Part shown: one piece after another, positions 1-64,000 of the stretch | Numbering within the stretch: the stretch's first letter is position 1 | How the letters are laid out: every line of letters starts with the position of its first letter | From: Candidatus Wildermuthbacteria bacterium | GTDB taxonomy: Bacteria; Patescibacteriota; Minisyncoccia; Minisyncoccales; UBA10102 | Reading direction: 5' to 3' | Assembly: GCA_016181405.1 (NCBI GenBank) | Contig: JACOZJ010000002.1 | Location: forward strand, 138,608 to 202,607 | DNA: 64,000 nt | Notes under the pieces: model-generated | Seen by the model: the letters and a program-made list of their open reading frames with translations, nothing else | The model's database searches: none | What the model was told of the DNA's origin: nothing | Made by a program: the position numbers and the translations under genes

Positions 1-172
1 CTGGTGAGGCGCCGGATGGGTAGCAGAAAGAACAGAGGAACTTGAAAGAGTGAGCTGCACACCCCATCGCCCAAGGTACGCTAAGGCCTACGGTGCTGCC
101 TACGCCGAGGCCACCGTTGAGATCTACCTTCACGCTTGCGCGGGCCATCCGACTCTTCGTGGATACTATCAT
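1..172 (-). CDS. hypothetical protein, N-terminal fragment (gene runs off the left edge)
   Basis: ATG at 172-170 with AGGAG 6 nt upstream. The frame stays open to position 1 (MIVSTKSRMARASVKVDLNGG...). Too short for the ORF track and no family recognised. Confidence 0.25.
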   Translation of the reverse strand, partial: MIVSTKSRMARASVKVDLNGGLGVGSTVGLSVPWAMGCAAHSFKFLCSFCYPSGASP

Positions 173-223
173 CAGGAACTCCTACGCCACGAATAGTAAT
201 CTCATACTATATCAAAACCATTC

Positions 224-1192
224 ATGCAAGCAGGATATGCACCATGTGAATCTGCTATAATACGTAACGCAGTGGGCATAAAAAAATTCCAAAAGATTAT
301 TTTGAGCTGGTACGCCAAAAATAGGCGAGATTTGCCGTGGAGAAACACAAAAGATCCCTACAAGATTTTGGTTTCAGAAATAATGCTCCAGCAAACACAG
401 GTTTCGAGAGTTCTGCCGAAATACGAGGAATTCTTGAAAGCGTTTCCCACCCTTGAAGTTTTATCCAAAGCACCAGACAAAAAACTTCTCAAGGTGTGGC
501 AAGGCTTGGGCTACTGGAGAAGAGCGAAATATCTCAAAGAAACGGCGAAAACGCTTTGTGGAGCGAAAACTGCGGGTTTGACGAGACGCGAGGGTTCTGT
601 CCCGAAGGAATGGGTAAAGCGCGAGGAAAAGCCGCAGTTTGAGCGAAATTTTCCAAAGATACCCGAGCAGCTCGAAAAACTTCCCGGCATTGGCCACTAC
701 ACTGCCCGAGCCCTTGCCTGTTTCGCATTCGGCTCGCGAGAAGCGTTTCTCGACACCAACATCCGCCGCGTATATCTCCACTTTTTCTTTCCTAACCAGC
801 AAGATGTACCCGACGAGACAATTCTTCCCCTAGCTCAAAAAGCAATATACTACATTTCTCACGGCCGTGGAAATCGCACTATACCTCCGAGGGAATGGCA
901 CTACGCTTTGTTCGACTATGGCGCTCTTGTTCTCAAGGACAGAACAATAAACCAACGCAGTCGCCGCTACGCAAAGCAGAGCAAGTTCGATGGATCCTTC
1001 CGCTCGTTCCGAACACAAGCAGTAAAATTCCTCCTTTCTACCCCACAGAACGAAACGACTCATAATGCCCTGAAGAAATACATCCAAGAACTGCTCGATC
1101 AAAAGGAGGCTTCATATTCTTGTGCAAGCATCATTGATTCTCTCCTCAAAGACGGCTTGCTAAAAAAATCTCCAACTCATTATTTTCTCTAA
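224..1192 (+). CDS. HhH-GPD DNA glycosylase, MutY/EndoIII-like
   Basis: LPWRNTKDPYKILVSEIMLQQTQV and LPGIGHYTARA helix-hairpin-helix/GPD motifs. There is no Cys-X6-C-X2-C-X5-C cluster after the catalytic domain, and extra residues sit before the HhH. Confidence 0.8.
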   Translation: MQAGYAPCESAIIRNAVGIKKFQKIILSWYAKNRRDLPWRNTKDPYKILVSEIMLQQTQVSRVLPKYEEFLKAFPTLEVLSKAPDKKLLKVWQGLGYWRRAKYLKETAKTLCGAKTAGLTRREGSVPKEWVKREEKPQFERNFPKIPEQLEKLPGIGHYTARALACFAFGSREAFLDTNIRRVYLHFFFPNQQDVPDETILPLAQKAIYYISHGRGNRTIPPREWHYALFDYGALVLKDRTINQRSRRYAKQSKFDGSFRSFRTQAVKFLLSTPQNETTHNALKKYIQELLDQKEASYSCASIIDSLLKDGLLKKSPTHYFL

Positions 1193-1196
1193 TTTC

Positions 1197-1229
1197 CAAA
1201 AGGAAAGCCGAGGGCGCTACGCCTCGGCT
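1197..1229 (-). terminator. intrinsic terminator after the tandem-HTH LuxR gene
   Basis: Minus strand AGCCGAGG-cgtagcgc-CCTCGGCT followed by TTCCTTTTGG. It also closes the convergent glycosylase gene. Confidence 0.6.
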
Positions 1230-1249
1230 TCAGGATCTGAAATCCCCTC

Positions 1250-1690
1250 TTATGGAGTCCCGGACTCATCCAGGAATCTTGCTGCCAGCATGGCTGCCTG
1301 AGTGCGGTTGCTCACGTCCAGCTTTTTCATAATGCGCCCGACGTGAGTTTTGACCGTGTTCATCGAGATCACGAGTATCGCCGCGATCTCCTTGTTCTTC
1401 GCGCCCTGCTGCACCAGGCGCATAACCTCCAACTCTCGAAAAGAGAACGCCGGCGAACCATATGGAAGCCCACTCTCGCGCACAACCGGCAACTGCAGTA
1501 GCTTGCGCCCCAAGAGCGCAAGCGCCGTACGATTCTGTACACCTCCCATCTTCCACCTGATAGACCTTATATGGGCGCTAACCGTGGATTCAGAAATAAA
1601 GAGAGCTACTGCAATCTCTTTATCGCTCTTCCCCTGGCATACCAAGGCAAGGACTTCCAGCTCTCGCTTTCCCAATGCTTTCTTACTCAC
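1250..1690 (-). CDS. protein with two tandem LuxR/GerE-type HTH domains
   Basis: Two GerE-like units: RELEVLALVCQGKSDKEIAVALFISESTVSAHIRSI and RELEVMRLVQQGAKNKEIAAILVISMNTVKTHVGRI. I place the start at GTG 1690 (GAGGAGGG 6 nt upstream), because the ATG at 1717 lies inside the -10 box. Confidence 0.75.
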   Translation of the reverse strand: MSKKALGKRELEVLALVCQGKSDKEIAVALFISESTVSAHIRSIRWKMGGVQNRTALALLGRKLLQLPVVRESGLPYGSPAFSFRELEVMRLVQQGAKNKEIAAILVISMNTVKTHVGRIMKKLDVSNRTQAAMLAARFLDESGTP

Positions 1691-1715
1691 GACATACCCT
1701 CCTCGGAAATATGCC

Positions 1716-1744
1716 ATTGTAAGGGATATACTCTATTTATTCAA
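1716..1744 (-). promoter_or_regulatory. sigma70-type promoter
   Basis: Minus strand TTGAAT-N17-TACAAT. The -10 overlaps the first ATG of the ORF-track model. Confidence 0.55.
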
Positions 1745-1775
1745 GATTATCCTCAAAAACAAAGGGGGCGAGACC

Positions 1776-2288
1776 TTACGGCCCCAACCCCATTGCGTCT
1801 CCCACTAGAGACGCTTGGTAGCGGTTTTCTACTCCCATCTTTCGTATAAGTCCACTTACGTGGGCCTTGACGGTACTTTCTTCTATGCCCAAGCAGGAAG
1901 CAATTTCCTTGTTTCCTGCTCCCCTTCGGAGAAGCTTCAAAACTTCTACCTCGCGATCGAACAAAAGCCTCTTTGCCAATAGAGCTTTCTTAGAAAGTTC
2001 GTCAAGAACCTCTTTTACAAACTCTCTGGTAGAACGAGTCAGCTCATTCGCGAATCTTGGATCTAGCACAAGATTGCCATTTTCTCCTCGTTGGATTATA
2101 AGTCGTGCAAGTTCTCTTTTGGTGGCTAATCCCACTCCCGCAAGGACTCCGTCAACCCGGCCTTTTACTGTCTGTTCTGATCGCCCAAACATGTGGCCAA
2201 TGTCCGAATTAGACAATCCGACTGCGGCAAGGCATGCCATCTCCAGTTCCTCTGGCGCCCATTCTGTGCCGCTGTTTTCCGCAGACAT
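1776..2288 (-). CDS. protein with a degenerate plus a canonical LuxR/GerE HTH domain
   Basis: C-terminal REVEVLKLLRRGAGNKEIASCLGIEESTVKAHVSGLIRKM. The N-terminal ELEMACLAAVGLSNSDIGHMFGRSEQTVKGRV is a weaker second copy. Confidence 0.7.
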   Translation of the reverse strand: MSAENSGTEWAPEELEMACLAAVGLSNSDIGHMFGRSEQTVKGRVDGVLAGVGLATKRELARLIIQRGENGNLVLDPRFANELTRSTREFVKEVLDELSKKALLAKRLLFDREVEVLKLLRRGAGNKEIASCLGIEESTVKAHVSGLIRKMGVENRYQASLVGDAMGLGP

Positions 2289-2427
2289 GGCTTCCCCCCT
2301 CTTCAGATAAGGTGCTTGATATCTTCGTTAAAGATAACTCGTTCGAAAAAATAGGTAAACTCCTAAAATACTTTTCAAAAGAAAACAAAAAGCCGGAGTA
2401 CGCACTTGCGCTAACCCCCGACTTGCT

Positions 2428-3069
2428 TTAGTGGGCTACGGCCCCGATGCGTTGGATATGTTTCTCGGCGTACACAGCCAACTTGATACGTTTGTGCACG
2501 CCGATCTTTTGCATGAGGGCGCGCACGTGGGAATGTGCTGTGGCTTCCGAGATTCCCAATTCCTTCGCAATTTCTTTGTTGCTGCAGCCTCGCTGGACGA
2601 GGTATAACACCTCCGCCTCGCGGGGAGTCAACGTATTCCTGTTATGTGCAGGACTACCCCTCGCCAGCTCGTCAAAGAGTTGCTCAATCATCTCCTCTGG
2701 GAAAAAGGTGCCGCCAGAGGCAACATGCTTGACCACCTCAACCAGTAGTCCCACATCCGTATCCCGCCCGACATACCCGCAGACCCCGGCCTCTGCCATC
2801 TTCCGGGCAGACGCGAAACTACATTCCGAGAAAGGAGAGTACAAGACAACCCGTAGCTCGAGCATCTCGCGCTTGAGGTACTTCAGCGCATCCATGCCTG
2901 CCAGCTCGTTGCTCATGAGCATAACGTCTGGCTGGGCTTCCCTCACCCGAACACATGCTCCTAGGTACGATGCGGCTTCCACCGGTCGGACATTCGCTTT
3001 CGCCATGAGGTGCGCCAATCCCTCGCGCACCAGCGTACAACCTTCCGCGATCACAACTGTAATCGCCAT
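2428..3069 (-). CDS. NarL/FixJ-type response-regulator-like protein with a degenerate receiver domain
   Basis: C-terminal LuxR HTH (LTPREAEVLYLVQRGCSNKEIAKELGISEATAHSHVRAL). The receiver has EG where the acidic DD pair is expected and PDVMLMSNELAGMD where the phospho-Asp is expected. The start is taken at the ATG after GGAGGTGGGG. Confidence 0.75.
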   Translation of the reverse strand: MAITVVIAEGCTLVREGLAHLMAKANVRPVEAASYLGACVRVREAQPDVMLMSNELAGMDALKYLKREMLELRVVLYSPFSECSFASARKMAEAGVCGYVGRDTDVGLLVEVVKHVASGGTFFPEEMIEQLFDELARGSPAHNRNTLTPREAEVLYLVQRGCSNKEIAKELGISEATAHSHVRALMQKIGVHKRIKLAVYAEKHIQRIGAVAH

Positions 3070-3172
3070 ACCCCACCTCCAGCCAAAGTTCATGCTTCTC
3101 TATATCTATAAGACCAAAAATAAAGCTCTATGTCAAACTTCCATCGGTATGATATTGTGCTATACTGAATCC

Positions 3173-4102
3173 ATGAAACAGAGGTTTTATCTGGGCGTAG
3201 AGGGTGGAGCCACCAAAAGCACGGCCATTCTTGTAGACGAAACAAGTCACGTCCTAGGGGAACGCAAAGGCAAGGCACTCAATTACCAGTACCTTAGGGA
3301 GCGACGCGTCAAACAAAATCTCGCAGAGTTGCTTAATCCCTTATTGAGAAAAGTCCGCGGTGGCAATATCTCCGCGGTGTTTGGATTTGCAGGGCTCGAT
3401 ACCCCAAAAGACCAAACTGTATACACAAAGATAGCACATTCTGTATTGCCAAAAGGATCTTCTTTGCAGGCGGTAAACGATACAAAAATTGCCCTTGAAG
3501 TACGGTGCCCTAAAGAAAAAAATAGAATCCTTGTGATTTCCGGAACCGGCTCCAGCGTCTATGGAGAAAACGGAAAAACAAGCGCCAAAAGCGTGGGCTG
3601 GGGATTCCTTTTGGGAGACGAGGGAAGCGGGTATGAATTTGGGCTCAAAACCCTGAAGGCGGCTATGCGATCATTTGATAAGAGAGGAGAGAAAACAATT
3701 CTTGAAAAGCTTATTGTACAGAAGTTCGGCGGGAAAACAATGCTGGATGTTGTGCCCGCGATTTATGAGAAAGTAGGCAACGAAAAGCGCAATACGAAGC
3801 GTTATGTAGCCTCATTTGCGCCGCTTTTGGACGAGGCGATCCTCCAGAAAGACACCATGGCGCTCGCTATCCGAGAACAAGAAGTAGAAGAACTCTTTCA
3901 GGGCGTATCTGCTGTCGCAAAACAACTTGGTATTGCAAGCGCAGAATTTTGTCTTGGTACCACAGGATCTCTATGGAAAATGCCTGGATTTCAAGAACAA
4001 TTTAGAAAGAAGATAAAAAAACATTTTCCTAAGGTTTGCTTCTCTACAAACACTGACTCTAGTGTTTGGGGCGCTGTTTTGCTGGCAAAAAAATTGATCT
4101 AA
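3173..4102 (+). CDS. BadF/BadG/BcrA/BcrD-type ATPase, N-acetylglucosamine-kinase-like sugar kinase
   Basis: GVEGGATKS, ISGTGSSVYG and GWGFLLGDEGSGYEFG motifs. The ORF-track 5' extension (2447-3172) is antisense to the regulator gene, so I used ATG 3173, which sits 6 nt after an extended -10 (TGCTATACT). Confidence 0.8.
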   Translation: MKQRFYLGVEGGATKSTAILVDETSHVLGERKGKALNYQYLRERRVKQNLAELLNPLLRKVRGGNISAVFGFAGLDTPKDQTVYTKIAHSVLPKGSSLQAVNDTKIALEVRCPKEKNRILVISGTGSSVYGENGKTSAKSVGWGFLLGDEGSGYEFGLKTLKAAMRSFDKRGEKTILEKLIVQKFGGKTMLDVVPAIYEKVGNEKRNTKRYVASFAPLLDEAILQKDTMALAIREQEVEELFQGVSAVAKQLGIASAEFCLGTTGSLWKMPGFQEQFRKKIKKHFPKVCFSTNTDSSVWGAVLLAKKLI

Positions 4103-4165
4103 AGGAAAAGAAGAGCGGGCCACGATTTCTCGTGCCCGCTTTTGTTGTTGATGCGCAAACGCATC

Positions 4166-5398
4166 TTAAGGTGCAAAAAGGCGTTCAGCCTTCTTCCAGT
4201 CGATCAGTCCAGCTTGGTCGAGCTGGGTGACCGACGGGATAATCCGATCGTTGCGCACCTCTTCTGGAACAATGGGTTCCTCGGTGGATGGGATCCACCC
4301 CATGACGATTGGCCTCGCCATGAGTGTATTGTTGAGGCGAGTGATCGTCTCAACGGTCCACGTATCAAGCGCTGATGTTTCTTCGAAAGGGAGCATCAGC
4401 AAGAAGTTGGAGATCTGCTGCTGCATAATCGACTCTTTCCTGTCGTTGTTTGCAGCATCGAGCCGCGGGTTCGGGTTCCCCACCTGGACAACCGCATCAA
4501 CTCCTGGCGGCAAATGACACGCGCAGTAGTCCTCGGCGTACAAGGAGGTAACCGTCTCCTCCAGATAGCTCGTCGCAAATGGCCGGCGCATCGCAAGATC
4601 CCACCTAAGGACAAATTCTCCAGTGATCATCCACTTGTGCCCGCCAAGACGATAGCAGATTTCCTTTGCTCGCCTTCTTATTGCCGGGTCGATGCGCTCC
4701 GACCCAGCGACGCTATCAAGCATCCAGCGAGCGGTCATACATCGCTCGTTGGTACGACCAAACTTGGCCATTTTGATGTACTGGGCATCGGGCTTGGTTA
4801 CGATTCCGTACCCGAGGTATTCCCAGCACTGATAGCGGCGGAACTCTGCTATCTCTGCATCATTCTGGCCAATCCAAGCGGGTTTCCGGCCACCGCACTT
4901 CGCAGTAATATACCAATAGAGGTACCCTGCAAGAACTGCAACTCCCTTTCCTCGTGGTCGATCCCTCAAGTTAAGGATGGGGAGTAGCCTGTTCCAATCA
5001 AGGATATCAAGGATACCGTCGCTGCATGCAAGGCGCACACCCTTCTTGCCGTAGCGGCGCACTTCCTCGAGGGCATCTTCGTCGCTGCCGTTGTCCATGA
5101 CGAGAACGGATCCCGGCGTCACTCTATACTTCTTTACGAGTGTCGTGAGGAGCGGCCGAATGACCGGTCCATTCTCGCGCATTGGGACGACGAGCCCCAA
5201 GCTTCCATCGCGCAGAAGACGTCTGATCGCACTACTGCACTCTTGAAGATTTCCGTTCTTCGGCGTGAGGTAGCCACGGGCGAGCTCTACGCGCAGACGT
5301 TCCAAACTTCCATTGATGCTGGCGTTTTCATACGCCAGCGCGACGCGCTCTGCGTCTACTCCGTGCTGAAGCTTCAGATCATCATCCTTCATGGTCAC
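4166..5398 (-). CDS. GT-A retaining glycosyltransferase, mannosyl-/glucosyl-3-phosphoglycerate-synthase-like
   Basis: By eye it aligns to MPGS/GpgS blocks: VVPMRENGPVI, VLVMDNGSDED, RPRGKGVAVLAG, IGQNDAEI, ITGEFVLRWDLAMRRPFATSY. The gene is GC-richer than its neighbours. Confidence 0.5.
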   Translation of the reverse strand: MTMKDDDLKLQHGVDAERVALAYENASINGSLERLRVELARGYLTPKNGNLQECSSAIRRLLRDGSLGLVVPMRENGPVIRPLLTTLVKKYRVTPGSVLVMDNGSDEDALEEVRRYGKKGVRLACSDGILDILDWNRLLPILNLRDRPRGKGVAVLAGYLYWYITAKCGGRKPAWIGQNDAEIAEFRRYQCWEYLGYGIVTKPDAQYIKMAKFGRTNERCMTARWMLDSVAGSERIDPAIRRRAKEICYRLGGHKWMITGEFVLRWDLAMRRPFATSYLEETVTSLYAEDYCACHLPPGVDAVVQVGNPNPRLDAANNDRKESIMQQQISNFLLMLPFEETSALDTWTVETITRLNNTLMARPIVMGWIPSTEEPIVPEEVRNDRIIPSVTQLDQAGLIDWKKAERLFAP

Positions 5399-5445
5399 GT
5401 CTCTATCTCCTTCCGCAACGCTCTGCGCTGCTAAATTGTAGGGTG

Positions 5446-6597
5446 CTATGGAATCCGGAAAGGATTGTTTCCGGACTTTGCTTCAGATATCATTTGTCCC
5501 ACAAGCAGGTTCCAACTCACAAAGTTTGGAGCCGCCAACGGTTTTCCGGTGTCTGCGTTATAATTCTCGTGCATCCCACCGGACCTTTTGATATCTTCCA
5601 AGCAAAGCCTGGAAATAATCACTGCGAGGCGTTGCGCCTCTCGCTGAAATCCGTAATTCAAAAGCGCATGCATTGTCAAATAATTTACGATCGGCCACAC
5701 GGGTCCCTGCCAGTTTGAATAAGGTTTTATCGTATTCGCTTGGTTATAATCTGGATCGTCCTTCGACAAACATCGTACCCCATATCTTGCCCAAAGGTGT
5801 TTTGGATTCAAGATATATCGCTTTACCATCTGCCTTCCCCGTACTTGAGGAACTATGCCAGCCCATAAAGGTATGACGTTCGAGTAGGTAACACGTTTCA
5901 CGAATTCCCCTGTTTTTCGATCGCGATTATAGAAGATTTCGGCTTCTTTATCCCAAAGATGTTTAAGAATTGCTCTCTTCAGCATTTCTGCTTTTTCCCG
6001 ATATTTCTGGACATCTTTTCTCTTTTTTAAGCGCTTGGCAAGAAATGCAAGAGCAAGATATTCCCGATAAAGAAATATATTAAGATCTGCGGCTAAAATG
6101 CTTCCGTTTTCATAACCATGCACCGCAAGATTATTGTCAGCGCCAGATTCCATTGCGTCATACCAACACCCCAATCCAAACTCTTTATCGAAGTAAACTT
6201 TCTCGCGATATTCTACTGCCTTTTTAAGCTTCTCCCAATACGAAAGTACCCAAAAGAAATCTTCTAGATATTTCGATGCAAAATAGCATCCCTGCGCAAG
6301 AAACGGCTTTATATGCTTCAATCTTCGATCGACCCCATCAGGAGTCAGGAGACCCGGCGTAAACCCAGTCAGCTGAACTTTTTCCAAATAATTTAACGCC
6401 CAGTTCTTCAGATAAATTGCTTCGGAAGGGATTTGTGAAGCTAACGCCATTCCTACAAAGAAACCGTCCCAATCCCATTGCTCTGCATACGGCCCTCCTG
6501 GCACAAGATAGTCGTGTTTAAGGAAACCTTGCGCGCGCCGCTTCACAAGAGCTTTCCTGTAATCAAGCTCTTTTTGCAATTGTTGTTCAAAATTCAT
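5446..6597 (-). CDS. (alpha/alpha)6-barrel glycoside hydrolase, GH63/GH37-like
   Basis: WDWDGFFVGMAL, AMESGADNN, NWQGPVWPIVNY and GMHENYNADTGKPL motifs. The start is moved to ATG 6597 (MNFEQQ), giving an 11-nt overlap with the upstream gene. Confidence 0.65.
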   Translation of the reverse strand: MNFEQQLQKELDYRKALVKRRAQGFLKHDYLVPGGPYAEQWDWDGFFVGMALASQIPSEAIYLKNWALNYLEKVQLTGFTPGLLTPDGVDRRLKHIKPFLAQGCYFASKYLEDFFWVLSYWEKLKKAVEYREKVYFDKEFGLGCWYDAMESGADNNLAVHGYENGSILAADLNIFLYREYLALAFLAKRLKKRKDVQKYREKAEMLKRAILKHLWDKEAEIFYNRDRKTGEFVKRVTYSNVIPLWAGIVPQVRGRQMVKRYILNPKHLWARYGVRCLSKDDPDYNQANTIKPYSNWQGPVWPIVNYLTMHALLNYGFQREAQRLAVIISRLCLEDIKRSGGMHENYNADTGKPLAAPNFVSWNLLVGQMISEAKSGNNPFRIP

Positions 6598-7405
6598 GCT
6601 TTTTTGTCGTTTGTCTTCTTTCGGGGAAACAAATCTGATTACGCACATTGCACCACTTGCCTTCAAACATATACCCTGCAAGCTTACCTTCTTTTGCCAA
6701 CTTCGGGAATATATCTTTTTCAAGCGACGCAATTTTCTCTTTGGGAATGTAATCGAAAATTTCCGGACTAAAACAGAAAATACCCGCTGAAATCACCCGC
6801 GAAACCCCTTCCTTTTCTTTTGGCTTTTCTGCAAAGGCAACAATTTTCTCTCCCTTCATCTCCACCGCCCCGTATAAAGAGGGGTCCTCAATGGAAGTTA
6901 AGGCAACCGTAGCCGTCGCATCTGCTTGTGCGTGATAGGCGGCAAAATCCACAAGGTCGAGTTCCACCACTACGTGGGAATATAATACAAAGAATAAATC
7001 GCCCCCCACAAATTTCTTTGCCGACAATACGGCGCGCGCAGTCCCAATTTTCTCTTCCTCCTGCAGCTGGTATGTAATTTTTAAGCCATACTTTGAGCCA
7101 TCGCCTAAAGTTTTTTGTGCTTCTTTCTCACCCTTATGGAGCGAAAGGACAACTTCTTTTATGCCGTGCGTTCGCAAAAGCTCTAACCCATGCTCAATTA
7201 CCGGCTTGCCTTCGAAAGAAGTAGTACAAACAAAATCTTTATGCCCTGCGATAATAAGGGCTTTTTGTACATTGGCGCCAAGCGCTTGGTTCAAAAAATA
7301 CTCGATGGCGTGCGAACGGTTCCGAATAGTCTTCCCGTCTATCGCGCGGTCAAGTCTTTTTAAGATGTCGTTTTTGAGGGTTATGGCAATTTTACTGCGC
7401 TGCAT
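6587..7405 (-). CDS. ribbon-helix-helix (CopG/NikR-like) domain fused to a sugar-phosphate nucleotidyltransferase-like domain
   Basis: The N-terminus SKIAITLKNDILKRLDRAIDGKTIRNRSHAIEYFLNQAL has an RHH pattern. The remainder has an NTP_transferase-like layout (GTARAV, EKDIFPKLAKEGKLAGYMFEGKW), but the GxGTRL signature is degenerate (IIAGHKDF). ATG 7438 lies inside the -10 box, so I use 7405. Confidence 0.6.
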   Translation of the reverse strand: MQRSKIAITLKNDILKRLDRAIDGKTIRNRSHAIEYFLNQALGANVQKALIIAGHKDFVCTTSFEGKPVIEHGLELLRTHGIKEVVLSLHKGEKEAQKTLGDGSKYGLKITYQLQEEEKIGTARAVLSAKKFVGGDLFFVLYSHVVVELDLVDFAAYHAQADATATVALTSIEDPSLYGAVEMKGEKIVAFAEKPKEKEGVSRVISAGIFCFSPEIFDYIPKEKIASLEKDIFPKLAKEGKLAGYMFEGKWCNVRNQICFPERRQTTKKHEF

Positions 7406-7433
7406 AGGGGGAGCTCTCAAATTATCATACTTT

Positions 7434-7461
7434 ATCATACTTTTTCCAAAACTCTTGTCAA
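7434..7461 (-). promoter_or_regulatory. sigma70-type promoter
   Basis: Minus strand GGGGGTTGACA-N16-TATGAT. Confidence 0.6.
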
Positions 7462-7474
7462 CCCCCTTTTATTC

Positions 7475-7502
7475 TTGACTAGTTATCCACAGGTGATAGT
7501 AT
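7475..7502 (+). promoter_or_regulatory. sigma70-type promoter (divergent)
   Basis: TTGACT-N16-TAGTAT. The -10 overlaps ATG 7501. Confidence 0.5.
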
Positions 7503-9999
7503 GAAAAGCAATCTCCGGGAGCCTATCCCGGACTCTATGCAACAAACAAAATCTCCTTCTGAACCTCAAGACGACTTACGCAATAAGCATCTCCTTGTAG
7601 TAAACTCCGGATACCGAAGAAAAGAATTTATTCTCAAGCGTATCCAAGAACTTGGCTGCAATATTATCCTCTTGAACAAAGAGAGGAATTGGGCGCAAAA
7701 ATACGTAGATTCTTTTATTCTTGCGGACACAAACAATCACTCAGAAAGCCTCGAAGCTGTAAAAAAATACGCCGAGCATAGCCCTATTGATGGCGTTATT
7801 ACTTTTTGGGAAGACGACGTGCTGCTTTGCGCCAAAATCGTGGATATGCTTGGTCTCCCCGGTATCCCCTACCGAGTAGCGAGAGTGGCAAGAAATAAAT
7901 ATCTTTTCCGGGATTTCTGCAAAGAGGCCGGGCTCCCAACACCTCAACACCGTACTATTTCCTCGCAGGCCGATGTTGATTTCGTGATAGAACACTTTAA
8001 CTTTCCGGTTATAGCCAAACCAGTATACGGCTCAAGTTCGGCTTTAGTAGTGAAGATAGAGAAGAAACGAGATCTCCAAAAAATAATCCGGTATATTTCA
8101 GAGAACATTTCAGAAAAAATGGAATCTGCTTTGATGGCAGGATCTCAAATCTTTGTAGAAGAATATCTAGACGGACAAGAGGTGGATATTGATATGCTCG
8201 TCCAAAATGGAAAGGTAAAATTTCACTCCATCACCGATAACGAACCGACCGACGAGCCGTTCTTCATTGAAGTCGGAGACTCCATACCCTCAAGTCTCTT
8301 GGAAGATAGCCAGCAAAAGCTGTTCGAAATGGCATCGGAAACGCTTGAAAAACTGGGAATCCAGCAGGGATGTATACACTTTGAAGCAAAGTGGACCAAG
8401 AGAGGCCCTTTCCCCATTGAGGTAAACCTTCGCATGGGCGGAGACTATGTGCACTCTTTGGTGAAAGGATGTTGGGGTGTGGATCTTGTGGAATACGCGG
8501 CAAAAATCGCTTTGGGCTTATATATTAAGCCAGAAAAACCTACTCAACCCTTACAGTATCTTAGGGGACAGTGTTTTCTTTCCGATTATTCTGGCGTTCT
8601 TGTCGAATTAGACGTCGACGAAGAACTCTACAAAAAACAGTATTTCGAACAGTTCTACTTTCTGAAAGAAGTGGGAGACCCGGTACTTGTACCTCCCGAA
8701 GGCTATGAATACTTAGGATGGGTAGTCGTGAAAGGAGAAAGCCCTGTGGTCGCGCAAAATAATCTAGAGGAGGCGCTCGAATGTGTCCGCTATACCGTGG
8801 CGAAATATCATCCCACTTCCTCGGTAGGTAAAACTATCAGGAAAACCCCTCTCTCCTTAGCTTCCTTTGCACGAGAACAAATTAAAGCTTCCGCATCTGT
8901 AGAAAGAGTGAAAGCCTTCAAAAAAGAAGGGCTCCACGTGGGAGTACTCTGCAATATCTATACCAAGGAAACTTCGCAAAATCCTGTGGAGAAAGAAGCA
9001 GAAGAAGATATTACTACCTCCGCGATTCAAATAAAAAACGCTCTTGAAAAGAAAGGGCACACCGTGGAGCTCTTCAACATGAATCAGCTTCTCCCCACAA
9101 TAAACCGTCTCGCGAGAAGAGACGTGGATATTGTGTTTAATGCTTGCGAGCGAATCAACAACTCCAGTCTCCTCAAACCCCATGCTTCGGCAATATTGGA
9201 TATTTTAAATATTCCCTATACAGGATCCAACCCGGTCGCGAGAGCCATTAGCATTGATAAAATCATAACAAAGAAAATTCTTAAGTATCACGGCATCCCC
9301 ACTCCGGAATTCGACTATCTTTTTTCTGTTGACGACAAAATTAATCCCGAACTGGAATACCCCCTTATTGTAAAGCCCGCAAACACCGACGACAGCATCG
9401 GAATCACTCAAAAATCAGTAGTTACCAACGAACAAAAACTCTATGCGCAAGTAAAAGAAATCATCACGGTATACAAGAGGCCAGTGCTTGTGGAAGAGTT
9501 CATCCAGGGGTCAGAGCTCGACGTGGGAGTTATTGGAAACCGCGGCAACATCCGTGTACTCCCCATCGAACGCACTCTCTTCAATAAACTACCACGCGGA
9601 AAATGGGGAATTTATTCTTACGAAGACAAATGGGGAGAAGGAAATATTCATGATTACTTCACAGTTGAATCGCCTGCTAGGATCCCCAAAAAGCAAATGC
9701 AGCTTGTTTCGGAAATCGCCATAGACGTATTCAACGCGCTCGGCTGCCACGACTATGCAAGAGTCGAGATGCGCATGGACGAACAAGGCAATATCTATGT
9801 CATCGAGCTGAATGCCCACCCCACCCTGGAAGAAGGAAGCTATTTTGGAAGAGTCGGGAAAAAACTCGGGCTTTCATTCGGCGATATTCTGCAGGAAATT
9901 ATTGAAGCAGCCGCGGGACGCTACGAAAACAAACCTCCTTTTTATCATCTTCAAGGAGGTATCGAAATCCCTCTTGAGACTATTCCACCGACAAAGTAA
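7501..9999 (+). CDS. fusion of two ATP-grasp ligase modules (L-amino-acid-ligase-like N-half, D-Ala-D-Ala-ligase-like C-half)
   Basis: N-half: FPVIAKPVYGSSSALV, IFVEEYLDGQEVDIDMLV, IEVNLRMGGD. C-half: YPLIVKPANTDDSIGI, VLVEEFIQGSELDVGVIG, YARVEMRMDEQGNIYVIELNAHP. The start may be ATG 7537 if the promoter call is right. Confidence 0.75.
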   Translation: MKSNLREPIPDSMQQTKSPSEPQDDLRNKHLLVVNSGYRRKEFILKRIQELGCNIILLNKERNWAQKYVDSFILADTNNHSESLEAVKKYAEHSPIDGVITFWEDDVLLCAKIVDMLGLPGIPYRVARVARNKYLFRDFCKEAGLPTPQHRTISSQADVDFVIEHFNFPVIAKPVYGSSSALVVKIEKKRDLQKIIRYISENISEKMESALMAGSQIFVEEYLDGQEVDIDMLVQNGKVKFHSITDNEPTDEPFFIEVGDSIPSSLLEDSQQKLFEMASETLEKLGIQQGCIHFEAKWTKRGPFPIEVNLRMGGDYVHSLVKGCWGVDLVEYAAKIALGLYIKPEKPTQPLQYLRGQCFLSDYSGVLVELDVDEELYKKQYFEQFYFLKEVGDPVLVPPEGYEYLGWVVVKGESPVVAQNNLEEALECVRYTVAKYHPTSSVGKTIRKTPLSLASFAREQIKASASVERVKAFKKEGLHVGVLCNIYTKETSQNPVEKEAEEDITTSAIQIKNALEKKGHTVELFNMNQLLPTINRLARRDVDIVFNACERINNSSLLKPHASAILDILNIPYTGSNPVARAISIDKIITKKILKYHGIPTPEFDYLFSVDDKINPELEYPLIVKPANTDDSIGITQKSVVTNEQKLYAQVKEIITVYKRPVLVEEFIQGSELDVGVIGNRGNIRVLPIERTLFNKLPRGKWGIYSYEDKWGEGNIHDYFTVESPARIPKKQMQLVSEIAIDVFNALGCHDYARVEMRMDEQGNIYVIELNAHPTLEEGSYFGRVGKKLGLSFGDILQEIIEAAAGRYENKPPFYHLQGGIEIPLETIPPTK

Positions 10000-10864
10000 A
10001 AAGCACTCTCGCGTTCTCTGTGGTGGCGCGAGCCACGTCTTCAAAACTTACCTTTTTGATGCGCGCGATTTCTTCTGCCACATATCGTACGAACGAGGGT
10101 TCGTTTCTTTCTTGTCCCGCCGCAGGAGGAACAAGATAAGGAGAATCTGTCTCCAGAACAATGCGTTCAAGCGGGATAGATGCAATAACTTCTTTTGGAT
10201 CCGGCAAAGCCGGCACGTCTTTGAAAATCAACCCATTAAATCCTACATATAACCCGAGCTCAAGAAATTCCTGCGCCTGCTCTGCAGTACCTGTATAGCT
10301 ATGAACCACCCCCCGCAAGTGGTTAATAGTTAGCAGTTCAAGTAAGTCTTCGTGCGCTTTCCGGCAATGAAGAATAACAGGCAGGCCGAATTCACCTGCC
10401 AGATCCATCTGCTTTTGCAGGATTTCCTTCTGCTTTTGTTTGATTTCTTCCCGCCTTGTTTTGCTCTTCGGGAAATAATAATAGTCCAACCCAACCTCCC
10501 CTACCGCCACTACTTTCCCTTTTGAAGAACCAGAAATAAGTTCCTTATACGCCTCGTAATCGAATTCTTCCGCCCGGGTTTCAAACGTTTCCCACGGCTG
10601 CTTTGCACCAGCATCCTCTGATTGAGTTTCCAGCACCTCAACCTTTCTTTGTTCTCCTACATGAATCGGATGCAAACCAATCGCAGCATATACCCCGCGT
10701 TCGTAACCCTCCGCAATTTCCACGGCCCTCTTTGAAGTGGAATATTGGGATCCTGGCATAATAATCCAGGTGTTATCCCTAAGAGCGCGGAGAATTACCT
10801 CATCTCCATCCTCCTTAAAGGCACGAAAATTTACGTGCCCATGAGTATCTATAAGCATATACAT
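9980..10864 (-). CDS. tatD: TatD-family metal-dependent hydrolase
   Basis: MLIDTHGHVNF, HPIHV, EVGLDYYY, PVILHCRKAHEDLL, VVHSYTG, ETDSPYL. Confidence 0.85.
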   Translation of the reverse strand: MYMLIDTHGHVNFRAFKEDGDEVILRALRDNTWIIMPGSQYSTSKRAVEIAEGYERGVYAAIGLHPIHVGEQRKVEVLETQSEDAGAKQPWETFETRAEEFDYEAYKELISGSSKGKVVAVGEVGLDYYYFPKSKTRREEIKQKQKEILQKQMDLAGEFGLPVILHCRKAHEDLLELLTINHLRGVVHSYTGTAEQAQEFLELGLYVGFNGLIFKDVPALPDPKEVIASIPLERIVLETDSPYLVPPAAGQERNEPSFVRYVAEEIARIKKVSFEDVARATTENARVLFTLSVE

Positions 10865-10880
10865 ATTTTTAGCTTATTCG

Positions 10881-10920
10881 GGAAAAAAAGAAAGAGGGCT
10901 CGTGTTTGCTACACGAGCCC
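10881..10920 (-). terminator. intrinsic terminator
   Basis: Minus strand GGGCTCGTG-tagcaaa-CACGAGCCC followed by TCTTTCTTTTTTT. Confidence 0.7.
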
Positions 10921-11232
10921 TGAAGTTAGGGATGTCTGGATGAGACTTGCCAATTGCGCGAGCCCCTCCTTCATAGAGGAAGGATGCAACCGCACAATCG
11001 CGCAAGGCTTCGCACTGCGCGGAAACCAAGATGGAGATTCTCCCTCTGGAACATCTGGAATAATGGCGGCGAATTTCTCTTTCCACTCCGCAGGCAATGC
11101 TTCCTCGCCTCCCTTCTTAAGAACGATCCTCGGCACTCCCATTGTCATGGATTGGATTTCATGCAAGAGACGAACCCAAGCCTCCCCTCTATTTCTCCAG
11201 TCGTCTAAGGAGAAAACTATATGGGTTTCCAT
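10909..11232 (-). CDS. hypothetical protein (107 aa)
   Basis: METHIVFSLDDWRNRGEAW..., with ATG after a GGGGGGGG run. GC-rich; no family recognised. Confidence 0.5.
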   Translation of the reverse strand: METHIVFSLDDWRNRGEAWVRLLHEIQSMTMGVPRIVLKKGGEEALPAEWKEKFAAIIPDVPEGESPSWFPRSAKPCAIVRLHPSSMKEGLAQLASLIQTSLTSGLV

Positions 11233-11320
11233 AACCCCCCCCGAAATGTGCTTTAATCCTGCGACTCGCCTCAATCTCTGTTTCTTAATATAGGAAACTG
11301 GGGCCAATCCAGAATGCAAT

Positions 11321-11343
11321 AAAAAACTCCCGTGTGTCGGGAG
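11321..11343 (-). terminator. attenuator terminator, module A
   Basis: Minus strand CTCCCG-acaca-CGGGAG-TTTTTTATT. Confidence 0.7.
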
Positions 11344-11373
11344 GTGGTTTTTTGATACGTTTTACTGCTCTTA

Positions 11374-11478
11374 TTACATACGTTTATCTTTCAACCTCCC
11401 ACACACGAAAAAATAGCCCATTGAGGCATTATCAGCTTTGTATTGGTATGCTCTATGCGTGTTGGATAGTGTGTTCAT
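11374..11478 (-). CDS. candidate leader peptide A (34 aa)
   Basis: MNTLSNTHRAYQYKADNASMGYFFVCGRLKDKRM. The ATG is 13 nt after the -10 and has no SD. Codons 24-29 (11407-11394) pair with 11345-11331, which overlaps the terminator. Confidence 0.45.
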   Translation of the reverse strand: MNTLSNTHRAYQYKADNASMGYFFVCGRLKDKRM

Positions 11479-11491
11479 GCTCGAATTCGTT

Positions 11492-11521
11492 ACTATACTC
11501 CCCGACACTATGGCATGTCAA
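11492..11521 (-). promoter_or_regulatory. sigma70-type promoter, module A
   Basis: Minus strand TTGACA-N18-TATAGT. Confidence 0.6.
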
Positions 11522-11547
11522 GAAAGATTTCCACAAGGGATATACTA

Positions 11548-11578
11548 GGGCTCGCTCTCTACTGAAGAGAGCGAGCCC
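11548..11578 (-). terminator. 13-bp GC-rich hairpin after the 67-aa ORF (no clear U tract)
   Basis: GGGCTCGCTCTCT-loop-AGAGAGCGAGCCC. Confidence 0.4.
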
Positions 11579-11594
11579 TTGCTCACCGGCTTGT

Positions 11595-11798
11595 TCATCC
11601 GGCAACGGGGGTATTGGTCGCACCGCGCTTCAGCCCTTCTAAGTAATAGATATGCGTCTGAAGCTGAACAGCCAGACGAGATTGGCCGCAGGACTTTAAA
11701 ATCGCTATTGCTCTGGCAACTACTCCGTCTTCCGCTTCCTCCTCGTCTTCCATATCCAGGATGGCACGAAGGACGGTGATTTGGTCCGCGACCGGCAT
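11595..11798 (-). CDS. hypothetical small acidic protein (67 aa)
   Basis: MPVADQITVLRAILDMEDEEEAEDGVV.... GC-rich; no family recognised. Confidence 0.45.
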   Translation of the reverse strand: MPVADQITVLRAILDMEDEEEAEDGVVARAIAILKSCGQSRLAVQLQTHIYYLEGLKRGATNTPVAG

Positions 11799-11803
11799 TT
11801 TCT

Positions 11804-11947
11804 CTAACGCATCGACGCCGGATCTCCTCCGTACTTGTCAGAAATACGTTTCACCTCGTTGTAATCGGACCTTGCGAGCGCCTCCTCCTGCAAATGCGCG
11901 AGAAAACGTTTGAGTGCCAACGTAAGTTCCGAGGGCAACAATAACAC
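11804..11947 (-). CDS. hypothetical small protein (47 aa, GTG start)
   Basis: GGGGAGG then GTG 6 nt later gives (M)LLLPSELTLALKRFLAHLQEEALARSDYNEVKRISDKYGGDPASMR. The ORF-track 5' extension covers the conserved R1 element. Confidence 0.4.
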   Translation of the reverse strand: MLLLPSELTLALKRFLAHLQEEALARSDYNEVKRISDKYGGDPASMR

Positions 11948-11964
11948 AGATCGCCTCCCCGCTA

Positions 11965-12004
11965 TGTGTGCTCTGCGCTGACTATATTCAGCGCATCGAA
12001 TGAG
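11965..12004 (-). repeat. R1: conserved 5'-leader hairpin element (copy 1 of 2)
   Basis: Minus strand TCATTCGATGCGCTGAATATAGTCAGCGCAGAGCACACA. It shares the TCGATGCGCTGA...CAGCGCAGAGCACA core with 12358-12396 and sits about 20 nt before an SD and start codon. Confidence 0.6.
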
Positions 12005-12036
12005 TATCATTTACATGTTAGCCATTCGTTAGGCTC

Positions 12037-12082
12037 AATAAAAATTTGCTGGGGCTCGTTCTCTTGGTTGAAAACGAGCCCC
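12037..12082 (-). terminator. intrinsic terminator after the 79-aa ORF
   Basis: Minus strand GGGGCTCGTTTTC-aaccaa-GAGAACGAGCCCC followed by AGCAAATTTTTATT. Confidence 0.65.
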
Positions 12083-12103
12083 TTAATCGTGCTTGCTGCC
12101 AAA

Positions 12104-12343
12104 CTACGGAGCAACTAGGGCAGGGGATGTCCGAACAGCGGCAAGCCTGCCCTCCAGGCCAGAAATACTGATCCCGATCGCGTCGGCTCTGTCGGCGAGT
12201 CGCTTCTCCTCTTCGTAAGAAAGATTGTCTCTCTTCATTTCGGCGCACACCCGCTTGAGAGCACTCTTCTTCTTTCTAATCCTCCGCTCAATGGTACGTA
12301 TCCTTGCAATTTCCTCGGCAACTTCTTGATCGACGCATTCCAT
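12104..12343 (-). CDS. hypothetical coiled-coil-like small protein (79 aa)
   Basis: AGGAGG 7 nt before the ATG. MECVDQEVAEEIARIRTIERRIRKKKSALKRV... Confidence 0.5.
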   Translation of the reverse strand: MECVDQEVAEEIARIRTIERRIRKKKSALKRVCAEMKRDNLSYEEEKRLADRADAIGISISGLEGRLAAVRTSPALVAP

Positions 12344-12357
12344 GACCCGCCTCCTGA

Positions 12358-12396
12358 CATGTGCTCTGCGCTGCTGATGTTCAGCGCATCGAGTGA
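12358..12396 (-). repeat. R2: conserved 5'-leader hairpin element (copy 2 of 2)
   Basis: Minus strand TCACTCGATGCGCTGAACATCAGCAGCGCAGAGCACATG, directly followed by TCAGGAGGCGGGTC-ATG. Confidence 0.6.
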
Positions 12397-12427
12397 ATAA
12401 TACTTGTATTACCCTTTCGATGCACTT

Positions 12428-12456
12428 AACAAAAGCGGCCTCCTTTAGGAGGCCGC
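12428..12456 (-). terminator. attenuator terminator, module B
   Basis: Minus strand GCGGCCTCC-taaa-GGAGGCCGC-TTTTGTT. Confidence 0.75.
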
Positions 12457-12483
12457 CAGTTAAAGAATTTTAAATGTTTCTCT

Positions 12484-12561
12484 TTAGCAAAAGGCCTCCC
12501 GGTTCATGGGGCTAATAATGCTAATAATTTCATTTACCAAAGAGGTATTCTGCATACTCAT
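12484..12561 (-). CDS. candidate leader peptide B (25 aa, Ile/Ser repeat)
   Basis: MSMQNTSLVNEIISIISPMNREAFC, with ATT ATT AGC ATT ATT AGC. The ATG is 6 nt after the -10, so it is leaderless. GGAGGCC at 12499-12493 can pair with the terminator 5' arm. Confidence 0.45.
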   Translation of the reverse strand: MSMQNTSLVNEIISIISPMNREAFC

Positions 12562-12567
12562 AGAAAT

Positions 12568-12595
12568 ATACTATCAAGATAAAATATATTGTCAA
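12568..12595 (-). promoter_or_regulatory. sigma70-type promoter, module B
   Basis: Minus strand GGGGTTGACA-N16-TAGTAT. Confidence 0.65.
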
Positions 12596-12615
12596 CCCCA
12601 AAAAAAGAATGGGTG

Positions 12616-12692
12616 TGGTGAGGCGAGTTGGACTCGAACCAACACCCGTGCGACCCCTCAAGTCGCTGCTCACCTAGATGAGCTATCGCCTC
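12616..12692 (-). tRNA. atypical tRNA, anticodon GAG (Leu CUC/CUU by the standard code), short variable region, CCA encoded
   Basis: Hand-folded cloverleaf: GAGGCGA TA GCTC ATCTAGGT GAGC A GCGAC TTGAGGG GTCGC ACGGGT GTTGG TTCGAGT CCAAC TCGCCTC A CCA. Confidence 0.7.
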
Positions 12693-12706
12693 ACCGTTTA
12701 GCAAAG

Positions 12707-12958
12707 CTACCCCTGAACCTCAACGGGTAGCTTGTTGAGGGTTTGCACGAAGTCTTCGACAATTCGCCGCACGTACTCCCGGTACTGGAGTACTTCATCG
12801 GGGCTGATCACCTGTTGCCCCTGTGCCGTGAGCGTAATGCTAGATTGGAAATCTGTTGATGGATCTCCGGAGTCTCGTGTCAGGATAGCGGTCGCCGTCG
12901 GAACCTTGCCGATCTCTGCGGTTACCTTAAGCTGATCGACTCTCCACTGCTCGTGCAT
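12707..12958 (-). CDS. hypothetical protein (83 aa)
   Basis: GGGAGG 6 nt before the ATG. MHEQWRVDQLKVTAEIGKVPTATAILTRDSG.... The stop is 14 nt before the tRNA 5' end. Confidence 0.5.
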   Translation of the reverse strand: MHEQWRVDQLKVTAEIGKVPTATAILTRDSGDPSTDFQSSITLTAQGQQVISPDEVLQYREYVRRIVEDFVQTLNKLPVEVQG

Positions 12959-13049
12959 ATCAAACCTCCCTTGAATGTGCTTGCGCCTTGAGCGCACTGC
13001 GGATTCACAACTAGATTTGCGAACCCAATTATAGACTCAAGAAATGGCT

Positions 13050-13087
13050 GGCTCCCTTGCAATGCATTGCTGCAGAGCAAGGGAGCC
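13050..13087 (-). terminator. 11-bp hairpin between small ORFs (weak T tract)
   Basis: GGCTCCCTTGC-16 nt loop-GCAAGGGAGCC. Confidence 0.35.
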
Positions 13088-13122
13088 CTTGTATTCACCG
13101 AGGAGCTAGACGTCCCTCCAAG

Positions 13123-13308
13123 CTACTTGTCGTTCTCCTTGGAGGGAGGGGTAAGGGGCAGATTGGAATCCCCCAATTCCTCTTCTTCCGCCTCGGCTTC
13201 GCCAAAACGGTTGGTGAGCCACTCACGGGCAGCTTCTTCTTCGATAGGTCTACCGGTAGATGACTGTACCACGACGAATGCTCCTTGATTGAACTTTGGC
13301 CCGATCAC
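13123..13308 (-). CDS. hypothetical acidic small protein (61 aa)
   Basis: ATGA overlap with the upstream ORF. MIGPKFNQGAFVVVQSSTGRPIEEEAAREW... Confidence 0.45.
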   Translation of the reverse strand: MIGPKFNQGAFVVVQSSTGRPIEEEAAREWLTNRFGEAEAEEEELGDSNLPLTPPSKENDK

Positions 13309-13484
13309 AACGAGTCCAACGAGACCCCTTGCAACTTCAGTTCCTGCTCGATACGCTGGAGCCTCTTTTGCAAAGCCTCCTTCTGCGCAAGATCAGCAGC
13401 TTTGGGTATGCGTTGGTACTTCAGCTCCACTGCGTCTGCAATCAGTTTCACATGCGCGCCTACTTCTGGCGGTACATCTACCAT
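13305..13484 (-). CDS. hypothetical small protein (59 aa)
   Basis: GAGGAGGTGGG then ATG gives MVDVPPEVGAHVKLIADAVELKYQRIPKAADLAQKEALQKRLQRIEQELKLQG.... The longer ORF-track model has no SD. Confidence 0.45.
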   Translation of the reverse strand: MVDVPPEVGAHVKLIADAVELKYQRIPKAADLAQKEALQKRLQRIEQELKLQGVSLDSL

Positions 13485-13716
13485 TACCCACCTCCTCATG
13501 GAAATTCCGTGCCCGGCAAAGGGAAGAGAGGACGGAAGTATGGCATGGGTAACCAACGTTCCGCCCCTCTCTTTAGAGGATCTCTGCGTGAAGCTGTTCA
13601 CGACACGCAGATTTCCTTTTTTAGGCAACAGCACCCGCTGCTGCCGCATCAGGCCTCGGGGTGATTCCGAGCCTGAACATTATCCTAAAAAATTTTTGAA
13701 GAACAATGTTCAATCC

Positions 13717-13751
13717 GGAAAACAAAGAACCTCCCTTTGGCTGGGAGGTTC
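13717..13751 (-). terminator. attenuator terminator, module C
   Basis: Minus strand GAACCTCCC-agccaaa-GGGAGGTTC-TTTGTTTT. Confidence 0.75.
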
Positions 13752-13773
13752 GTTGAAATATCGAAGCTTTATT

Positions 13774-13875
13774 TTACAAATTTCTTCCAGCCAAATTAAG
13801 GGGTTTCGTAACACCCAACAAGACAACCAAGACAATCATGATATTCTGAATTTGGCTGAATAAATTCTGCCGCAT
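13774..13875 (-). CDS. candidate leader peptide C (33 aa, Ile/Leu/Val run)
   Basis: MRQNLFSQIQNIMIVLVVLLGVTKPLNLAGRNL. The ATG is 13 nt after the -10. TTTGGCTGG (13795-13787) is complementary to CCAGCCAAA (13744-13736) in the terminator. Confidence 0.5.
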   Translation of the reverse strand: MRQNLFSQIQNIMIVLVVLLGVTKPLNLAGRNL

Positions 13876-13888
13876 AAATCTTTGTTTG

Positions 13889-13917
13889 AATATACACGAC
13901 CCAAAGAATGCTGTCAA
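13889..13917 (-). promoter_or_regulatory. sigma70-type promoter, module C
   Basis: Minus strand GGGGTTGACA-N17-TATATT. Confidence 0.7.
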
Positions 13918-13924
13918 CCCCTCC

Positions 13925-13964
13925 ATTAAAATAAAGGGGCGAGGTTTCTTTCGAATCCTCACCC
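13925..13964 (-). terminator. intrinsic terminator after the Sm-like gene
   Basis: Minus strand GGGTGAGG-12 nt-CCTCGCCCC followed by TTTATTTTAAT. Confidence 0.55.
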
Positions 13965-13992
13965 TTCAAATGTGGCCTTCTCATGCCTCGGA

Positions 13993-14193
13993 TCATTGGG
14001 GTTTCTCCAGCGCAGTGGTACTCCTCACCAGAATAGGGTGTCGAATGGACTTGCCGTCAGTGCTGATTTGTTCAGCATCCACCACGACATAGGTACCGCG
14101 GTCTGCGGAAATAATTCCTCGGTAGAGTATCCCACTGATTTGGAACTCAACCATCTTGCCAACGAGCGATGATACTGGAATGGCAGTCGCCAT
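13993..14193 (-). CDS. Sm-like (LSm/SmAP-type) small protein (66 aa)
   Basis: AGAAGGAGGAG before the ATG. VSSLVGKMVEFQISGILYRGIISADRGTYVVVDAEQISTDGKSIRHPILVRS aligns by eye to the archaeal SmAP Sm1/Sm2 pattern (G..fRG.l..fD...n.vL.DAEE..dG.....vliRG). Confidence 0.5.
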   Translation of the reverse strand: MATAIPVSSLVGKMVEFQISGILYRGIISADRGTYVVVDAEQISTDGKSIRHPILVRSTTALEKPQ

Positions 14194-14278
14194 GATCTCC
14201 TCCTTCTGAGAGTTTGCTGGAGGGACGAGGCAAGTTGCTTTCGCAACCCCTCGCCCCTCCGCCTTTCCGGGAAGTTCG

Positions 14279-14593
14279 TTAAGGAACGAAGTAGGGCTTC
14301 TTGGGCCCCTCGGCCCCGATAAATGCCCGATGGCGAGCCCGTCGGTCACTCCTGGTCACCTGCCCCTTGCGCTGGAGTAGGGCAAACCCGACTCGGCAAG
14401 TCCGCACTTCCACGTCGCACGGGATCATGCCAATGAAAGCTTCTGGAAGCAACACATACTTGCACTGCCTCTTCTGAAGCTTTTCCACCGCCTCCCTGGC
14501 AGTGTTGCATGTAATACGCCTGCGTGGGGGCGTCTTGTAAAAAAACGCCTCCACAGGAGCTATCTCCACCGCAACGATAGAAAGAACTGCCAT
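14279..14593 (-). CDS. hypothetical basic protein (104 aa)
   Basis: GGGGAGGG 6 nt before the ATG. MAVLSIVAVEIAPVEAFFYKTPPRRRITCNTAREAVEKLQ... Confidence 0.5.
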   Translation of the reverse strand: MAVLSIVAVEIAPVEAFFYKTPPRRRITCNTAREAVEKLQKRQCKYVLLPEAFIGMIPCDVEVRTCRVGFALLQRKGQVTRSDRRARHRAFIGAEGPKKPYFVP

Positions 14594-14700
14594 GATACCC
14601 TCCCCTCAATCCGCTTGTGGGCGAACGCCAGGCCAGATTTGGTTTGTAGCCTGGTAAGAATCTCATCCGCCAGCTGGCGGGCAAACTCCTATCAAGCTGC

Positions 14701-14729
14701 AACAAAAAACCCTCCCGGCTGGGAGGATT
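14701..14729 (-). terminator. attenuator terminator, module D
   Basis: Minus strand AATCCTCCC-agcc-GGGAGGGTT-TTTTGTT. Confidence 0.75.
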
Positions 14730-14766
14730 TTTGTTTCGGATTTAAGCTTGTTCTCTTTTGCTTTTC

Positions 14767-14844
14767 CTACTGTAAATCTCCCAACCTTAGTAAGGGGGTA
14801 AAGAAAGCAAAAAAGAAAAAGTTTTTCGATGCGCTATACTGCAT
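14767..14844 (-). CDS. candidate leader peptide D (25 aa, Phe run)
   Basis: MQYSASKNFFFFAFFTPLLRLGDLQ (TTT TTC TTT TTT GCT TTC TTT). GGTTGGGAGATT (14786-14775) pairs with AATCCTCCCAGCC (14729-14717), the terminator 5' arm. Confidence 0.55.
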   Translation of the reverse strand: MQYSASKNFFFFAFFTPLLRLGDLQ

Positions 14845-14859
14845 ATTCTGTATACCGGC

Positions 14860-14888
14860 AGTATATACCAACAAGCGTTTCGTGTCAA
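14860..14888 (-). promoter_or_regulatory. sigma70-type promoter, module D
   Basis: Minus strand GGGGTTGACA-N17-TATACT. Confidence 0.7.
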
Positions 14889-14949
14889 CCCCATTAGAGG
14901 CAAAGGCGCGCTGCGAGCCCTCGCGGCCTCTAACGGGGAACCCCATCTC

Positions 14950-14990
14950 AAAAAATATGGGCAGAATCCTTTTACAAAAGGATTCTGCCC
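14950..14990 (-). terminator. intrinsic terminator after the Trp-rich ORF
   Basis: Minus strand GGGCAGAATCCTTTT-gt-AAAAGGATTCTGCCC followed by ATATTTTTTGAG. Confidence 0.8.
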
Positions 14991-15015
14991 CGAAAAGAGC
15001 TATGCGCTGGGGTCT

Positions 15016-15330
15016 CTACTCCCAAAGCGGAAAAAAACGGAAGCAAAGCGTACCATTGTCTGCAATCCAGAAGGGCAGGATACGCGACCAGAAAATCAGC
15101 TCCTCAAGAATCATATCTTCGGTTTCCAGAGAAAAAAGCTGCCGAAGGGCCTCCCGCACTTTCTGCTGAAAACCCCTCTGCCATATCTCTTCCAGCTCAT
15201 TCGGAAACTGCCGCGTAAAGTCCAAAACCTCCTGCGGAATCTCCATCCATCGCGGCGGCCACTCACAGTGCCGACCCCACGTTTCATCCCTTGTACCGGC
15301 GTTGCGATGCAACAGAAGCCCCGTTTCCAT
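15016..15330 (-). CDS. hypothetical Trp-rich protein (104 aa, 7 Trp)
   Basis: AAAGGAGCGGGGAG directly before the ATG. METGLLLHRNAGTRDETWGRHCEWPPRWMEIPQEV...IFWSRILPFWIADNGTLCFRFFPLWE. Confidence 0.5.
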   Translation of the reverse strand: METGLLLHRNAGTRDETWGRHCEWPPRWMEIPQEVLDFTRQFPNELEEIWQRGFQQKVREALRQLFSLETEDMILEELIFWSRILPFWIADNGTLCFRFFPLWE

Positions 15331-15390
15331 CTCCCCGCTCCTTTTGTGCTGTTCGCTGGGAAATTGCGAGAATCTCCCAACCTGCAACAC

Positions 15391-15421
15391 AAACAAAAAA
15401 CCTCTGGCAAAGTCCAGAGGG
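15391..15421 (-). terminator. attenuator terminator, module E
   Basis: Minus strand CCCTCTGG-actttg-CCAGAGG-TTTTTTGTTTG. Confidence 0.75.
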
Positions 15422-15450
15422 TAAAATGCAAGAAAAGAATTTAAGTATGT

Positions 15451-15540
15451 TTACGCGTCAAACTTGGACTTTGCTTTTAGATATTGCAAAGCCCACCACC
15501 ATACTCGCACGCTATTTTTTATTTGAGGCGCGCTCTTCAT
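15451..15540 (-). CDS. candidate leader peptide E (29 aa, WWW)
   Basis: MKSAPQIKNSVRVWWWALQYLKAKSKFDA (TGG TGG TGG at codons 14-16). The ATG is 6 nt after the -10, so it is leaderless. GCAAAGTCCA (15474-15465) is complementary to TGGACTTTGC (15416-15407) in the terminator. Confidence 0.55.
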   Translation of the reverse strand: MKSAPQIKNSVRVWWWALQYLKAKSKFDA

Positions 15541-15546
15541 ATGCTC

Positions 15547-15575
15547 TATATTACTTTTATACGTAGTGTTGTCAA
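15547..15575 (-). promoter_or_regulatory. sigma70-type promoter, module E
   Basis: Minus strand TTGACA-N17-AATATA. The -35 overlaps the pepP-like stop codon. Confidence 0.6.
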
Positions 15576-16690
15576 GCGATAATCCATTTATCTTTGGGGA
15601 AAGTCGTAAAATTTTCAAATCCATCTTTCTTGACGAGAATATCGTCTTCAATGCGGATGCCGCCAACTTCAGGATAGTACAATCCCGGCTCAATGGTAAT
15701 CACGTTTCCCGGCACAAGCTCATATTCTCCCCTTTCTCCTAGCCGCGGCTCTTCGTGCACCTCCAGCCCTACGCCGTGGCCGGTATTATGGATAAATCCC
15801 CTATCTCCTACGTCATATCCTGCGTCCAACAATATCTCTGCGCATATCTTATGGATATCGCTTGCTTTCTTGCCGGGAGCTATGGCGCGCATGCCTTCTT
15901 CCTGGGCCTTTCGCACCGCCTCATACATTTTTTGGAGTTCTTCTGCCGGAGTTCCTTTTACAAAGGTTCTTGTGACATCTGCGAAATACCTTGTGGCGCG
16001 GCTCTTAGGAAAAATGTCGCAAACAATTGGCTCATGCGGCTTAATTGCGCCTTCCCCGGGATGATGCGGAATCGCAGTCTGCAATCCAGAAGAAATAATT
16101 ATTCCTTCTTCGCTTATCATACCTTCTTCAAACAGCAACTTTTCAACTTCTTTCTTCAAAAACTCGCTTGTGAGAATCGCGCCGCTATAGAAAATATTGT
16201 CCTTTTTGATAACAGACTCTCGCAAAATCTTTTCAATGAGAGCGAATGCCTTTTCGGTTTTTTGGACACTCGAGCGAATCGCCTCCACCTCATCTGCCGT
16301 TTTGCTGGCCCGCTCCGGGTACAAATGAATCCGGGGAACAAGTTTCACTCCCTTGGAACGCAGAAAGTCAGCCAGCAAGAGCGGAAAATTATTGGGCACG
16401 GTGATTATCTCTCCTAAAAGCTCGTACTTTTGCAGCAAATACCATGCTAAATTTTGAAGGTTATCTTTGCTTATCTTTAGCTTTGCGGCCTCCTGCGCAA
16501 GAGGATTAAGAAGCTGGACTTCAATGCTTTGATTTTTATTCCTTTCCTGAAACAGACCGAACTCACGATGATCCAGAAAAACATATTTCTTCAGGCCCAA
16601 ATCAATCAGAAAGAATGGATCCGCAATATCCATTCTTACCGTATAAAATACATCCCGGTTTTTCGTGCTGTCGTAAATGAGTTTTGCCAT
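15572..16690 (-). CDS. Xaa-Pro aminopeptidase (M24B family)
   Basis: Creatinase-like N-domain plus a pita-bread fold. HNTGHGVGLEVHE, ITIEPGLY, GIRIEDD. Confidence 0.85.
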   Translation of the reverse strand: MAKLIYDSTKNRDVFYTVRMDIADPFFLIDLGLKKYVFLDHREFGLFQERNKNQSIEVQLLNPLAQEAAKLKISKDNLQNLAWYLLQKYELLGEIITVPNNFPLLLADFLRSKGVKLVPRIHLYPERASKTADEVEAIRSSVQKTEKAFALIEKILRESVIKKDNIFYSGAILTSEFLKKEVEKLLFEEGMISEEGIIISSGLQTAIPHHPGEGAIKPHEPIVCDIFPKSRATRYFADVTRTFVKGTPAEELQKMYEAVRKAQEEGMRAIAPGKKASDIHKICAEILLDAGYDVGDRGFIHNTGHGVGLEVHEEPRLGERGEYELVPGNVITIEPGLYYPEVGGIRIEDDILVKKDGFENFTTFPKDKWIIA

Positions 16691-18159
16691 TATGCAATCC
16701 GGGGAAAGAGAGCTTCGCTTTTGTGCTCCTGAATTTGTTTTTGGATCTTCGAGGCGGTCTCGGGCAAAAACGGCTTGATCAACTCGCCTATTTCCGTAAT
16801 CGCGAGCAATAAATCGCCGATTACTTCTTTTTGCTCTAGTGATTCAACCCAAGGCTTTTTATCGTCGATATATTTGTCACAAAAGTGAATAATCTCCCAG
16901 ATTGCAATCAAAGCATCGTTAAACCGAAACTCCTCGAACGCGTCATTCACTTTCTGCCTCGTTCCGTTTAGAATTTCCTGAAGTTTTTTATTTTGAATTT
17001 GTTTCGGATTTCGTGCTTCGAATTTCGGGTTTATCTTGTCTACAAGAGTCAGCACTCTCGCAACGAGATTCCCCAGCCCTCCTGCCAAATCCGCATTATA
17101 CCGCGTCTCAAACTTCTCATAGCTAAAATCGCCGTCTCCCGCAGATGGAATCTCGCGCAACAGAAAATAGCGCACGGCGTCAACGCCATATTTATCGACC
17201 AGCTCGAAAGGATCTACCACATTTCCTAAACTTTTCGACATTTTCTTGCCGTCTGCCGTAACATACCCATGCACAAAAAGGGTTTTTGGCAACGGCAAGC
17301 CTGCCGACAAAAGAAATGCAGGCCAATACACCGCGTGAAAGCGAATAATCCCCTTGCCGATTACATGCACGTCTGCCGGCCACCATTTCTTGTATTTTGC
17401 ATCACCTGCCTCGTCGGCAGACGGGTCTGAACCAAACCCTATGCCCGATTGATAGATATTGAGGGCATCGAACCACACGTACATTCGCTGGCTTTCGTCT
17501 CCCGGCACGGGCACACCCCAGTTTTTAGCGCGCTCGTTGGACCGTGAAATGCTGATATCTTCAAGTGGCTGTTTTAAAAAGGCGAACACTTCATTTTTCC
17601 TTTCAGCAGGAACAATTCGCAACTCGCCCTTTTCTATTAGCTCAACCAACTGGGATTGATAACGAGACAGCTTGAAAAAATAGTTTTCCTCCGACACCTT
17701 CTCCAGTTTCTTTCCGGGGTGCTCAAAACATTCTCCATTCTCATTGAGTTCGTCTGGAGTATAGAAGGTTTCACATCCCACGCAATACAATCCTTCATAT
17801 TCTTTTTTATAAATATCGCCCGCTTTTTCGCACAGATCCCACAGCTTCTGGCTTGAAATATGATGCGCCTTGCTGCTTCCTTTCTGAAATACATCAAGTT
17901 GCACGAAGAGAGCCCCTGCCAATTGCTGAAAAAGCTTGGCGTTCTCATCAATAAATTTTTGTACGGGCACCCCGGCTTTTTCTGCTGCCTGCACGTTTTT
18001 TAAAGCGTTTTCATCACTCCCGGACAAAAGCAAAACCTCCTCACCCTTGAGGCGGTGAAATCGAGCTATTACATCCGCCTGAACAAACTCTAAAGCATGC
18101 CCAATATGCGGACGCGCGTTTACGTATGGGATCGCTGTGGTAACGTAAAACTTTTTCAT
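16690..18159 (-). CDS. metG: methionine--tRNA ligase
   Basis: [18 protein letters not shown] (HIGH) and [10 protein letters not shown] (KMSKS), with a class Ia layout. Confidence 0.92.
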
Positions 18160-18160
18160 A

Positions 18161-20536
18161 TTATTCTTTCCACTTCCAGTTTTTCACTTCAGGCATATCC
18201 TCGCCATGTTCGACAACATACTTGTGATGTGCGTCGAGTTTCGTATCCATAAGCTTGAGCAATGCCTTTTCTCTCACTTTCTTCTTCGGCAGTGAATTGA
18301 CGACATACTGCACGAGATGGAAACGGTCAATGGAGTTCAAAACAGTCATGTCGAAGGGCGTCGTCGTCGTTCCTTCCTCCATGTAACCGTACACGTGCAT
18401 GTTTTCATGGTTCGGCCTCGCATAGGTGAGGCGGTGAATGAGGGATGAATAGCCATGAAAGACGAACGTGATGGGCTTATCTGCAGTAAACAGGCGCTCG
18501 AACTCACCATCGGTGAGACCGTGCGGATGATTTTTGTGCGGCCGGAGCGTCATGAGGTCCACGACATTAACAACACGCACTTTGAGCTCCGGCAGATGCT
18601 CGCGCAGTATCGAGACGGCCGCCAAAGCTTCAAGCGTTGGTACATCACCGGCGCATGCGAGGACCGCATCCGGTTTCCTGCCGCCGTCCGTGCTCGCCCA
18701 CCTGACAGCCCCTATTCCTTTGCTGCAAAGCTCCATTGCTTCGCTCATTGAGAACCATTCTGGCATCGGATGCTTCCCCGCGACGATGATGTTTATCTTG
18801 TGCATCGTCTGGAAACACACATGCATAACAGCGAGCAAGGTGTTGGAATCGGGCGGCAGGTAAGCCCGCACGATATCTGCTTTTTTCATGTAGATGTGAT
18901 CGAGAAAGCCGGGGTCCTGATGCGTAAATCCGTTGTGTCCCTGCCTCCACACGTGTGAAGAAATAAGATAATTCAAAGATGCCAGCGGCTTTCGCCATTT
19001 GAGATTGCTCGCGATGTCGAGCCATTTCGCGTGCTGATTAAACATCGAATTGACGATGTGGATGAACGCTTCGTAACACGTGAATAGGCCGTGCCGCCCC
19101 GTAAGGAGATACCCTTCAAGCCATCCCTCACACTGGTGTTCGCTTAAAACCTCCATCACCCGGCCCGAGCGCGCCGTAAAATCGTCCTCGCTTGAATATT
19201 CGCCCATCCACTGACGATTCGTCGCCTCAAAGACGGCACCGAGGCCGTTCGAGACCACTTCGTCAGGACCAAAGAGCCGAAAGTTGCTCGTGTTGGCTTT
19301 AATGACATCGCGCAAGTATCGTGCGAACACCCTCGTGGCGCCCTCACCCTCGGCCCCACGCGTCTCGACAGGGACAGCATATTTCTTGAAATCTGGCAAC
19401 GTAAGCTTCTTTAAGAGAAGCCCACCGTTCGCGTGGGGATTTGCCCCCATGCGCTGTTTCCCTTTCGGCGCAAGCTCCGCAAGCTCTGGCAAAAACATGC
19501 CCTTCTTATCAAAAAGCTCTTCTGACCGATAACTCCTCATCCACCTAACAAATTCATCAAAGTGCTCCTTGTTGGTCTTGAGATCCGGATAGATAACCTG
19601 ATGGGATCTGTGCGTGCCGGTATTGCGCCTACCATCTATTTCCTTTGGCCCTGTCCATCCTTTTGGCGTGATGAGTATGAGCATTGGCCAACGGGGTCGC
19701 TCGATGACACCCCTCTCGCGCGCGTCAGCTTGTATGCGTTTGATATCCTCTATGGCGTTGTCGAGCGTCGCGGCAAAAGTCTGATGCATCGTATACGGAT
19801 TTTCGCCTTCCACAACATACGGCACCCAACCGTAACCGCGAAAAAGTTCATTGAGCTCCTCTCGCGATATGCCGGCAAAAATAGTAGGATTAGCTATTTT
19901 ATGCCCATTGAGATGCAGTATGGGAAGCACCGCGCCATCGGTCATCGGATTAAGGAATTTATTTGAATGCCACGCGGTCGCAAGCGGACCCGTCTCAGCT
20001 TCGCCATCGCCCACCACACATGCGGCGACGAGATCGGGATTGTCAAACACCGCGCCAAAGGCATGCGAAAGTGAATAGCCGAGTTCGCCTCCTTCGTGGA
20101 TTGAACCAGGGCATTCGGGCGTAACATGACTCCCCACGCCGCCCGGAGACGAGAACTGCTTGAAGAGTTTCTTTAACCCTTTTTCATCCTGCGTAATACC
20201 CGGGTACACCTCGCTATACGTACCCTCAAGATACGTGTTTGCGATAAGAGCCGGTCCCCCATGCCCGGGACCGGAGATATAGATCATGTCCAGATCGTAC
20301 TTTTTGATTACCCTATTCAAATGAACATAGATAAAATTCTGGCCCGGCGACGTACCCCAATGCCCCATGAGGAGCGGCTTGATATCCCTCTGTGAAAGCG
20401 CTACGCGCATCAGAGGATTATCACGCAGGTAGATCTGCCCCACTGAGAGGTAGTTGGCCGCGCGCCAATACGCGTCCATCTTCTCGATAGTTTCCTTTGG
20501 CAAATAGTTTTCTCTTTTTATCTTACTGTTAGGCAT
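18161..20536 (-). CDS. xfp: xylulose-5-phosphate/fructose-6-phosphate phosphoketolase
   Basis: 791 aa. [33 protein letters not shown] and [15 protein letters not shown] are signature blocks. Confidence 0.93.
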
Positions 20537-20544
20537 AATGTAAT

Positions 20545-21492
20545 TTACGATTTCACTTGAGACGCAACAATAGCCACGGTGTGAGCAATCTCCTCGACCG
20601 TTGCGCCACGGGAGAGATCGCTGATTGGCTTCTTCAACCCTTGAACTATCGGACCGAGCGCTATCGCCCCCGGGACCAATCGTACAACAAGTTTGTAGGC
20701 AATATTTGCAGCGTCCAGCGAAGGGAAAATAAGTACATTTGCATGCCCACCGAGCACATTGCCCGGCGCTTTGCGAGCTGAGATACTTTCATCGAGCGCG
20801 GCGTCCACCTGCATCTCTCCATCCACGATAAGTTCAGGTCGCCGTTCTTTAACAAGCGCAAGCGCGTTCCGGACCACACCAACCGAGACACCGCTCCCTG
20901 AACCGTGCGTGCTGTATGAAAGGAGGGCCACGCGCGGCTCATCTCCGACGACATCAAACCTCGCATCAGCTGCGGCGACAGCGATATCTGCAAGCTGTTC
21001 GGCCGTGGGATCTGGAACTACGGCGCAGTCGGCGAATGTCAGGATTTCTTCGCCCTCCCCTCCGCGAAAGGGCGGCATAATCATGTACATCGAACTCGAA
21101 ACAGTTTGTATTCCCTCAGCTTTTCCTACAAGCCAGAGTCCCGCGCGAAGTACTTCCGCGGTCGTTCGCGAAACACCGGCGACCAGTCCGTCTGCTTCGC
21201 CAAGGCGCAAAAGATACGCCCCGTACCAAAGAGGATCATGCGCGAGTTTTCTTGCCGTTTCAACAGTAAGCTCATCCTTAGTGCCAACTTTGGACGAACG
21301 CACCTCAAGCAGAAGCTTCTCAAGCTCTGCCGCGCGAGCCCCATCTATCTCCACAGAGATTGGCTCTGCGAACTTCTTCTCTTTGATCTGCTCCATTGCC
21401 TGCTGAACGCGTTCATCGTCTGGCTCTGGCAGGAGAATCTTTGGCACGTGTCCTTCAGCAGGAGAGGTAAGTTTTGTTAGAAAAGTATTCAT
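20545..21492 (-). CDS. pta: phosphate acetyltransferase
   Basis: PTA_PTB domain. [36 protein letters not shown]. Adjacent to xfp. Confidence 0.88.
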
Positions 21493-21530
21493 GTTTCCCT
21501 TATATTATTTGAGGTTACCACATTGGGCAG

Positions 21531-21593
21531 CAAACAAAAAATACCCAGTTTGGGTACCGCGAAACAAAAGCAAAGACGCTACTTTTGTTTCGC
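21531..21593 (-). promoter_or_regulatory. tandem hairpins plus T run in the pta 5' region
   Basis: Minus strand GCGAAACAAAAG-11 nt-CTTTTGTTTCGC, then TACCCA-aac-TGGGTA-TTTTTTGTTTG, about 40 nt before the pta ATG. Confidence 0.45.
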
Positions 21594-21753
21594 TCAAAAC
21601 GTCATCTCCACAAGGTTTTTATGGACTATATTCTGCGTGTTCGCAACCCCCCTGCAGCAGCGAAAACTCCTTCCCCAGCGGGAAAAGGATTTTTGACTTC
21701 CCTTTTTTCCTCTCAATGATTGCCTCATGCGATATACACGTATTGTAGGAAAT

Positions 21754-22452
21754 TTATTCTCTTCCGTCAATGCGTACGATCACCACAAACTCGCCTTTTG
21801 GAACTTCCCGCTTGAGCTGTTTTGCAACTTCTGCGGTGGTGCCGCGATAGATGGTTTCGAACTTTTTCGTAAGTTCCCTTCCCACCACGATACTATAATT
21901 TTCAGCGGCCGGTGAGTCTCGTAGTATCCCCTGAAGCTCTTCTAAACTTTTTATAATACGGTAAGGGGATTCGTAGAAGATAACAGGATGGGACGATGTC
22001 GCTACTTCTTCGAAGAATTTTTTGCGCCCTTTTTTCACCGGAGGAAAACCGAGAAAGAAAAACCTATCCATGGGAAAACCGGCAACGCTGGCGATTGCAG
22101 TTAAGGCAGACGGGCCGGGAATCGGAATAATTTTTACTTCGGGCAGCTCCTTGGAAACTTCTTCGATGAGTTTGTTTCCTGGATCTGAAATTCCGGGGGT
22201 GCCTGCGTCTGAAACTAAGGCAAGATTTTTCCCCTCACGCAGATACTGAAGAATTTCTTGCACCCTTTGAAGGGCGCTGTGCTGATGATAACTTATCAAG
22301 GGCTTCTGTATGGAATGCCGTTTGAGCAGCACATTTGTTACGCGCGTATCCTCGCATAAGATATAATCAACCTCGCTCAACACGCGCAACGCCCGCAACG
22401 TAATATCTTCAAGGTTCCCGATTGGAGTAGCGACAATGTAAAGTGTTGACAT
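21754..22452 (-). CDS. rsmI: 16S rRNA (cytidine1402-2'-O)-methyltransferase
   Basis: LYIVATPIGNLEDITLRALRVL, EDTR, SDAGTPGISDPG. Confidence 0.88.
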   Translation of the reverse strand: MSTLYIVATPIGNLEDITLRALRVLSEVDYILCEDTRVTNVLLKRHSIQKPLISYHQHSALQRVQEILQYLREGKNLALVSDAGTPGISDPGNKLIEEVSKELPEVKIIPIPGPSALTAIASVAGFPMDRFFFLGFPPVKKGRKKFFEEVATSSHPVIFYESPYRIIKSLEELQGILRDSPAAENYSIVVGRELTKKFETIYRGTTAEVAKQLKREVPKGEFVVIVRIDGRE

Positions 22453-22453
22453 G

Positions 22454-23503
22454 CTAGACCCTCTCTCCTATGACTACCGTCTTCTCCTCTTTGCGCTTTT
22501 TGAGAAAATCCCGCAGGAATTCATAAAAAACTCCTGCTAAGGGAATAGCGAGGATAGCCCCCATAATTCCCCAGAACTGAGCCCCAATCGCAAGAGAAAT
22601 GAGCACAAGCACTGGCGGAAGACCAACAAAGCGCTTGGAAAGAAGTGGCTCCAAAACATTGTTTTCAATCTGCTGAAGAAGCGTATAGGCAAGCAGCACG
22701 AATAAAGCTTGCAGGGGCGACTCAAGCGCTACCAAGAGCGCGATGAGAAACCCTGCTATCAACGGCCCAACAATAGGAATAAAGTTCAACACTCCCGCCA
22801 TGGTACTCAAAGAAAGTCGGGAGGCCTCGACGCCAAATACCAAAAGCGTAACGTAGGTCCCGAAAAAAATAAACGAAGAGCTTATCACCCGTATAAGAAA
22901 CCAGGCCGAAACCTTCCGCTGGGAACGCGCCCAGATGTGCAGCGCCAGATTTTCATATTTTGGAGGAAACAGCAAACCGATTATCCGTTCCACCGGCCGA
23001 TTTTCAAGCGACAAAAATATTGCCACGCTTATAACGAAAATTGTTGAAAAAATGCCGCCGAAGATAGCAAAAAGCGCCTTAAAGATATTAGCCGTATTTT
23101 TTGAAGCATCTTCGGTGAAGGCATCCACAAAACTTTGAAAGTCTTGGAAGGTTGCTACCCCTAGCCCCTCAAGGGAAGGAGAAATTCGCTCTTCAAAGTA
23201 TTGCGGAAACTGCTTGGAGAACTCCTGGATTTCGTGAATAAATATAGGCGCCGTGGCGAATATCACATACGCGAGAAATCCAAATAAAGATAGATACATA
23301 ACGAGCGCTGCTAAAACGCGGGGGATGTGCCATTTCTGCAAAGATGCGATGACTGGCTCAAACAATACCGAAATAATCAAACCGAACAGCACCCACACCA
23401 AAATTTCGCGAATCAAAAAAACCACGTACACTAGGAAACCCGTAAGCGCGAGCTTCACAATCGTACTCCAAGAAATATCCAAAAGTTGATGAGACCCGTT
23501 CAT
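22454..23503 (-). CDS. AI-2E (PerM) family transporter
   Basis: Multi-pass membrane protein with the typical AI-2E C-terminal block (LNFIPIVGPLIAG, AQFWGIMGAILAIPLAG). Confidence 0.75.
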   Translation of the reverse strand: MNGSHQLLDISWSTIVKLALTGFLVYVVFLIREILVWVLFGLIISVLFEPVIASLQKWHIPRVLAALVMYLSLFGFLAYVIFATAPIFIHEIQEFSKQFPQYFEERISPSLEGLGVATFQDFQSFVDAFTEDASKNTANIFKALFAIFGGIFSTIFVISVAIFLSLENRPVERIIGLLFPPKYENLALHIWARSQRKVSAWFLIRVISSSFIFFGTYVTLLVFGVEASRLSLSTMAGVLNFIPIVGPLIAGFLIALLVALESPLQALFVLLAYTLLQQIENNVLEPLLSKRFVGLPPVLVLISLAIGAQFWGIMGAILAIPLAGVFYEFLRDFLKKRKEEKTVVIGERV

Positions 23504-24765
23504 ATTTTCAAAAGGGGAGAAAATATCGCCTCCTGGCGATACGGCCCAAGTACCACCAAGTTAAGCTTCTCTGGCACAAATAGATCGTGCGCCACCGCCT
23601 TAATGTCTTCTGGCGTTACTTGACTTATCTTATCATACAACTGTTCTGGAGTTAACATAAAACCTTCCAAAAGTTCCTGCGCGCCGTAAAAGCTTGCCTT
23701 GGCGTTAGAAGACTCAAGCTCAAGCGCAAGTTTCCCTTTTTCGTATTCTTTTGCCTTTGTCAGTTCCGTCTTCGATATACTCATGGTTTTGAGCCTTTTG
23801 TACTCCTTAAGGATAGCTCGGATCGCCTGTTCTGCAGATCCGTTTTTCACGCCCGCCGTGGTTACGAGATAACCGGTATCGGGATTGTTTTCGCTTGCCG
23901 TGGAAATATCGTACGCCAAACCGAGTTTTTCCCTCACCTCCACAAATAAACGAGAACTCATCATCCCCCCCAAGGTTACGGCGGCCAGCAGCTGGGCAAA
24001 ACGCCGAGGGTCAGAAAGATCATATGCCCGCACGCCAAGCGCAATGTTTGTTTGGTTTGTTTTCCGCCACTCTACCAAAAGCCCGGGAGATTGCTGCGTT
24101 TCTTTTACCGGAACTTTAGGTGCGCTCGCCGTGGTGCCAATGCGCGCAAACGCCTGCCGCGCTTTTTCGATTGCCGGTCTCTGTTTTATATTCCCTGCGA
24201 CGCACACGAGCGTATTAGAAGCCGTATATTGGCGCTTCATATATTCCCGCAGATCACTCTGTGAAAGTCCACCGATACTCTCCGGCGTACCTACAATATC
24301 CCAGCCCGCGGGTTGGTCGCCGTACAAAAGCCGCATCCACAAATTATCAACGTGCCGGGCAGGATTATCGCGATACATATGCAGCTCCTCCATCACCACT
24401 CCTTTTTCTTTTTCTATTTCTTTTGCCGAAAGAGTTGAATGCAGAAAAATGTCTGCCACCCACTCCAATGCCAAATCGAAATGGGCGCTGTCCACCTTCG
24501 CATAATAGCCGGTGTAGTCCTCTCCGGTAAAAGCATTGTACTGACCACCAACCTGATCGAGCGCTTCCGCAACCAGCAGAGGCGCGGGGCGCTTTATCGT
24601 GCCCTTGAAGAACATATGCTCTAAAAAGTGAGAGATGCCGCTTTTGTCTTTTGTTTCGTATTTTGAGCCGGTTCCCACCAAGACTAAAACGGTCACCGTC
24701 TTGGTGCCCCGTTGCGGAATCGTAAGAATCCGTAATCCGCTTTTCAGCGTTGTCTTCTTAGGCAT
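23500..24765 (-). CDS. M16 family zinc peptidase (insulinase-like)
   Basis: The HFLEHMFFKGT (HxxEH) motif, and the size fits the M16B two-domain layout. Confidence 0.85.
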   Translation of the reverse strand: MPKKTTLKSGLRILTIPQRGTKTVTVLVLVGTGSKYETKDKSGISHFLEHMFFKGTIKRPAPLLVAEALDQVGGQYNAFTGEDYTGYYAKVDSAHFDLALEWVADIFLHSTLSAKEIEKEKGVVMEELHMYRDNPARHVDNLWMRLLYGDQPAGWDIVGTPESIGGLSQSDLREYMKRQYTASNTLVCVAGNIKQRPAIEKARQAFARIGTTASAPKVPVKETQQSPGLLVEWRKTNQTNIALGVRAYDLSDPRRFAQLLAAVTLGGMMSSRLFVEVREKLGLAYDISTASENNPDTGYLVTTAGVKNGSAEQAIRAILKEYKRLKTMSISKTELTKAKEYEKGKLALELESSNAKASFYGAQELLEGFMLTPEQLYDKISQVTPEDIKAVAHDLFVPEKLNLVVLGPYRQEAIFSPLLKI

Positions 24766-26143
24766 TGAAGTCTATGCGTACTGTTTCTACTAACTCTTTA
24801 ATCGATATTCGTTTTTGTTCCATGGTGTCGCGGTCGCGGAGAGTAACATCGTTATGTTCGAGCGAGTCGAAGTCTATGGTTACGCAAAATGGCGTGCCAA
24901 TTTCATCTTGCCTGCGATAGCGCCGGCCAATGGCGCCGACCTCGTCGTACTGGCAGAAAAAATGCTCTTTAAGCATGTTGTAAACCTCTTTTGCCCTTGC
25001 TACGACCTCCGGTTTGTTTTTCACAAGAGGAAACACCGCAACCTGCACCGGTGCCACCTTCTTTGAAAGCTTCAATACTACTTCTGATTCCTTTGCCGCC
25101 TCCGTGGTGGTGGTGCGGGCTCCTTTTACCTCTTCATAGGCGTCTATGAGAAGGGCGAGCATGGCGCGCTCGATTCCCATGGTGGGCTCAATCACATACG
25201 GAAGGTATTTTTCAGCTTGCCCTGAGCCGCGTCGAAGGGTTTCGTCGTCCCGATACGAAAGGTCTTTCCCCGATGCTTTTATGTGCTGCCCCAAATCAAA
25301 ATCGGTACGGTTGGCAACTCCTGCAAGCTCACCCCATCCAAACGGAAACTTATATTCAATATCTACGGTGCGCTTGGAATAATGCGCCAAACTTTCTTTG
25401 GGGTGCTCGTATCTGCGCAAATTCTCTTTCTTCAATCCCAAATCAAGATAAAACTGCTCCCACGCGTTCAGCCAGAAATCAAACCACTTTTCATCTTCTC
25501 CGGGTTTGCAGAAAAATTCAATCTCCGCTATTTCAAACTCGCGCGAGCGAAAGAAAAAGTTTCCGGTGGTAATTTCGTTGCGAAATGATTTTCCCGCCTG
25601 GGCTATCCCAAAGGGCAGTTTCAGCCGCATGCTTTCTTGCACCAGCTTGAAATCCACAAACATTCCCTGCGCTGTTTCAGGGCGCAGGTACGTAACGTTC
25701 GAATCGTCTTCCACCGGCCCAAGAAACGTCTTGAACATGAGATTAAAATGCTTTGCCGGCGTAAAATCGCGGTCGCCGCATTCAGGACACTGATTTGGTT
25801 CTTTTGCCTCCCCCTGCCCTACAAAACGGCCGTCTATCATGTGGTCTGCCCGGAAACGGCTGTTGCATGATTTGCATTCAATAAGAGGATCGGTGAAATT
25901 TTCCACGTGGCCGGACGCCTTCCACACGTCAGGATGCATTAAAATGGTGCTGTCGAGCGCAACTACGTTATCCATCTGCTGGACAAATCGGGAGAACCAC
26001 TCTCGCTTGATATTTTGCTTCATTTGGGCACCCAGAGGCCCGAAATCCCACAAGGCCTCCACGCCTCCATATATCTCGCTTGAGGGAAACACAAACCCTC
26101 GTCTTTTCGCCAGCGACATGATTTTTTTCATTGTCTCATCCAT
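24758..26143 (-). CDS. glyQS: glycine--tRNA ligase (dimeric class II type)
   Basis: FVFPSSEIYGG, FRNEITTGNFFFRSREFEIAEIEFF, GIERAMLALL, and a C-terminal anticodon-binding domain. Confidence 0.92.
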   Translation of the reverse strand: MDETMKKIMSLAKRRGFVFPSSEIYGGVEALWDFGPLGAQMKQNIKREWFSRFVQQMDNVVALDSTILMHPDVWKASGHVENFTDPLIECKSCNSRFRADHMIDGRFVGQGEAKEPNQCPECGDRDFTPAKHFNLMFKTFLGPVEDDSNVTYLRPETAQGMFVDFKLVQESMRLKLPFGIAQAGKSFRNEITTGNFFFRSREFEIAEIEFFCKPGEDEKWFDFWLNAWEQFYLDLGLKKENLRRYEHPKESLAHYSKRTVDIEYKFPFGWGELAGVANRTDFDLGQHIKASGKDLSYRDDETLRRGSGQAEKYLPYVIEPTMGIERAMLALLIDAYEEVKGARTTTTEAAKESEVVLKLSKKVAPVQVAVFPLVKNKPEVVARAKEVYNMLKEHFFCQYDEVGAIGRRYRRQDEIGTPFCVTIDFDSLEHNDVTLRDRDTMEQKRISIKELVETVRIDFNA

Positions 26144-26168
26144 GCTGCTATTCTAACCACATTTCACT

Positions 26169-27836
26169 TTAGCGCACAACACCCATACTTTCTGAAATCG
26201 AAGGATCATCGGGCAGTGTAGTGTCTATGGGGCCGTCTGCAGAAGAAACTAACTGGTCAACAAACAAATCTTCTCCCGTAATACGGGCTTCGCCTATCAA
26301 CTCCGCGGCCTTCCCCCGGTGAGTAGAAGAGGGAGTAAACGCTATCTGGAATGCCACAGAAGAATCTTGAACTTCCGGATATATTCCGGCGCCCGCGGGG
26401 AGATCTCCAATCTCCCAAACAATTTCTCTGGATGCAGAGTCAAAAGTAAGAGCGCTGCTTTCTGGGAAAATACTTCCAGTCAACTCTACCCCTGGAGGAA
26501 GCACTGCTTTTACCCTCGCCGAGCGCACATCGGAGTATCGATTTTTAGCCTGCCAGATAATCGTGTACGTATTGCGCTGGCCTACCTGCAAAGGGTGCAC
26601 TCCCTCGTTTCCAAACACATCGTCGGAGAAAAATCCTTTTTGGTCGATAGCCAAATCGGCGAGAAGTTTTATTTCAAACTCCGCGCTTACTTCAGAAAGC
26701 AGCACTCGGTTTTTCATAACAAGATCCTTGTCTTGAGGGCTAAAAGTTTCTACTTCGTCTTTCACGTTCACCCAGAATTCCACTTTGCCTTCTTCGCCTT
26801 TCCCTAAAAAGCGCAGCCGCGGAACATCTCTTGGTTCCCAGGTAATGGAGTTGTCCCCCTTCTGGAATCTTCCTCCAACTACCTTTACATTTTCCAGATC
26901 AAACCCGCGGCCATCGAGCGTAACAACTAAAAAGAGGTTTTCCAAAATTCGGTCGGTAGGATTCCGGAAAGAAATCTCGTAATGCAACACGTCGCCCGCG
27001 GAAGCCACATAGTTTGGCGAAGAGTTCACCGTCTGCGTGAGAAGCAGCTGTGGCCGAGTAATCTGCACCCCTTTGGTAATCTCGCGCATAACAGTAAACC
27101 TTCCATCTTTCCAGCTTCCGATCACCGCCCGAAACATCTTTGTTTCCTGCACATTTCCGTCTAAAACGCCCTGTATGGCGATGCGTCCGCCTTCTGTGCG
27201 ATTGAGCAGCCCTATATCCCACTCATTGTCTCCCAGAGAAGGAGGGTTAGCGCTCTTAAAGGAAAACCCCTGCGGGTAGTCTATCTGAATGCGGAGATCT
27301 GACAACGGATATTCCAAGTTTGAAAAATAGTTCACTGTAATCCCGAACTGCTGGCCAGCCTCCGTGCGCGAAGGGATGTCAAACTCAAAGTTCAGGGGGA
27401 CAAACGAAATCACCGAAGTAAAAGTTGTTTCGGAACGAAAAGAAGCATTGAGGTTACGGGGAGTATAGCTTAAGGAAGCCTTTGCCTCCTTTACTTCCTT
27501 CTCTCGCCCGAACAGCCGCGCTGAAAACCGCAAGGAAACTTCCTCACCCGGGTTGATATCATCAACAGGTTTGGTGACGCGTATGTCTCCGCCCTCGGAT
27601 GGAATGGAGCCTTCGGGATATTCAAAAATCAAGGTTGCGTTTACCAACTGGCTTTCTCCGCCATTTTTCCACCGCACTACATAGGTAACTTCTTCTCCCA
27701 TCTGCACTTCTTCCGGCGCTAAAATTTCAAGCCGTATGTCAGCGGTAGAAAAAACATTTTTCTGCCAAACCCAAAATCCAGCAACCGAAACGGCTGCTGC
27801 GGCAAAAAGAATGGCATAAACAATTTTCAAACGCAT
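26169..27836 (-). CDS. membrane-anchored protein with repeated beta-sandwich (DUF11/CARDB-like) modules
   Basis: N-terminal hydrophobic anchor MRLKIVYAILFAAAAVSVAGFWVW, followed by repeated segments of about 110 aa. The function is not recognisable. Confidence 0.45.
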   Translation of the reverse strand: MRLKIVYAILFAAAAVSVAGFWVWQKNVFSTADIRLEILAPEEVQMGEEVTYVVRWKNGGESQLVNATLIFEYPEGSIPSEGGDIRVTKPVDDINPGEEVSLRFSARLFGREKEVKEAKASLSYTPRNLNASFRSETTFTSVISFVPLNFEFDIPSRTEAGQQFGITVNYFSNLEYPLSDLRIQIDYPQGFSFKSANPPSLGDNEWDIGLLNRTEGGRIAIQGVLDGNVQETKMFRAVIGSWKDGRFTVMREITKGVQITRPQLLLTQTVNSSPNYVASAGDVLHYEISFRNPTDRILENLFLVVTLDGRGFDLENVKVVGGRFQKGDNSITWEPRDVPRLRFLGKGEEGKVEFWVNVKDEVETFSPQDKDLVMKNRVLLSEVSAEFEIKLLADLAIDQKGFFSDDVFGNEGVHPLQVGQRNTYTIIWQAKNRYSDVRSARVKAVLPPGVELTGSIFPESSALTFDSASREIVWEIGDLPAGAGIYPEVQDSSVAFQIAFTPSSTHRGKAAELIGEARITGEDLFVDQLVSSADGPIDTTLPDDPSISESMGVVR

Positions 27837-27848
27837 GGATATATTGTA

Positions 27849-28478
27849 TCAATTTTGCAATATCTGCGAAAGGTGCTCTTGCGATATTTCGCGCAAACGA
27901 GTTTCATTTATACCCCGAAAATCAATATCCTGCAAGGTTTCGCTGTCGCTCTTCAAAAGAACTCCGATAAACTCGGCAATACTCGGATCTTTTACGACGA
28001 TTTGAGCGAGGGAAGGCGAATACCCTGCGGAAGCAAGAAGATTCCAAAGAAAATAATAAGCTAAAATTTTTAACTCGCGCCCTTTCAGCGCAGGCCGGTT
28101 CAAAACCGAAAGCGTTTCTTGCAGCAAATTCCAAATCTCCTCATCCTGTTCCTGTCCATGCAGCAGTTCATCGGCAACCTGCGCGAATCTCTCCATGACA
28201 CGCAATCTCTCCAAATTTTTGCGAATACCAGAGTAGAAGCAAACACAAACGGCGTCGGTAATAGTTTTATACACTTTCCCTTGGATAAACTCGATTTCCG
28301 CCAGATAAAAAAGTTCCAGCCCTCCCCGGAGCTTGGAAGTAATCTTGCGTTCGGAAACCGCCCGCAAGCGCAGCTTGCCAAAATCTTTGGTAAACACCGT
28401 AAACACGCGATCTGCCTCGCCTATATCCTGCTTTCGCAAAATAATCCCTTGAGTGCGATAGTGTGTAGCCATAGACAA
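27849..28478 (-). CDS. recO: DNA repair protein RecO
   Basis: TQGIILRKQDIGEADRVFTVFTKDFGKLRLRA (OB-fold N-terminus). The size and gene context fit. Confidence 0.8.
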   Translation of the reverse strand: MSMATHYRTQGIILRKQDIGEADRVFTVFTKDFGKLRLRAVSERKITSKLRGGLELFYLAEIEFIQGKVYKTITDAVCVCFYSGIRKNLERLRVMERFAQVADELLHGQEQDEEIWNLLQETLSVLNRPALKGRELKILAYYFLWNLLASAGYSPSLAQIVVKDPSIAEFIGVLLKSDSETLQDIDFRGINETRLREISQEHLSQILQN

Positions 28479-28481
28479 GCC

Positions 28482-31400
28482 TTACTTCGCGCTTCCCGCT
28501 TTCCGGATGCCGAGCCGAAGCGTTCTGCCTTCGGCAGAAAACTCCTGTTCAATATCGAACTCCTCCTTCGAATCATCGCTCTCTTGCATCTCTTTTACAC
28601 CCACGGCAGGCATAATCATTTTCTGATTCTCCCGCAGAATTTTTCTCAACTCTTCTGCCCCTTGGTAGCGCAAGTAAATCCTGTCTTGCGGCTTGTATCC
28701 CGCTTTCTTTCGCATTTCCTGAATATTGCGCAGGATCTCGCGCAGCAATCCTTCTTTTTGCAACTCGGGCGTAATTGTCGTATCCAGCTCCACTTCTCCC
28801 TTTAGATTTTTATCAAACGTTACCTCCTTTACATTCAGTTCGTCTTTTATCAAGCCCATAAACTCTCCCTTCAGTTTGCTCTTATCACTTTTAACTTTTA
28901 ACTTCTGCAGCGGCTGGCGTACCTTTATCCCCGCCTTAGCCCGCTCTGCCAATCCCTTTACCACAAACTCCCGAGCTTGCTCCATTTCTTTCTCAAGCCT
29001 TGCACTAATCTTTTTTGAATCTGTTTTGGGCCAGTCTTCCCAATGCACACTCCCCTTACCTCCAACCTCGCCATAAATATGTTCGCTCAAAAACGGAATA
29101 AAAGGCGCAGTTAGCTTGCTTGTTTCCAAAAGTACCGATCCCAATACAAAGTATGCATCTTGAAACTCTTTCGCGTTGCGGGGATTTTGAAAGCGCTGTC
29201 GAGACCGCCGAATATACCAGAGAGATAAATCGTCAATCACAAAACTTTCTATTGCGCGCGCAGCTCCGGTAATATCGTATTCATCAAACCGTTTTGTCGC
29301 TTCTCTAATAGTGCTGTGCAACCTTGAAATCACCCACCGATCTAAGATATTTTTCGTTTTGAAGTTTTTGGCCTTAGGACTTGCTTGAGCATTGAACCTT
29401 GGGGTTTGGGATTTTCTGTACGTTTCGTAAAACACAAAGGAATTCCACAGAGTCAAAATAAACTTGCGCATCGTCTGCTGCAAATCTTTTTCCGCGAATA
29501 ATTTAGGATCCCATGGATGGTTTAACGTGAAAAAATACCAGCGTAAGGTATCCACGCCGTACTTTTCAATCATATCCCATGGCCTAACCACATTCCCTTT
29601 GGATTTGGACATTTTCTCTCCTTTCTCGTCTAAAATATGCCCAAGTGAAATGACATTCTTATACGGCGCTTTCTGCCCCAAAAGAGTGGCTACGGCAAGC
29701 AACGTATAAAACCACCCTCGCGTCTGATCAATACCTTCCGTAATGTAATCTGCAGGATATGGTTTAGGCGCCTTGATACGCCCTTGTTTATCCGCCTTAG
29801 CTTTGTCAGCCGCAGAGGCAAACGGCATAGACCCTGAATCAAACCATACATCCACCACGTCTTTTACGCGCTTCATTCGTCCTTTCTCGCACTTTACGCA
29901 GTCAAATTCGATCGCATCGATATATGGCCGGTGCAAATCAATTTCCATTTCCTCGTTGTACGGAAAGCGGTGAAATTCAATGGAGCGCGCTTCTCCTGTT
30001 TCAATCGCTTTTTTCATACGAAACCGTATCGTTTCCTCCCGCGAATACCCTCGCATTAACCCTTCCAACATCGTTAAGGGCAACTCATGACTTACCAGCA
30101 AGATCGTCTTGCCGCTATACTTCTTCTCCATATTTCCCATGAACTTATATACGCGCTTCTGCACCTGGAGATACGTCTCTCCTTCAGGAGGCCCTTCTTG
30201 AAATCTTCGCAGGTAATGCTGGAGAGGCGTTTCGCCCTCTCTCCGGAAATACGCCCCAAATTCATCTATATGCTTCCCGTTAAATATACCCATGTCGCTC
30301 TCTCGGAGTCCTTGGTCGTATTCCACCTTCAAACCAAGTTCGCCCGCCACAATTTCTGCTGTCTCTTTGGTACGCAGCAAATCAGAAGAAACAATCGCAT
30401 CTATCTTTTTCTTTTTCAAAAGATTGGCAAGTCCCTGTATTTGTTTCCTCCCTTTGGGCGTCAATGGAGAAGGATTTTTTTCCGGCCAAGACGCGCTTAC
30501 ATTTGTAAGCTGCCGCTCTGAATGCCCATGCCGAAGAATATAATAGGTGTTGTTCGGCTTTTGCAGTTGCTCCAAGTCCTGCACAGAACCAACTACCTCT
30601 CGATGGGCGCATATGCCGCATTCCCATACGGGCAAAGGAGTGCCCCAATAGCGCTCGCGGGAAAACGCCCAATCTTTTACCTCTGCTAACCATTCACCCA
30701 TTCTGCCTGTTTTAATATGCGGCGGAACCCAGTTGATGCTTTTATTGTTGGCAATCAACTGTTTTTTCACCTTCTGCATGTTCACGAACCAGCTGTCCTT
30801 AGCATAATACAGCAAAGGAGTAGAGCATCGCCAACAAAACGGATATTCGTGCTCGTACAGTTCTTCTTTGTACAAAAGATTTCTTTTCTGGAGATCTTCG
30901 ATAATCAAGGGTTCAGCTTCCTTCACAAATACGCCCTTCCATTGAGGAACCAGCTCATTGAATTTTCCTTCTTCGTCTACCGTATGCCTTTTGGGAAGGT
31001 TCACTTGCTGGCCCAGCTTATAGTCGTCTTCCCCATACATAACCGCTGTGTGCACGACTCCTGTTCCTTCTCCCTCCTGCACAAAATCAGCGGCATATAC
31101 TTTGTGAGAAACAGGGGACTTAAGCGGAAAAATATCAAAAACTTGTTTGTACGGAATCCCTATCATTTCTGCGCCTTTAAAAACATCCTGTTCGTTTTTC
31201 GGGGTCTCGGCTAAAATTCCTTTTTCCACAAGCAATTTATAGCTTGCAAGACCAAGAACAAGCCAACGCTTTTCTCTCTCAGGGTCAGGAATACAAACAT
31301 AATCGAGCTTCGGATTTACCGCAAGCGCAACATTACCCGGTAATGTCCAAGGCGTAGTTGTCCAAGAAAGTATAGAAGTGTTTTCCCATTCTTTATCTGG

Positions 31401-32060
31401 AGGGATAACTTCGAATCGTACGTAAACAGATTTTTCTTTGACGGTTTTGTAACCTTGGGCAAGTTCATGGGAAGATTCTGGCGTGCCACACCGCGGACAA
31501 TACGGCACCACTTTGTAATCTGTGTATAGCAAACCCTTCCCCCAAAACTGCTTGATAATCCACCACAGGCTTTCCATATATTCTTTGCTGTAGGTAATGT
31601 ATGGATTATCGGTGTCCAGCCAAAAGGCGATGCGCCGCGTTAAATCATCCCATTCCTTTTTGTATTCCCAGACCGATTGCTTGCATGCCTTGTTGAATTT
31701 CGCAATGCCGTATTGTTCAATTTCTTTCTTGGAGCTAAGCCCGAGCTTTTTCTCGATCTGCAACTCCACGGGGAGACCGTGCGTATCCCAACCGGCCTTT
31801 CTTCCAACATAAAATCCGCGCATTGTTTTGTAGCGGCATATAACATCTTTAAACGCGCGGGAAAGCACATGGTGAATGCCCGGACTTCCATTCGCCGTAG
31901 GAGGCCCCTCATAAAACACGAAGCGCTTCCCCTTTTGGCGCTTTTGCAACGATTTCTCAAACGCCTTTTGCTCTTTCCAGCGCTTGAGTATTTGCTCTTC
32001 CAATTTCGGAAAATCCGCTTCCATACGCCTTACGGTATCATCTTTGAAGCGAATTTTCAA
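28482..32060 (-). CDS. ileS: isoleucine--tRNA ligase with an inserted histidine-phosphatase (PGAM-like) domain
   Basis: PPTANGSPGIHH (HIGH), KMSKSKGNVV (KMSKS) and the WTTTPWTLPGN editing domain. Residues about 503-705 (YYILRHGHSERQ...LLVSHELPL) interrupt the WECGIC...FDCVKC zinc-knuckle region. Confidence 0.9.
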   Translation of the reverse strand: MKIRFKDDTVRRMEADFPKLEEQILKRWKEQKAFEKSLQKRQKGKRFVFYEGPPTANGSPGIHHVLSRAFKDVICRYKTMRGFYVGRKAGWDTHGLPVELQIEKKLGLSSKKEIEQYGIAKFNKACKQSVWEYKKEWDDLTRRIAFWLDTDNPYITYSKEYMESLWWIIKQFWGKGLLYTDYKVVPYCPRCGTPESSHELAQGYKTVKEKSVYVRFEVIPPDKEWENTSILSWTTTPWTLPGNVALAVNPKLDYVCIPDPEREKRWLVLGLASYKLLVEKGILAETPKNEQDVFKGAEMIGIPYKQVFDIFPLKSPVSHKVYAADFVQEGEGTGVVHTAVMYGEDDYKLGQQVNLPKRHTVDEEGKFNELVPQWKGVFVKEAEPLIIEDLQKRNLLYKEELYEHEYPFCWRCSTPLLYYAKDSWFVNMQKVKKQLIANNKSINWVPPHIKTGRMGEWLAEVKDWAFSRERYWGTPLPVWECGICAHREVVGSVQDLEQLQKPNNTYYILRHGHSERQLTNVSASWPEKNPSPLTPKGRKQIQGLANLLKKKKIDAIVSSDLLRTKETAEIVAGELGLKVEYDQGLRESDMGIFNGKHIDEFGAYFRREGETPLQHYLRRFQEGPPEGETYLQVQKRVYKFMGNMEKKYSGKTILLVSHELPLTMLEGLMRGYSREETIRFRMKKAIETGEARSIEFHRFPYNEEMEIDLHRPYIDAIEFDCVKCEKGRMKRVKDVVDVWFDSGSMPFASAADKAKADKQGRIKAPKPYPADYITEGIDQTRGWFYTLLAVATLLGQKAPYKNVISLGHILDEKGEKMSKSKGNVVRPWDMIEKYGVDTLRWYFFTLNHPWDPKLFAEKDLQQTMRKFILTLWNSFVFYETYRKSQTPRFNAQASPKAKNFKTKNILDRWVISRLHSTIREATKRFDEYDITGAARAIESFVIDDLSLWYIRRSRQRFQNPRNAKEFQDAYFVLGSVLLETSKLTAPFIPFLSEHIYGEVGGKGSVHWEDWPKTDSKKISARLEKEMEQAREFVVKGLAERAKAGIKVRQPLQKLKVKSDKSKLKGEFMGLIKDELNVKEVTFDKNLKGEVELDTTITPELQKEGLLREILRNIQEMRKKAGYKPQDRIYLRYQGAEELRKILRENQKMIMPAVGVKEMQESDDSKEEFDIEQEFSAEGRTLRLGIRKAGSAK

Positions 32061-32063
32061 TTT

Positions 32064-33809
32064 TTACATTTTCTCTGGAGCTTTAATACCAAGAAGGTTA
32101 AGAGAGTTTTTGATAACTTGTGCTGTGGCAGAAGTGAGTAAAAGACGGAATTGCTTTTGCTCATCACTCTCTGCCTGCAATACAGAATAGGTATTGTAAA
32201 AATGATTATAGCGCTGGGCTAACTCAAAAACAAAATTGCAAATCAAATTCGGAGAGAATTTTTCCCCTGCTTCCTCCACTACTTCAAGAAATCTATATAT
32301 CCATCTTAAGATATCCAACTCTTCTTTCGCTAGCTCCGCTGAATTTCGAATTTCGAATTTCGAATTTCGAATTTTCTGCGCTTTGCGCAGAATACTCTTG
32401 CATCGTGCGTACGTATATTGAAGGTAAGGGCCAGAATCTCCCTCCAGACTCAACGATTTTTCGAAGTCAAAGATTAGATCTTTGCCAATGCCCACCCGCA
32501 AGAATGCGTACTTTATCGCTCCTACCGTTACCATTTCCAGAATTTTTTCTTTTTCTTTGTCCGTTATCTCACTGCCAGAACTTTCAGCGATTACCCGAGC
32601 TCTCTTTTTTACTTCTTCCAGCAATTCTTCTGCCGTAATTACATTTCCAGTCCTGCTCGACATTTTTCCTTCTGGAAGACGCACCATGCCGTGCCCGATA
32701 TGTTTTGTTTTTCCTGCTAATTCGGGATTTATTTGCTTTAAAGCGGCAAGAAGAACCTTGAAATAATCGCTTACTTCGTTTCCGGTGATAACAATAGAGA
32801 AATCGTAGCGAAAATCTTTATATTTTGTGGGGGCCAAACCCAATTCTTTTGCTTCATACGTGGGAAGTCCTTGCGAATTGATGAAGACACGATTGTGCAG
32901 CCCATATTTTTCTCCTGGGAAAATAATCGCTCCTTCGCTTTCTTCAAATACTCCTTTTTTGAGGTTTTCTTGCACCAGCTTTGCACCAACTTTTCCAACC
33001 TCGCTTTCAAAATAGTAAAAATCAAATTTCGTGCCAAGACGTTTGTAAAGAGTTTCAAAATACTCGAGGCTCCATTTCCTTCCTATCTTATACAACTTAT
33101 TTATTCCTTTGTCTGAACTCTCATATACAGCCCTATTGATTCGCTGCAACTCTTCTTTTTCTTCGTCCTCTGCCAAAACTCCAGCCGCATAACACATTCC
33201 TAACCAACGAGCTTTAGCCGACAAAGAATCACTCTCCTTTGGCATCTCGTGGCTCAACTGCTTCATTCCCCAAATTGCTTTTGCCACATGCATGCCGACA
33301 TCTCCCTGATAGTTTGCTCTTTTTGCGTTTGCTCCATTTGCTTCCAAAATTCTTGAGAGCGACTCTCCAACGGTATTTGTATAGAGATGCCCAATATGAA
33401 ATTCTTTAAAGGGATTTGGATCGGTAAACTCAATCATTACTTTCTTCCCTTTCAGTGATGGGCTTTTGCCAAAATCATCTCCCTCTTTAAAAACTCGAGC
33501 CAATTCTGAAAACAGGTAGCTTTTCGATATATAGAGATTAATAAAACCGGGGCCGGCAACCTCGACCTTGTCGAACAATTTTGAATGTTGAACTTCTAAC
33601 TTTGAGACGATAAGGTCAGCGATTTCGCGGGGATTTTTGGCAAGCTGTTTTACCAATTGCAAAGCAACAGGCGTCGCATAATCCCCACGACCTTCCTCCT
33701 CTGGATGCTCTAAAGGAATCTGCTCAATGTGAGCAGATCCGATCTTGCCCTCTTCTTGGAGCTCTTGGATAGCCTTCCCTATTAATTGCTTAATTGTCTC
33801 TTGTATCAT
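32064..33809 (-). CDS. argS: arginine--tRNA ligase
   Basis: FTDPNPFKEFHIGHL (HIGH-like), GKMSSRTGNVI, and a DALR anticodon-binding C-terminus ending in M. Confidence 0.92.
   Translation of the reverse strand: MIQETIKQLIGKAIQELQEEGKIGSAHIEQIPLEHPEEEGRGDYATPVALQLVKQLAKNPREIADLIVSKLEVQHSKLFDKVEVAGPGFINLYISKSYLFSELARVFKEGDDFGKSPSLKGKKVMIEFTDPNPFKEFHIGHLYTNTVGESLSRILEANGANAKRANYQGDVGMHVAKAIWGMKQLSHEMPKESDSLSAKARWLGMCYAAGVLAEDEEKEELQRINRAVYESSDKGINKLYKIGRKWSLEYFETLYKRLGTKFDFYYFESEVGKVGAKLVQENLKKGVFEESEGAIIFPGEKYGLHNRVFINSQGLPTYEAKELGLAPTKYKDFRYDFSIVITGNEVSDYFKVLLAALKQINPELAGKTKHIGHGMVRLPEGKMSSRTGNVITAEELLEEVKKRARVIAESSGSEITDKEKEKILEMVTVGAIKYAFLRVGIGKDLIFDFEKSLSLEGDSGPYLQYTYARCKSILRKAQKIRNSKFEIRNSAELAKEELDILRWIYRFLEVVEEAGEKFSPNLICNFVFELAQRYNHFYNTYSVLQAESDEQKQFRLLLTSATAQVIKNSLNLLGIKAPEKM
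32341..32375. repeat. heptanucleotide microsatellite (GAATTTC)x4 plus 1 imperfect copy, inside argS
   Basis: gaatttc gaatttc gaatttc gaatttc gaatttt. It encodes QKIRNSKFEIRNS in a linker. Confidence 0.95.
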
Positions 33810-33893
33810 TTATTACAGTCTATCCTGTAGCACATTTTTTGTCTAAAATAAACATTGCCCAAAAGCTTAACCCAATGCTACAGTAAACTCATA

Positions 33894-34340
33894 ATGGCGA
33901 ACTATGCGGAAAACAGGAAAGCGCATTTTAACTACGAAATCTTGGAAACATTCAAGGCAGGGTTAGTATTGCAGGGACAAGAGGTAAAATCGGTAAAATT
34001 GGGGAGAATTCAGATTGCAGGATCGTATGTGGTTACCCGCGGGGAAGAGCTATTTTTGCGCGGAGCAACCATTTCTCCCTATCAGCCCGCGAACGCGCCC
34101 GCTGGCTACAATCCAGAGCGCGATAGAAAACTCCTGTTACGAAAAGAGGAAATCCGATATATTCTTGGAAAATCAAAGGAAAGAGGCTTGACTTTAGTAC
34201 CCTTAAAGGTGTATAATAACAAACGCAATCTCAAGCTTGAGTTTGGCTTAGCTCGAGGGAAAAAGACGAGAGACAAAAGAGAAGATATCAGAAAACGGGA
34301 AGCCAAGCTGCAGATTGAACGCGCCTTAAAATACGAGTGA
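33894..34340 (+). CDS. smpB: SsrA-binding protein
   Basis: NRKAHFNYEILETFKAGLVLQGQEVKS, and the tmRNA follows immediately. ATG 33894 is preferred over the TTG extension. Confidence 0.92.
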   Translation: MANYAENRKAHFNYEILETFKAGLVLQGQEVKSVKLGRIQIAGSYVVTRGEELFLRGATISPYQPANAPAGYNPERDRKLLLRKEEIRYILGKSKERGLTLVPLKVYNNKRNLKLEFGLARGKKTRDKREDIRKREAKLQIERALKYE

Positions 34341-34343
34341 ATA

Positions 34344-34708
34344 TGGGGATGTCCAGCTTTGACAGCGAGCCAAAGCAATTCTCGCGATGGGAGTACGGCC
34401 TCCTTAAAACCGAGGCAATACAACTGCCAACATTTTTAAGCCGGCACAACCGGCTCTTGCCTACGCATAACGCCAACAGGCGAATTTGCAGGCCATTCGC
34501 TCTTTGACTCTCGATAAAAGAAGCGGGTGTCAACCATCGAGATAGATAGCTTTTTCGAAGGTCCGGGAGCTATTGATCTTTAAGGACCATCAAAGAGAAA
34601 GTGGGTTCGTCCAGTTCTTGCACTCTCTCTTTCAAAAAACTGGACTATCATCGTAGATAGAATTTCCTCGTCTCGCTGGACGCGGGTTCGACCCCGCCAT
34701 CTCCACCA
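34344..34708 (+). ncRNA. ssrA: tmRNA (ssrA)
   Basis: 5' GGGGATGTCCAGCTTTGACAGCGAG and a 3' tRNA-like end GGACGCGGGTTCGACCCCGCCATCTCCACCA. The candidate tag ORF at 34426-34470 is GCC AAC ATT TTT AAG CCG GCA CAA CCG GCT CTT GCC TAC GCA TAA (ANIFKPAQPALAYA). Confidence 0.9.
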
Positions 34709-34725
34709 AACAATCAACAATCACT

Positions 34726-35235
34726 TTGCAGAAACGCATTTACATAAACAACCAGATACGGGCTACCGAAGTAAGGCTCATTGATGAAACCGGAAAGCAA
34801 CTAGGAGTCTTGCCTCTTGCAGAGGCCCTCAACCTTGCCAAAGAACGAGGTTTTGACTTAATCCAGGTAACCGAACGTCTGGAACCTCCAGTGTGCAAAC
34901 TCGGTGATTATGGAAAATATCTTTATCAGCAAGAGAAGAAAGCAAAAGAAACAAAAAAGCAGGATAGTGGTGAGCTAAAGGAGGTCCGACTCACCTTTAC
35001 CATCTCAAGCCACGACTTGGAAACGAGAGTAAGGCAGGCAGAAAAGTTTTTGCAAAAAGGAAACCGTGTTCGCATTACGCTTCGCCTCCGAGGCCGCCAA
35101 AACGCCCTTGAAGGATACGCGAAAGAAAAGATAGAAAAGTTTATGGAAGCGCTCACTGCTCGAATTTCCGTCAAGAAAGAAAGAGAGCTAAAAAAAGAAC
35201 CGCGCGGGCTATCCATTATTGTAGTTAAAAGTTGA
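34726..35235 (+). CDS. infC: translation initiation factor IF-3
   Basis: INNQIRATEVRLIDETGKQLGVL and the C-domain KEVRLTFTISSHDLETRVRQAEKFL. It has a non-ATG (TTG) start, which is common for infC. Confidence 0.9.
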   Translation: MQKRIYINNQIRATEVRLIDETGKQLGVLPLAEALNLAKERGFDLIQVTERLEPPVCKLGDYGKYLYQQEKKAKETKKQDSGELKEVRLTFTISSHDLETRVRQAEKFLQKGNRVRITLRLRGRQNALEGYAKEKIEKFMEALTARISVKKERELKKEPRGLSIIVVKS

Positions 35236-35246
35236 GGATAGAAAAT

Positions 35247-35441
35247 ATGGCAAAGCAAAAAACAAGAAAGGCAATCACGAAACGCTTTAAGATAACCCGC
35301 ACTGGGAAGATTTTACGCAGACCAACCGGACAAGACCATTATCTTGCCAAACGTTCGTCCAAAAAACGAAGGCAACTAAGAAAGTGGATTGAGTTATCAA
35401 AGCCGGAAGCTAAAGCAATAAAACGGCTGTTAAACAGTTAG
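35247..35441 (+). CDS. rpmI: 50S ribosomal protein L35
   Basis: MAKQKTRKAITKRFKITRTGKILRR, with GAGGA upstream. Confidence 0.92.
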   Translation: MAKQKTRKAITKRFKITRTGKILRRPTGQDHYLAKRSSKKRRQLRKWIELSKPEAKAIKRLLNS

Positions 35442-35453
35442 CATTTCATTACT

Positions 35454-35798
35454 ATGGCTCGAGTCAAACGAGGGACTATTTCTCATAAGCGTAGAAAAAA
35501 TGTCTTGGCAAAAGCCAAAGGCTTTCGCTGGGGAAGAAAATCAAAATACCGCCTTGCGAAAGATGCCCTGCGCCACGCTGGAGAATATGCGTACCGCGAC
35601 CGCAAAACAAAAAAGCGGATATTTCGACAAGATTGGCAAAGAACATTGAGCGGCGCCCTGGAATCTCAAGACCTCAATTACAGCAGATTTATTTCTCTGC
35701 TCAAAAAAAATAACATATCGCTCGACCGCAAAATTTTGGCTCAGCTTGTCAAAGATTATCCTCAAACATTCCAGCAACTCGTGGAAAAAATTAAATAG
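35454..35798 (+). CDS. rplT: 50S ribosomal protein L20
   Basis: MARVKRGTISHKRRKNVLAKAKGFRW. Confidence 0.93.
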   Translation: MARVKRGTISHKRRKNVLAKAKGFRWGRKSKYRLAKDALRHAGEYAYRDRKTKKRIFRQDWQRTLSGALESQDLNYSRFISLLKKNNISLDRKILAQLVKDYPQTFQQLVEKIK

Positions 35799-36072
35799 CG
35801 CCTTCTTTCTTAAGGAGTCTTCTCTTCTTTTGTATCCCGAAGCGATATCCTCCAATCTTGCCGTCGGCCCTCACGACACGATGGCAGGGAATTGTTTTCA
35901 AATCGGGATTTTTATTAAGCGCATTGCCCACTGCGCGGAACGCTTTTGGGTGCCCAATTATCTCTGCAATTTCTTTATAGGTCCGGATATCGCCTCTTGG
36001 AATTTGCCTTACAGCATCATACACCCTTTGCTGAAAGGAAGTGATGCGCCTTTTCGAGGACTTGTTTTGCAT
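35791..36072 (-). CDS. ogt: methylated-DNA--protein-cysteine methyltransferase (DNA-binding/active-site domain only)
   Basis: IPCHRVVRADGKIGGY (PCHR active site), FQQRVYDAVRQIPRGDIRTYKEIA. The start is uncertain (36072 or 36135). Confidence 0.8.
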   Translation of the reverse strand: MQNKSSKRRITSFQQRVYDAVRQIPRGDIRTYKEIAEIIGHPKAFRAVGNALNKNPDLKTIPCHRVVRADGKIGGYRFGIQKKRRLLKKEGAI

Positions 36073-36457
36073 TTTGGTAAGTAAGTTTCTCTTTGGCCTG
36101 CTCATAGGGAAGCCACTGGAAACCCACATGCTCATGGGAAATTATTACTTTTTTCTGTTTTGTCTGCGCCAGATAAAAAGCAACGGTTTTTGAAATTTTC
36201 TGCCCTCCAAATTGAAACCAATAGCGGATTTCTTCCCGAAAACCATCAAACAGTTTGATATCTTTCAGTCCGGTTTCTTCTTGTACTTCGCGGAGAACCG
36301 TATCTTTTTCTTCTTCTCCTTTTTCAATATGCCCCTTTGCCAAATCCCAATATTCCCCCTTTGCTTTTTTGGAAGAGGGATAATGAAGAAGGAGATACAT
36401 TGATTCCCCTTTTTCGATACGGAATATAATAGCTCCGGCTGATTTTTCTTTAGGCAT
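36017..36457 (-). CDS. NUDIX hydrolase
   Basis: Nudix box GHIEKGEEEKDTVLREVQEETGL. Confidence 0.85.
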   Translation of the reverse strand: MPKEKSAGAIIFRIEKGESMYLLLHYPSSKKAKGEYWDLAKGHIEKGEEEKDTVLREVQEETGLKDIKLFDGFREEIRYWFQFGGQKISKTVAFYLAQTKQKKVIISHEHVGFQWLPYEQAKEKLTYQNAKQVLEKAHHFLSAKGV

Positions 36458-36458
36458 A

Positions 36459-38210
36459 CTACTTAAGCAAAGAAAGCATTTCTTCTAAGGGATAGCTGTT
36501 AATAATATCTTGCTGCTCTGCCCAGCCCCGACGCGCCTGCGCAATTCCGTATCTCAAGTACCCAAGGTGCGATATAGAGTGCGCGTCAGAATCGATGGCC
36601 ATTTTGCAGCCGGCTTCCGCGGCTTTCTTTATGTTGCTGTCTGCGAGATCCAAGCGTTCTGGAAACGCGTTAATCTCCAGGATAGTCCCTGTTTCCTTTG
36701 CCGTCGCAATAACCTCGTCCATATCCACTTGATATGCTTCTCTCTTGGCGATAAGCCGCCCCGTTGGGTGAAACAAAATGTCGGCATGAGGATTACCCAT
36801 CGCTTTTACGATTCTTGCGGTCATATCTTTCTTGGTCATTTTGAAATTTGAGTGCACGGAAATTCCCACCACATCAAGTTTTGCAAGAACTTCATCTGCA
36901 ATATCGAGCGTACCGTCTTTTCTGATATTTACCTCCGCCCCTTTCAAAACTCGAAACTTTTCTCCTTGCGTTTTGAGCTTTTCATTTATCTTATCGATTT
37001 CGCGCATTTGTGAAAGCAGTTTCTTCTCGTCCATCCCGCCGGTCATTGCGAGGTCTCGCGTATGGTCTGTTATAGCTATATACTCTAACCCCTGCTTTTT
37101 CGCTTCTCTTGCCATTGCTTCAATAGAATCTTTTCCATCAGTCCAATCGGTTTGGACCTGCAAGTCCCCTTTCAAAGAACCGTAAGGTATGACTTTGGGA
37201 AGCCCGGGGAGTTTACCCTGAACTTGTCGAAGGGCAGCGTCGATCTCCCCGCGATCCTCACGGAGTTCAGGTTCAATATAGTTCATGCCCAAAGCCTTGT
37301 ACACGTCTTCTTCCGTATTGCAGGCAATGCGCTTTTTCCCCCGGAACAGCCCGTATTCTGAAAGCTTATACCCCTTGCTTGCCGCATACGTCCGGAGCCG
37401 CACATTATGCTCTTTGGAACCCGTAAAATATTGCAGCCCTGCTCCGAATACTTCTTCTGGGAGAACACGCATATCGATATCGAACCCTTCTCGTGTGCGC
37501 ACGGAAACTTTCGTTGCCCCCTTTCCCCAAATTTTTTCATACGAAACTACGGAAAGAAAATGTCCTATAGCTTTCTCCGGCTTTTTGCTCGTTATCAAGA
37601 TATCCACGTCTCCGATAGTCTCTTTCATACGCCTTATCGATCCTGCCGCAACCGCGCGCGTAACAAATGGCGAACCCTCGAGCTTGCCCAGCAAAACCTC
37701 CACGTACGGGAAAATAGTGCCGAGCAGCCATCGACCCTTAGAGCGTTTTACAAACTCAATTCCCTGGAGAATGTTTTGCTCCGTTCTCTCGCCAAAATTG
37801 GGAAGCTTTCTCACCTTGCCGGCTTTGGCAGCCTTTTCTAGATCGGCTATCGTTTTTATTTTCAGGTGCTTGTACAGGTCACGCACCATTTTAGGGCCCA
37901 CCCCCTCAATACGCGTGAGCTCTTTAATATCGACTGGGATTTTCTTTCGCAATTTTTCGTATTCTCCTATAGCTCCTGTTTTGATATATTCCTCAATTTT
38001 CTCCGCCATTCCCTTCCCCACCCCAGGAATCTTGTCTAACCCCTTGATGCCTTCTCTTTTGTAAATATCCTCAACTCTTTCTTGAAGCGTTTCCAGCACG
38101 CCTGCGGCCCGCTCGTATGCTTGCGGCTTAAAGGACACATCCTCAATTTCCAGATACAAAGCAATAGTTGAAAATAGTGATGCCAGTTCTTTATTGTCCA
38201 TAGCATTCAT
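36459..38210 (-). CDS. polX: family X DNA polymerase with a C-terminal PHP domain
   Basis: HhH motifs (IPGVGKGMAEKI, IEGVGPKMV), the GSIRRMKETIGDVDIL nucleotidyltransferase motif, and PHP histidines (ITDHT, SVHSN, DSDAH). Confidence 0.9.
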   Translation of the reverse strand: MNAMDNKELASLFSTIALYLEIEDVSFKPQAYERAAGVLETLQERVEDIYKREGIKGLDKIPGVGKGMAEKIEEYIKTGAIGEYEKLRKKIPVDIKELTRIEGVGPKMVRDLYKHLKIKTIADLEKAAKAGKVRKLPNFGERTEQNILQGIEFVKRSKGRWLLGTIFPYVEVLLGKLEGSPFVTRAVAAGSIRRMKETIGDVDILITSKKPEKAIGHFLSVVSYEKIWGKGATKVSVRTREGFDIDMRVLPEEVFGAGLQYFTGSKEHNVRLRTYAASKGYKLSEYGLFRGKKRIACNTEEDVYKALGMNYIEPELREDRGEIDAALRQVQGKLPGLPKVIPYGSLKGDLQVQTDWTDGKDSIEAMAREAKKQGLEYIAITDHTRDLAMTGGMDEKKLLSQMREIDKINEKLKTQGEKFRVLKGAEVNIRKDGTLDIADEVLAKLDVVGISVHSNFKMTKKDMTARIVKAMGNPHADILFHPTGRLIAKREAYQVDMDEVIATAKETGTILEINAFPERLDLADSNIKKAAEAGCKMAIDSDAHSISHLGYLRYGIAQARRGWAEQQDIINSYPLEEMLSLLK

Positions 38211-38289
38211 CCTACAACTCCCGTTTCAACAAATAAAGGTTTTCTTATTTGGCGTTTTGTTGTATATTCCCTAAATAAAAGCGCAAAAG

Positions 38290-38907
38290 ATGATATCGCA
38301 TATTCTCAAGAAAATCGCAAAGCTCTCGCCCATTCGCTCAATGCTTTTCTTTTTTTATGGCCGGGCTGCTTCCAAAATGAGTAAAGAGCTTGCCGCCTAT
38401 ATTGCGCCTGGGGATCGTGTCTTGGATCTCGGCTGCGGCACTGGTATCATTGCGAGTACCGTAGCCAAAACGCTCAACGTATCTTTAGTGGGCACAGATG
38501 TGATAGATATTCGCCAGGTAGATATTCCCTTCGTTCTTTACGATGGGGAGAAACTTCCATTCCCCGATAAAAGCTTCGACATAGTGTTAATTTCGTACGT
38601 TCTCCACCACGTTGAAAAGGTAGAAATTCTTCTGCAAGAGGCACGCAGGGTTTGCCGAGGAAGAATTATCATATATGAAGACACTCCTCAAAATCTCTTC
38701 CATCGGGCTTCCTGTTTTTTCCATGGCTTTTCTTATGGCTCTCTCTTCGGCATTAAAAAGAAATGCGCGTTCCACACAAGAAAAGAATGGCTCTCGCTAT
38801 TTCAAAAGCTCCAACTCTCACTCGTGCATACACAAAAAATAAAATTCTTTAACCCTGTTCATATAACTGCGCGAAATCTCTTCGTTCTTTCTCCTGATGC
38901 TTCATAA
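38290..38907 (+). CDS. class I SAM-dependent methyltransferase
   Basis: VLDLGCGTGIIA motif I and FDIVLISYVLHHV. Confidence 0.8.
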   Translation: MISHILKKIAKLSPIRSMLFFFYGRAASKMSKELAAYIAPGDRVLDLGCGTGIIASTVAKTLNVSLVGTDVIDIRQVDIPFVLYDGEKLPFPDKSFDIVLISYVLHHVEKVEILLQEARRVCRGRIIIYEDTPQNLFHRASCFFHGFSYGSLFGIKKKCAFHTRKEWLSLFQKLQLSLVHTQKIKFFNPVHITARNLFVLSPDAS

Positions 38908-39906
38908 CTCGTGCCCAAGCGCCTTGATTGCCTTATTCCCCTTCTGAAACATCAACTTTCCCAAAAGGCGTACGCCGAAGTGGAAAAGCAGTGCCAAACC
39001 CGCAACCGCAAACAACATTTCAACGGCGCGCACTACGAGCGCGAACGCTGCCCCCGTGCCAACTCCCAAGCCGAAAGCCCCAAATGCAATTGCCTGCAAG
39101 ATATCGTGAGCGCCTAGGGCCGCGGGAATAGGCACGAGAATCGCAAGGTAGTAAAACGCGTGTATCGTAATAGCGGGGAGAATGGCAAAACCTTTTTCGA
39201 AGAAAAAAATTATGGCCCATGCCCTTGCTATTCCCGCAATGCTCTTTCCCAGAGACAGGTAAATTCCCTGCCAGAACGCGGGATTTCGTAGCTGGAAAAA
39301 CTGAAATATCTCTTCCTCCACCTCCTGCGCTCCTCCAGTACCCTTCCAAAAAAATCGCACGATACTCTTTTTTTGAAACAAACGGATGTAAAGAAAAGCG
39401 AGGAGAAAAAGCCACCCTCCAATAAAACCAATCGCAGCAATCATTTTTGCGGAGTAGGAAATATGATCTCCCATAACCAAAAATATAACGCCTCCCGCCA
39501 GCACTACGAAAAGATTCGAAGTGATCTCAAGGATACGGTCAATAAGCACGGAGGCCATTCCTTTTGCTAGATCAATACACTGCTGCTCTTTGAGCGACGA
39601 GGCCCGGAACAATTCATTCCCAAAGAGAAATACGGGCGCAAAAAACCAAAGCGCAAAGCCGGCAAGATACATCTTTACCGTCTCGAACAATGGGATATTA
39701 CATCCCTGTCCCTTGAGAATAACGTGCCATCGTAAAGCACCCGTGAGGATAAATACGCCAGTCAGAAGAAAAATAATGAGGGCGTTGAGAAAAGAGAGAG
39801 CCCGAAGCGGCTCCCAAACCTCATTCCAGCCCACGCCGCCAATTAAGAAACCAAAAAGCAAAACCCCTGCCGCTAAAGTACCTAAAACGAGAACCAACCG
39901 TTTCAT
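38902..39906 (-). CDS. flippase-like/lysyl-PG-synthase-TM-like integral membrane protein (UPF0104-like)
   Basis: About 8 predicted TM helices. The family call is by overall pattern only. Confidence 0.5.
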   Translation of the reverse strand: MKRLVLVLGTLAAGVLLFGFLIGGVGWNEVWEPLRALSFLNALIIFLLTGVFILTGALRWHVILKGQGCNIPLFETVKMYLAGFALWFFAPVFLFGNELFRASSLKEQQCIDLAKGMASVLIDRILEITSNLFVVLAGGVIFLVMGDHISYSAKMIAAIGFIGGWLFLLAFLYIRLFQKKSIVRFFWKGTGGAQEVEEEIFQFFQLRNPAFWQGIYLSLGKSIAGIARAWAIIFFFEKGFAILPAITIHAFYYLAILVPIPAALGAHDILQAIAFGAFGLGVGTGAAFALVVRAVEMLFAVAGLALLFHFGVRLLGKLMFQKGNKAIKALGHEL

Positions 39907-39978
39907 ATCAGATGATGTATTATAGCAAAAGAAGGGGGCGGGCGCATCAGTGATGCAACCCGCCCTTCGAGCACTTTG

Positions 39979-41226
39979 TCAGGCGCTCCTTGTGAATCTC
40001 TCTAATCTGGGAGTAAACAGTCTAGGGATATTTGGCTGCTCTCCCGCTCTTACTATCATCTGGGCGAGAGCGCGGGCTGCCCCAGGAATCCCTGGGAACC
40101 CATGGCCCCCGAATCCGCAGATCACATACTGGTCGTGTGCACCTGGAAGGCGTCCGACCACAGGGAGACCATCTGGAGACTCCCACATGATGCCCGTCCA
40201 TTCATTGGTTACCCGGGCATTTTCTGGAAGTCCGAGGTCTCGTATTGCGTAGCTACGCAACGCTCTCCCTATGACAGGATTCACCCGTGAATCATCTGTT
40301 TCCCCTTCTTCACGAGAAGGAGAAATATGCCTCATCCCCCCCAAGAGAAGGCCTTTCCCCCGCCAAAGGCCATACACGAGGCCATCGGCAGTCCCAAAAC
40401 CTATCTCGCGGTGAGGAACAGGATAAAATCTTGTCAGCTGCCCCCGGATGGGCAGAAAACCGGGAGCGAGGGCAGTAGCCGCTTCTCCGAGAAACGGTCT
40501 GTTTGTTGCATGGACAACGATTTCTGCCCTCACATTGCCTTTAGAGGTTGTAAGGATGAACCCACCACCCTCCTGAGGGGTGATGTCATACACCTCCGTC
40601 ATCACTCGGATTTGGACGCCTCGCTGACGGGCTGCATCCGCAAGTCCTAAGATGAGCTGAACAGGATGCACCTGGGCAGCCTGTGGCTTGAACAGACCGC
40701 CGGCGAACCCCGGAAATCCAGCCTCTGTACATTGCTGAGCATCCCATAATTCTGGCGGGTGGTCGAGCAATTCGAGTAAGGCTCGGCGCTCTTGAAGTTC
40801 GAGGAGCTCTCCTTCTTCTTTCGCGAGAAAAACGTATCCTGAGTTGCGAAGGCCGCAGCGGATATGAAACCTCTCGATAAACTCCTCAAGTAGTCGAGCG
40901 GACGTGATTTCGAAGTCTAGCCATGCCTTTGCAGCCTCGCGCCCATGGAGCCGGCTTATGGTTTCCACGGGGATGTTTCCGGGATTGACGTGTCCGCCAT
41001 TGCGACCGCTTGCTCCTCCTGCAAGTCCATCCTGTTCAAGGATTAGGACTTCGTCCTCCATGCCAAGAAGAACCAACCACAGAGCGGTCAGCACGCCTGC
41101 CAGCCCGCCCCCCACGATCGCAACCTTCGCCACCTCTCCCTCAATGGCGCCGGAGGGAAAGCCGTCGCGGCGGCGATCCCACCAAATAGAGATCTGCTGC
41201 GCTATGCCGAATTTCTCCCGTACCAT
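39979..41226 (-). CDS. FAD-dependent oxidoreductase (DAO/glycine-oxidase-like)
   Basis: KVAIVGGGLAGVLTALWL dinucleotide-binding motif and the C-terminal GFGGHGF. The gene is GC-rich. Confidence 0.8.
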   Translation of the reverse strand: MVREKFGIAQQISIWWDRRRDGFPSGAIEGEVAKVAIVGGGLAGVLTALWLVLLGMEDEVLILEQDGLAGGASGRNGGHVNPGNIPVETISRLHGREAAKAWLDFEITSARLLEEFIERFHIRCGLRNSGYVFLAKEEGELLELQERRALLELLDHPPELWDAQQCTEAGFPGFAGGLFKPQAAQVHPVQLILGLADAARQRGVQIRVMTEVYDITPQEGGGFILTTSKGNVRAEIVVHATNRPFLGEAATALAPGFLPIRGQLTRFYPVPHREIGFGTADGLVYGLWRGKGLLLGGMRHISPSREEGETDDSRVNPVIGRALRSYAIRDLGLPENARVTNEWTGIMWESPDGLPVVGRLPGAHDQYVICGFGGHGFPGIPGAARALAQMIVRAGEQPNIPRLFTPRLERFTRSA

Positions 41227-41356
41227 TGTCGTTCTCCCCCCTCACCCATAGTGCTTGGGTGAATAGCTTTTAGATACCCAAAAGAACTGTGAAACTTATA
41301 TACTCCAAAATCTCCCAAAAATCAAGGATTTAGACTCGGACACATATCAAAACTCT

Positions 41357-42727
41357 CTACCCACCTATTTGTGGAAGAGCCTGAAAATGCGGATGAAACT
41401 TCGAGAAAATACCTTCCGTATTTAAGCATTCAAAAAATCCTTTTATTTCTTCCCGGGTTCCTAAGGCAAGGTAATATTCAAACGTACGCACGAGACGATC
41501 TGTACACAACAAAGCTTTTTGCAGATTCAGGTGGAGCCCCCCTTCTGTCTCCTCGAGACCTCCGCCCCCCAGAAGCGCATCGAGAAAGGCGGCGTATCCA
41601 TACAGCAAATTTTCAAAACGTCGGCGTTTGTCAAACGCAGCAAGATAGTATAATGCCTGACATATTTCGGCAAGCACCATTGCTTCGAGATCTTTTTCTG
41701 TAATAGCATTTTTTAAATAGAGGAAGCCCGCTGATTTTATCGTGAGGATATCTCCGTATACTTCGTCGATATACGCAAAGTATTCCTGAAGGCGAGTCAC
41801 CGCGTCATCATAACGCACGAGAGAACGGCGCATTTCATCAATAACAGAAATCCGTACCAACGCGTCCTGCATCTGAGAGACACTGCGGCCTTCCTGAGTT
41901 TTTTTGTCAAAAGCGCGCTGGAAAATTGGCTGCATCCACTTTTCCACGCGCAATTTTGCCATTGAGAGAAAGACCGTTGACATTGTCCCGTGCTTTTTTA
42001 TCAGCTTAATGTCCGCGGAAGAAGGCAGGTTATTGGACATAAATAGATAGTCGGCATCAAGACCGGCGAGCAACAGAGTGTCTTCCGCACGCACGCGGAT
42101 CTGCGACACCGTAGTCTTTTTTGCTCCGGGCAAGAACGTAGGAATACTGGTTAGGATAAGAGTTCTCATCCGAGAAACCTCTGCCATACGATCTTCATTT
42201 AACACTCCTATCCATGCAGTATACGCGCGTTTTTGATGAAAATGCCGGTCAAGAAAACGATCAAAGGGACCTAGAACGCAACCAATTTTTGAAGTGTTTG
42301 TTTTGAGCCACAAAATATTGCTTTTATCAAAGTTATCTTTCAGCAGATCCTGCGCACGGGCTACAAGATATGCCTTAAACGCTTTGTCGTCGCTCAAGGC
42401 GGCCGCCTCTTTGAGAAGTTTCGCAACGTGTGTGAGTTCTTTCCTAAACCTCTTGCTATAAGGGACTGCCACAAGTTTCCCCGCCTTGTTTCTCTCCACA
42501 AATGTATACGGGCTCAAAATCGAGGGGTTTTTCTTCGCTGCTTTTTGGATTTCCTCCCGGGTGGCGTCGGACGGATAAAAATTCGCTCCCGGATACTTAG
42601 AGTTTTTTTGCGCCTCGTATAGGGGGACAATAAGCTTTGCTGCGGCGGTCAGCTTTTCAACAACTTTCTTTTCTCTCGCGGATAATCCTGAAGGGCCTGG
42701 TTTAAATATTTGAAGGGAAGAAGACAT
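41357..42727 (-). CDS. hypothetical protein (456 aa)
   Basis: A long ORF with host-like composition. It has a vague resemblance to M49/DPP3-like helical proteins, but I found no HExxH-type motif. Confidence 0.5.
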   Translation of the reverse strand: MSSSLQIFKPGPSGLSAREKKVVEKLTAAAKLIVPLYEAQKNSKYPGANFYPSDATREEIQKAAKKNPSILSPYTFVERNKAGKLVAVPYSKRFRKELTHVAKLLKEAAALSDDKAFKAYLVARAQDLLKDNFDKSNILWLKTNTSKIGCVLGPFDRFLDRHFHQKRAYTAWIGVLNEDRMAEVSRMRTLILTSIPTFLPGAKKTTVSQIRVRAEDTLLLAGLDADYLFMSNNLPSSADIKLIKKHGTMSTVFLSMAKLRVEKWMQPIFQRAFDKKTQEGRSVSQMQDALVRISVIDEMRRSLVRYDDAVTRLQEYFAYIDEVYGDILTIKSAGFLYLKNAITEKDLEAMVLAEICQALYYLAAFDKRRRFENLLYGYAAFLDALLGGGGLEETEGGLHLNLQKALLCTDRLVRTFEYYLALGTREEIKGFFECLNTEGIFSKFHPHFQALPQIGG

Positions 42728-42737
42728 GAAAAATGCG

Positions 42738-43217
42738 TTACTCGTATTGAACTTTTAGCACTTTGCATACATGATTCACCAACTCGGTTTTCACCTCTAC
42801 AACATCTCCCACTATTGCACCCAGCAGCCTCGCTCCGAGAGGAGACTCGTTGGAAATTTTCTTTTGTACGGGGTCTGCTTCAAGTGTACCCACAATAGTG
42901 AATTCATCTATTTCCCCTCCGAGATCAACCGTAACGGTTGCTCCAAGCCACACTCTCTGTTTTTCCTTCCCTTTTGGCGCACTAATAAGTTCTGCATTCT
43001 GCAGGACGTTTTCGTGTTCTGCGATTTTCGCTTCAAGCAAACTCATATCCTCCTGAAAGGCAAGATATTCAGGGTTTGCTTCTTCTGAATGCAGCAGGTT
43101 AGGTGTTTCTCCCATTGTTTTTTGGCGCTTAAAATCCCGCAGCCTTTCATATTCTGCTTTCACTTTTTCTAATCCCTCTTTGGTTACGTAGAATTTGTCG
43201 AGCATCATGGTTGTCAT
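42738..43217 (-). CDS. greA: transcription elongation factor GreA
   Basis: YVTKEGLEKVKAEYERL coiled-coil N-terminus and the C-terminal ISNESPLGARLLGAIVGDVVEV. Confidence 0.9.
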   Translation of the reverse strand: MTTMMLDKFYVTKEGLEKVKAEYERLRDFKRQKTMGETPNLLHSEEANPEYLAFQEDMSLLEAKIAEHENVLQNAELISAPKGKEKQRVWLGATVTVDLGGEIDEFTIVGTLEADPVQKKISNESPLGARLLGAIVGDVVEVKTELVNHVCKVLKVQYE

Positions 43218-43230
43218 AGGAGTTTTTGAT

Positions 43231-43258
43231 GAAAAAATCTGGCTTTTGGCTGCCAGAT
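43231..43258 (-). terminator. intrinsic terminator inside the greA leader
   Basis: Minus strand ATCTGGC-agccaaaa-GCCAGAT-TTTTTCATC, ending about 14 nt before the greA ATG. Confidence 0.6.
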
Positions 43259-43309
43259 TTATTGATTCGTATTGATATGCTGATGTGCTACCGAGTCAAT
43301 AAATCTGGC
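43252..43309 (-). promoter_or_regulatory. alternative (antiterminator) hairpin of the greA leader
   Basis: GCCAGATTTATTGACTCG (43309-43292) pairs with CGAATCAATAAATCTGGC (43269-43252). This 18-bp stem with one mismatch sequesters the terminator 5' arm. Confidence 0.55.
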
Positions 43310-43391
43310 CACTAGTTTGAAAAATGGCTTTTACCAAGGGGATATATGAAAATTGAAACCTTGTATCAATACTGTTCATAGGGACATTTCT

Positions 43392-43419
43392 ATTGTATAA
43401 GACCAAACAAGTTTGTCAA
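43392..43419 (-). promoter_or_regulatory. sigma70-type promoter for greA
   Basis: Minus strand TTGACA-N16-TACAAT. A second TTGACA-N16-TACAAT lies at about 43509-43540. Confidence 0.6.
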
Positions 43420-43565
43420 GATTTGTTTAGTTTTTTAAGTTTTTTGCTGAATATACTTTAAAGTATGCAAGGAAATTCACTATAGCGCAAAGTTATTCAC
43501 AGTATCTTCATATTGTACTCTTTGAAGAAATGCTGTCAAGGTTTGATGGGTTTTTGAAAAATAGG

Positions 43566-44579
43566 TCAAAATTTTGGGGGAATGGTTTTGGGCAAAATGG
43601 GAACTTCTCCCGTAGAAACGACTGCTTGCCTTACTCCGGGCAAAGCCCGTATTTCATCCTCCACAAATGCCTCTATGTTTTCCAGGTTTCGCGCGAGCAA
43701 CCCCACGGTAAGATTGTATGCTCCCGTAATCTTTGCCAAATGGTACACTTCCTGACACTTCTCAAGCTTTTCAATTAGTTGTTCGAGGGTTTTCCTATCT
43801 GCCTCAACATTGATTTGGGCCGCTATAGTATAAAATTGATCGGCCTGCAAAGAAGCATATACCCGTATAAGTTTTTCTTTCAGAAGTTTGTCGACTCTAT
43901 TCTTCACTGCCACAGAGCTCAAGCGCAGCTTCTTGGCAACTTCAGTAAAAGATTCCCTGCCGTTTTGCGCCAAGTACTGAATAAGCTTCAAGTCTATGGC
44001 ATCGAGCTCTTCTAACCCCCAAATCGCCTCTGCGGAATATTGCGCTACGGCAAAATCAGCCATTCCTGTCCGGTCAAAAAAGCAAGCGAACTTAATATCT
44101 TTGATATTCCACTCCTTCTTTTTCATTCGGACAGCCTCCATGGAACGTTTGTATGCCTTTCCTGTTACGATATCGTTGTTCACGATGAGTACTTTTCTTC
44201 CGCGCACCAATTTTTCGTCGAGATCTGCCCCGTCATCATCCATTGTGGCAAGAACCATATTGGTCTTTTTCCTTTTCTTTAACCATGCAACGAGCGCCTC
44301 GCCATAAAATATGCCCTCGGGCCGCAAACAAAGAATGCAAACATCATCCTTCCATAAATAGGCCTCGATGTCCTTCCCGACCGTATCAACAAACTTTTTG
44401 AGCGTTTCGAATTCTAAAAGATTGACCATGCGAAAATGTGGCAGAGTTTCTTTACGTAAATTATACACGATTCCTGGCAAAAGGAAAGCATTGACAAGAA
44501 TAGACAAACGGTGTTCGCTTAAGTCAGTACGTACCTCGAGGAGCGTTGCTATGGTAATCCTGTCAGCCGATCCGTCCAT
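43566..44579 (-). CDS. phosphoribosyltransferase-like domain fused to an Lrp/AsnC-type regulator (HTH + RAM)
   Basis: C-half: LDAIDLKLIQYLAQNGRESFTEVAKKLRLSSVAVKNRVDKL plus a RAM-like domain. N-half: a type I PRT pattern with GRKVLIVNNDIVTGKA (NN in place of the acidic pair). Confidence 0.7.
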   Translation of the reverse strand: MDGSADRITIATLLEVRTDLSEHRLSILVNAFLLPGIVYNLRKETLPHFRMVNLLEFETLKKFVDTVGKDIEAYLWKDDVCILCLRPEGIFYGEALVAWLKKRKKTNMVLATMDDDGADLDEKLVRGRKVLIVNNDIVTGKAYKRSMEAVRMKKKEWNIKDIKFACFFDRTGMADFAVAQYSAEAIWGLEELDAIDLKLIQYLAQNGRESFTEVAKKLRLSSVAVKNRVDKLLKEKLIRVYASLQADQFYTIAAQINVEADRKTLEQLIEKLEKCQEVYHLAKITGAYNLTVGLLARNLENIEAFVEDEIRALPGVRQAVVSTGEVPILPKTIPPKF

Positions 44580-45345
44580 TCGTTACATCCTCGTGGACTT
44601 AGACGGTACCACCTTCCCAACCGAGGGCCCTCTGCCGGAAGATTTCTACGAGCACCTTAGCATCTTCTCGCAGCTCATCGAGAGAGCGAATAGGGGAGAA
44701 TTTCCGAAGATCGGCTTCTGTACGGGCCGAGAGCTGAATTACGTCGAGGGTGCAACAAGAACTCTAACCCTACCGGATGGCTGGTCAGTACTGGAGAATG
44801 GGCTGTTTATTTACAACCTAGCAACAGGAGCACGAGTAAATCACCCACTCTTGACCCCAGAAGTTAGGGCTGTATTCCAAAAAATCCGGGAGAGAATGTG
44901 GATCATTGCCTACCGCTTTCCCGATCTAGAGGCATACCTCAAAAAAGAGGTGCACGTAGCGCTGGAGCGGCGCAATCGTTGGATTAACCTCGCAGAGTAT
45001 GTCGCTCCGATCGAAGAAATACTCATAGAATTCAAGGAACAGATGGACGTGGTTTGCTCGGGCCACGCCATCGACTTGCTCGTCAAGGGCATCAACAAGG
45101 GCTCTGGGCTACAGGAGCTGTGCGATTGGAGCGGCATATCTCCTGAAGAGGTTCTTATCATTGGAGATTCTCCCAACGACTTTCCCGCGATGGAGCTTGC
45201 AGGATCTATAGGATGCCCCTCCAACGCCGACAAAGGATGCAAGGAGTTTGTACGCAACAAGGGCGGACATGTTTCACTCCTCCCTTATGTGGTGGGAGTA
45301 GTGGATATCATCAGGCACTACCTCCCAAACGCTCGACAAGCCTGA
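44551..45345 (+). CDS. HAD-IIB (Cof/sugar-phosphatase-like) hydrolase
   Basis: ILVDLDGTT motif I, IIGDSPNDFPAMELAG motif IV, and a cap between them. The start at ATG 44551 gives a divergent 29-nt overlap with the neighbour's 5' end. Confidence 0.75.
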   Translation: MVILSADPSIRYILVDLDGTTFPTEGPLPEDFYEHLSIFSQLIERANRGEFPKIGFCTGRELNYVEGATRTLTLPDGWSVLENGLFIYNLATGARVNHPLLTPEVRAVFQKIRERMWIIAYRFPDLEAYLKKEVHVALERRNRWINLAEYVAPIEEILIEFKEQMDVVCSGHAIDLLVKGINKGSGLQELCDWSGISPEEVLIIGDSPNDFPAMELAGSIGCPSNADKGCKEFVRNKGGHVSLLPYVVGVVDIIRHYLPNARQA

Positions 45346-45474
45346 CCAAAGAGTCGGATAACCTCCGGCTCTTTCTATTGCAAAGTTATTCTTTTTGTGT
45401 TAATGCTTCAAGCAAGAGAGCCACCTGCCCTTCCAAGGACAGGCAGAGCCTCCAGGCAAGTTTGGGAGGGTAAG

Positions 45475-46095
45475 ATGGCGCAACGGAGGGGTAAGTCAGA
45501 GCGCAAAACGGAAGAGGTGGAAATCAAAGTTCAAACCAACCTGGACGAACCGCGCGGACGAAGGCGAAAAGCTGAAATCACGCTCTCTGCAGGGTGGCAG
45601 GAACCAGGCATCGAGGTACGCCTGATCGAACACTTCTTTGCCCAAGTCTACCGATTCAGTAATTTCGGGGGGGGAATGGTCGGAAAAGGCGACTCCACCC
45701 ATCACCTGACCGAAGACTTGGGCATCTGCTGGGGCCAAGCATTCAAAGAGGCCTTGGGAGACAAGGCGGGCATCATGCGTACCGCATCCCACATCATGCC
45801 CATGCAAGGCACGGTTGTAACCGTGTCGGTAGACCTTAGTGGCCGACCGTGGGCTAACCTAGCCCTTAACATGGCGACCACCCCAATGCGGGAGATGCTC
45901 CGACATATCCTTACCGACATGGCTATACACAGTGCTTTCGACCTCTTTGTGAAGGTCGAGTATCTGGGCGACAACGCGATACAGGACGAGCACCACGCCA
46001 TCGAAACGGTGGGAAAGGCACTTGGTAAGGTGCTCAAAGAGGCTACACGAATCGAGGGCACGGAGATCTTAAGCACCAAGGGAACGCTAGAGTAA
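45475..46095 (+). CDS. hisB: imidazoleglycerol-phosphate dehydratase-like protein
   Basis: RKTEEVEIKVQTNLD, DSTHHLTEDLGI, VDLSGRP, DEHHAIETVGKALG, STKGTL. GGGAGGG lies before the ATG. No other his genes are in the window. Confidence 0.75.
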   Translation: MAQRRGKSERKTEEVEIKVQTNLDEPRGRRRKAEITLSAGWQEPGIEVRLIEHFFAQVYRFSNFGGGMVGKGDSTHHLTEDLGICWGQAFKEALGDKAGIMRTASHIMPMQGTVVTVSVDLSGRPWANLALNMATTPMREMLRHILTDMAIHSAFDLFVKVEYLGDNAIQDEHHAIETVGKALGKVLKEATRIEGTEILSTKGTLE

Positions 46096-46130
46096 CCAGG
46101 GTCAGGAGAAACACTTCTCTTGACCCTTTT

Positions 46131-47117
46131 CTATTTACTCATTAAGGAACGCAGATATAGGGCACCTTCAACGCCCCTCTTAATATAGATCTGAAAGTAT
46201 GCGCGCTCTTTTCTTGGAACGCTGGAATATCGCAAAACACCCCACCAGATTCCTACCAACAAAGCCGCGATAACCGCCCAATAAATCTGTGTGCGATCAA
46301 GTTTCTTTTTGTACGCCGTGTCTGCTTCAGCCAAAAAGTGTTCAAATATTTCTTGACTCATCCGAGGAGGATTAAAAAAACTGTCGCGGAACACATACCC
46401 AAGATCATAATAAATCCCTCCTTTTTTATTTAAACCGGCATACTCAAAATCCAAAAGGCGCAGAGTACCATTCTTTGGAACAAGGATATTCTGGAAAATA
46501 ATGTCGTTGTGAGAAGAAACTCCCTTAGGAATTTCTTGGAGGCGCTGCTCTGCCTCTTTTTCAATAGCAAGAAGCTCTACCAGCACCCCTTTGGAGAAAA
46601 ATTTGCTCAACGAATGGCGCATTGCCTTAAGACGATACTTTCTTATTTCATCTTGAAATACATTGTACGGATTTACAAACCTCACTCCGCTCCCGTGGAA
46701 AGCGGCAAGTGTTTTTGCCAAAGCTCTCTGGTAGCGCCTCTGCCTGAAATGTCGCATAGTCAACATGCTCCCCTCCAAAAACTCGCTCACCATAGTCCCA
46801 TCTGGCACGGCGAAGCGTTTTTTGCTTGCGGGAGCTAAGATATTTTTTCTCTTGAGAATGTAGAGCCGATATTCAGGCAAAATGCGCCGCAGTTTTTTAT
46901 TGCGCGCCATGACGAGAATATTTTTACCCTCGCTAACTCTATCTACGATATCCTCATGTTCCCAAGGCAAGCGCACAAAATATTTTTCCTTCCGGTACGC
47001 TACAACAAAATTTCTATTCGTCTGTCCGCCTAGTTGCTTTACTTGGATAACCTCTGGCTTCCATCTCCGATCCAAACGACATATAAGTTCCAAATCCTCC
47101 TTGCCTATCTTTTGCAT
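46131..47117 (-). CDS. APH/choline-kinase-family phosphotransferase
   Basis: Brenner motif SSHNDIIFQNILV and LLDFEYAG. Confidence 0.75.
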   Translation of the reverse strand: MQKIGKEDLELICRLDRRWKPEVIQVKQLGGQTNRNFVVAYRKEKYFVRLPWEHEDIVDRVSEGKNILVMARNKKLRRILPEYRLYILKRKNILAPASKKRFAVPDGTMVSEFLEGSMLTMRHFRQRRYQRALAKTLAAFHGSGVRFVNPYNVFQDEIRKYRLKAMRHSLSKFFSKGVLVELLAIEKEAEQRLQEIPKGVSSHNDIIFQNILVPKNGTLRLLDFEYAGLNKKGGIYYDLGYVFRDSFFNPPRMSQEIFEHFLAEADTAYKKKLDRTQIYWAVIAALLVGIWWGVLRYSSVPRKERAYFQIYIKRGVEGALYLRSLMSK

Positions 47118-47120
47118 AGC

Positions 47121-48368
47121 TCAAAAAAGGGATTTCTGCGGGGTAATGGCTTGCTGTTCTCCCTGTTCAAATATTTTAATCTTTCCATACTCTCCGTCGT
47201 ATCCTGGCTCAATTTGCACCCTTCCCTCCCTAACCCTCGTGATTCCTTCCGCAATTTCTGGCAAGGTTGCACTCCGCAAAGTGGACTGATCCGCATCCAG
47301 CAGAACTTGAAACTCGCTTCCCAATGCATGAATAAGCTTTTCATATTCCTCTCTTACCCTCCTGGAAATAACCCCTATGCCCAAAGCATCTGCAATAATT
47401 TCTTCCAACGGTATTAAGCTCTTGAATGGGATTGTTCCTTGGGGCGTCGTACCCTCGGGCCTATCTGCCAATTCTGCTACACGGTTGAGGACCCCTATGG
47501 TCAACGGCCTGCCGCATTTTGGGCATACATTATTGTGCTCTTTTGATTCTTCGGGCTTCATGCTCACTTGGCACAGCCGGTGGCCGTCATAGTGGTACTT
47601 TCCCTCCTCTGGGAAAAACTCTACCGTGAACAAAAATTTGGAAGGATCTTTTTTCTTAATTGCTTCTGTAATACCCTCGTAGCTCACCTCCGTATCGAAT
47701 ACGTTAGCTTCTCTCCCAATTTTTGCGAGCGAGTGGGAATCAGAATTGCTGATGAGCGTAATATTATCCAGCTTCGACAACCTCCAGTTCATCGCCGGAT
47801 CAGATGACAATCCGGTTTCAATGGCGTAAATATATTTTGCATATTCATCAAAACATTCCTCGATTGAGTTAAACCCCGATTTGGAACCAAACACACTGAA
47901 CCACGGAGTCCACGCGTGCGCCGGAATCACTATACAATCCTCGTGTGCATCGAGAACGATTTTGAGCACTTCCTTTGAATCAATCCCAATAATAGGCCTT
48001 CCATCGGCTTTCAAATTCCCCCTCCAGCCTAATTGCGTGTTAATTTTCTCTACGGCCTGAAACGATGGGGCGAAAATCAAAAGATGCACCCTCCTCCCTC
48101 GCCCACCTTTCGAGTAAATGCAGCTGATTTCCGTGGTGAGCAGGAAACGTGTTCCCGTAGCGCTTCCCTTCAACTTATACAGCCCCGATTCTGTAGGCTC
48201 TAATTTTTCTTGCAATTCCTTGAACCAAACGGGATGCGTGAAATCGCCTGGACTAATAACGCTAATTCCCTTGATCTTTGCCCATGTATCCAGATTCTCC
48301 ACATTCATATCTTTCGATGTTGCCCTCGCGTATTTGGAGTGGATATGGAAATCACCAACAAATTTCAT
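47121..48368 (-). CDS. endonuclease Q-like PHP-domain nuclease
   Basis: GDFHIHSKYARATS N-terminus, IVIPAHAWTPWFS, and the zinc-ribbon CPKCGRPL. The ATG at 48368 forms an ATGA overlap with the upstream stop. Confidence 0.6.
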   Translation of the reverse strand: MKFVGDFHIHSKYARATSKDMNVENLDTWAKIKGISVISPGDFTHPVWFKELQEKLEPTESGLYKLKGSATGTRFLLTTEISCIYSKGGRGRRVHLLIFAPSFQAVEKINTQLGWRGNLKADGRPIIGIDSKEVLKIVLDAHEDCIVIPAHAWTPWFSVFGSKSGFNSIEECFDEYAKYIYAIETGLSSDPAMNWRLSKLDNITLISNSDSHSLAKIGREANVFDTEVSYEGITEAIKKKDPSKFLFTVEFFPEEGKYHYDGHRLCQVSMKPEESKEHNNVCPKCGRPLTIGVLNRVAELADRPEGTTPQGTIPFKSLIPLEEIIADALGIGVISRRVREEYEKLIHALGSEFQVLLDADQSTLRSATLPEIAEGITRVREGRVQIEPGYDGEYGKIKIFEQGEQQAITPQKSLF

Positions 48369-49138
48369 AGAAGTGCGGGGTGGCAAATATTTTTTTCGTA
48401 GTTTGGGATTCTAGAAAGCCATTCTCTATTTGTCCATTCCCAACGTTCTTTCAAATCGAAAAATCGTTCCAAGTCGTGTTCATATCCCTTAAGCTCTTGA
48501 AACTCTATTTCTCCCTTTACGCCGCTCCATTGATGATTGCACAGTCCGTTTCCGCCGGTTACCCGCGCCGTTTCATACTTCTCGCGCATTTTCGCAAAAC
48601 ATCCCAAACATTCTGCGTACTGATCGACTCGCAAAATCCAGCGCTTCTTGCACATCCGCCAACTCTCGGATTCCATTGCGTTGTAAGCATTCATGTACGC
48701 AGCCGTTTGCAAGCCATATTCTTTCGCCACGCTCGTGCTTGTTTTCAAATCAATAATACTCAACACTCCCTCGACCTCAGCCACGATATCAATGGTTCCC
48801 GCATATCCCCGCTCCAAATCCAGAACCCTTCTCTCAATATCGGCCGCGGGATTCCTGATGGCAAAAGGATATTGGGCCCTCCACTGCCGAAAGGTTTCAA
48901 TGCTTACCATAATACGCGCGTCAAACTGTTCCTCCTCGCCCTTCAGAATTTTCCCTACGGCTTCGTGCATCATTGTCCCCCAGAGCGCTGCTTGTTGGAA
49001 TCCAAAACGCCTCCCAAAAATATCTCCTTTTTTTAAAAAATAAAATCCGCTCGCCAAAGCGGTGATGGACGTTACGCGCGGAAACCAAACCCCATCGATT
49101 TCGTATCCGAATTTTTCTTTAAACAAATCAACGGTCAT
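48365..49138 (-). CDS. PD-(D/E)XK superfamily nuclease with a Cys-rich insert
   Basis: GTIDIVAEVEGVLSIIDLKTS core and CKKRW...ECLGC...CNHQW cysteines. The TAATG junction with the upstream VIT gene favours a start at 49138. Confidence 0.6.
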   Translation of the reverse strand: MTVDLFKEKFGYEIDGVWFPRVTSITALASGFYFLKKGDIFGRRFGFQQAALWGTMMHEAVGKILKGEEEQFDARIMVSIETFRQWRAQYPFAIRNPAADIERRVLDLERGYAGTIDIVAEVEGVLSIIDLKTSTSVAKEYGLQTAAYMNAYNAMESESWRMCKKRWILRVDQYAECLGCFAKMREKYETARVTGGNGLCNHQWSGVKGEIEFQELKGYEHDLERFFDLKERWEWTNREWLSRIPNYEKNICHPALL

Positions 49139-49665
49139 TATATTGCTATCCCAAACATTGTTTTCATAACCCAACCCATTCCGTATGCCACCGAGGAAGC
49201 GACCACTCCTATAGCCAGCATCTCAAGTCCGGCTTTCAGGAAGCTTCCCTTTGTAATATACGTACGGGCGGCGCCTACAGAGAAAAACATCGCCGCCGCC
49301 AGAGCGCTTGAAAAGATGAACTGTTGTGTCCCTGGAAAACGAAAAAGGTAGGGGATAATCGGTACAATCCCGGCAATTACAAACGCTCCAAAAGTTACCA
49401 GCCCGTGCTGAAAAGGTGTTGCGAGTCCTCTCGGCTGTTTTGCCATCTCTCGTTCGGCACGGATGGCGAGGAAATTCGAAGCACCCATGGAAAATCCATC
49501 CGCGATCAAATTTACAAATCCCAAAATCACAATCACTCCTGGAGACAACAGTGCCCCGGCAGCCCCTGCCACCACCGCAAACGTGGTTACGATGCCGTCG
49601 TTCGCACCGTACACAAGAGCTCCAATGTACATACCATCGCGGAACTTTTTCCAAAATGCTCTCAT
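49138..49665 (-). CDS. VIT1/CCC1 family iron/manganese transporter
   Basis: VYGANDGIVTTFAVVAGAAGA and TM-rich. Confidence 0.8.
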   Translation of the reverse strand: MRAFWKKFRDGMYIGALVYGANDGIVTTFAVVAGAAGALLSPGVIVILGFVNLIADGFSMGASNFLAIRAEREMAKQPRGLATPFQHGLVTFGAFVIAGIVPIIPYLFRFPGTQQFIFSSALAAAMFFSVGAARTYITKGSFLKAGLEMLAIGVVASSVAYGMGWVMKTMFGIAI

Positions 49666-49709
49666 AAGATTCTCTATTCTAGCAAAAACCGCAGCTTAAA
49701 ACAACCGTG

Positions 49710-49997
49710 TTAAAACCCAAACTCGCGTATGGCAAATTCTGTAAATTCGCCCGTGGGCTCTTCTTCTGCAACATCACACCGCTCCACTCTTGCTAAGAGC
49801 GTACCCTTTTTGCACCACTCGATAAACTGTTCCACATGCTCTTTTTCTCCTTCTACTATCAATTCTACTCGTCCGTCTACAAGATTATGCACCCAGCCAG
49901 CAAGCATTAGCTCACGAGCTCTTTTTTGCGCCCTCGCCCGGAAAAATACTCCCTGCACCCGACCAGAAACAAATATGTGCACTCTTCTCTTATCCAT
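49710..49997 (-). CDS. acyP: acylphosphatase
   Basis: VHIFVSGRVQGVFFRARAQKRARELMLAGWVHNLVDGRVE. The start at ATG 49997 is just after the upstream stop. Confidence 0.88.
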   Translation of the reverse strand: MDKRRVHIFVSGRVQGVFFRARAQKRARELMLAGWVHNLVDGRVELIVEGEKEHVEQFIEWCKKGTLLARVERCDVAEEEPTGEFTEFAIREFGF

Positions 49998-50001
49998 TGC
50001 G

Positions 50002-51165
50002 TTATAGGTTAAGAAATGGAAAGGCGAAAAACTTGAGGAGAGCGCCAAGAACCAACAAAACAGCTGCGCCAAAAAGGATAGGCCGAGGAATTCTTATGCT
50101 GTATTCTGGCTCCCGATCTCCTTTTTCTTTTATGGTTCGATAAATCAAAGCTATTACCGAACCCTCTAGGGCTGCCACAAGGGCGCCTACCACGCCGATC
50201 ACAAAAATGAATTCCCGTAGCCCCAACAGGAAAAGCAAAATCGGCGAAAAGATCGCCACCGCGACAGAAATGCCATATGGTACTTTGTAATCATATCGAA
50301 GCGAGTTTTTCAGATAGTTTCCCAGCACCAAAAAGGAACCTGCTATGGCAACCAGTCCAAACACAGCGCCAAGCACCACCACTTTTTCTCCCAGAAGAGG
50401 AATAAGTCCACTCAAAGCATCCTGCGAAGTTGCGGCCCCAGAAACTCCAACGACAAATAGGGTAAATGCAAAAAATAATCCCCCACAAATTACCGACGAC
50501 CATACAATGAGATTGTCTAAACTTCGCTTTTCGGATGTATGCTTAAAAAGCTCTGCAATTTCAGGAATGGCGGATAACCCTAAAAATGAAAACAGCACAA
50601 CACCATAGGGTAAAAACACAAATGAGGAATTAAAAAGCATAAAATTTTGCAGTTGGAAGTGGGGCAGCGTAAAGACGAAAATAACTCCCACTACGATGAA
50701 CAAAATAATATCCATAAGAAGCTCTGTCTTCGCTATTGCCTGAATGCCGCGCAGAATAAACAATGAGAGCACAAACCACAAAACAACAGCAAAAGCAAAG
50801 CTTGAAAGAGGAATAAAAGAACCCAATGCGATATACAAAAAATCCCCGCCAATAATAATGTATGCAAGCAGAGCGCCTACACTTCCCACGATCGTGGAAA
50901 CCGTTACAAGTTTTTTTGCCCAGCCTCCAAGATAAAGAGAAGCATACCCTATAAGACGGTGTTTTTCTTTAGTGCGCAGGGCTATCTCGCCAAACATCAA
51001 ATGCAGTATCATCACCACTCCCCCAAGGAGCACGAAATAAAAAACGCCTGCAATTATTCCACTTTTTGCGACCACGTACGGCAACCCAAAGATCCCCGCT
51101 CCCACAATAGTTCCCACTAACGTGGAAAGCGCAAGCAAAAAAGGATTGCTCAATATCCGCTTCAT
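50002..51165 (-). CDS. amino acid permease (Trp/Tyr-permease-like)
   Basis: 11-12 TM helices. The N-terminal LVGTIVGAGIFGLPYVVAKSG is typical of this transporter class. Confidence 0.7.
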   Translation of the reverse strand: MKRILSNPFLLALSTLVGTIVGAGIFGLPYVVAKSGIIAGVFYFVLLGGVVMILHLMFGEIALRTKEKHRLIGYASLYLGGWAKKLVTVSTIVGSVGALLAYIIIGGDFLYIALGSFIPLSSFAFAVVLWFVLSLFILRGIQAIAKTELLMDIILFIVVGVIFVFTLPHFQLQNFMLFNSSFVFLPYGVVLFSFLGLSAIPEIAELFKHTSEKRSLDNLIVWSSVICGGLFFAFTLFVVGVSGAATSQDALSGLIPLLGEKVVVLGAVFGLVAIAGSFLVLGNYLKNSLRYDYKVPYGISVAVAIFSPILLFLLGLREFIFVIGVVGALVAALEGSVIALIYRTIKEKGDREPEYSIRIPRPILFGAAVLLVLGALLKFFAFPFLNL

Positions 51166-51242
51166 TTCCTTGAGTATAACAAAAAACCGCCTATTGGGCG
51201 ATCATTCTATAAACTCACCTTGTTTCCATGGTGAACCTTTTG

Positions 51243-51314
51243 TGCTCCCAGGGGGATTCGAACCTCCATCTCAGCCTCCGGAGGGCTACACTCTATCCAT
51301 TGAGCTATGGGAGC
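51243..51314 (-). tRNA. tRNA-Arg (anticodon CCG), CCA not encoded
   Basis: GCTCCCA TA GCTC AATGGATA GAGT G TAGCC CTCCGGA GGCTG AGAT GGAGG TTCGAAT CCCCC TGGGAGC A. Confidence 0.85.
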
Positions 51315-51326
51315 GATGTCCTTCAA

Positions 51327-52283
51327 TCATAACATCTGCATGGCGTTGCGTGAAACACGAATAAGCCCGGAACAGGGGACAATTTCAACCCCCTGCTTTT
51401 CAAATTCGTCTAAAATAAGATTCATCCCAAGCGAGTCAGAAGACATGTGGCCCGTAACAATGATATTCATATTTGCAGCTTCAGCCTCTTTTTTGCTCTC
51501 TTCTGCCAAATGCATATCTACGATAGTGCCGATACCTGCCTGCGCTATCTTTTCATAGAGCTTGGGCGCAGGTTCAGTGCCCCCGGTCATGCCTACATAA
51601 ATGGTGCCGCATCGATTCTCCGGCCTCCCGGAAAAAATCTTTGGTCCCATGCCCATCTCTGCTGCTTTTTTATATTCTTCAATGGTGTGGAGGAATTTCA
51701 TTAAATCTTCGACGCGCTCTGGACTCTCTGCCTCGAGCTTTTCTCGCAGGAACCTTGCCACCTGGTTATCTGCGGCAGTATGAACACACATAAAATTCAC
51801 TCCGAGCAACCGCGCAGCATCTACTGCTCTCCAGTTATTCCGCGGATTCCACATACGAGAAACCTCAGAACTCCGCTCCCTCGTAAAACTCTCTGCGATA
51901 TTGATAGGAACCCCATACGAATACAAAATATCCGCCTGCATTTCCATTACCTCATGCATATCTTGGCTCGCTCTGCCTGAAGGATGATGGGAGATTACTA
52001 AATCGATGTCGCCCAGCTCTTTTGCAAGTAAAATCTCCGCAGCATCAATATCGATGCCCACAAGCGCCTTTTTAATTTCCCGATCATCTGCCACGTGGAG
52101 AACGCGCGTGTCAGAATAAGGATTTTTAAGTGATTCGCTGTCGGCTTCCTCTTTTTCGTACCCTGCAAGCCTTTCAAACTTTTCCCGCCTTCGTTCCAGC
52201 AATTTTCCCACACGCTCCCTGCCGCGAGGATCAGCGTCAATGCCTTTTTCTATAGATAGTTCGTATATGTCATCAATCTTCAT
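51327..52283 (-). CDS. NIF3 (DUF34) family metal-binding protein
   Basis: GDIDLVISHHPSG, the C-terminal IVTGHMSSD and GVEIVPCSGL. Confidence 0.6.
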   Translation of the reverse strand: MKIDDIYELSIEKGIDADPRGRERVGKLLERRREKFERLAGYEKEEADSESLKNPYSDTRVLHVADDREIKKALVGIDIDAAEILLAKELGDIDLVISHHPSGRASQDMHEVMEMQADILYSYGVPINIAESFTRERSSEVSRMWNPRNNWRAVDAARLLGVNFMCVHTAADNQVARFLREKLEAESPERVEDLMKFLHTIEEYKKAAEMGMGPKIFSGRPENRCGTIYVGMTGGTEPAPKLYEKIAQAGIGTIVDMHLAEESKKEAEAANMNIIVTGHMSSDSLGMNLILDEFEKQGVEIVPCSGLIRVSRNAMQML

Positions 52284-52428
52284 GCTGTTTTAAGAAACCG
52301 AGGTTTTGGTAGAGCTCCTCTATTTGTTTAGTTGCTGCTGCGGTATCTGCCCCGGTTTTCCGGATTCTTACCTTTTCTCTTCGAATATACGTTTTTATGC
52401 TTTTTGGGATTCTCATTTTTTTCTTCAT
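52273..52428 (-). CDS. hypothetical small basic protein (51 aa)
   Basis: MKKKMRIPKSIKTYIRREKVRIRKTGADTAAATKQIEELYQNLGFLKQHED. Its stop overlaps the NIF3 start. Below the ORF-track cut-off and no SD seen. Confidence 0.3.
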   Translation of the reverse strand: MKKKMRIPKSIKTYIRREKVRIRKTGADTAAATKQIEELYQNLGFLKQHED

Positions 52429-52483
52429 ATGCAATAAAAATCAGCTTTACAGCCGTCGCTTTTAAAGCATAACACTTCTGCGC

Positions 52484-53779
52484 TTATTTGTCCAGCTTCG
52501 CGAATTCCTCTTCGATTACGCGGCGCTCGTCCCAGGGAATTTTTTTGCCCCCAGCCACGGCAATAACGTCCTCGCTTCCCTTCCCGCTCACTACCACTGC
52601 ATCGTCCTCTTGGGCCATCGTGAGCGCCTTTCGTATAGCTTCACGCCTGTCCATCACTTTCTGTACGCTTTTTTGTGCACCCTCTTCGATTTGGCTAAGA
52701 ATTTCAGCCGGGTCTTCGTCGTAGGGATCTTCGTTCGTCAAAATAATTTCATCGCAATATGCACCAGCAATCTTACCCAGTACAGGGCGCTTCCATTTGT
52801 CGCGGCCTCCACCGCACGCCCCAAACACGCAAATCATTCGTCGAGGATGAAATAAGCTTCGCACACCACTATACAAATTTTCTAGTGCTTTCGGGGTAAC
52901 AGCGTAATCAATCAACACGCAAAATGGTTTCGTGAATACGGGATCGGTTCTCCCCGGCATCCGCGGCATTTTTGCCAAAGCATCCCGGCATGTTTCTGTG
53001 GAAACACCATGCGCCAATCCTACACAGATTGCGGCCAGGGCGTTATACGCGTTGAACTGACCTATGAGATTTAGATGAATCAATGTATCCCCTATAGAGA
53101 AATCTGTCCCCTCCTTTGTTTCTTGCACATCATTAGCAAGAATTGTTTGTGGTTTAGAGCTTGAGGTTTGTTTGAGACTTGATTCTTGAGGCTTGGAGCT
53201 TACGCCATACACGTATATTGCTTTCGAGGGAATCTGAAGAAAATAGATCGCGTTTTCATCATCACCATTTATCACGTGCACGCGCTTAGCAGTAAAAAAC
53301 AATTTCTGTTTCTCTGCCCGGTAGTTTTCAAAAGAGCCATGGCGTTCAATATGCTCTGGTGACAAATTGGTAATGACGGCGGTATGCATGTTCAAAAAAC
53401 GATGACGGTGCTGCAAAATTCCTTCAGAACTCACTTCAATAACCGCGTGCGTACATCCCTCTGCGACAGCCCGCGCCAAGAACTTTTGCAGGAACATTCT
53501 GCCCGGCATACTCATTTTGCGATGATTCTTTTGCTTCTCCTCACCTATCGCAACCCAAACAGAAGAAGTGGCAGCGGTTTTATAACCAGCTTCCTGCAGA
53601 ATTCTTCTAATCATCTCAACTGTGGTGGATTTGCCATCGGTCCCAGTAACCCCAATCACCGTGAGACGCCGAGCTGGAAATCCATAAAGGATCGCACCCA
53701 ACAGTGCCCACAAAAAATGATACCAACTCAACGCGAATGGAGGGATAATGCTCCGCAAAAATTCCTTGAGCTCTTTCAT
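52484..53779 (-). CDS. murE: Mur ligase, UDP-MurNAc-tripeptide synthetase (MurE-like)
   Basis: VIGVTGTDGKSTT P-loop and the Mur ligase middle and C-terminal domains. The start at ATG 53779 (MKELKEF) follows the island terminator. There is a low-complexity insert, SSKPQESSLKQTSSSKPQ. Confidence 0.75.
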   Translation of the reverse strand: MKELKEFLRSIIPPFALSWYHFLWALLGAILYGFPARRLTVIGVTGTDGKSTTVEMIRRILQEAGYKTAATSSVWVAIGEEKQKNHRKMSMPGRMFLQKFLARAVAEGCTHAVIEVSSEGILQHRHRFLNMHTAVITNLSPEHIERHGSFENYRAEKQKLFFTAKRVHVINGDDENAIYFLQIPSKAIYVYGVSSKPQESSLKQTSSSKPQTILANDVQETKEGTDFSIGDTLIHLNLIGQFNAYNALAAICVGLAHGVSTETCRDALAKMPRMPGRTDPVFTKPFCVLIDYAVTPKALENLYSGVRSLFHPRRMICVFGACGGGRDKWKRPVLGKIAGAYCDEIILTNEDPYDEDPAEILSQIEEGAQKSVQKVMDRREAIRKALTMAQEDDAVVVSGKGSEDVIAVAGGKKIPWDERRVIEEEFAKLDK

Positions 53780-53802
53780 ATTCTCCCAATATATCTGCTT
53801 TC

Positions 53803-53837
53803 TCCCAAAAAAGAAAGGAGCGCTTTGTATCGCTCCT
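53803..53837 (-). terminator. intrinsic terminator closing island 2
   Basis: Minus strand AGGAGCG-atacaaag-CGCTCCT-TTCTTTTTTGGG. Confidence 0.7.
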
Positions 53838-53847
53838 GGAACTCTTT

Positions 53848-54219
53848 CTACGATGCCCGCGCCTTGAAAGGATTGGGCAGGCCCTTGCGCGAAATCACTT
53901 CTTCGGTCTGGGCATCCCTTGACGGAGGAAGGATCTCCCCGCAAAGAAGCCGCCGCTCTGCTTCCTCCACAATCTGTTGCCTCGTTTTCTGGATGTCATA
54001 TGCCATCTGGAGAAAACGAAAACGGGCAGGCGGAGGCAGTCTCTTGAAATCCGGACCTCTGTTCTCGGGGAATCTCCCGCGCTCAATCTCGTAGTCTGCC
54101 TCGAGCTCCTCCACATATTTGTGCGCCAGTTCCATCGTAGGCGGACGCTTTTGTTCCGGCGGGAACTTCGGCTTCCAGCCCGGATCCGGAGCCCATGCAT
54201 ACGCCTCGCCGGATTCCAA
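53848..54219 (-). CDS. hypothetical protein with a C-terminal LPPxAR...GEILPP motif (start uncertain: TTG 54219 or ATG 54135)
   Basis: ...FKRLPPPARFRFLQMAYDIQKTRQQIVEEAERRLLCGEILPPSRD. It is paralogous to the C-terminus of 54382-54876. Confidence 0.45.
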   Translation of the reverse strand: MESGEAYAWAPDPGWKPKFPPEQKRPPTMELAHKYVEELEADYEIERGRFPENRGPDFKRLPPPARFRFLQMAYDIQKTRQQIVEEAERRLLCGEILPPSRDAQTEEVISRKGLPNPFKARAS

Positions 54220-54231
54220 CGCGCGGAATAC

Positions 54232-54372
54232 TTACCCGTGGAGTTCGTGAACATCGTAAATGTTCACCGCCTCCACCCAGGCACATGCCCGATCCAATGG
54301 CGTCTTGCCCCCATCCCAACCGGAAAGACAAGATCGATACAGTTCGTGCGGAGTCACCTCATAGTAAGGCAT
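54232..54372 (-). CDS. hypothetical small protein (46 aa)
   Basis: GGAGG 5 nt before the ATG. MPYYEVTPHELYRSCLSGWDGGKTPLDRACAWVEAVNIYDVHELHG. Not in the ORF track (<60 aa). Confidence 0.4.
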   Translation of the reverse strand: MPYYEVTPHELYRSCLSGWDGGKTPLDRACAWVEAVNIYDVHELHG

Positions 54373-54381
54373 TTCGACCTC

Positions 54382-54876
54382 CTATCGCGCGTCAAGAACC
54401 GCTTGGGGAGGCAGGATCTCTCCTGTTTTCACCCTTTTCGTTGCTTCCTCTAGGATCTCTTGCTCCGATCGCAACAAACCGTAGGCAGCCTGGGCGAACG
54501 CAAGCCTTGCAGCGGGAGGCAATTCCCTCAACAGAGGGAGGTTCTCGCTTCCCGTGAAAGCCTGCCCTTCTCGGAATGCGGCTATGGTCTCGTCAATGAG
54601 CTTGTCAGCAAGCTCTGGGGTGAGCGCTTTCTTCCCAGGTTGGGAAAAGCTCCCCATTGGATCCGCCTGATAGTGCTCAGCCATTCCACTTATGACCAAG
54701 CCAATGAACTCTTGAACCAAGGTATCAAACCTTACGGAGGCCAACGCCTCCAGATAAGCATATGCCCTGGTCAGGGAGTGTGTCGTCGGCAGATGGGTGA
54801 TTTGCACGGCATTGGTGAGTCCATCGTTGAAATTCCTTCTCACCGCTCGAAGGAACTTCGGATCTTTCATATCCAT
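54382..54876 (-). CDS. hypothetical protein (164 aa) with a C-terminal LPPxAR...GEILPP motif
   Basis: MDMKDPKFLRAVRRNF...LRELPPAARLAFAQAAYGLLRSEQEILEEATKRVKTGEILPPQAV. Confidence 0.5.
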   Translation of the reverse strand: MDMKDPKFLRAVRRNFNDGLTNAVQITHLPTTHSLTRAYAYLEALASVRFDTLVQEFIGLVISGMAEHYQADPMGSFSQPGKKALTPELADKLIDETIAAFREGQAFTGSENLPLLRELPPAARLAFAQAAYGLLRSEQEILEEATKRVKTGEILPPQAVLDAR

Positions 54877-54993
54877 AAAACACCTCGCAAGCACAGAATG
54901 GTTTGTTCTGTACGCTCTGTACCTTATATTTTTTCAGATGTAAAGAAATACGCCACTCCGCGAGAAGTGACGTTTGGTTTCCGCGCCATGAAT

Positions 54994-55146
54994 CTATGGG
55001 TCAAAGACGCGGCGGACCCGTCGGGTCGTCCGAACACGTTGGTCCGGGCAGTGATCCGGATCGGGCTCATATCGCCGTTCCGGATCGGGGCGGGGTGCGG
55101 TCTCCGGTGCAACCACTGGAGACCGCGTAGGCGTAGTTGTTACCAT
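54994..55146 (-). CDS. hypothetical Pro/Arg-rich small protein (50 aa)
   Basis: ACAGGAGGGG before the ATG. MVTTTPTRSPVVAPETAPRPDPERRYEPDPDHCPDQRVRTTRRVRRVFDP. The ORF-track extension starts inside the -35 box. Confidence 0.35.
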   Translation of the reverse strand: MVTTTPTRSPVVAPETAPRPDPERRYEPDPDHCPDQRVRTTRRVRRVFDP

Positions 55147-55187
55147 GCTACCCCTCCTGTTCGTACCCATTAAACGAGCATTGCTAT

Positions 55188-55215
55188 ATCTTAGCATTGC
55201 AAAAAGACTCGTCAA
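55188..55215 (-). promoter_or_regulatory. sigma70-type promoter (island 2, internal)
   Basis: Minus strand TTGACG-N16-TAAGAT. Confidence 0.5.
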
Positions 55216-55230
55216 TCACGCGTTTTCCTC

Positions 55231-55276
55231 AATCAAAATAACAAGCCCCGCGCTGCATAGAAAATGCAGACGGGGC
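55231..55276 (-). terminator. intrinsic terminator (island 2, internal)
   Basis: Minus strand GCCCCG-t-CTGCAT-tttct-ATGCAG-cg-CGGGGC followed by TTGTTATTTTGATT. Confidence 0.65.
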
Positions 55277-55289
55277 ATCGAAGCGTCTC

Positions 55290-55472
55290 CTACGACACTA
55301 TCTCCGCTATAGTGGGCTCGGACCCTTCATGGCGCGAAGAGACGCTTTTGAAGGAAGAGTACCCCTTCGGGATAGAGTCCTTTGGTGTGGGACCGTTGTC
55401 CTCCGAGATCGTCTCCCAGCCGATGGTTCTACCATCGGCATCTTTCTTGGGTTTCTGCTTAAGGGTCTTCAC
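55290..55472 (-). CDS. hypothetical basic small protein (60 aa, GTG start)
   Basis: GGAACGGAGGG then GTG. (M)KTLKQKPKKDADGRTIGWETISEDNGPTPKDSIPKGY.... It overlaps the upstream ORF by 14 nt. Confidence 0.4.
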   Translation of the reverse strand: MKTLKQKPKKDADGRTIGWETISEDNGPTPKDSIPKGYSSFKSVSSRHEGSEPTIAEIVS

Positions 55473-55638
55473 AGAACCCTCCGTTCCTGAAGTGCGCAGC
55501 AACCTCTTCGTTGACGCACTTCACATGCTTGAGCTCGGTACCAGAATCTCGTCTTATCTCGACATACGCATCTCCCTCGAATACCGGCCTTGGGCATCGG
55601 GAACACAACCCAAGGACCATGGGCTTTTTCACTTCCAT
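55459..55638 (-). CDS. hypothetical Cys/His-containing small protein (59 aa)
   Basis: GAGGTGAG before the ATG. MEVKKPMVLGLCSRCPRPVFEGDAYVEIRRDSGTELKHVKCVNEEVAAHF... (possible small zinc ribbon). Confidence 0.45.
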   Translation of the reverse strand: MEVKKPMVLGLCSRCPRPVFEGDAYVEIRRDSGTELKHVKCVNEEVAAHFRNGGFCEDP

Positions 55639-55726
55639 AATCTCACCTCGCGTTTCTCGAGCGCCGCCGGATAAAATGTACACCGCACCCCCTCTCCCCC
55701 CTCCCTGCTAGGGAAGAAATTGGAGT

Positions 55727-55757
55727 ATTATAAACCATTCCCCATGGGGGTTGTCAA
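55727..55757 (-). promoter_or_regulatory. sigma70-type promoter opening island 2
   Basis: Minus strand TTGACA, then a 17-19 nt spacer, then TTTATAAT, immediately downstream of the ruvA stop. Confidence 0.55.
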
Positions 55758-55784
55758 ATGGTGGTCTTTGTGGAAAAACAAATA

Positions 55785-56357
55785 CTACTGCCGACCGAAG
55801 AGTTTGAGAGCTTCTTTAATTTTTTGTTCTGGATCTGCAATTTCTGCTGGGAGGCGCGAGAGAGCGTCTTTGGCTTCTGCTCTGGAAAATCCAAGAGAAA
55901 CAAGCGAATCCACGGTTTCGTCGCCCGAAGAAACACGTTTCTCTCCAGTAAAATTCCCCAGCTTCCCCGTAAGTTCCAAAATGATCTTCTGGATTTTCTT
56001 TTCGCCAATACCCTTAATGCCCTGGAAGTACGCAGTGTTGCGCTGCTCAATGGCTTTTGTTGTGTCTGCTGGTTTGCCAAGCGATGCCAACACCATAGCA
56101 GCTTTGGGCCCAATGCCAGAAACATCGCGAAATACCTCAAAAAGTTTCAGCGCCTCAAACGAGGGCAAGCCATACAGCTCTATTGTTTCTTCTTTTCGCA
56201 CCTGAAGCGCGCAGAACATTTCAACCTGCTCCTGACCTTCTTTGAGCTGCATATACAACGCTTCCGGCACAAACACCTTATACCCTACTCCGTTGGTTTC
56301 AAGTATGATATAATCAGAATCCTTCAGAAGAATTTTCCCTTTTAAGTAAGAAATCAT
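55785..56357 (-). CDS. ruvA: Holliday junction DNA helicase subunit RuvA
   Basis: MISYLKGKILLKDSDYIILETNGVGYKVFVP, HhH pairs (VSGIGPKAA, IKGIGEKKIQKI). The ORF-track 5' extension is rejected. Confidence 0.88.
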   Translation of the reverse strand: MISYLKGKILLKDSDYIILETNGVGYKVFVPEALYMQLKEGQEQVEMFCALQVRKEETIELYGLPSFEALKLFEVFRDVSGIGPKAAMVLASLGKPADTTKAIEQRNTAYFQGIKGIGEKKIQKIILELTGKLGNFTGEKRVSSGDETVDSLVSLGFSRAEAKDALSRLPAEIADPEQKIKEALKLFGRQ

Positions 56358-56467
56358 AATGGGCGCAAAAGCGAGCATCACAGCTTTTTCGCAGACGCGA
56401 GGGTCCACTCCGCAGGAGGGGTAAAGCGCAAGAAAAAGCTGTGATGCGAGCGTTTTCTTCACTATAC

Positions 56468-58498
56468 ATGCAATTTAAGCTGGTTTCAAAATTCAATCCA
56501 ACGGGCGACCAACCGCAAGCAATAGAAAAACTTGTAGCCGGCATTGAGTCTGGCGTCAAACACCAGGTGCTTTTGGGCGTAACCGGATCTGGGAAAACCT
56601 TCACTATGGCGAATGTGATTGAAAAAACCCAGAGGCCGACGCTTGTGATTTCACCAAACAAAACTTTGGCCGCGCAACTCTATCAAGAATTCAGAGAATT
56701 CTTCCCGAGAAACGGAGTGCACTATTTCGTCTCCTACTACGACTACTATCAGCCCGAAGCATACATTCCCCAATCTGACACCTATATTGAGAAGGATGCG
56801 AAAATCAACGACACCCTAGACCGCCTGCGACATGAGGCGGTACAAGACGTGCTTTCAAGAAAAGACGCCATTGTGGTAGCCTCTGTTTCCTGTATTTACA
56901 ACATTGGATCTCCTGAAGACTACCAGAACATTGCCTTAGACATCAAGGCAGGCCAAACAATCGAACGGAAAAACTTCCTTGGCCATTTGACATCCCTCCA
57001 ATACCAACGGAATGATATCGAATTTAAACCCGGCACCTTTCGTATCAGGGGAGAAATAATGGAAGTTTTTACCGTAACCGGAAAAGAACTTGTGCGCATC
57101 GAAATAACTGCCGATCGCGTCGAAACGCTCGCAGTTTCCAGAGATACCACAAATCCTACATGGGAAGCCAGAGAAACCTATCGTTTCTTCCCTGCGAAAT
57201 TTTGGGTCACGCCTCAAGACAAACTCAACATAGTAATGGAAAACATTCGCTTGGAACTCCAAGAGCGCCTTCAGGTATTAAGAGCGCAGAATAAACTTGT
57301 GGAAGCCCAGCGATTGGAACAGCGCACTAATTATGATTTAGAGTTAATACAGGAGTCGGGGTATTGCCACGGAATCGAAAATTATTCCCGCCATATGGAA
57401 TTTCGTTCGGCCGGAGACCCTCCGCACACGCTTCTGGAATATTTTGGGAAAGAATTTCTTGTGATTGTCGACGAAAGCCATCTTACCCTTCCCCAAATTC
57501 GCGCCATGGCCGCGCAAGACAGAGCACGAAAAGCAGCGCTCATCGAACACGGATTCCGGCTGCCCTCCGCGGTTGATAATCGTCCTCTTACTTTCCAAGA
57601 AACATTTGCCAGCATTCCTCAATCCATCTATGTTTCTGCCACACCTAGTGAGTTTGAACTCGCCAAATCAAAAAACAATATCGTCGAGCAACTTCTTCGT
57701 CCTACTGGTTTGCTGGAACCCGCTATAGAGATCCGGCCAACCGCAAACCAAATCCAAGACGCCATAGAAGAGATTGAAAAACGCAAAGCGAAGAACCAAC
57801 GAGTACTCGTACTCACCTTGACCAAACGTTTAGCAGAGGACATTGCAGATTATTTGGCGCAAAGGGGTGTCGCCGTCCAATGGCTGCACTCTGAAGTAAA
57901 GACACTCGAACGCCCAGGCATTTTGGAGGATTTTCGAAAAGGCAAATACGACGTGATCGTTGGCATAAACCTTTTGCGAGAGGGCCTTGATTTGCCAGAG
58001 GTCGCTTTAGTTGCAATTCTCGACGCAGACAAAGAAGGTTTCTTGCGCAATGAAACCACACTTATCCAGACTATGGGGAGGGCCGCCCGCCATCCTGAAG
58101 GTATGGCTATTTTATACGCAGATACCATAACCTTTTCCATGAAAAATGCCATTACGGAGATCGAGCGCAGAAAACGCATCCAGCAAGAATACAATGAAAA
58201 ACATCACATTACCCCCCAGCCCATTGTCAAAGATATCAGAACATGGGGGTTTGCCGATGCAAAAGAAATAACAGCAGCAGAGTTCGGCCCAATTCAAGAC
58301 GTTAAGCTTCTTGAGAAAGAGATGAAGGAGGCGGCCAAAAATCTCGACTTTGAGCGTGCAGCCCAAATTCGAGACTTGATAAAAAAGTTAAGGCGTGCTA
58401 CACTCTCTTCATATGCCAATTACGAAGTCAGCAAGAAAGGCTCTCCGACAGAGCATAAAAAGAAAAGCCCGAAATCTCAAAAGAAAAGCGGTCTTTAA
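56468..58498 (+). CDS. uvrB: excinuclease ABC subunit B
   Basis: FKLVSKFNPTGDQPQAIEKL, GVTGSGKTFTMA (Walker A), DESH, and a UVR domain (FERAAQIRDLI). A 30-aa tail overlaps rpsT. Confidence 0.92.
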   Translation: MQFKLVSKFNPTGDQPQAIEKLVAGIESGVKHQVLLGVTGSGKTFTMANVIEKTQRPTLVISPNKTLAAQLYQEFREFFPRNGVHYFVSYYDYYQPEAYIPQSDTYIEKDAKINDTLDRLRHEAVQDVLSRKDAIVVASVSCIYNIGSPEDYQNIALDIKAGQTIERKNFLGHLTSLQYQRNDIEFKPGTFRIRGEIMEVFTVTGKELVRIEITADRVETLAVSRDTTNPTWEARETYRFFPAKFWVTPQDKLNIVMENIRLELQERLQVLRAQNKLVEAQRLEQRTNYDLELIQESGYCHGIENYSRHMEFRSAGDPPHTLLEYFGKEFLVIVDESHLTLPQIRAMAAQDRARKAALIEHGFRLPSAVDNRPLTFQETFASIPQSIYVSATPSEFELAKSKNNIVEQLLRPTGLLEPAIEIRPTANQIQDAIEEIEKRKAKNQRVLVLTLTKRLAEDIADYLAQRGVAVQWLHSEVKTLERPGILEDFRKGKYDVIVGINLLREGLDLPEVALVAILDADKEGFLRNETTLIQTMGRAARHPEGMAILYADTITFSMKNAITEIERRKRIQQEYNEKHHITPQPIVKDIRTWGFADAKEITAAEFGPIQDVKLLEKEMKEAAKNLDFERAAQIRDLIKKLRRATLSSYANYEVSKKGSPTEHKKKSPKSQKKSGL

Positions 58499-58688
58499 GG
58501 CTTTGGTCAAGCAGGAGAAGAAACTTCTTGAGCAAAAGAATGTACAGGAAGCTCAAAAGCTTTTGCCTCAACTCTATAAGGCTTTAGATAAAGCAGCGCT
58601 CAAAGGAGTCTTGAAACCGAATGCCGCAGCCAGAAAGAAATCGCGGCTTACCAAACTCTTCCAGAAAACGGCAAATCCTACAAAGTAG
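58413..58688 (+). CDS. rpsT: 30S ribosomal protein S20
   Basis: MPITKSARKALRQSIKRKARNLKRK.... Confidence 0.88.
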   Translation: MPITKSARKALRQSIKRKARNLKRKAVFKALVKQEKKLLEQKNVQEAQKLLPQLYKALDKAALKGVLKPNAAARKKSRLTKLFQKTANPTK

Positions 58689-59655
58689 CAAAAAGAAGGT
58701 CGAACACACCACTGGGCTCTCCCTTTCCCGTCTTGAGCTGCTTTTCAAGGATAAACAATTTTTCGTAGATACTCTTAAGTTCTGACAAAGAGAAGTTCTG
58801 CGCAATCTGCATCCCCTTTTTTAGTACATAGGGGTGCAGTTTTGTTTTCTGCAGCATTGCGCCGTATGAAAGTTTCCGTTCTGCCATATCGCGAATCTGC
58901 AAGAGCGTTCTGAATTGGTATTGCAGCATACTAGACAGATAGGAAGGAGGGTCGCCTTTTTGCAAATGGCGATAGAGAAGGTTAAGCGCCCGCTTTCTAT
59001 CTTTCTGGGCAGCAGCCTCAACCATCGCGAACACATCAGTCTCCTCTTGCGAGTTCACGAGCAGCGCCACGTCAGACTCCCGTACCTGCCTCGAGGAGTC
59101 AAGGCGGGCGGATGTGTTTTGGGTTGATCTTTTCCACGCCGCAATTTTTCTAATTTCATTGGAAAGCCGCCAAAGATCGCTACCCGCCGCCCGAGCCAGC
59201 GCCTCCTGAGCCTGCGGAGCAGCTTTGAAGCCGTAGCGTTCAAACTCCTGGGAAATCCACAGCTTTAATTTTGCAGGCGAAAGCAGCAGAAATTCCTGCT
59301 GCTTTGCATTCTTCTTGAGCCAACTGAAAAATTTACTTGAGTTTTTTGTTTTGTTCTCGGCTACTTCAAAGAGAATGATGATATGCTGCGTACTCTCTGC
59401 TAATCGCTTTCTTCGTTCAAACAGAAATTCTTCAAGCGCGCTGTTGGCGAATACGTTTTGGAAAATGAGCAGTTTCTTTTGCTCAAACATCGAAATACTC
59501 TCCAGGGCATTTTTTGCGTCTTGGAGCTCGGTGTGAGCACAATCAAAATACTGCACGTGGACCGCGTGCAGGTATGTTTTTTGATACTTCTCTTGGATCT
59601 CTTTGAATTTCTGCCGGGCCCGATAGGTGTCCGGCCCGTAAAGAAAGAAAATCAT
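58678..59655 (-). CDS. holA: DNA polymerase III delta subunit
   Basis: MIFFLYGPDTYRARQKFKEI N-terminus, plus a size and helical C-terminal pattern typical of HolA. Confidence 0.75.
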   Translation of the reverse strand: MIFFLYGPDTYRARQKFKEIQEKYQKTYLHAVHVQYFDCAHTELQDAKNALESISMFEQKKLLIFQNVFANSALEEFLFERRKRLAESTQHIIILFEVAENKTKNSSKFFSWLKKNAKQQEFLLLSPAKLKLWISQEFERYGFKAAPQAQEALARAAGSDLWRLSNEIRKIAAWKRSTQNTSARLDSSRQVRESDVALLVNSQEETDVFAMVEAAAQKDRKRALNLLYRHLQKGDPPSYLSSMLQYQFRTLLQIRDMAERKLSYGAMLQKTKLHPYVLKKGMQIAQNFSLSELKSIYEKLFILEKQLKTGKGEPSGVFDLLFATL

Positions 59656-60038
59656 TGCCCTTGCTCTTTTGGCTCCTGAAGGGTACCTCTAATCTTTTCC
59701 ACGATCTCCCCTGGCGTGAAATGCGCTTTGATAAGATAGTCTTTCGCGCCCAAAGCGATTCCCTTTTGCATGTCATCCCTCTGTCCGAGATTCGAGAGAA
59801 TAATGACAGGGATTGAAGCCAAGCTTGGATCTTTCTTCATGCGGCTCAATACCTCGAACCCATCAATGCCGGGAAGAATAAGATCAAGGAGCACAAGATC
59901 GGGCTTATCTTTCTGCATCTTGGAAAGCCCTGCCTCTCCTTCCGGAGCCTCTGCCACATCATATCCTTCTTTCCCAAGCTTTTGGATAATAAGCTCGCGC
60001 AGGAATTTGTCGTCTTCAATAAGTAAAATTTTAGCCAT
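59652..60038 (-). CDS. single-domain (CheY-like) response regulator
   Basis: ILLIEDD, DLVLLDLILPGIDG, ILSN, DYLIK. All receiver residues are present. Confidence 0.88.
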   Translation of the reverse strand: MAKILLIEDDKFLRELIIQKLGKEGYDVAEAPEGEAGLSKMQKDKPDLVLLDLILPGIDGFEVLSRMKKDPSLASIPVIILSNLGQRDDMQKGIALGAKDYLIKAHFTPGEIVEKIRGTLQEPKEQGQ

Positions 60039-60052
60039 ATGGGTGAAATATA

Positions 60053-60424
60053 CTATGCTGGACCAATTTGCTTCTGCACTTTTTCCAGTACTTCCTTCGG
60101 GTCGAATTCGGTTTTCACCAGCCAGTCCCGAACCCCTACCTCTTTTGCTTTTTCAATTTCTGCTTGCTGGCCCGAGTTTGAAATTATGATTACGGGGATC
60201 TTTTGCAATTCTTCATCTTTCTGCATTTCTGCCAATACCTCAAAGCCATTCAGGCGCGGAAGCACAATGTCCAAAAGCACAATGTCGGGACGCTCATCTC
60301 TAATTTGCTGTAATGCGACTTCGCCGTCACCTGCCACGAATGCATAATACCCTGCTCCCCTTAATTTTCTTTGCAATAGATCCGCAATCAGCTGCTCGTC
60401 TTCCACCACAAGGACTTTCTTCAT
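60053..60424 (-). CDS. single-domain (CheY-like) response regulator
   Basis: VLVVEDE, DIVLLDIVLPRLNG, IISN, DWLVK. Confidence 0.88.
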   Translation of the reverse strand: MKKVLVVEDEQLIADLLQRKLRGAGYYAFVAGDGEVALQQIRDERPDIVLLDIVLPRLNGFEVLAEMQKDEELQKIPVIIISNSGQQAEIEKAKEVGVRDWLVKTEFDPKEVLEKVQKQIGPA

Positions 60425-60432
60425 CTTCTATT

Positions 60433-62691
60433 CTATCTTACCTTTCTTTTTCCGACAAGTGAAGACTGTAGAGGAACTTTTTCCACAGGGAGAACAAAAA
60501 AGAACGTAGCGCCCTTGCCTTCCTTGGACTGAAAAGAAATCTTTCCTTTATGCGCCGCGATAATATTTTTCACGAGGTACAACCCCAATCCAGATCCTTC
60601 CGTATCCACAAGCTTCGCATTGTTAGCCCGAAAGAACTTTGTGAAAACGCGCTCGTGCTGGTCTGATGGGATCCCGATGCCTTCATTTGCAACCGTAACC
60701 TGCACCTCTTTGGATTTTTGAAGATAGGAAACGGCTACCATAACTCTGCCGCCTTTCTTGTTGTACCGGAGAGCGTTGTCAATGAGATTCTGGACTGCGA
60801 GCCGGACCTTTTCAACATCAATAAGCACCGTGGGAAGCTTGCACTTGGGCTTGTGCCACTCAAGCTTAACGCTTCGTCGTTTCGCCTCTTCTGTATACAG
60901 CCGCACCACTCCTTCCGCAAGTTCTTCCATCTGGGAAGACACGGGTTTATACACATACCTTCCTTCCTCAATGCGCGTGACGTCCAAGAGACCGTTGACG
61001 AGATTAATCATGCGCTCATTTGACTGATACGTTTTCCCCAAGAAATTTCGCTGCTCTTGCGTCATCTTCCCCATACTCCCGTCCAGCAGCATGTGGAGAG
61101 CCCATTTAATGGCAGAGAGGGGGGTTCTCAGCTGATGGGCGGCGAGTGAAACAAATTCTATCTTGAGCCGCTCCATTTCCTTCTCTCGCGTAATGTCGTG
61201 CAAAGACACAATGTTTCCTCGCAACTCCCCTCCTGTCCTTATGGGAATGCGAGCAACCTCAAGCACCCGACGATTCCCTATTTCCACCTCTTCCATCCCC
61301 GCGCCCTCCTGCTTCCGGCGCTGCTCTACTAGGCCCACGATACGTTTGAATGAAGGGAGGATTTTTAACTCTTCCGGGCGCTTGCCGAAGATATCACTGC
61401 CCGCGACCCCAAGAAGTTTCTCGGCCCTGGGATTCACCACCTCCAGAACTCCTTCTTCATTGAATAGCAGCAGTCCGTCGGTAAAATTTGTAATAATGGC
61501 TGCGGTGCGGTTCCGCTCTTGTTCGGCAGTCCGCCTTGCCTTTTCTGTTTCCTCCAGCATATCCATTAAGGCCGACCGGCTATCCTTAAGCTCGTCGCGG
61601 TATAGAATATTGCCCACCGCGATCGCGACCATATTGCCAACCGATTCGAAAATATGCCGTTCGCCCGGAGAATACGCGTGGGATTCCGCAAAATAAAAAT
61701 TGAGTATGCCAAACAATTCCCCCCGCACCATCAAGGGAAGGCTCGCGATAGAAAGAACTTTCTCTTTGATGGCTAAATCGATAAGTGTTTCGGAAAGTCC
61801 AGATTCAATTCCTGGAAAATCATACGTATGGACGTCCGAAAGAAATACGGGTTTTTTTGTAGAAGCTGCCCTTCCCACAATGTTGCCTCTGTTGATTGGA
61901 AGGGGATTTCGATTAAAACTTTCTACGTATCTCTCCGCGAGCCCCTTGTGGGTATAAATAAACAAATGCTTTCCGCCTTTCGTTGGGCGCCAGATCGCAA
62001 GTGCGCTTGTGTTGAGCGCCCCGCCGATGCTCTGGGAGAGTTCGTCTAAAAGCTCACGAAGGGATTTCTCCCCTGTGATGCTCAAAAGCTGGGTGGTTCG
62101 CTGAAGTCCCGCAAGCTGGCTCCGGCTCACCTCCAACTCTTGCCTGCTCCTCTTGAGCTTATCATAGACATCCTGGTTCTCGATTTTACCTCCTAAAAGG
62201 GAGGCAACAATGCGTATTGCCCGAAGTTCTTCTTTGCTTAGCTCCCGCCGTTCGCCGAAATAGAGATTCAGCACTCCAACCAAACGCTTGCCTTCAGACA
62301 ATAAAGGATGGGCCGCCAACGTGCGGAATGAAAGCGCCCCGGAGAGTATGAGTTTTTTCCAGTGCTCGGGCACATCGGAACGCTGAAGAATGTTGTGCTC
62401 CACAACCGTATCCCTATTCGCAAACACCTTTCCTACCACCCCTTCTCCCACGCGGGGCCGATGTTCTTCTTTTAAGAAAAATTCAGAAAAAGCCGGCGGG
62501 AGATTGGAGTGCGCCTCAAGGCGAAGGCGTTTTCCATCCTCTTCCAACAGCCATACCGCAGCGCCTTTCGCGCCTAAAGCCTCTTGCAACAAAGGAAGGG
62601 CTTGCGCGAAAAATCGTTCTAAATCTTTGGAAAGAGGCCAGTGAGCGGAAATGCGTTCTAAAAGCTCGAGCACCCAAGAAGGATTCTCCAT
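60433..62691 (-). CDS. GAF-GAF-PAS sensor histidine kinase
   Basis: H-box AAHQLRTPLSAIKW and N/G boxes (DNALRYN, GSGLGLYLVKNI). The N-terminal two-thirds has GAF/PAS-like repeats. Confidence 0.88.
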   Translation of the reverse strand: MENPSWVLELLERISAHWPLSKDLERFFAQALPLLQEALGAKGAAVWLLEEDGKRLRLEAHSNLPPAFSEFFLKEEHRPRVGEGVVGKVFANRDTVVEHNILQRSDVPEHWKKLILSGALSFRTLAAHPLLSEGKRLVGVLNLYFGERRELSKEELRAIRIVASLLGGKIENQDVYDKLKRSRQELEVSRSQLAGLQRTTQLLSITGEKSLRELLDELSQSIGGALNTSALAIWRPTKGGKHLFIYTHKGLAERYVESFNRNPLPINRGNIVGRAASTKKPVFLSDVHTYDFPGIESGLSETLIDLAIKEKVLSIASLPLMVRGELFGILNFYFAESHAYSPGERHIFESVGNMVAIAVGNILYRDELKDSRSALMDMLEETEKARRTAEQERNRTAAIITNFTDGLLLFNEEGVLEVVNPRAEKLLGVAGSDIFGKRPEELKILPSFKRIVGLVEQRRKQEGAGMEEVEIGNRRVLEVARIPIRTGGELRGNIVSLHDITREKEMERLKIEFVSLAAHQLRTPLSAIKWALHMLLDGSMGKMTQEQRNFLGKTYQSNERMINLVNGLLDVTRIEEGRYVYKPVSSQMEELAEGVVRLYTEEAKRRSVKLEWHKPKCKLPTVLIDVEKVRLAVQNLIDNALRYNKKGGRVMVAVSYLQKSKEVQVTVANEGIGIPSDQHERVFTKFFRANNAKLVDTEGSGLGLYLVKNIIAAHKGKISFQSKEGKGATFFFVLPVEKVPLQSSLVGKRKVR

Positions 62692-62724
62692 AACAAGAAG
62701 AGGTATTGGAGGGAAGCGCCTCTT

Positions 62725-63126
62725 TTAAAGAGCTTTTCTTCCTGCCTGTGCCACCTCTTGGTCTTGGTCTGCCATTCCTCCAGCTACCCCTACGGCGCCG
62801 ATCGTTTTATCGCCGGACTTGAGCGTAAGCCCTCCGGGGAATACGACAAGACGTCCGCGGTCCATGCCGGCCAACCCATAAGCGATTTTCCCCGGCTGAA
62901 CCAAGGGGGCGATTTGGTGAGTGTCAAAGCCGGTGGCTGCCGCCGTATAGGCTTTATCTTGAGCAAGGGTGATCCCCGCAATCATGGCCCCGTCCATCCG
63001 CTCTTGCAGCACGAGGTTTGCTCCCTCGTCCACTACGGAAATGACCATGGGAATGCCAATTTCATGCGCCTTTACCTCGCACGCCGCTACGATTTTTTTT
63101 GCGTGATCAAGAGTCATCGTATGCAT
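62725..63126 (-). CDS. GlcG/HbpS-like (DUF336) haem-degrading-family protein
   Basis: LDHAKKIVAACEVKAHEIGIPMVISVVDEGANLVLQERMDGA, AYTAA, GGLTLKSGDKTIGAVGVAGG. Confidence 0.75.
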   Translation of the reverse strand: MHTMTLDHAKKIVAACEVKAHEIGIPMVISVVDEGANLVLQERMDGAMIAGITLAQDKAYTAAATGFDTHQIAPLVQPGKIAYGLAGMDRGRLVVFPGGLTLKSGDKTIGAVGVAGGMADQDQEVAQAGRKAL

Positions 63127-63175
63127 CGGTAGAAATAATTATTAATAAGACCTTTCGTGTATCCTACGCTCCACT

Positions 63176-64000
63176 TCACAGCGCAAGTGTTTCCAGTTCG
63201 CCCCAGTTGCGTCCCATGTTCACATCTACCCGCAAGGGCACCTCAAACCGCCAAATGTTTTCTAGGAGCTCTTTCACAGAACGACTTGTTTTTTCCACTA
63301 TACCATCGGCAATCTCAAACAACAACTCATCGTGAATCTGCAAAAGCATGCGAGCTTCCTGTTCCGGAAGCGCAAGATCTTCTTGAATCCTCACCATTGC
63401 CATCTTTACGATGTCGGCCAAACTTCCTTGAATAGGATGATTTTGCGCCATACGTTCTGCCGCGGCTCGTAGTTGGGGGGTGCTCGAGTTTACCTCAGGA
63501 AGATATCTCCGCCTTCCAAACATAGTTTCCACGTATCCATGACTTCTCGCGAATTCCTTGGTTTCCTCCATATACTCATATACCCTCGGGAAGCGTACAA
63601 AATATTGGTCAATAAAATCACGGGCTTCTTCAAAAGGAATGCCGGCAGATTTGGCAAACCCTTGAGCGCCCATGCCATAGAGCACGCCAAAATTCAGGGC
63701 CTTTGCGCGAAATCGCATTTCTGGAGTCACCTCTCCTTCCGGGACTCCGAATACCGAGGAGGCGGTCATAGCGTGAATATCAGCCTTTGCGCGAAAAAAT
63801 GAACGCATCTGTTCGTCGCCCGATAGATGAGCCGCAATGCGCAGCTCCATCTGAGAATAATCAAACGAAACCAACGAAAACCCTTCTTCTGCAATGAACC
63901 CCCGGCGAATGCGCTTTCCCCACTCCCCTTGCTTGGGAATATTCTGCAGATTGGGTTCTGCGGAGGATATACGGCCTGTCGCGGCGCCCAACTGGTCAAA
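63176..64000 (-). CDS. polA: DNA polymerase I, C-terminal polymerase domain (partial; continues past the right edge)
   Basis: RISSAEPNLQNIP, DYSQMELRIAAHLSGD, RFRAKALNFGVLYGMG, QIHDELLFE. Confidence 0.92.
   Translation of the reverse strand, partial: FDQLGAATGRISSAEPNLQNIPKQGEWGKRIRRGFIAEEGFSLVSFDYSQMELRIAAHLSGDEQMRSFFRAKADIHAMTASSVFGVPEGEVTPEMRFRAKALNFGVLYGMGAQGFAKSAGIPFEEARDFIDQYFVRFPRVYEYMEETKEFARSHGYVETMFGRRRYLPEVNSSTPQLRAAAERMAQNHPIQGSLADIVKMAMVRIQEDLALPEQEARMLLQIHDELLFEIADGIVEKTSRSVKELLENIWRFEVPLRVDVNMGRNWGELETLAL

What the first reader, a model, noticed from the sequence alone, without database searches (positions are those of the whole stretch)
3173..7461. Glycoside cluster: sugar kinase, MPGS/GpgS-like glycosyltransferase, GH63-like hydrolase and an RHH-nucleotidyltransferase-like fusion
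This region holds four adjacent genes: a BadF-type sugar kinase, a GC-rich retaining GT-A enzyme, a GH63/GH37-like (alpha/alpha)6 hydrolase, and an upstream gene with an unusual fusion.

The glycosyltransferase blocks align by eye with mannosyl-/glucosyl-3-phosphoglycerate synthases. The hydrolase class includes the mannosylglycerate/glucosylglycerate hydrolases.

The upstream gene fuses a CopG/NikR-like ribbon-helix-helix to a sugar-phosphate nucleotidyltransferase fold whose GxGTRL signature is degenerate (IIAGHKDF). That fusion looks like a ligand-sensing transcription factor built from an enzyme fold, analogous to the NikR architecture. It would control a synthase/hydrolase pair for a glyceryl-glycoside-type solute. 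Such a pathway would be unexpected in a reduced genome, and the synthase looks horizontally acquired.
Basis: partly seen in the sequence, partly recalled or inferred. Interest (0 to 1): 0.58.

Follow-up and report, generated by a model that had tools for sequence, protein, structure and literature searches.

The report
Dead-enzyme repressor controlling a sugar-glycoside operon
A tiny-genome (Patescibacteria) bacterium carries an operon whose first gene fuses a NikR-like DNA-binding head to a catalytically dead sugar-nucleotide enzyme, which very probably acts as a sugar-sensing repressor of the glycoside hydrolase and the previously unclassified glucosyl-/mannosyl-phosphoglycerate-synthase-like transferase that follow it.

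Summary
The four genes are real and sit at the stated coordinates. They are a BadF/NagK-type kinase (3173-4102 +), a 408-aa glycosyltransferase (GT, 5392-4166 -), an MGH1-like GH63 hydrolase (GH, 6597-5446 -) and an RHH-nucleotidyltransferase fusion (7405-6587 -).

The GT matches no Pfam, NCBIfam or PDB sequence. Its confident model's 49 best PDB matches are all MPGS or GpgS.

The RHH is supported by profile matches to NikR. The nucleotidyltransferase (NTase) domain has lost its pyrophosphate loop and both metal-binding aspartates, yet evolves under strong purifying selection (dN/dS about 0.07).

New here:
- The fusion family occurs in 463 species genomes, almost all Patescibacteria.
- It carries a conserved operator, GTATGATAnAGTATGAT, on its own promoter. 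The half-site is the same as that of E. coli NikR.
- The operator was counted 74 times in the related loci, against 2.2 expected.
- GH-GT is a conserved gene pair (17 of 24 loci). In some genomes it has its own copy of the operator.

The product is unproven; mannosyl- or glucosyl-glycerate is the leading guess. Recent horizontal transfer of the GT is not supported.

Verdict: a new variant of a known kind, an RHH regulator with an enzyme-derived sensor. Moderately high interest.

The parts
7456..7461 (-). -35 hexamer TTGACA of the operon promoter
   Evidence: Best sigma-70-like match in 3000-7600: TTGACA-16-TATGAT, 11 of 12 positions. A TTGAC box precedes the heptads in most related loci.
7421..7440 (-). 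Operator: two tandem heptads, GTATGATAAAGTATGATAAT, with a 10-bp period. The first TATGAT doubles as the -10 element.
   Evidence: It is the only match in the 64-kb window. The same motif lies upstream of the fusion gene in 49 of 79 genome loci. TATGA-N5-TATGA was counted 74 times against 2.2+-1.7 expected. Unsearched flanking positions are conserved. The half-site equals the E. coli NikR half-site GTATGA (PMC7055735).
7268..7405 (-). Ribbon-helix-helix DNA-binding domain (aa 1-46) of the fusion protein
   Evidence: The family profile hits the E. coli NikR RHH at 1.6e-05 and CopG at 0.038. Pfam RHH_1 is found in 18 of 23 members. The model shows an N-terminal strand region, then helices 12-21 and 30-42. 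IRNRSHAIE is invariant.
6587..7267 (-). Catalytically dead sugar-1-phosphate nucleotidyltransferase-like domain (aa 47-272), the proposed ligand sensor
   Evidence: PF00483 at 1.3e-31, matching from profile position 28. Foldseek top hits are GDP-mannose pyrophosphorylases and RmlA. There is a 10-residue deletion of the GGxGxRxxPxT..PK loop, YGDV has become YSHV, and WFDIG has become WCNVRN. The EKPK and LEK sugar-phosphate contacts are kept. dN/dS is 0.03-0.08.
5446..6597 (-). MGH1-like GH63-type (alpha/alpha)6 glycoside hydrolase, 383 aa. Its start overlaps the stop of the fusion gene by 11 nt.
   Evidence: PF22422 at 127 bits (cut-off 27), plus Trehalase and GH63 C-terminal domain. The best PDB sequence match is TTHA0978 (entries 2Z07, 4WVA-C) at 2.1e-09; M. 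hassiacum entries 5OHC/6G3N (deposited only as 'hydrolase') match at 1e-4 level. The names Tt8MGH and glucosylglycerate hydrolase for these entries are from memory. It lies immediately upstream of the GT in 17 of 24 loci.
4166..5392 (-). Unclassified GT-A glycosyltransferase, 408 aa, a distant relative of GpgS/MPGS
   Evidence: No Pfam, NCBIfam or PDB sequence hit. The model has pLDDT 93.8. The top 49 Foldseek PDB hits are all MPGS or GpgS, at 1.7e-12 to 1.8e-08, and the next hit is at 5.9e-05. hhalign to M. tuberculosis GpgS gives 80% probability and aligns the motifs. Remote relatives bridge to the GpgS model PRK13915.
3173..4102 (+). BadF/NagK-type ASKHA sugar kinase, 309 aa, convergent with the GT
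   Evidence: PF01869 at 1.7e-31. The best NCBIfam match is N-acetylglucosamine kinase, at 82 bits, far below the cut-off of 370. A kinase occupies this position in 9 of 24 GT loci, BadF-type in 5 and ROK-type in 4.
7483..7491 (.). DnaA-box-like 9-mer TTATCCACA upstream of the -35. Membership in the system is uncertain.
   Evidence: It is the only copy in the window. An exact copy lies within 300 nt upstream of the fusion gene in 16 related loci, and beside displaced operators in 5 more.

Best explanation
The region is a small carbohydrate module of a Candidatus Wildermuthbacteria genome. It is controlled by a one-component repressor built from an enzyme.

**Shown by the sequence**
- A sigma-70-type promoter (TTGACA-16-TATGAT) carries two tandem NikR-type half-sites, GTATGAT, 10 bp apart. 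They cover the -10 element and the likely transcription start region.
- The first gene encodes a NikR-like ribbon-helix-helix fused to a sugar-1-phosphate nucleotidyltransferase fold.
- That fold has lost the pyrophosphate/NTP loop and both metal-binding aspartates. It keeps the sugar-phosphate contacts and is under strong purifying selection.
- The MGH1-like hydrolase (GH) overlaps the fusion gene's stop by 11 nt. The glycosyltransferase (GT) follows after about 50 nt.

**Inferred**
- RHH dimers bind the heptads and occlude the promoter. This autoregulates the fusion gene and co-regulates GH and GT.
- The dead enzyme domain binds a hexose-1-phosphate or NDP-hexose, and this changes DNA affinity.
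- The GT is a retaining GT-A enzyme of the GpgS/MPGS lineage. It transfers a hexose from an NDP-sugar to a small anionic acceptor, most likely 3-phosphoglycerate or glycerate.
- The GH hydrolyses the resulting glycoside (mannosyl- or glucosyl-glycerate type).
- The convergent kinase re-phosphorylates the released sugar.

In most other Patescibacteria the same fusion keeps its catalytic motifs. There it heads operons of glycolysis and nucleotide-sugar genes. The window therefore shows the sensor-only end state of a trigger-enzyme family.
For: **Gene calls and domains:**

**RHH:** the profile hits NikR at 1.6e-05 and Pfam RHH_1 in 18 of 23 members. The model shows the helix pair.

**Dead NTase domain:**
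- Loop deletion, D to H and D to N substitutions.
- The retained E229-K230 corresponds to VTC1 E195-K196, which contacts the Man-1-P phosphate.
- dN/dS is 0.07 at an unsaturated dS of 0.33.
- Precedent: the catalytically inactive GMPPA binds GDP-mannose (PMC11228364).

**Operator:**
- It is unique in the window.
- TATGA-N5-TATGA was counted 74 times against 2.2 expected in 1.21 Mb. Of these, 52 lie in the 1.3% of positions within 400 nt upstream of the fusion gene.
- Unsearched flanking positions are conserved.
- The half-site is identical to the E. coli NikR operator GTATGA-N16-TCATAC.
- The heptads overlap the best promoter in the region.

**Regulon link:** in L093 and L101 the GH-GT pair has its own -35 plus three heptads, although the gene before it is an ordinary NTase.

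**GT:** Foldseek top 49 hits are all MPGS or GpgS. The residues of the Asp134-Lys114-Glu232 network (Pereira 2008) correspond to the invariant or near-invariant D178, K149 and E259; K149 and E259 are placed by hhalign, D178 by my manual re-registration of the DxD strand. Transitive links reach GpgS-like proteins.

**GH:** PF22422, with the best PDB sequence match to TTHA0978.

**Gene order:** GH lies directly upstream of the GT in 17 of 24 loci, the fusion gene is nearby in 14, and a kinase in 9.
Against: - No binding or enzyme assay exists.
- The heptads overlap the -10 element, so part of their conservation could reflect promoter function.
- In the Wildermuthbacteria clade the beta-strand residues are K-x-A-x-T rather than the R-x-T-x-T of NikR and of most family members, yet the operator is unchanged.
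- The ligand is unknown.
- The GT fails the curated GpgS and MPGS models. It replaces the second Asp of DxD by Glu, the metal-binding His by Asp, and the acceptor-binding Thr by Asn. Donor and acceptor are therefore open.
- No cognate phosphatase is in the cluster. The HAD-IIB protein at 44368-45345 is generic.
- NagK-like kinases, GlmS/GlmU-like neighbours, and a PIG-L deacetylase beside divergent GTs hint at GlcNAc chemistry instead.
Confidence: 0.6

Rival explanations
1. The regulator part holds, but the GT/GH pair makes and breaks a different glycoside. One option is a GlcNAc- or GlcN-based small-molecule conjugate, analogous to the BshA/MshA then PIG-L steps of low-molecular-weight thiol synthesis. 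Other options are another alpha-glucoside or an envelope glycoconjugate.
For: - The kinase's best curated match is N-acetylglucosamine kinase.
- ROK kinases replace it in other loci.
- Operons headed by the fusion gene often hold GlmS, a GlmU-like NTP_transf_4/LbH protein and TrmB.
- Divergent GT relatives sit beside a PIG-L deacetylase, a PMT and a PAP2.
- The acceptor Thr187 of GpgS is Asn, and the metal-binding His258 is Asp.
Against: - All 49 best structural matches use 3-phosphoglycerate as acceptor.
- The partner hydrolase belongs to the MGH1/GH63 class. Its characterised members, from my own knowledge, cleave alpha-glucosides and alpha-mannosides including mannosyl- and glucosyl-glycerate, not GlcNAc glycosides.
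- Invariant basic residues (K207, K210, R213, R222, R270, R310) fit an anionic acceptor.
Confidence: 0.3
2. The GTATGAT repeats are only promoter elements (-10-like boxes) of a common Patescibacteria promoter type, or the site of another factor such as TrmB. The RHH then has a different target or role.
For: - The first heptad coincides with the -10 hexamer in the window.
- Single GTATGAT copies elsewhere in the window (8 against 3.6 expected) look like ordinary sequence or -10 boxes.
- TrmB genes share many of these operons.
Against: - The paired motif is almost confined to promoters linked to the fusion gene. Of 74 copies in 1.21 Mb, 52 lie upstream of it and most of the rest lie directly downstream of it.
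- Its position relative to the -35 varies, with spacers from 6 to 17 nt.
- It occurs as direct, inverted and triple arrays that keep the 10-bp register.
- The half-site equals that of NikR, the closest solved relative of this RHH.
- No TrmB gene lies in the 20 kb of the window that was clustered around the cluster.
Confidence: 0.07
3. The window's fusion protein is still an active pyrophosphorylase (a bifunctional trigger enzyme) that supplies the NDP-sugar donor for the GT.
For: - Most family members keep GGxGxRMRPFT..PK, YGDV and WFDxG, and sit in the same position before GH-GT (L002, L006).
- The overall fold is retained.
Against: - In the window and its clade the PPi/NTP loop is deleted by 10 residues.
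- Both residues at the positions of the conserved YGDV and WFDIG aspartates (metal ligands in RmlA, from my own knowledge) are replaced by His and Asn.
- Intermediate forms show stepwise loss (P0061-63, P0057).
Confidence: 0.04
4. The GT was recently acquired by horizontal transfer into this genome, as its high GC suggests, and its link with the neighbouring genes is accidental.
For: The GT has 55% GC and GC3 of 0.63, against 0.43-0.46 GC3 for the adjacent genes. It ranks third of 60 genes in the window for GC3.
Against: - The GH-GT order is conserved in 17 of 24 loci across distant lineages.
- The cluster is syntenic in close relatives (L087-L089, L009, L001).
- All sequence homologues come from Patescibacteria or unclassified metagenomes.
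- The GC3 excess recurs in 12 of 17 loci with five or more neighbouring genes, whatever the host composition, so it is a property of the gene family.
Confidence: 0.1

Closest known systems
NikR (nickel-responsive RHH repressor, E. coli)
   Same: - The N-terminal ribbon-helix-helix is the closest solved relative of this RHH (profile E-value 1.6e-05).
- Most family members carry R-x-T-x-T at the positions aligned to NikR R3, T5 and T7. That these are the NikR DNA-reading residues is from my own knowledge.
- The operator half-site GTATGA is identical.
- The architecture is the same: an RHH head followed by a C-terminal ligand-binding domain.
   Different: - The sensor is a sugar-1-phosphate nucleotidyltransferase fold, not the ACT-like nickel-binding tetramerisation domain.
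- Half-sites are tandem or inverted at a 10-bp register, not inverted with a 16-bp gap. This implies a different oligomer geometry.
- The ligand is presumably a sugar phosphate or NDP-sugar, not a metal.
PutA, BirA and NadR ('trigger enzymes': an enzyme fused to a DNA-binding domain; own knowledge)
   Same: A DNA-binding head is fused to a metabolic enzyme of the pathway it regulates. PutA also uses an RHH. NadR also carries a nucleotidyltransferase. Most members of the present family look catalytically competent and head their own operon.
   Different: The enzyme fold is different (sugar-1-P NTase, GT-A-like). The family appears confined almost entirely to Patescibacteria. In at least three lineages, including the window, the enzyme has become a pseudoenzyme.
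GMPPA (inactive paralogue of GDP-mannose pyrophosphorylase)
   Same: It is a catalytically inactive member of the same NTase family that still binds GDP-mannose and acts as a regulator (PMC11228364, PMC9168903). GMPPA also appears among the PDB hits.
   Different: GMPPA regulates by protein-protein allostery on GMPPB and has a left-handed beta-helix domain. The present protein has no beta-helix domain and carries a DNA-binding RHH instead.
GpgS (GT81) and MPGS (GT55): glucosyl-/mannosyl-3-phosphoglycerate synthases
   Same: - GT-A fold, with the best structural matches.
- Aligned motifs, by hhalign except the D-x-D strand, which I re-registered by eye: P..E nucleotide pocket, DxGSxD, GKG (K114), D-x-[DE], GR.[TN]E acceptor loop, GE[YF] (E232), PFA.GY..E and R-x-[HD].
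- Pairing with an MGH1/GH63 hydrolase fits a synthesis/hydrolysis pair.
   Different: - Sequence identity is only about 15%.
- It fails PRK13915 and PF09488.
- DAE replaces DxD, Asp replaces the metal-binding His, and Asn replaces the acceptor Thr.
- It has an extra helical N-terminus of about 65 residues and a C-terminal extension of about 100 residues.
- No phosphatase gene is adjacent.
Omega, CopG and Arc-type RHH repressors binding arrays of short repeats (own knowledge)
   Same: The operator is built of short (7-bp) units repeated in direct or inverted orientation with helical periodicity, and it overlaps the promoter.
   Different: Those repressors are small stand-alone RHH proteins without a sensor domain.

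Membership tests
Ribbon-helix-helix (CopG/NikR-type) DNA-binding domain | Sequence profile match to RHH families | tested here: met
   The N-terminal profile A3 hits the E. coli NikR RHH at 1.6e-05 and CopG at 0.038. Pfam RHH_1 is found in 18 of 23 members, best E-value 2.2e-05. For the single window sequence only weak NikR hits were found, at 7e-04.
Ribbon-helix-helix (CopG/NikR-type) DNA-binding domain | Beta-alpha-alpha topology | tested here: met
   The AlphaFold model (pLDDT 87) has an extended N-terminus at residues 1-11, then helices 12-21 and 30-42. The strand is unpaired because a monomer was modelled.
Ribbon-helix-helix (CopG/NikR-type) DNA-binding domain | Repeated short operator half-sites at the regulated promoter | tested here: met
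   GTATGAT-N3-GTATGAT lies at 7424-7440 and overlaps the -10 element. It is conserved in 49 of 79 loci, with 74 copies against 2.2 expected.
Ribbon-helix-helix (CopG/NikR-type) DNA-binding domain | Dimerisation and sequence-specific DNA binding | not testable with these tools
   Needs EMSA or footprinting, or a protein-DNA complex model.
NikR | C-terminal ACT-like nickel-binding tetramerisation domain | tested here: not met
   The C-terminal 226 residues are an NTP_transferase fold. NikR models match residues 16-58 only.
NikR | Operator GTATGA-N16-TCATAC | tested here: inconclusive
   The half-site is identical, but the arrangement differs: tandem or inverted at a 10-bp register.
Sugar-1-phosphate nucleotidyltransferase (PF00483) | Fold and family HMM above the cut-off | tested here: met
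   PF00483 scores 110 bits (cut-off 21.2), covering profile positions 28-229. Foldseek E-values reach 7e-20 against GDP-Man and UDP-Glc pyrophosphorylases.
Sugar-1-phosphate nucleotidyltransferase (PF00483) | N-terminal G-G-x-G-T-R-L-x-P-L-T...P-K pyrophosphate/NTP loop | tested here: not met
   The window has 'AGHKDFVCTTS' with a 10-residue deletion relative to intact family members.
Sugar-1-phosphate nucleotidyltransferase (PF00483) | Two metal-binding aspartates (the YGD and WxD motifs) | tested here: not met
   YSHV and WCNVRN in the window, against YGDV and WFDIG in intact members and FVLNSDV and FWMDI in VTC1.
Sugar-1-phosphate nucleotidyltransferase (PF00483) | Sugar-phosphate contacts (EKP; the Glu-Lys of VTC1 E195-K196) | tested here: met
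   EKPK at 193-196 and LEK at 228-230 are retained and aligned. Their roles are taken from PMC9168903.
GpgS/MPGS glycosyltransferases (GT81/GT55) | GT-A fold closest to solved GpgS/MPGS structures | tested here: met
   The top 49 Foldseek PDB hits are all MPGS or GpgS, at E 1.7e-12 to 1.8e-08 and TM (target-normalised) 0.52-0.73.
GpgS/MPGS glycosyltransferases (GT81/GT55) | Curated family models (NCBIfam PRK13915 GpgS, Pfam PF09488 Osmo_MPGsynth, PF00535) | tested here: not met
   There are no hits for the window protein. Only remote relatives reached by the family profile hit PRK13915, and below its cut-off.
GpgS/MPGS glycosyltransferases (GT81/GT55) | Asp134-Lys114-Glu232 network and nucleotide-pocket Pro50/Glu54 | tested here: met
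   K149, E259, P70 and E73 are invariant or nearly so and are aligned to GpgS by hhalign. D178 is invariant but was matched to Asp134 by my manual re-registration of the DxD strand, which hhalign misplaced. Roles are taken from PMC2581804.
GpgS/MPGS glycosyltransferases (GT81/GT55) | DxD metal motif and the His258 metal ligand | tested here: inconclusive
   D178-A-E180 (invariant) stands in place of DSD, by manual alignment. D312 (90% conserved) is aligned to His258 by hhalign. The replacements are plausible metal ligands but not the canonical ones.
GpgS/MPGS glycosyltransferases (GT81/GT55) | Acceptor-binding Thr187 (carboxylate of 3-phosphoglycerate) | tested here: not met
   The aligned residue is the invariant N215 in the motif GR.NE.
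GpgS/MPGS glycosyltransferases (GT81/GT55) | Transfer of Glc or Man from an NDP-sugar to 3-phosphoglycerate | not testable with these tools
   An enzyme assay is needed.
MGH1-like / GH63 hydrolases | Family HMM above the cut-off | tested here: met
   PF22422 scores 127.3 bits (cut-off 27), PF01204 scores 87.6 and PF03200 scores 73.
MGH1-like / GH63 hydrolases | Equivalog-level identity with glucosylglycerate hydrolase | tested here: not met
   NF047898 scores 41.9 bits against a cut-off of 550. TTHA0978 matches at 2.1e-09 over the C-terminal half only.
BadF/BcrA/NagK ASKHA kinases | Family HMM; equivalog NagK | tested here: inconclusive
   PF01869 scores 110 bits (cut-off 31.5), which is met. 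NagK_SO3507 scores 82 bits against a cut-off of 370, which is not met. The substrate is unknown.

The most novel reading that the evidence does not exclude
The RHH-nucleotidyltransferase fusion is an undescribed and widespread one-component repressor, largely confined to Patescibacteria (463 species genomes).

- It re-uses a NikR-type DNA-reading head and half-site (GTATGA) with a sugar-nucleotide enzyme as sensor.
- It governs central sugar metabolism in these ultrasmall bacteria: PFK, GAPDH, PGK, PGI, GlmS, nucleotide-sugar genes and the GH-GT pair.
- It has repeatedly evolved from a bifunctional trigger enzyme into a pure pseudoenzyme sensor.
- The GH-GT pair it controls defines a new GpgS/MPGS-related transferase family. 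That family would make a glycosyl-glycerate-type solute or carbon reserve not yet known in this phylum.
Probability: 0.4. Interest if true: 0.75.

Novelty: new variant of a known kind. Interest (0 to 1): 0.62.

Why it matters
Transcriptional regulation in Patescibacteria (the CPR) is, to my knowledge, little characterised.

- **A testable regulator.** The analysis gives a concrete regulator, its operator sequence and a candidate regulon that spans central sugar metabolism in hundreds of species. These can be tested with one purified protein and a 60-bp DNA fragment.
- **Enzyme-to-sensor evolution.** The family is a clear natural series from enzyme to pseudoenzyme sensor: intact, then loop scrambled, then loop deleted, then metal ligands lost. 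All of this happens under purifying selection.
- **Portability of a DNA-reading head.** A NikR-type RHH keeps its half-site while the sensor and the oligomer geometry change.
- **Annotation of a dark family.** A family annotated only as 'hypothetical protein' (266 cluster representatives among 1.84 billion) becomes a GpgS/MPGS-related glycosyltransferase coupled to an MGH1-type hydrolase.
- **A possible new pathway.** That pairing points to a synthesis/hydrolysis cycle for a small glycoside, as a compatible solute or carbon reserve, in organisms thought to have minimal metabolism.

Tried and rejected
- **Sequence-only classification of the GT.** Pfam, NCBIfam, phmmer and profile searches against PDB gave nothing beyond a sub-threshold GT-A N-terminal match. 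Structure prediction was needed.
- **Second operator at the kinase.** A GTATGAT lies at 3147-3153, 20 nt before the kinase start. It is single and is absent from the closest orthologous locus L087, so it is probably just a -10 box.
- **Other operator copies in the window.** None were found with up to 2 mismatches.
- **Cognate phosphatase.** The HAD-IIB protein at 44368-45345 passes only the generic HAD-IIB model. The mannosyl-3-phosphoglycerate phosphatase model scores 23 bits against a cut-off of 373. It remains a candidate only.
- **A second, intact NTase of this family in the window.** None was found.
- **Toxin-antitoxin reading (RHH antitoxin plus nucleotidyltransferase toxin).** Rejected. 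The NTase is the sugar-1-P pyrophosphorylase fold, not the Pol-beta type.
- **Antisense overlapping gene as the cause of the GT's high GC3.** The long antisense frame is the expected by-product of high GC3 (few TTA, CTA and TCA codons) and is not continuous.
- **Literature.** Searches for an RHH fused to a sugar nucleotidyltransferase, or for mannosyl-/glucosyl-glycerate in Patescibacteria, found nothing relevant.

Full report
**1. The observation**

The window comes from a Candidatus Wildermuthbacteria (Patescibacteria/CPR) genome. The glycosyltransferase (GT) protein is 100% identical to NCBI HYT49_00745.

The ORF map and domain scans confirm the four genes:
- **Kinase, 3173-4102 (+), 309 aa.** A BadF/BcrA-type ASKHA kinase (PF01869, 1.7e-31). 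Its best curated match is N-acetylglucosamine kinase, far below the cut-off.
- **GT, 5392-4166 (-), 408 aa.**
- **Hydrolase (GH), 6597-5446 (-), 383 aa.** An (alpha/alpha)6 hydrolase matching PF22422 (MGH1-like, 1.3e-36), plus Trehalase and GH63.
- **Fusion gene, 7405-6587 (-), 272 aa.**

The GH start overlaps the stop of the fusion gene by 11 nt. The GT follows the GH after about 50 nt. The kinase is convergent with the GT. The GT has 55% GC, against 43-44% for its two neighbours.

**2. The glycosyltransferase**

The GT has no hit in Pfam, NCBIfam or PDB sequences, either alone or as a 41-member family profile. Every homologue that carries a name is a 'hypothetical protein' from Patescibacteria.

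An AlphaFold model built on the family alignment is confident (pLDDT 93.8, pTM 0.92). Its 49 best Foldseek matches in the PDB are all mannosyl-3-phosphoglycerate synthases or glucosyl-3-phosphoglycerate synthases (E 1.7e-12 to 1.8e-08). The next fold appears at 5.9e-05.

hhalign of the family against M. tuberculosis GpgS gives 80% probability. The GpgS sequence was recovered from the PDB. The correspondences below come from that alignment, except the D-x-D pair. hhalign misplaced that strand, and I re-registered it by eye from the model's secondary structure.

| CPR family residue | GpgS residue |
|---|---|
| P70 / E73 | Pro50 / Glu54 |
| K149 (GKG motif) | Lys114 |
| D178-A-E180 (manual) | Asp134-Ser-Asp136 |
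| R213 / N215 | Arg185 / Thr187 |
| E259 | Glu232 |
| R310 / D312 | Arg256 / His258 |

Pereira et al. 2008 (PMC2581804) assign these GpgS roles:
- Asp136 is the Mg ligand.
- Thr187 contacts the acceptor carboxylate.

That His258 is a second metal ligand is from my own knowledge. The core catalytic apparatus of a retaining GT-A enzyme is therefore present. Both metal ligands are changed (Asp to Glu, His to Asp), and the acceptor Thr is Asn.

An exhaustive profile search of 1.84 billion cluster representatives found only 266 relatives (62 at E <= 1e-30). The most remote ones, at E 1e-9 to 1e-18, have GpgS (PRK13915) as their best curated match, below its cut-off. This is a transitive sequence bridge to GT81.

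I conclude that this is a new family in the GpgS/MPGS lineage, not a member of GT81 or GT55.

**3. The hydrolase and the gene pair**

The GH's best solved relative by sequence is T. thermophilus TTHA0978 (entries 2Z07, 4WVA-C; 2.1e-09). M. hassiacum entries deposited simply as 'hydrolase' (5OHC, 6G3N) also match, at the 1e-4 level. I recall these as the mannosylglycerate hydrolase Tt8MGH and the glucosylglycerate hydrolase; the names are not in the tool output.

In 24 loci that encode a GT relative, the GH lies immediately upstream of the GT in 17. The fusion gene is nearby in 14. A sugar kinase is nearby in 9, BadF-type in 5 and ROK-type in 4, which is a non-orthologous replacement at the same position.

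A divergent GT subgroup lacks the GH. It sits with a PIG-L deacetylase, an unknown 297-aa protein, a PMT and a PAP2.

**4. The fusion protein**

PF00483 matches only from profile position 28 onwards. A profile of the first 47 residues of 23 homologues hits the E. coli NikR RHH at 1.6e-05 and CopG at 0.038. Pfam RHH_1 is found in 18 of 23 members. The model (pLDDT 87) shows an N-terminal strand region, two helices, and then the NTase fold. Its best matches are GDP-mannose pyrophosphorylases and RmlA.

The fusion is not a curiosity of this genome. There are 408 protein clusters and 463 GTDB species genomes with a relative, almost all Patescibacteria.

Most members keep GGxGxRMRPFT..PK, YGDV and WFDxG. 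The window's clade (WIN, L001, L007-L009, L013, L087) differs as follows:
- It has a 10-residue deletion of the pyrophosphate loop.
- YGDV has become YSHV or YCHV.
- WFDIG has become WCNVRN.

Intermediates show stepwise loss. In P0061-63 and L011 the loop is scrambled. In P0057 and L015 the loop is deleted but YGDV is kept. Two other lineages have independently degraded the loop (P0148/P0159/P0161 and L090/L093).

The sugar-phosphate contacts are kept: EKPK, and E229-K230, which corresponds to VTC1 Glu195-Lys196. The dead domain evolves at dN/dS 0.03-0.08 (0.074 at dS 0.33 against L087). It is therefore functional but not catalytic.

GMPPA is a precedent. It is a catalytically inactive paralogue of the same enzyme family that binds GDP-mannose and regulates.

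**5. The operator**

The sequence between the -35 box and the start codon reads TTGACA-N15-GTATGATAAAGTATGATAAT (7461-7421, minus strand). The same arrangement appears upstream of the fusion gene in distant genomes.

Counts in 79 genome loci (1.21 Mb):
- TATGA-N5-TATGA occurs 74 times, against 2.2 +- 1.7 expected.
- 52 of these lie in the 1.3% of positions within 400 nt upstream of the fusion gene, in 49 loci.
- Most of the remainder lie just downstream of the fusion gene, in front of the next gene.

Positions not used in the search are conserved (G at -1 and +9; T and A after each pentamer). The consensus is GTATGATAnAGTATGATAaT. Arrays occur as direct pairs, inverted pairs (L001, L012, L029) and triples, and all keep the 10-bp register.

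The half-site is identical to that of the E. coli NikR operator, GTATGA-N16-TCATAC (PMC7055735). Most family members also carry R-x-T-x-T at the positions aligned to NikR R3, T5 and T7. That these are the residues that read the half-site in the NikR-DNA complex is from my own knowledge. The window's clade has K-x-A-x-T.

The heptads overlap the best promoter in the region (TTGACA-16-TATGAT, 11 of 12). Binding should therefore repress.

In L093 and L101 the GH-GT pair has its own -35 plus three heptads, although the gene before it is an ordinary NTase. This places GH-GT in the regulon independently of co-transcription.

**6. Wider context**

The fusion gene is typically the first gene of an operon. 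Those operons contain PFK, GAPDH, PGK, PGI/PMI, PfkB and ROK kinases, an IMPase-family phosphatase, a DUF6206 kinase-like protein, TrmB, GlmS and a GlmU-like NTP_transf_4 protein. GH-GT is one of several cargo sets, seen in 7 of 83 loci centred on the fusion gene.

**7. Mechanism, with status of each step**

Shown:
- The gene order and overlaps.
- The RHH domain.
- Loss of the catalytic motifs under purifying selection.
- A conserved NikR-type operator on the promoter.
- The structural kinship of the GT.
- The GH class.
- The GH-GT coupling.

Inferred:
- Promoter occlusion by RHH oligomers.
- Modulation by a hexose-1-phosphate or NDP-hexose bound in the dead active site.
- GT synthesis, and GH hydrolysis, of a glycosyl-(phospho)glycerate-type compound.
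- Recycling of the released sugar by the kinase.

The product is the weakest link. The acceptor residue differs, and no phosphatase is adjacent; the HAD-IIB protein at 44368-45345 is generic. GlcNAc-related neighbours allow a different donor.

**8. Horizontal transfer**

The GT's GC3 (0.63) is about 2 SD above the window mean and ranks third of 60 genes. The same excess recurs in 12 of the 17 loci that have five or more neighbouring genes (z from +1.8 to +6.5). GT GC3 stays at 0.55-0.74 while host GC3 ranges over 0.33-0.53, and the adjacent GH follows the host. The GH-GT order is conserved and all homologues are from CPR genomes. This argues against a recent foreign acquisition. The fixed composition itself remains unexplained.

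**9. Novelty**

Searches of the held literature found no description of an RHH fused to a sugar nucleotidyltransferase, and none of mannosyl- or glucosyl-glycerate pathways in Patescibacteria. Database names are generic, such as 'nucleotidyltransferase family protein' and 'hypothetical protein'.

In kind, this is an RHH one-component regulator or trigger enzyme, as with NikR and PutA. What is new is the sensor fold, the operator architecture, the enzyme-to-pseudoenzyme series, and the GT family.

Noticed in passing
window 7483-7491; also L002 about 11653 and many loci among L007-L086: A perfect DnaA-box-like 9-mer (TTATCCACA/TGTGGATAA) occurs once in the 64-kb window, about 20 nt upstream of the -35 of the fusion-gene promoter. 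In 1.21 Mb of related loci there are 50 exact copies. Of these, 16 lie within 300 nt upstream of the fusion gene and 5 lie beside displaced operators. At least two (L002, L006) lie just upstream of the TrmB-GlmS genes, and several more sit at similar offsets. Whether DnaA or another factor binds it is unknown.
   Followed up: partly
window 4166-5392 and GT orthologues in L087-L093, L095, L101, L001, L002, L006: The GT gene keeps a GC3 of about 0.55-0.74 whatever the host composition (neighbour GC3 0.33-0.53), while the adjacent GH follows the host. At about 45% protein identity, synonymous sites should have equilibrated. This points to selection on composition or to repeated intra-CPR transfer. 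It is unexplained.
   Followed up: partly
L004 8001-11050; L096, L100, L103: A divergent subgroup of the GT family (34-40% identity) lacks the GH partner. It is followed by an unknown 297-aa protein and a PIG-L-family deacetylase, with a PMT and a PAP2 upstream. This is reminiscent of GT-plus-deacetylase steps in thiol-cofactor or glycoconjugate synthesis.
   Followed up: no
proteins P0191, P0237, P0243, P0245, P0267, P0273, P0274, P0292: Remote relatives of the GT domain occur as the C-terminal part of 750-1100-aa proteins. The N-terminal regions of the three scanned (P0191, P0243, P0267) have no significant Pfam match.
   Followed up: partly
window 7501-9999 (+): An 832-aa double ATP-grasp protein (an L-amino-acid-ligase-like half plus a D-Ala-D-Ala-ligase-like half) is transcribed divergently from the operator region. 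It is syntenic in the close relatives L001, L007, L008, L013 and L087. Co-regulation through the shared 95-bp intergenic region is possible but untested.
   Followed up: no
window 1250-3093 (-): Three consecutive LuxR/FixJ-type HTH regulator genes lie next to the kinase: two tandem-HTH proteins of 155 and 170 aa, and a 221-aa response-regulator-like protein. The last is notably GC-rich (57% GC in the 2501-3000 bin).
   Followed up: no
loci L017, L020, L026, L045, L058 and others, gene directly after the fusion gene: In 19 loci the gene after the fusion gene encodes a 330-aa protein-kinase-like protein (weak DUF6206 match, with a D-x-K-P-x-N motif). It may be an anomeric sugar kinase feeding the nucleotidyltransferase. 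It is uncharacterised.
   Followed up: partly
L007, L008, L012, L016, L029: An HAD-IIB hydrolase family (Hydrolase_3) follows the fusion gene in several loci, sometimes together with a LOG-like protein, a PGI/PMI and a ROK kinase. It could be a phosphomannomutase-like enzyme or a glycosyl-phosphoglycerate phosphatase.
   Followed up: partly

Follow-up and report, generated by a model that had tools for sequence, protein, structure and literature searches.

A leader-like module upstream of an orphan gene

Whether a short promoter-proximal open reading frame (ORF) without a run of any residue could control an orphan gene as a leader-peptide attenuator, and which signal it would read, is the question raised by module A. 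This module is found at 11521-11321 of the window (the whole 64,000-nucleotide stretch of Wildermuthbacteria DNA that was analyzed); all window features given with coordinates lie on the minus strand. A preliminary description had placed a promoter, TTGACA-N18-TATAGT, at 11521-11492 and a start codon at 11478, and both are present at these positions. The sigma-70-type promoter (11492..11521) is composed of a -35 element TTGACA (11521-11516), an 18-nt spacer and a -10 element TATAGT (11497-11492) and agrees with the consensus at 11 of 12 positions. Transcription is predicted to start at approximately 11485. The ATG is located 13 nt 3' of the -10 element and no Shine-Dalgarno sequence was seen in front of it, so that the module A mRNA would be near-leaderless. 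The leader ORF (11374..11478) contains 34 codons, specifying the peptide MNTLSNTHRAYQYKADNASMGYFFVCGRLKDKRM, and ends with TAA (11376-11374).

The transcript can be divided into four segments. Two alternative sequences were obtained for segment 1. Segment 1a (UCCAACACGC, 11457..11466) corresponds to codons 5-8 (S-N-T-H) and emerged from the terminator-forced fold, the fold of a 95-nt prefix and the duplex energies, while segment 1b (C-CAA-UAC-A, 11439..11446), which comprises the last base of the Y11 codon, the Q12 and Y13 codons and the first base of the K14 codon, was identified by RNAalifold consensus. Segment 2 (11394..11407; RNA CGUGUGUGGGAGGU, DNA CGTGTGTGGGAGGT) covers codons 24-29, forms the 5' strand of the antiterminator and can be extended to approximately 11411 through weak U-G/U-A pairs. 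Segment 3, the target (11331..11345; RNA ACCUCCCGACACACG, DNA ACCTCCCGACACACG), can pair either with segment 2 to form the antiterminator or with segment 4 to form the intrinsic terminator CTCCCG-ACACA-CGGGAG-T6 (11321..11343). The leader stop codon falls into the spacer between segments 2 and 3, five codons past the arm. The complementarity between arm (11407-11394) and target (11345-11331) reported earlier was confirmed as 14 bp with one bulged G, and the target was found to run from the 5' arm CTCCCG through the loop ACACA into the 3' arm (first 2 nt), as had been described, and to include 2 nt 5' of the terminator as well. Module A was missed by a strict exact-run detector, as the bulge divides the pairing into 7+7. 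Rfam searches of 11321-11521 yielded no match, neither at the gathering threshold nor at E values up to 10, with riboswitch, T-box and protein-binding leader families included.

The presumed regulated gene, geneA (10909..11232), encodes a 107-aa orphan protein. It is preceded by a G8 Shine-Dalgarno-like run (11242-11235), and a terminator with an 11-bp stem and a T-rich tail (10895..10921) closes the geneA unit just upstream of tatD. The 95 nt that separate the module A terminator from the geneA ATG contain no promoter-like site; together with the synteny of the leader-gene pair in both genomes compared (the window and L037, see below), this makes geneA the likely target. A comparison of geneA with 5.8 billion clusters returned the self-match only, and the two contigs carrying geneA are identical to the window. 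A HMMER scan of 1.84 billion representatives detected one credible relative, P0123 from the locus L037 (E = 7e-7, 39% identity over the full length), and a profile built from geneA and P0123 did not find a third member. The full-length alignment with P0123 and its same position in the island indicate that geneA is a real gene. Neither Pfam nor NCBIfam provided a match for geneA, and its AlphaFold model (pLDDT 50.6) was unusable. Matches of a geneA profile to the PDB were rejected as spurious, as they reflect a 19-residue repeat in designed TIM barrels. The likeness of geneA to ORFs located between a module and tatD in L004 and L024 was also dismissed (BLASTP E = 0.33 and 0.01 over 9-33 residues); these two ORFs do not align with each other.

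Competing helices and folding energies

The best duplex between arm and target of module A (2:3) has an energy of -18.3 kcal/mol. Dinucleotide shuffles of the upstream transcript gave a mean of -8.3 (sd 2.2) and 4 of 2000 attained the observed value; chance does not account for the 14-bp pairing. The minimum-energy fold of the full-length transcript is the antiterminator at -33.5 kcal/mol, compared with -31.4 kcal/mol when the terminator is forced, which makes the two states nearly isoenergetic. Among the five modules (A-E) of the island described below, module A has the weakest terminator hairpin (-8.9 kcal/mol, with -11.2 to -20.6 kcal/mol for B-E) and is the only one whose full-length minimum-energy fold is the antiterminator, in line with its earlier ranking as the strongest terminator/antiterminator competition of the five. 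Folding of the whole transcript is unremarkable (z-score -0.93), and the signal of module A lies in the specific competing helices and not in overall stability. As a 1:2 anti-antiterminator, segment 1a is the arm's strongest partner in the window (-12.6 kcal/mol), and the helix between segments 1b and 2 is weak at -6.4 kcal/mol. As the antiterminator is thermodynamically favored in the window even without a ribosome, read-through could be the default state of module A.

The five-module island and its attenuator family

Module A is the last of five promoter/short-ORF/antiterminator/terminator units that are arranged head to tail between a pepP-like M24 peptidase gene (16690-15572) and tatD (10864-9980). 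It is preceded by modules E (15575-15395, leader MKSAPQIKNSVRVWWWALQYLKAKSKFDA), D (14888-14702, leader MQYSASKNFFFFAFFTPLLRLGDLQ), C (13917-13721, leader MRQNLFSQIQNIMIVLVVLLGVTKPLNLAGRNL) and B (12595-12429, leader MSMQNTSLVNEIISIISPMNREAFC). The tatD gene of the window is 85% identical to tatD of the MAG RIFCSPHIGHO2_01_FULL_48_27b, and a protein identical to the TatD of the window is on deposit from a Wildermuthbacteria MAG. Modules B-E form 1:2, 2:3 and 3:4 helices and their leaders contain the runs IISII, IMIVLVVLL, FFFFAFF and WWW. Folding of B-E followed the classical four-segment logic: segment 1, which overlaps the codon run or lies next to it, pairs with segment 2, whose alternative partner is the 5' arm and loop of the terminator. 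The only Phe_leader match in the Rfam scan was located on the terminator of module B and scored 23.5 bits, against a cutoff of 55 bits.

Related modules were collected from other loci (designated by L numbers), which resulted in a family set of 23 non-redundant modules from 13 loci. The defining features of the family are location on the same strand in the interval between a pepP-like gene and tatD, a promoter close to the consensus whose -10 element is followed by an ATG at a distance of 4-18 nt, an ORF that extends into an arm composed of [anti-loop]+GGGAG, and a terminator that has CUCCC in its 5' arm. Module A has all of these features in common with the 22 other modules. The ORF beginning at the first ATG reaches the antiterminator arm in 22 of 23 modules, while other frames are open over the same span in 9 of 46 cases. 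The distance from the -10 element to the ATG is 4-18 nt in 22/23 modules, which suggests that the mRNAs of the family are leaderless or near-leaderless.

Several sister leaders are located in front of genes that match their codon runs. The D (Phe) leader precedes a prephenate dehydratase gene (PDT+ACT; 5.9e-50 in L001) in L001, L030 and L037, and a separate Phe-run leader (…KYFSFFFFF…) is found upstream of PDT in L035. The F/W/Y leader (X leader, MSLQLRYSFWYFTFT…) stands directly before the DAHP synthase gene (1.3e-78) in L001, and an E-type leader (…KTAWWWVLQT) stands before TrpE (3.4e-89) in L002. The arm and terminator of the E-type modules co-vary, reading GTCCA/TGGAC in the window, GCCCG/GGGC in L002 and GCCCA/TGGGC in L021. 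Two leaders of L032 comprise a V/L/I leader before a stand-alone ALS_ss_C gene and a Met-run leader (…FMMMGMAMS…) before a SAM_HAT_C-like gene, the latter assignment resting on a sub-threshold match (23.3 vs 25.5 bits). As sister leaders are found directly upstream of their cognate genes, the local family is predicted to consist of genuine ribosome-mediated attenuators. Judged from their sequences, the Phe, Trp, aromatic, branched-chain and Met leaders show classical ribosome-coupled attenuation to be operating, or to have operated recently, in Wildermuthbacteria.

The enzymes themselves have been lost repeatedly. The window contains no pheA, DAHP synthase or trpE gene; L001 and L030 keep pheA, the X leader and DAHP synthase, and the window is devoid of all three. 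ORF D2 of the window is a homolog (E = 7e-12) of a 63-aa gene located behind the X leader in L037 and behind DAHP synthase in L030, which implies that the lineage of the window deleted pheA, the X leader and aroF and kept the D leader. The DAHP synthase gene was lost behind an intact X leader in L037, only LeuA_dimer or ALS_ss_C domains are held by L032 and L037, and decay of the L021 Trp leader has left a single W. Leaders appear to outlive the enzymes, and in the window genome the five intact leaders would have no targets other than small orphan genes. This is most extreme in module A, which has no codon run and an orphan target, yet has been kept together with geneA across deep divergence.

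An ortholog of module A in a second genome

The Wildermuthbacteria contig L037 (GCA_016188315.1) carries the same island in the order peptidase, D, pheA, X leader, C, LeuA_dimer, B, two small genes, module A ortholog, geneA homolog, DUF6922, AbiEii and tatD. The ortholog (L037 5778-5969) lies upstream of the only geneA homolog found, and the position of module A after the B operon and before tatD is the same as in the window. Its promoter reads TTGACT-17-TATTTT with an extended-10 TG, and the ATG follows 4 nt after the -10 element; the -35 block TTCTTGAC is identical in both sequences. The leader ORF encodes MVMVTSLFHTTFQYKNAVKKTLAVFICWR and the arm is GCUGGAGGUAG, in which the core GGAGGU is kept. 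The stem of the terminator CTCCCG-CTCCAA-CGGGAG-T5 is identical to that of the window, with a loop CUCCAA and a U5 tract, and the part ACCUCCCG of segment 3 is identical as well. Pairing of segments 2 and 3 amounts to -15.3 kcal/mol. The leader frame is open from the ATG into the arm, and its stop codon is located inside the arm, compared with five codons past the arm in the window. The preliminary description had named loss of the frame in relatives that retain both helices as the pattern pointing to a protein- or ligand-controlled RNA switch; L037 keeps the promoter, ATG, frame, arm, terminator and 2:3 pairing.

Between the His codon and the arm, the leaders of the window and L037 can be aligned gap-free. 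Of the 22 codons aligned in the leader frame, 7 specify the same residue (H, Q, Y, K, F, C and R) and six of these (H, Q, Y, K, F and C) do so via different synonymous codons. The other two frames contain 3 identities (0 synonymous) and 5 identities (2 synonymous). Column shuffling gave p = 0.0375 for 7 or more identities and p = 0.009 for 6 or more synonymous identities, values that stem from one ortholog comparison. The conserved residues form the pattern H, [Y/F]-Q-Y-K and F-x-C-x-R.

The L037 transcript folds like a textbook attenuator, with a long 1:2 helix whose 5' strand consists of the F-Q-Y-K-N-A codons, a 2:3 alternative and a terminator that forms. RNAalifold consensus folding of the two orthologs revealed a shared 1:2 helix whose 3' strand is the 5' half of the arm; in L037 it is part of a helix of -19.8 kcal/mol. 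This shared helix contains two compensatory pairs, A-U/G-C and C-G/U-A, so that the arm compensates for both third-position differences, CAA/CAG and TAC/TAT. In register, 100% of the cells pair, compared with 35-64% when the partner strand is slid; a shuffle control (129/500) is without power at two sequences. Because a single ortholog is available, the covariation and coding statistics are weak. Segment 1a (UCCAACACGC in the window) is not conserved in L037 and the unpaired leader regions are poorly conserved between the two sequences.

An nhmmer search with module A against 29 loci recovered identical copies only; L017 and L018 are 100% identical to the window. The closest genome (L001/L022/L030) is without modules A and E. 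The tatD-proximal module of L033/L034 (…NAGFYGGRG…) was considered as a further ortholog, which was not supported: the alignment shows no more than a common layout, and the module was not retrieved by the covariance model R1. The sole extra match of R1 (L032, E ~0.02) is a different, Met-run leader.

Proposed mechanism and alternative explanations

Module A probably functions as a ribosome-mediated (leader-peptide) transcription attenuator that gates the orphan geneA. It combines a promoter and a short ORF with a terminator and an antiterminator that share an arm, a 1:2 helix in the translated region and, in one ortholog, conservation of the frame. The earlier reading as a leader-peptide attenuator of unclear specificity gains support from the frame and helices kept in L037, from the cognate leaders of the family and from the ORFs that reach the arm in all family modules but one. 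We infer the transcription start, translation of the ORF, coupling between ribosome and polymerase and the nature of the signal from the arrangement of these elements. Transcription would start a few bases 5' of the ATG and produce a near-leaderless mRNA. During smooth translation of the leader, the ribosome would cover segment 2 and reach the stop codon in the spacer between segments 2 and 3; with segment 2 blocked, the CUCCCG/CGGGAG hairpin would form ahead of U6 and transcription would end at approximately 11321. A ribosome stalled at roughly codons 3-20 would melt the 1:2 helix and leave segment 2 free to capture segment 3 in the 14-bp helix, which would prevent the terminator and allow RNA polymerase to enter geneA.

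Three other explanations have to be considered. The strong promoter and the terminator bracket an sRNA-sized unit, and the terminated RNA of approximately 165 nt could itself be the product of a free-standing small gene, either as a trans-acting sRNA, with a CCUCCC motif that might be capable of binding Shine-Dalgarno sequences, or as an mRNA for a functional 34-aa peptide; read-through into geneA would then be incidental and the long helix would be the RNA's own structure, as its rank as full-length minimum-energy fold might suggest. The peptide sequence also seems constrained beyond what a regulatory run would require, the Sinorhizobium molecules rnTrpL and peTrpL act in trans (PMC6614838, PMC7298713), and a role in trans could explain why leaders were retained in the window genome although the enzymes of the sister leaders are gone. 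However, geneA lacks a separate promoter-like site and is located behind the module A unit in both genomes, segment 3 is shared by two exclusive helices in 23 modules, some of them before pheA, trpE or DAHP synthase, and no Rfam sRNA family was matched. Such a function, which would be compatible with attenuation in cis, is considered unlikely as the main role of module A. The competing helices, being well defined, could also belong to an RNA switch in which a protein, a tRNA or a small ligand is bound directly by the leader RNA and the ORF is incidental. While the missing codon run would fit, and the overlap of the conserved block with the compensated helix means that amino-acid conservation is possibly in part an RNA constraint, this explanation is very improbable: the frame is kept in L037 with six identical residues encoded by different codons in the leader frame only, the first-ATG ORFs of the family run into the arm almost without exception and sister modules have textbook cognate runs. 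Moreover, Rfam riboswitches, T-boxes and protein-binding leaders gave no match at E up to 10, and the unpaired leader regions are poorly conserved, unlike a ligand pocket.

It could further be argued that module A is a decaying relic of an ancestral amino-acid attenuator whose operon was deleted in the course of genome reduction and whose codon run was lost, so that no useful regulation remains. The island is visibly losing genes in the window, L037 and L032, the single W of the L021 leader illustrates decay, and module A has neither a run nor a target other than an orphan gene. Against this, the promoter retains 11 of 12 consensus positions, and the ORF, arm and terminator have remained intact in the window and in L037, between which geneA has diverged to 39% identity. 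Preservation of the unit at this level of divergence points to long-term purifying selection on leader and geneA together, and decay is regarded as quite unlikely.

Amino-acid specificity

Analyses of codon rarity and amino-acid enrichment of the module A leader revealed nothing significant and no run of any residue, which agrees with the earlier statement that the peptide has no single obvious run. The most frequent residues are Tyr, Asn and Ala (3/34 each), with Tyr and Asn each contributing 3.4% of the proteome, and aromatic residues account for 14.7% of the leader vs 9.7%. Only positions 11 (Y/F), 13 (Y/Y) and 24 (F/F) are conserved as aromatic between the window and L037. The preliminary description had put forward Y11, Y13 and Y22 or the N-T/N-T pairs as candidate signals. 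Among the tyrosines, Y13 is conserved, Y11 is replaced by F in L037 and Y22 is not conserved; the N-T pairs are not conserved in L037 either. The proposal that Tyr is the sensed amino acid is weakly favored by the conservation of Y13 and by the location of the Y11 and Y13 codons in the conserved 1:2 helix; Tyr is not enriched. The Tyr and N-T candidates map onto the two alternative segment 1 sequences, 1b and 1a, respectively. The conserved YQY lies 10-13 codons before the arm, which is farther than the run in any of the 22 other modules, where the run ends 0-6 codons before the arm.

The leader is devoid of the cognate codon run that marks attenuators of amino-acid biosynthesis operons (trp/phe/his/thr/leu/ilv type), and no link of geneA to amino-acid metabolism, whether biosynthesis, transport or charging, was detected. 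Limited charging of Tyr or aromatic tRNAs, read at the conserved [Y/F]-Q-Y codons in segment 1, can be put forward tentatively as the signal of module A. Otherwise the module may provide a broader read-out of translation speed or depend on a sequence-specific effect of the nascent peptide.

Relation to known attenuation systems

Among the closest mechanistic counterparts of module A are the classical enterobacterial attenuators (trpL-trpE, pheL-pheA, hisL, thrL and ilvL; Rfam Trp_leader and Phe_leader RF01859). Like them, module A has a short ORF close to the promoter, four segments with exclusive 1:2, 2:3 and 3:4 helices, candidate regulatory codons in segment 1 and an intrinsic terminator that precedes the first structural gene. 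The sister modules of the island resemble the classical attenuators further in their F, W and I/L/V runs and, in relatives, in their location before pheA, trpE and DAHP synthase. Module A differs in that it has no sequence or covariance-model similarity to them, no Shine-Dalgarno sequence, no run, a 107-aa orphan target and a CPR host. By its predicted layout, module A is a member of a known mechanistic class that resembles trpL/pheL and is placed outside every Rfam leader family.

Leader ORFs without a run of one amino acid are known, for example, from pyrL and mgtL, in which terminator or antiterminator is selected by the rate of leader translation and not by starvation for a single amino acid. 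The signals are UTP-dependent polymerase pausing in one case and proline or Mg2+ in the other. Module A shares the absence of a single-amino-acid run with both, whereas a signal is identifiable in pyrL and mgtL only.

Near-leaderless organization also has a precedent. To our knowledge, a canonical terminator/antiterminator with a U tract is not part of the mycobacterial short-ORF attenuators. Mycobacterial leaderless polycysteine sORFs control downstream operon genes (bioRxiv 10.1101/834739; Shell et al., PMC4633059). As predicted for module A, these ORFs have no Shine-Dalgarno sequence, and their start codons coincide with the transcription start or lie at most a few bases from it. They differ from module A in their Cys runs and Cys-related genes, whereas module A has no run and a clear intrinsic terminator.

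CPR bacteria (Patescibacteria) are believed to be incapable, for the most part, of amino-acid synthesis, and almost nothing is known of their gene regulation. No paper on leader-peptide attenuation in CPR bacteria was found in the searchable literature and we know of no study that has examined transcription-translation coupling in these organisms. If functional, the leaders would be amino-acid sensors of a host-dependent organism and would constitute evidence for transcription-translation coupling in CPR bacteria. A more far-reaching view, which at present is doubtful, holds that module A senses the nascent peptide or the rate of translation through H-x-x-[Y/F]-Q-Y-K...F-x-C-x-R and not starvation for one amino acid. 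More broadly, the lineage would have kept leaders after deletion of the enzymes as stand-alone sensors of host-supplied amino acids, driving geneA, the Trp-rich E1 and isolated LeuA/ALS regulatory domains. A model for leaders that persist after loss of the cognate enzyme is offered by the Sinorhizobium trpL attenuator, whose terminated RNA rnTrpL and leader peptide peTrpL have functions beyond those in cis (PMC6614838, PMC7298713); the peptides and RNAs are unrelated to those of module A.

Leader-peptide attenuators and their genes

Modules B, C, D and E, which lie on the minus strand of the window in the island between the pepP-like gene and tatD, are textbook leader-peptide attenuators. Module B (12429-12595) carries an Ile leader with the sequence EIISIIS, and the leader runs of the other three are IMIVLVVLLGV (module C, 13721-13917), FFFFAFF (module D, 14702-14888) and WWW (module E, 15395-15575). 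In the window genome these modules are followed by small ORFs only, none of which gave a Pfam match; the genes that stand behind the same leaders in relatives are pheA, DAHP synthase, trpE, ALS_ss_C and LeuA_dimer genes.

The small gene D2 behind module D (13996-14192, minus strand) is a homolog of a 63-aa gene (50% identity, E = 7e-12), which is found behind the X leader, a further F/W/Y leader of the island, in the related locus L037 and behind DAHP synthase in L030. This homology shows that the window lineage has lost pheA, the X leader and aroF by deletion. Gene C3 behind module C (12707-12964, minus strand) weakly resembles the LeuA_dimer protein of L037 at that protein's N-terminus (E = 5e-4). 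E1 (15020-15331, minus strand), which follows the Trp leader, encodes a small Trp-rich protein with 7 W in 104 aa. Its homolog in L021 (238-567) is 47% identical, and in the Trp leader of that locus WWW has decayed to a single W and the RNA helices were kept.

Further leaders were detected in the relatives. A Met-run leader in L032 (5724-5883; MQNKQLFMMMGMAMSFTKADVFA), whose antiterminator arm is a perfect 10 bp, precedes a 243-aa protein (5891-6622) with a just sub-threshold match to a C-terminal SAM hydroxide adenosyltransferase domain. In L002 a Thr-run leader (7471-7613; MGKFVNNKAAKTTTTSLLWKRFVGL) has an arm of 13 nt and a terminator. It is one more leader that looks cognate and stands before a non-biosynthetic gene; the 190-aa ORF downstream of it has no Pfam match.

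Accessory genes and other RNA elements of the island

Stand-alone amino-acid-binding regulatory modules without a catalytic partner (Trp_repressor, LeuA_dimer and ALS_ss_C) occur in the islands of relatives (L032 772-1098, 3369-3887 and 4366-4656; L035 853-1104; L037 4237-4632). They are either the remains of former genes or sensors that stand alone. Since toxin-antitoxin and defence-type genes (DUF6922+AbiEii, BrnT, CopG, PIN) also collect in relatives' copies of the island (L037 6435-7329; L033 88-390, 1417-1979 and 6688-7104), the region upstream of tatD behaves as an accessory-gene hotspot.

A repeated hairpin element, GATGCGCTGAA-N-CAGCGCAGAGCAC with the stem TGCGCTG/CAGCGCA, stands before the small genes B1 and B2 behind module B (12361-12390 and 11968-11997, minus strand). 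It is conserved downstream of the B-type leaders of L001 and L019 and may act as a second regulatory RNA or as an operator. The island also contains a tRNA-Leu(GAG) gene (12616-12692, minus strand), flanked by the C operon and the promoter of module B, which has the same place in L001. A GC-rich 14-bp hairpin without a U tract, AGGGCTCGCTCTCT…AGAGAGCGAGCCCT, is located between gene B3 and the promoter of module A (11545-11583, minus strand) and accounts for a weak sub-threshold RsaA match on the plus strand.

Outside the island, a sixth unit of the same outline was found on the minus strand at 43237-43419, comprising TTGACA-16-TACAAT, a 27-codon ORF, an 11-nt arm and a terminator. The ORF encodes MNSIDTRFQFSYIPLVKAIFQTSGQIY, a peptide with no amino-acid run, and greA (43217-42738) follows directly downstream.

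Follow-up and report, generated by a model that had tools for sequence, protein, structure and literature searches.

Module B, a leader region on the minus strand of a Candidatus Wildermuthbacteria (Patescibacteria/CPR) MAG, is probably a transcription attenuator of the ribosome-mediated (leader-peptide) type that responds to how much charged tRNA-Ile is available. A first-pass annotation of this DNA had proposed the core of this reading, an Ile-codon leader-peptide attenuator, and that core was well supported by the sequence comparisons described here. Sequence features, conservation, alternative folds, and spacing were computed, and from these we infer the start site, stalling, termination, and any role of the 79-aa product. 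The architecture of module B recurs in six orthologues and in four other modules of the window (the whole 64,000-nt stretch of DNA that was analysed). The seven orthologous Ile leaders are those of the window and of the Wildermuthbacteria-like contigs L003, L102, L103, L104, L105, and L108; L001 and L002 were 100% identical to the window and therefore carried no comparative information. All features of module B given below are on the minus strand.

Promoter and start of the leader ORF

A sigma-70-type promoter (12568–12595) consists of TTGACA (12595–12590), a 16-nt spacer, and TAGTAT (12573–12568) with an upstream TG. It matches the consensus at 10 of 12 positions and was present just as previously annotated. 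A near-consensus TTGACA promoter was found at the equivalent position in all orthologues. Directly upstream of it lies tRNA-Leu(GAG) (12616–12692, minus strand), mentioned as context only; the layout is the same in L003.

The ATG at 12561 had been described as lying exactly 6 nt after the -10 element. This was correct for the window but does not hold as a general rule, since in L003, the closest relative, ATT stands in place of the first ATG, the start being taken over by an in-frame ATG two codons further on. The distance from the -10 element to the ATG was 6–7 nt in six of the seven orthologues. Because this distance is so short, the sequence fits a leaderless or near-leaderless mRNA. A Shine-Dalgarno sequence was absent from the leader ORF.

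Leader peptide and its isoleucine codons

The leader ORF (12484–12561) has 25 codons plus a stop codon and encodes MSMQNTSLVNEIISIISPMNREAFC; its second in-frame ATG, at 12555, corresponds to the start kept in L003. Loss of the short ORF in relatives had been named as an outcome that would speak against attenuation, and the reverse was observed, the frame being conserved in all seven lineages. The putative regulatory codons ATT ATT AGC ATT ATT (Ile12, 13, 15, and 16; 12514–12528) occupy columns that are invariant in the alignment, and ATT ATT AGC ATT ATT AGC is encoded at 12528–12511 as annotated. The peptide of the window thus has four Ile within five consecutive positions. The orthologous leaders contain 4–7 Ile in 22–29 residues, as against 6.5% Ile in the genome-wide proteome. 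Between the window and L003, all seven differences in the peptide are nonsynonymous; the Ile codons are nonetheless retained.

The earlier suggestion that an (Ile-Ile-Ser)x2 duplication might be conserved in relatives was borne out for the Ile run but not for Ser or the repeat unit, as the residues around and between the Ile codons vary among orthologues, with S, T, G, N, or E at the interspersed position. Because of this variation between the Ile codons, the sensed residue appears to be Ile and not Ser; nothing favoured the sensing of Ser that had also been considered. Among the Ile codons of the orthologous leaders, 36 of 38 are ATT, whereas ATT makes up 47% of Ile codons genome-wide. Such near-exclusive use of ATT hints at a constraint at the nucleotide level beyond "any Ile codon", a hint tempered by the shared ancestry of the orthologues, which cannot count as independent samples.

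Could the gene product be the 25-residue peptide itself, perhaps as a small hydrophobic peptide or a type I toxin, with a hairpin that merely ends its gene? Related leaders do contain hydrophobic stretches (IMIVLVVLLGV and FFFFAFF). However, conservation of the peptide is confined to the Ile run and the residues REAF, the latter being encoded by the structural GGGAGGCCUUU. In addition, IISIIS is too short for a membrane span, other modules carry TTTT or MMMGMAM instead, and features of an antisense RNA or an antitoxin were not observed. We therefore regard a peptide product as highly improbable.

Predicted alternative RNA hairpins

The predicted RNA contains four segments that form three overlapping helices. 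Segment 1 (12533–12544, CUCUUUGGUAAA) is the 5' strand of an anti-antiterminator helix, P1 (1:2), which pairs with 12491–12480 in the minimum free energy (MFE) structure of the full leader and has a predicted energy of -17.4 kcal/mol on its own in the window. This upstream helix was missing from the first-pass annotation. Segment 2 (12480–12500) is composed of GGGAGGCC (12500–12493) and UUUUGCUAAAGAG, spans the last codons and the stop codon, and pairs with either segment 1 or segment 3. The full antiterminator (2:3; 12447–12500) combines GGGAGGCC:GGCCUCCU with the inner helices GCUA/UGGC and AGAGAA/UUCUUU at -20.5 kcal/mol. The intrinsic terminator (3:4; 12427–12457), GGCGGCCUCC-UAAA-GGAGGCCGCU followed by UUUUGUU, has about -20.6 to -21.1 kcal/mol. 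In DNA letters it reads GGCGGCCTCC-TAAA-GGAGGCCGCT (12457–12434) and then TTTTGTT, with 10 pairs of which 8 are G-C, and it lies where it had been placed before.

The antiterminator had been annotated as a 7-bp pairing by GGAGGCC (12499–12493, codons 21–23) and as the weakest of the five in the window. Its location was right, but the complementarity comprises 8 nt (GGGAGGCC, 12500–12493) as well as the inner helices. With -20.5 kcal/mol against -20.6 kcal/mol for the terminator, it ranks second in strength among the five by absolute energy and is not the weakest. The folding-energy comparison that had been called for was carried out, and the pairing, feared to be energetically irrelevant, matters in the predicted folds: the antiterminator is the MFE structure of the transcript cut before the 3' arm of the terminator, either without a ribosome or with a ribosome stalled at the Ile codons, and it is lost when a ribosome footprint is modelled on the stop codon. 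The full-length RNA at equilibrium always prefers the terminator, so that the model depends on co-transcriptional kinetics.

The full leader of module B folds better than shuffled sequences (z = -3.2). In a separate comparison with 300 mononucleotide shuffles, the 5' arm of the terminator was fully sequestered upstream in only 4 of 300, and the energy gain was equalled in 40 of 300; this 5'-arm statistic is weak and confounded by competition from the 1:2 helix, and several modules were not significant in it. Taken alone, module B offers modest evidence, its pairing being weakly better than that of shuffles; together with the relatives, the evidence is clear.

The alternative folds are predicted without reference to translation, and the invariant AUUAUU...AUUAUU and GGGAGGCC could serve as binding sites. 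The hairpins might accordingly be real and the switch be set not by a ribosome but by a protein, tRNA, or metabolite (TRAP, T-box, PyrR, or riboswitch-like). We consider this quite unlikely. Module B had no match to T-box, riboswitch, or protein-binding leader families of Rfam at E values up to 5, a specifier-loop/T-box architecture is absent, and the paralogous modules differ chiefly in their repeated codons, which codon reading predicts and ligand binding does not.

Conservation of the leader RNA

Both GGGAGGCC and CGGCCUCC are invariant in the orthologues, whereas the intervening 40–100 nt cannot be aligned. The GGGAGGCC segment and the CGGCCUCC/GGAGGCCG terminator are retained in all of them. 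The putative antiterminator core is 100% paired (six sequences) but invariant and so without covariation; conservation and position, not covariation, support it. Pairing in the terminator reaches 96.6% over the orthologues, among which one compensatory pair and several wobble changes occur.

Stage-wise folding of the orthologues gave 1:2, then 2:3, then 1:2 together with 3:4. An equivalent 1:2 helix was predicted in five of the six at the folding stage that precedes synthesis of segment 3, its partners differing between lineages. Before the 3' arm is made, 2:3 is the MFE structure in 6/6, and placing a footprint over the stop codon eliminates it in 6/6. The last Ile codon and GGGAGGCC are separated by 13 nt in five orthologues and by 10 nt in two. 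The stop codon lies 6–9 nt past GGGAGGCC in four of the six folded orthologues and 15–24 nt past it in L102 and L105, so that, for the footprint sizes assumed, a terminating ribosome would mask segment 2 less completely in these two.

The leader nucleotides are about 79–90% identical among relatives and are thus far better conserved than the cargo downstream, which is exchanged from one relative to another. Such a pattern would also be expected of a stand-alone sRNA gene consisting of a promoter, an RNA of about 130 nt, and a terminator, which acts in trans and in which the ORF and its Ile run are incidental. The near-consensus promoter, the strong terminator, the nearly exclusive ATT with its suggestion of sequence-level constraint, and the folding of the full leader relative to shuffles would all suit such a gene. 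On the other hand, seven lineages have retained the reading frame, its start codon, and the Ile run within it despite nonsynonymous changes elsewhere, sister modules carry other single-amino-acid runs before matching biosynthetic genes, and a cargo gene with a strong Shine-Dalgarno sequence always follows on the same strand, its own promoter not being detected. An sRNA gene is unlikely for these reasons, although the attenuated transcript could have a second role in trans.

Proposed attenuation mechanism

According to the attenuator model, transcription would start at or about 1 nt from the ATG, and the 25-codon ORF would be translated from a leaderless or near-leaderless message. Segment 1 (12544–12533) would first pair with the part of segment 2 beside GGGAGGCC (12491–12480), and a translating ribosome would melt this 1:2 helix. 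When charged tRNA-Ile is scarce, the ribosome would stall on ATT ATT AGC ATT ATT and cover segment 1, its leading edge stopping just short of GGGAGGCC, which starts 13 nt past the last Ile codon. Segment 2 would then be free to pair with the 5' arm of the terminator, and RNA polymerase would read through into R2 and the 79-aa ORF. When Ile is plentiful, the ribosome would reach the stop codon, 6 nt past GGGAGGCC, and mask segment 2; the 10-bp terminator would form and transcription would end at the U run. Without any translation, the 1:2 helix would persist and lead to termination. Under this model, Ile shortage most likely switches on the small 79-aa protein.

Ile stalling might instead control translation of the cargo or Rho-dependent polarity, in the way of the mycobacterial polycysteine ORFs, and not intrinsic termination. 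The leaderless geometry, the precedent of stalled ribosomes that unmask the RBS of a 3' gene (10.1101/834739), and the CCUCC and GGAGG of the terminator arms, which could also interact with the cargo Shine-Dalgarno sequence, are in line with this. Nevertheless, a G+C-rich hairpin and a U run stand between leader and cargo in all orthologues, and the Shine-Dalgarno sequence of the cargo is about 80 nt beyond the terminator, behind the separate R2 hairpin. We thus see only a slim chance that intrinsic termination is not the target, and transcriptional and translational levels of control are compatible and not mutually exclusive.

R2 element and the 79-aa ORF

Downstream of the terminator we found the R2 element and the 79-aa ORF noted in the first-pass annotation. 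R2 (12344–12399) contains the hairpin UGCGCUG...CAGCGCA and GAGCACA, followed by the cargo Shine-Dalgarno sequence AGGAGG (about 12350–12356). R2 includes a 40-nt repeat (12399–12360), a second copy of which is located at 12006–11967; within the 64-kb window, the motif AGCACA-N-GGAG is restricted to the module cluster. R2 is conserved in L003, and variants of the hairpin occur in L005, L006, L105, and L108.

The putative regulated ORF (12104–12343) would encode 79 aa, and its product is predicted to form a helical hairpin (H3-38, H43-71). Its AF2 model is a generic helical hairpin with a pLDDT of 80. A Foldseek search with this model returned no informative fold match (best E = 0.4, to designed proteins), and sequence searches of the PDB were empty. 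No homologue besides itself was found among 5.8e9 proteins or 1.8e9 representatives, and the homologue search for the 83-aa ORF of the window likewise returned only itself. Pfam and PHROG gave nothing significant for the ten small downstream ORFs of the window, the 79-aa ORF included. The 79-aa ORF is an orphan small predicted protein and not an enzyme of the Ile pathway or of other biosynthesis. A regulated gene that serves the supply or synthesis of the sensed amino acid was thus not found in this case, and the absence of a link to Ile metabolism and of homologues counts against the attenuator reading. The cargos of the Ile leaders in the window, L003, L105, L108, and L005 are tentatively considered homologous on the basis of a shared LS...E turn and 22–37% identity in short charged helices.

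After the 79-aa ORF, a G+C-rich hairpin (GGGGCUCGUU...AACGAGCCCC; 12051–12082) was read from the sequence and is probably the end of the operon. The terminator scan passed over it because its T run is weak.

Sister modules and the pepP-tatD interval

Modules of the same design in the window and its relatives carry WWW, FFFFAFF, IMIVLVVLLGV, TTTT, LLLGLLLLLL, or MMMGMAM runs. The Phe module of the window matched Phe_leader of Rfam (45.5 bits, E = 1.7e-5). In L003, a Phe module precedes pheA and an aromatic leader precedes the gene for DAHP synthase. Sister modules of the relatives also drive stand-alone LeuA and ALS regulatory domains, and L102 has VLAVLVIVV and IITIIGIIT on leaders that are otherwise alike. 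A candidate T-box in L102 (375–700) had no Rfam match at the gathering threshold.

Two assignments of cargo were tried and rejected. The 104-aa ORF after the Phe leader of the window was suspected to be a relic of the N-terminal part of PheA; the alignment by hhalign did cover the region expected, yet its probability was 0.2% and its E value 0.38. The 77-aa cargo of L102 was compared with the adjacent ALS_ss_C protein as a possible paralogue, and BLASTP gave E = 5.6. The 104-aa ORF is conserved in L102 with about 48–50% identity.

We tentatively propose, as a possible but doubtful reading, that the pepP-tatD interval of Wildermuthbacteria is a modular island for sensing amino-acid starvation, in which conserved, tandem amino-acid-specific leader cassettes have repeatedly exchanged their cargo and ribosome stalling is the main sensor for each amino acid, launching responses other than biosynthesis. 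On this joint reading, the cassettes may be specific for Trp, Phe, Ile/Val/Leu, Ile, and Tyr/Phe, and in relatives also for Thr, Leu, Val, Met, and aromatic amino acids. The cargo may range from the feedback-regulated enzymes PheA and DAHP synthase and the stand-alone allosteric amino-acid-binding domains LeuA_dimer and ALS_ss_C to a SAM-hydrolase-like protein and orphan mini-proteins that evolve fast, the 79-aa helical hairpin among them. The cell carrying the island would be an auxotrophic, probably host-dependent CPR bacterium.

Significance

Leader-peptide attenuation is a textbook mechanism known almost entirely from the amino-acid biosynthetic operons of free-living bacteria, and CPR bacteria are regarded as largely auxotrophic. 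A full-text literature search combining leader peptide or attenuator with Patescibacteria or Candidate Phyla Radiation returned no match. The mechanism proposed here is classical, but one would not have expected it in this lineage or in front of this gene. Module B belongs to a CPR bacterium, is apparently leaderless and specific for Ile, forms part of a tandem battery of putative sensors for different amino acids, and has an orphan protein as cargo instead of a pathway enzyme. If the model is true, it would provide a testable handle on how ultra-small symbionts sense starvation for single amino acids, and the cargo genes would be a list of the unknown genes that make up the starvation response. 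Portable, compact switches responsive to Ile, Trp, Phe, Leu, or Met would also become available for synthetic biology.

Comparison with known attenuators

Module B had no match at the gathering threshold to Phe_leader, Thr_leader, Leu_leader, Trp_leader, His_leader, or other families of Rfam; its best scores were 23.5 bits for Phe_leader (E = 1.2, terminator only) and 18.9 bits for L20_leader. The enterobacterial attenuators trpL, pheL/pheA, thrL, leuL, ilvL/ivbL, and hisL are of the classical leader-peptide type. With these, module B shares a promoter-proximal short ORF with a run of codons for one amino acid, the three overlapping helices (1:2, 2:3, and 3:4) with an intrinsic terminator at the end, and, as proposed, selection of the antiterminator by a stalled ribosome. 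FFFFAFFTP of the Phe module in the window recalls PheL of E. coli. Codons for Ile, Val, and Leu occur together in the ilv leaders of enterobacteria, and those for Thr and Ile in thrL, whereas module B is Ile-only. Furthermore, unlike the enterobacterial attenuators, module B has no Shine-Dalgarno sequence and is seemingly leaderless, precedes a 79-aa orphan instead of an Ile operon, and belongs to a tandem array of five modules in a CPR bacterium.

Among branched-chain amino acid (BCAA) attenuators, Rli60 of Listeria monocytogenes was validated by start-codon, RBS, and terminator mutants and works with a far weaker antiterminator (-10.3 kcal/mol against -17.1 kcal/mol for its terminator) (PMC5864092). 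The ilv leader peptides of Staphylococcus aureus and Corynebacterium are likewise reported as ribosome-mediated BCAA attenuators (PMC5794164, PMC10272879). These three leaders and module B have in common BCAA codons and alternative antiterminator and terminator hairpins. They differ in that the former use an RBS and regulate ilv/leu operons, whereas the cargo of module B is non-enzymatic. Relative to its terminator, the antiterminator of module B (-20.5 against -20.6 kcal/mol) is stronger than that of Rli60.

In mycobacteria, leaderless polycysteine short ORFs (the "Cys ribulon") cause ribosomes to stall and thereby unmask the RBS of the next gene (10.1101/834739). As proposed for module B, a leaderless short ORF comes first, carries a tract of codons for one amino acid, and is one of several modules that follow one logic. 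The Cys ribulon represents translational control, whereas the target in module B would be a canonical intrinsic terminator, and the amino acid, lineage, and cargo of the two systems differ.

Structure of module B and conservation of its Ile leader

Five units, each consisting of promoter, short ORF, and terminator, lie in tandem between an Xaa-Pro aminopeptidase gene (15572-16690) and tatD (9980-10864), and module B is among them. Homologues of the flanking TatD came from Wildermuthbacteria, Parcubacteria, and Patescibacteria MAGs, which, with the record of the 79-aa protein given below, places the window in a CPR bacterium. On the reverse strand, a near-consensus promoter (TTGACA at 12595-12590, a 16-nt spacer, and TAGTAT at 12573-12568 preceded by TG) is followed by a 25-codon leader ORF encoding MSMQNTSLVNEIISIISPMNREAFC (ATG at 12561, stop codon at 12486-12484), whose codons 12-17 are ATT ATT AGC ATT ATT AGC. 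GGGAGGCC at 12500-12493 is the complement of GGCCUCCU in the 5' arm of the terminator, a G+C-rich 10-bp hairpin (12457-12434) followed by UUUUGUU. A 40-nt repeat, R2 (12399-12360, second copy at 12006-11967), separates the terminator from the cargo, a 79-aa ORF (12343-12104) with a strong AGGAGG on its 5' side. The elements described in the first-pass annotation were found at their stated coordinates, and the complementarity, described there as 7 nt, has a core of 8 nt.

Using TatD as an anchor, we recovered six further copies of this leader from related contigs: MQKASLAIEIISIINPTKREAFC in L003 (= L099/L100), MSYQKGIITIIGIITPKREAFLKHA in L102 (start 4758), MSNKGVTMIIGIIIHPIQREALLR in L103 (start 783), MSYKGLITIIGVITPQRREAFL in L104 (start 2070), MSYQRGLIGIIGIITPHIREAFLQMKREK in L105 (start 125), and MSYQKGIISIIEIIIPQAREAFLKHA in L108 (start 5378). 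The short ORF is thus conserved, every copy being in frame with 4-7 Ile; Ile makes up 6.5% of residues in the long ORFs of this genome. The window and L003 peptides differ by seven changes, all nonsynonymous, and the Ile codons are kept. The residues between the Ile codons vary among S, T, G, N, and E; therefore, nothing indicates Ser sensing. The REAF motif of the leaders is the translation of the structural CGGGAGGCCUUU.

Two further observations concern these leaders. ATT accounts for 36 of the 38 Ile codons in the window, L003, L102-L105, and L108, a figure inflated by the shared ancestry of the leaders, against 47% across the genome; this excess suggests either sensing specific to that codon or a constraint acting on AUUAUU in the RNA. 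In L108 (5480-5510), the terminator 5' arm is GGCCCCCC, not GGCCUCCC, which produces a C-A mismatch in terminator and antiterminator alike. Either the variant is real and weakens the two helices to the same extent, or the assembly has a homopolymer error.

The 6-nt distance between the -10 hexamer and the ATG, the basis for calling the ORF leaderless, holds in the window and is 6-7 nt in six of the seven orthologues. It does not hold in L003, where ATT replaces the first ATG and an in-frame ATG two codons later (window 12555) is retained. Similarly, tatD genes of this clade start with a -10-like hexamer and an ATG 6-9 nt later, without a Shine-Dalgarno sequence and directly after the preceding terminator (window 10864-10895 and upstream of tatD in L003, L005, L006, and L022). 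Since this layout is like that of the leaders, leaderless initiation may, judging from geometry, be a common habit of these bacteria.

Predicted alternative folding of the leader RNA

The antiterminator had been ranked the weakest of the five in the window, with 7 bp against a 9-bp stem. Folding energies did not bear this out: in isolation, it reached -20.5 kcal/mol against -20.6 to -21.1 kcal/mol for the 10-bp terminator, and it was the second most stable of the five. Beyond the 8-bp core, it contains an internal loop and then the helices GCUA/UGGC and AGAGAA/UUCUUU. Rli60 of Listeria, an experimentally validated attenuator, works at -10.3 versus -17.1 kcal/mol (PMC5864092).

When the transcript was cut before the terminator 3' arm, the minimum free energy (MFE) structure was the antiterminator without a ribosome, and this was still so when all RNA as far as 12 nt beyond an Ile codon was masked. 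Masking the stop-codon footprint abolished it wholly. The MFE structure of the full-length RNA consisted of a 12-bp helix (12544-12533/12491-12480, segments 1:2, -17.4 kcal/mol) and the terminator. As modeled, module B follows the classical logic of 1:2 (anti-antiterminator), 2:3 (antiterminator), and 3:4 (terminator) pairing.

The same three stages were predicted in the orthologues despite an unalignable spacer between stop codon and terminator, which in L104 holds an extra hairpin. Pairing 1:2 was predicted before segment 3 in five of the six orthologues folded, 2:3 was the MFE structure before the 3' arm in all six (-16 to -20 kcal/mol), and 1:2 plus 3:4 was that of the full-length RNAs. 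Between the final Ile codon of the run and GGGAGGCC there are 13 nt in five orthologues and 10 nt in the other two, a distance at which the front edge of a stalled ribosome would roughly fall. Across orthologues, the terminator has 96.6% of cells paired; one pair is compensatory, and four show wobble changes. The antiterminator core is 100% paired, with six of eight pairs invariant and none covarying; therefore, its support comes from conservation in a divergent background and from position. Of 300 shuffled sequences, 4 sequestered the 5' arm fully and 40 equaled the energy gain, which is only suggestive for module B taken alone.

Sister modules in the window

The other four units, also on the reverse strand, are the WWW module (15401-15575, promoter 15575; leader MKSAPQIKNSVRVWWWALQYLKAKSKFDA, run WWW), the Phe module (14711-14888, promoter 14888; MQYSASKNFFFFAFFTPLLRLGDLQ, FFFFAFF), the Ile/Val/Leu module (13727-13917, promoter 13917; MRQNLFSQIQNIMIVLVVLLGVTKPLNLAGRNL, IMIVLVVLLGV), and the 11521 module (11327-11521, promoter 11521; MNTLSNTHRAYQYKADNASMGYFFVCGRLKDKRM, Y..Y and YFF). 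With a ribosome placed on the run, folding predicted sequestration of the terminator 5' arm in the first three; it did not do so in the 11521 module if YFF is the sensor. The Phe module (14701-14837) matched the whole Rfam model RF01859 (Phe_leader) at 45.5 bits (E = 1.7e-5), below the curated gathering score of 55; in this CPR genome, it represents either a remote family member or convergence on the enterobacterial pheA leader. No Rfam family matched module B.

Several other features of this region were observed. The 104-aa ORF after the WWW leader (15016-15330, reverse) contains 7 Trp (6.7% versus 1.4% genome-wide), odd for a protein that would be produced under Trp scarcity; the ORF might be unreal or the logic different. 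The 104-aa ORF after the Phe leader (14279-14593, reverse) has a full-length counterpart after the L102 Phe leader (2450-2761) with ca. 48-50% identity and no family match; a relationship to the PheA N-terminus was unsupported by hhalign. A tRNA-Leu(GAG) gene (12616-12692, reverse), missed when the whole window was compared with Rfam at the gathering threshold and scoring 51 bits in a regional run, lies 14 nt past the last ORF (12707-12958, reverse) of the Ile/Val/Leu-leader operon. No terminator intervenes, and L003 shows the same arrangement; transcription governed by the branched-chain leader may extend into the tRNA. The motif AGCACA-N(2-14)-GGAG (11955-11972, 12351-12365, 12966-12981, and 15331-15350, reverse), in most cases with a short GCGC-type hairpin (R2) before it, is found in the 64-kb window only before cargo ORFs of this cluster (5 matches versus 1.1 expected) and also directly 3' of terminators in L102, L103, and L104. 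Its role might be in processing, in protein binding, or in translation. The window also contains a tmRNA gene (34345-34708, forward) with the tag peptide ANIFKPAQPALAYA.

Cargo of module B and of its relatives

Pfam and PHROG searches of the 79-aa ORF gave no match, two very large protein collections contained no homologue of it, and no PDB relative was found; its sole record elsewhere is 'hypothetical protein HYT49_00780, Candidatus Wildermuthbacteria bacterium'. Its predicted fold is a helical hairpin (pLDDT 80), for which structural matches were just generic or designed hairpins. Ile-leader cargoes in L003, L105, L108, and possibly L005 are charged helical proteins of 54-60 aa with little in common beyond an 'LS..E' turn. 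That of L102 is an unrelated 77-aa protein, and those of L103 and L104 are ca. 50-aa proteins with a C-terminal LPAKDSLEGV.

Window and L003 leaders share 79-90% nucleotide identity (window 12350-13040 and 14700-14893). The similarity covers the leader and R2 in module B and ends at the cargo start codon; in the Phe module, it ends right after the terminator. The cargo is entirely different, with pheA and DAHP synthase in L003 versus orphan ORFs in the window. Thus, the sensor is conserved, and the cargo has been exchanged or has diverged beyond recognition.

The meaning of the module design comes from the cargo of sister modules. In L003, an FFFFAFF leader precedes pheA (PDT + ACT), and the aromatic leader YSFWYFTFT precedes DAHP synthase. 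In L102, LLLGLLLLLL precedes a stand-alone LeuA allosteric domain (LeuA_dimer, E = 2e-19), VLAVLVIVV a stand-alone ALS_ss_C protein (E = 1.7e-12), and MMMGMAM a protein weakly matching SAM_HAT_C (E = 8.4e-5; score 23.3 bits, cut-off 25.5). LeuA_dimer and SAM_HAT_C occur as a pair in L103 too.

The L102 island (1-6640) is richer, with leaders for Phe, Leu, Val, Ile, Met, and possibly Thr, and its Trp-repressor gene has GTACTAGTAC palindromes on both flanks. In L110 (2805-5206) and L004 (8500-10000), the methionyl-tRNA synthetase gene abuts tatD with zero modules between; therefore, the attenuator island is a variable insertion there.

Comparison with known attenuators

With its sequence features, conservation, alternative folds, and spacing established computationally, we consider module B real and, very probably, a leader-peptide attenuator that responds to Ile. 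Under the proposed mechanism, transcription would start at the ATG, a ribosome would stall on the Ile codons when charged tRNA-Ile is short, and fewer transcripts would then end at the terminator; a role for the cargo is likewise presumed. Module B stands out in being Ile-only, in residing in CPR bacteria within a multi-amino-acid sensor array, and in being wired to an orphan mini-protein, and it appears to be leaderless. Full-text literature searches gave no paper linking a leader peptide or an attenuator to Patescibacteria or the Candidate Phyla Radiation. The mechanism itself is an ordinary one. What is unusual is the setting, together with the question of how a CPR cell responds to shortage of one amino acid.

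Module B would work like the trp, phe, thr, leu, and ilv leader-peptide attenuators and the branched-chain amino acid attenuators of Listeria, Staphylococcus, and Corynebacterium. It lies outside every curated Rfam family, and the traditional feature it lacks is a cargo in the pathway of the sensed amino acid. The polycysteine short ORFs of mycobacteria are leaderless sensory ORFs, as that of module B appears to be; however, they target RBS sequestration, whereas module B would target a terminator.
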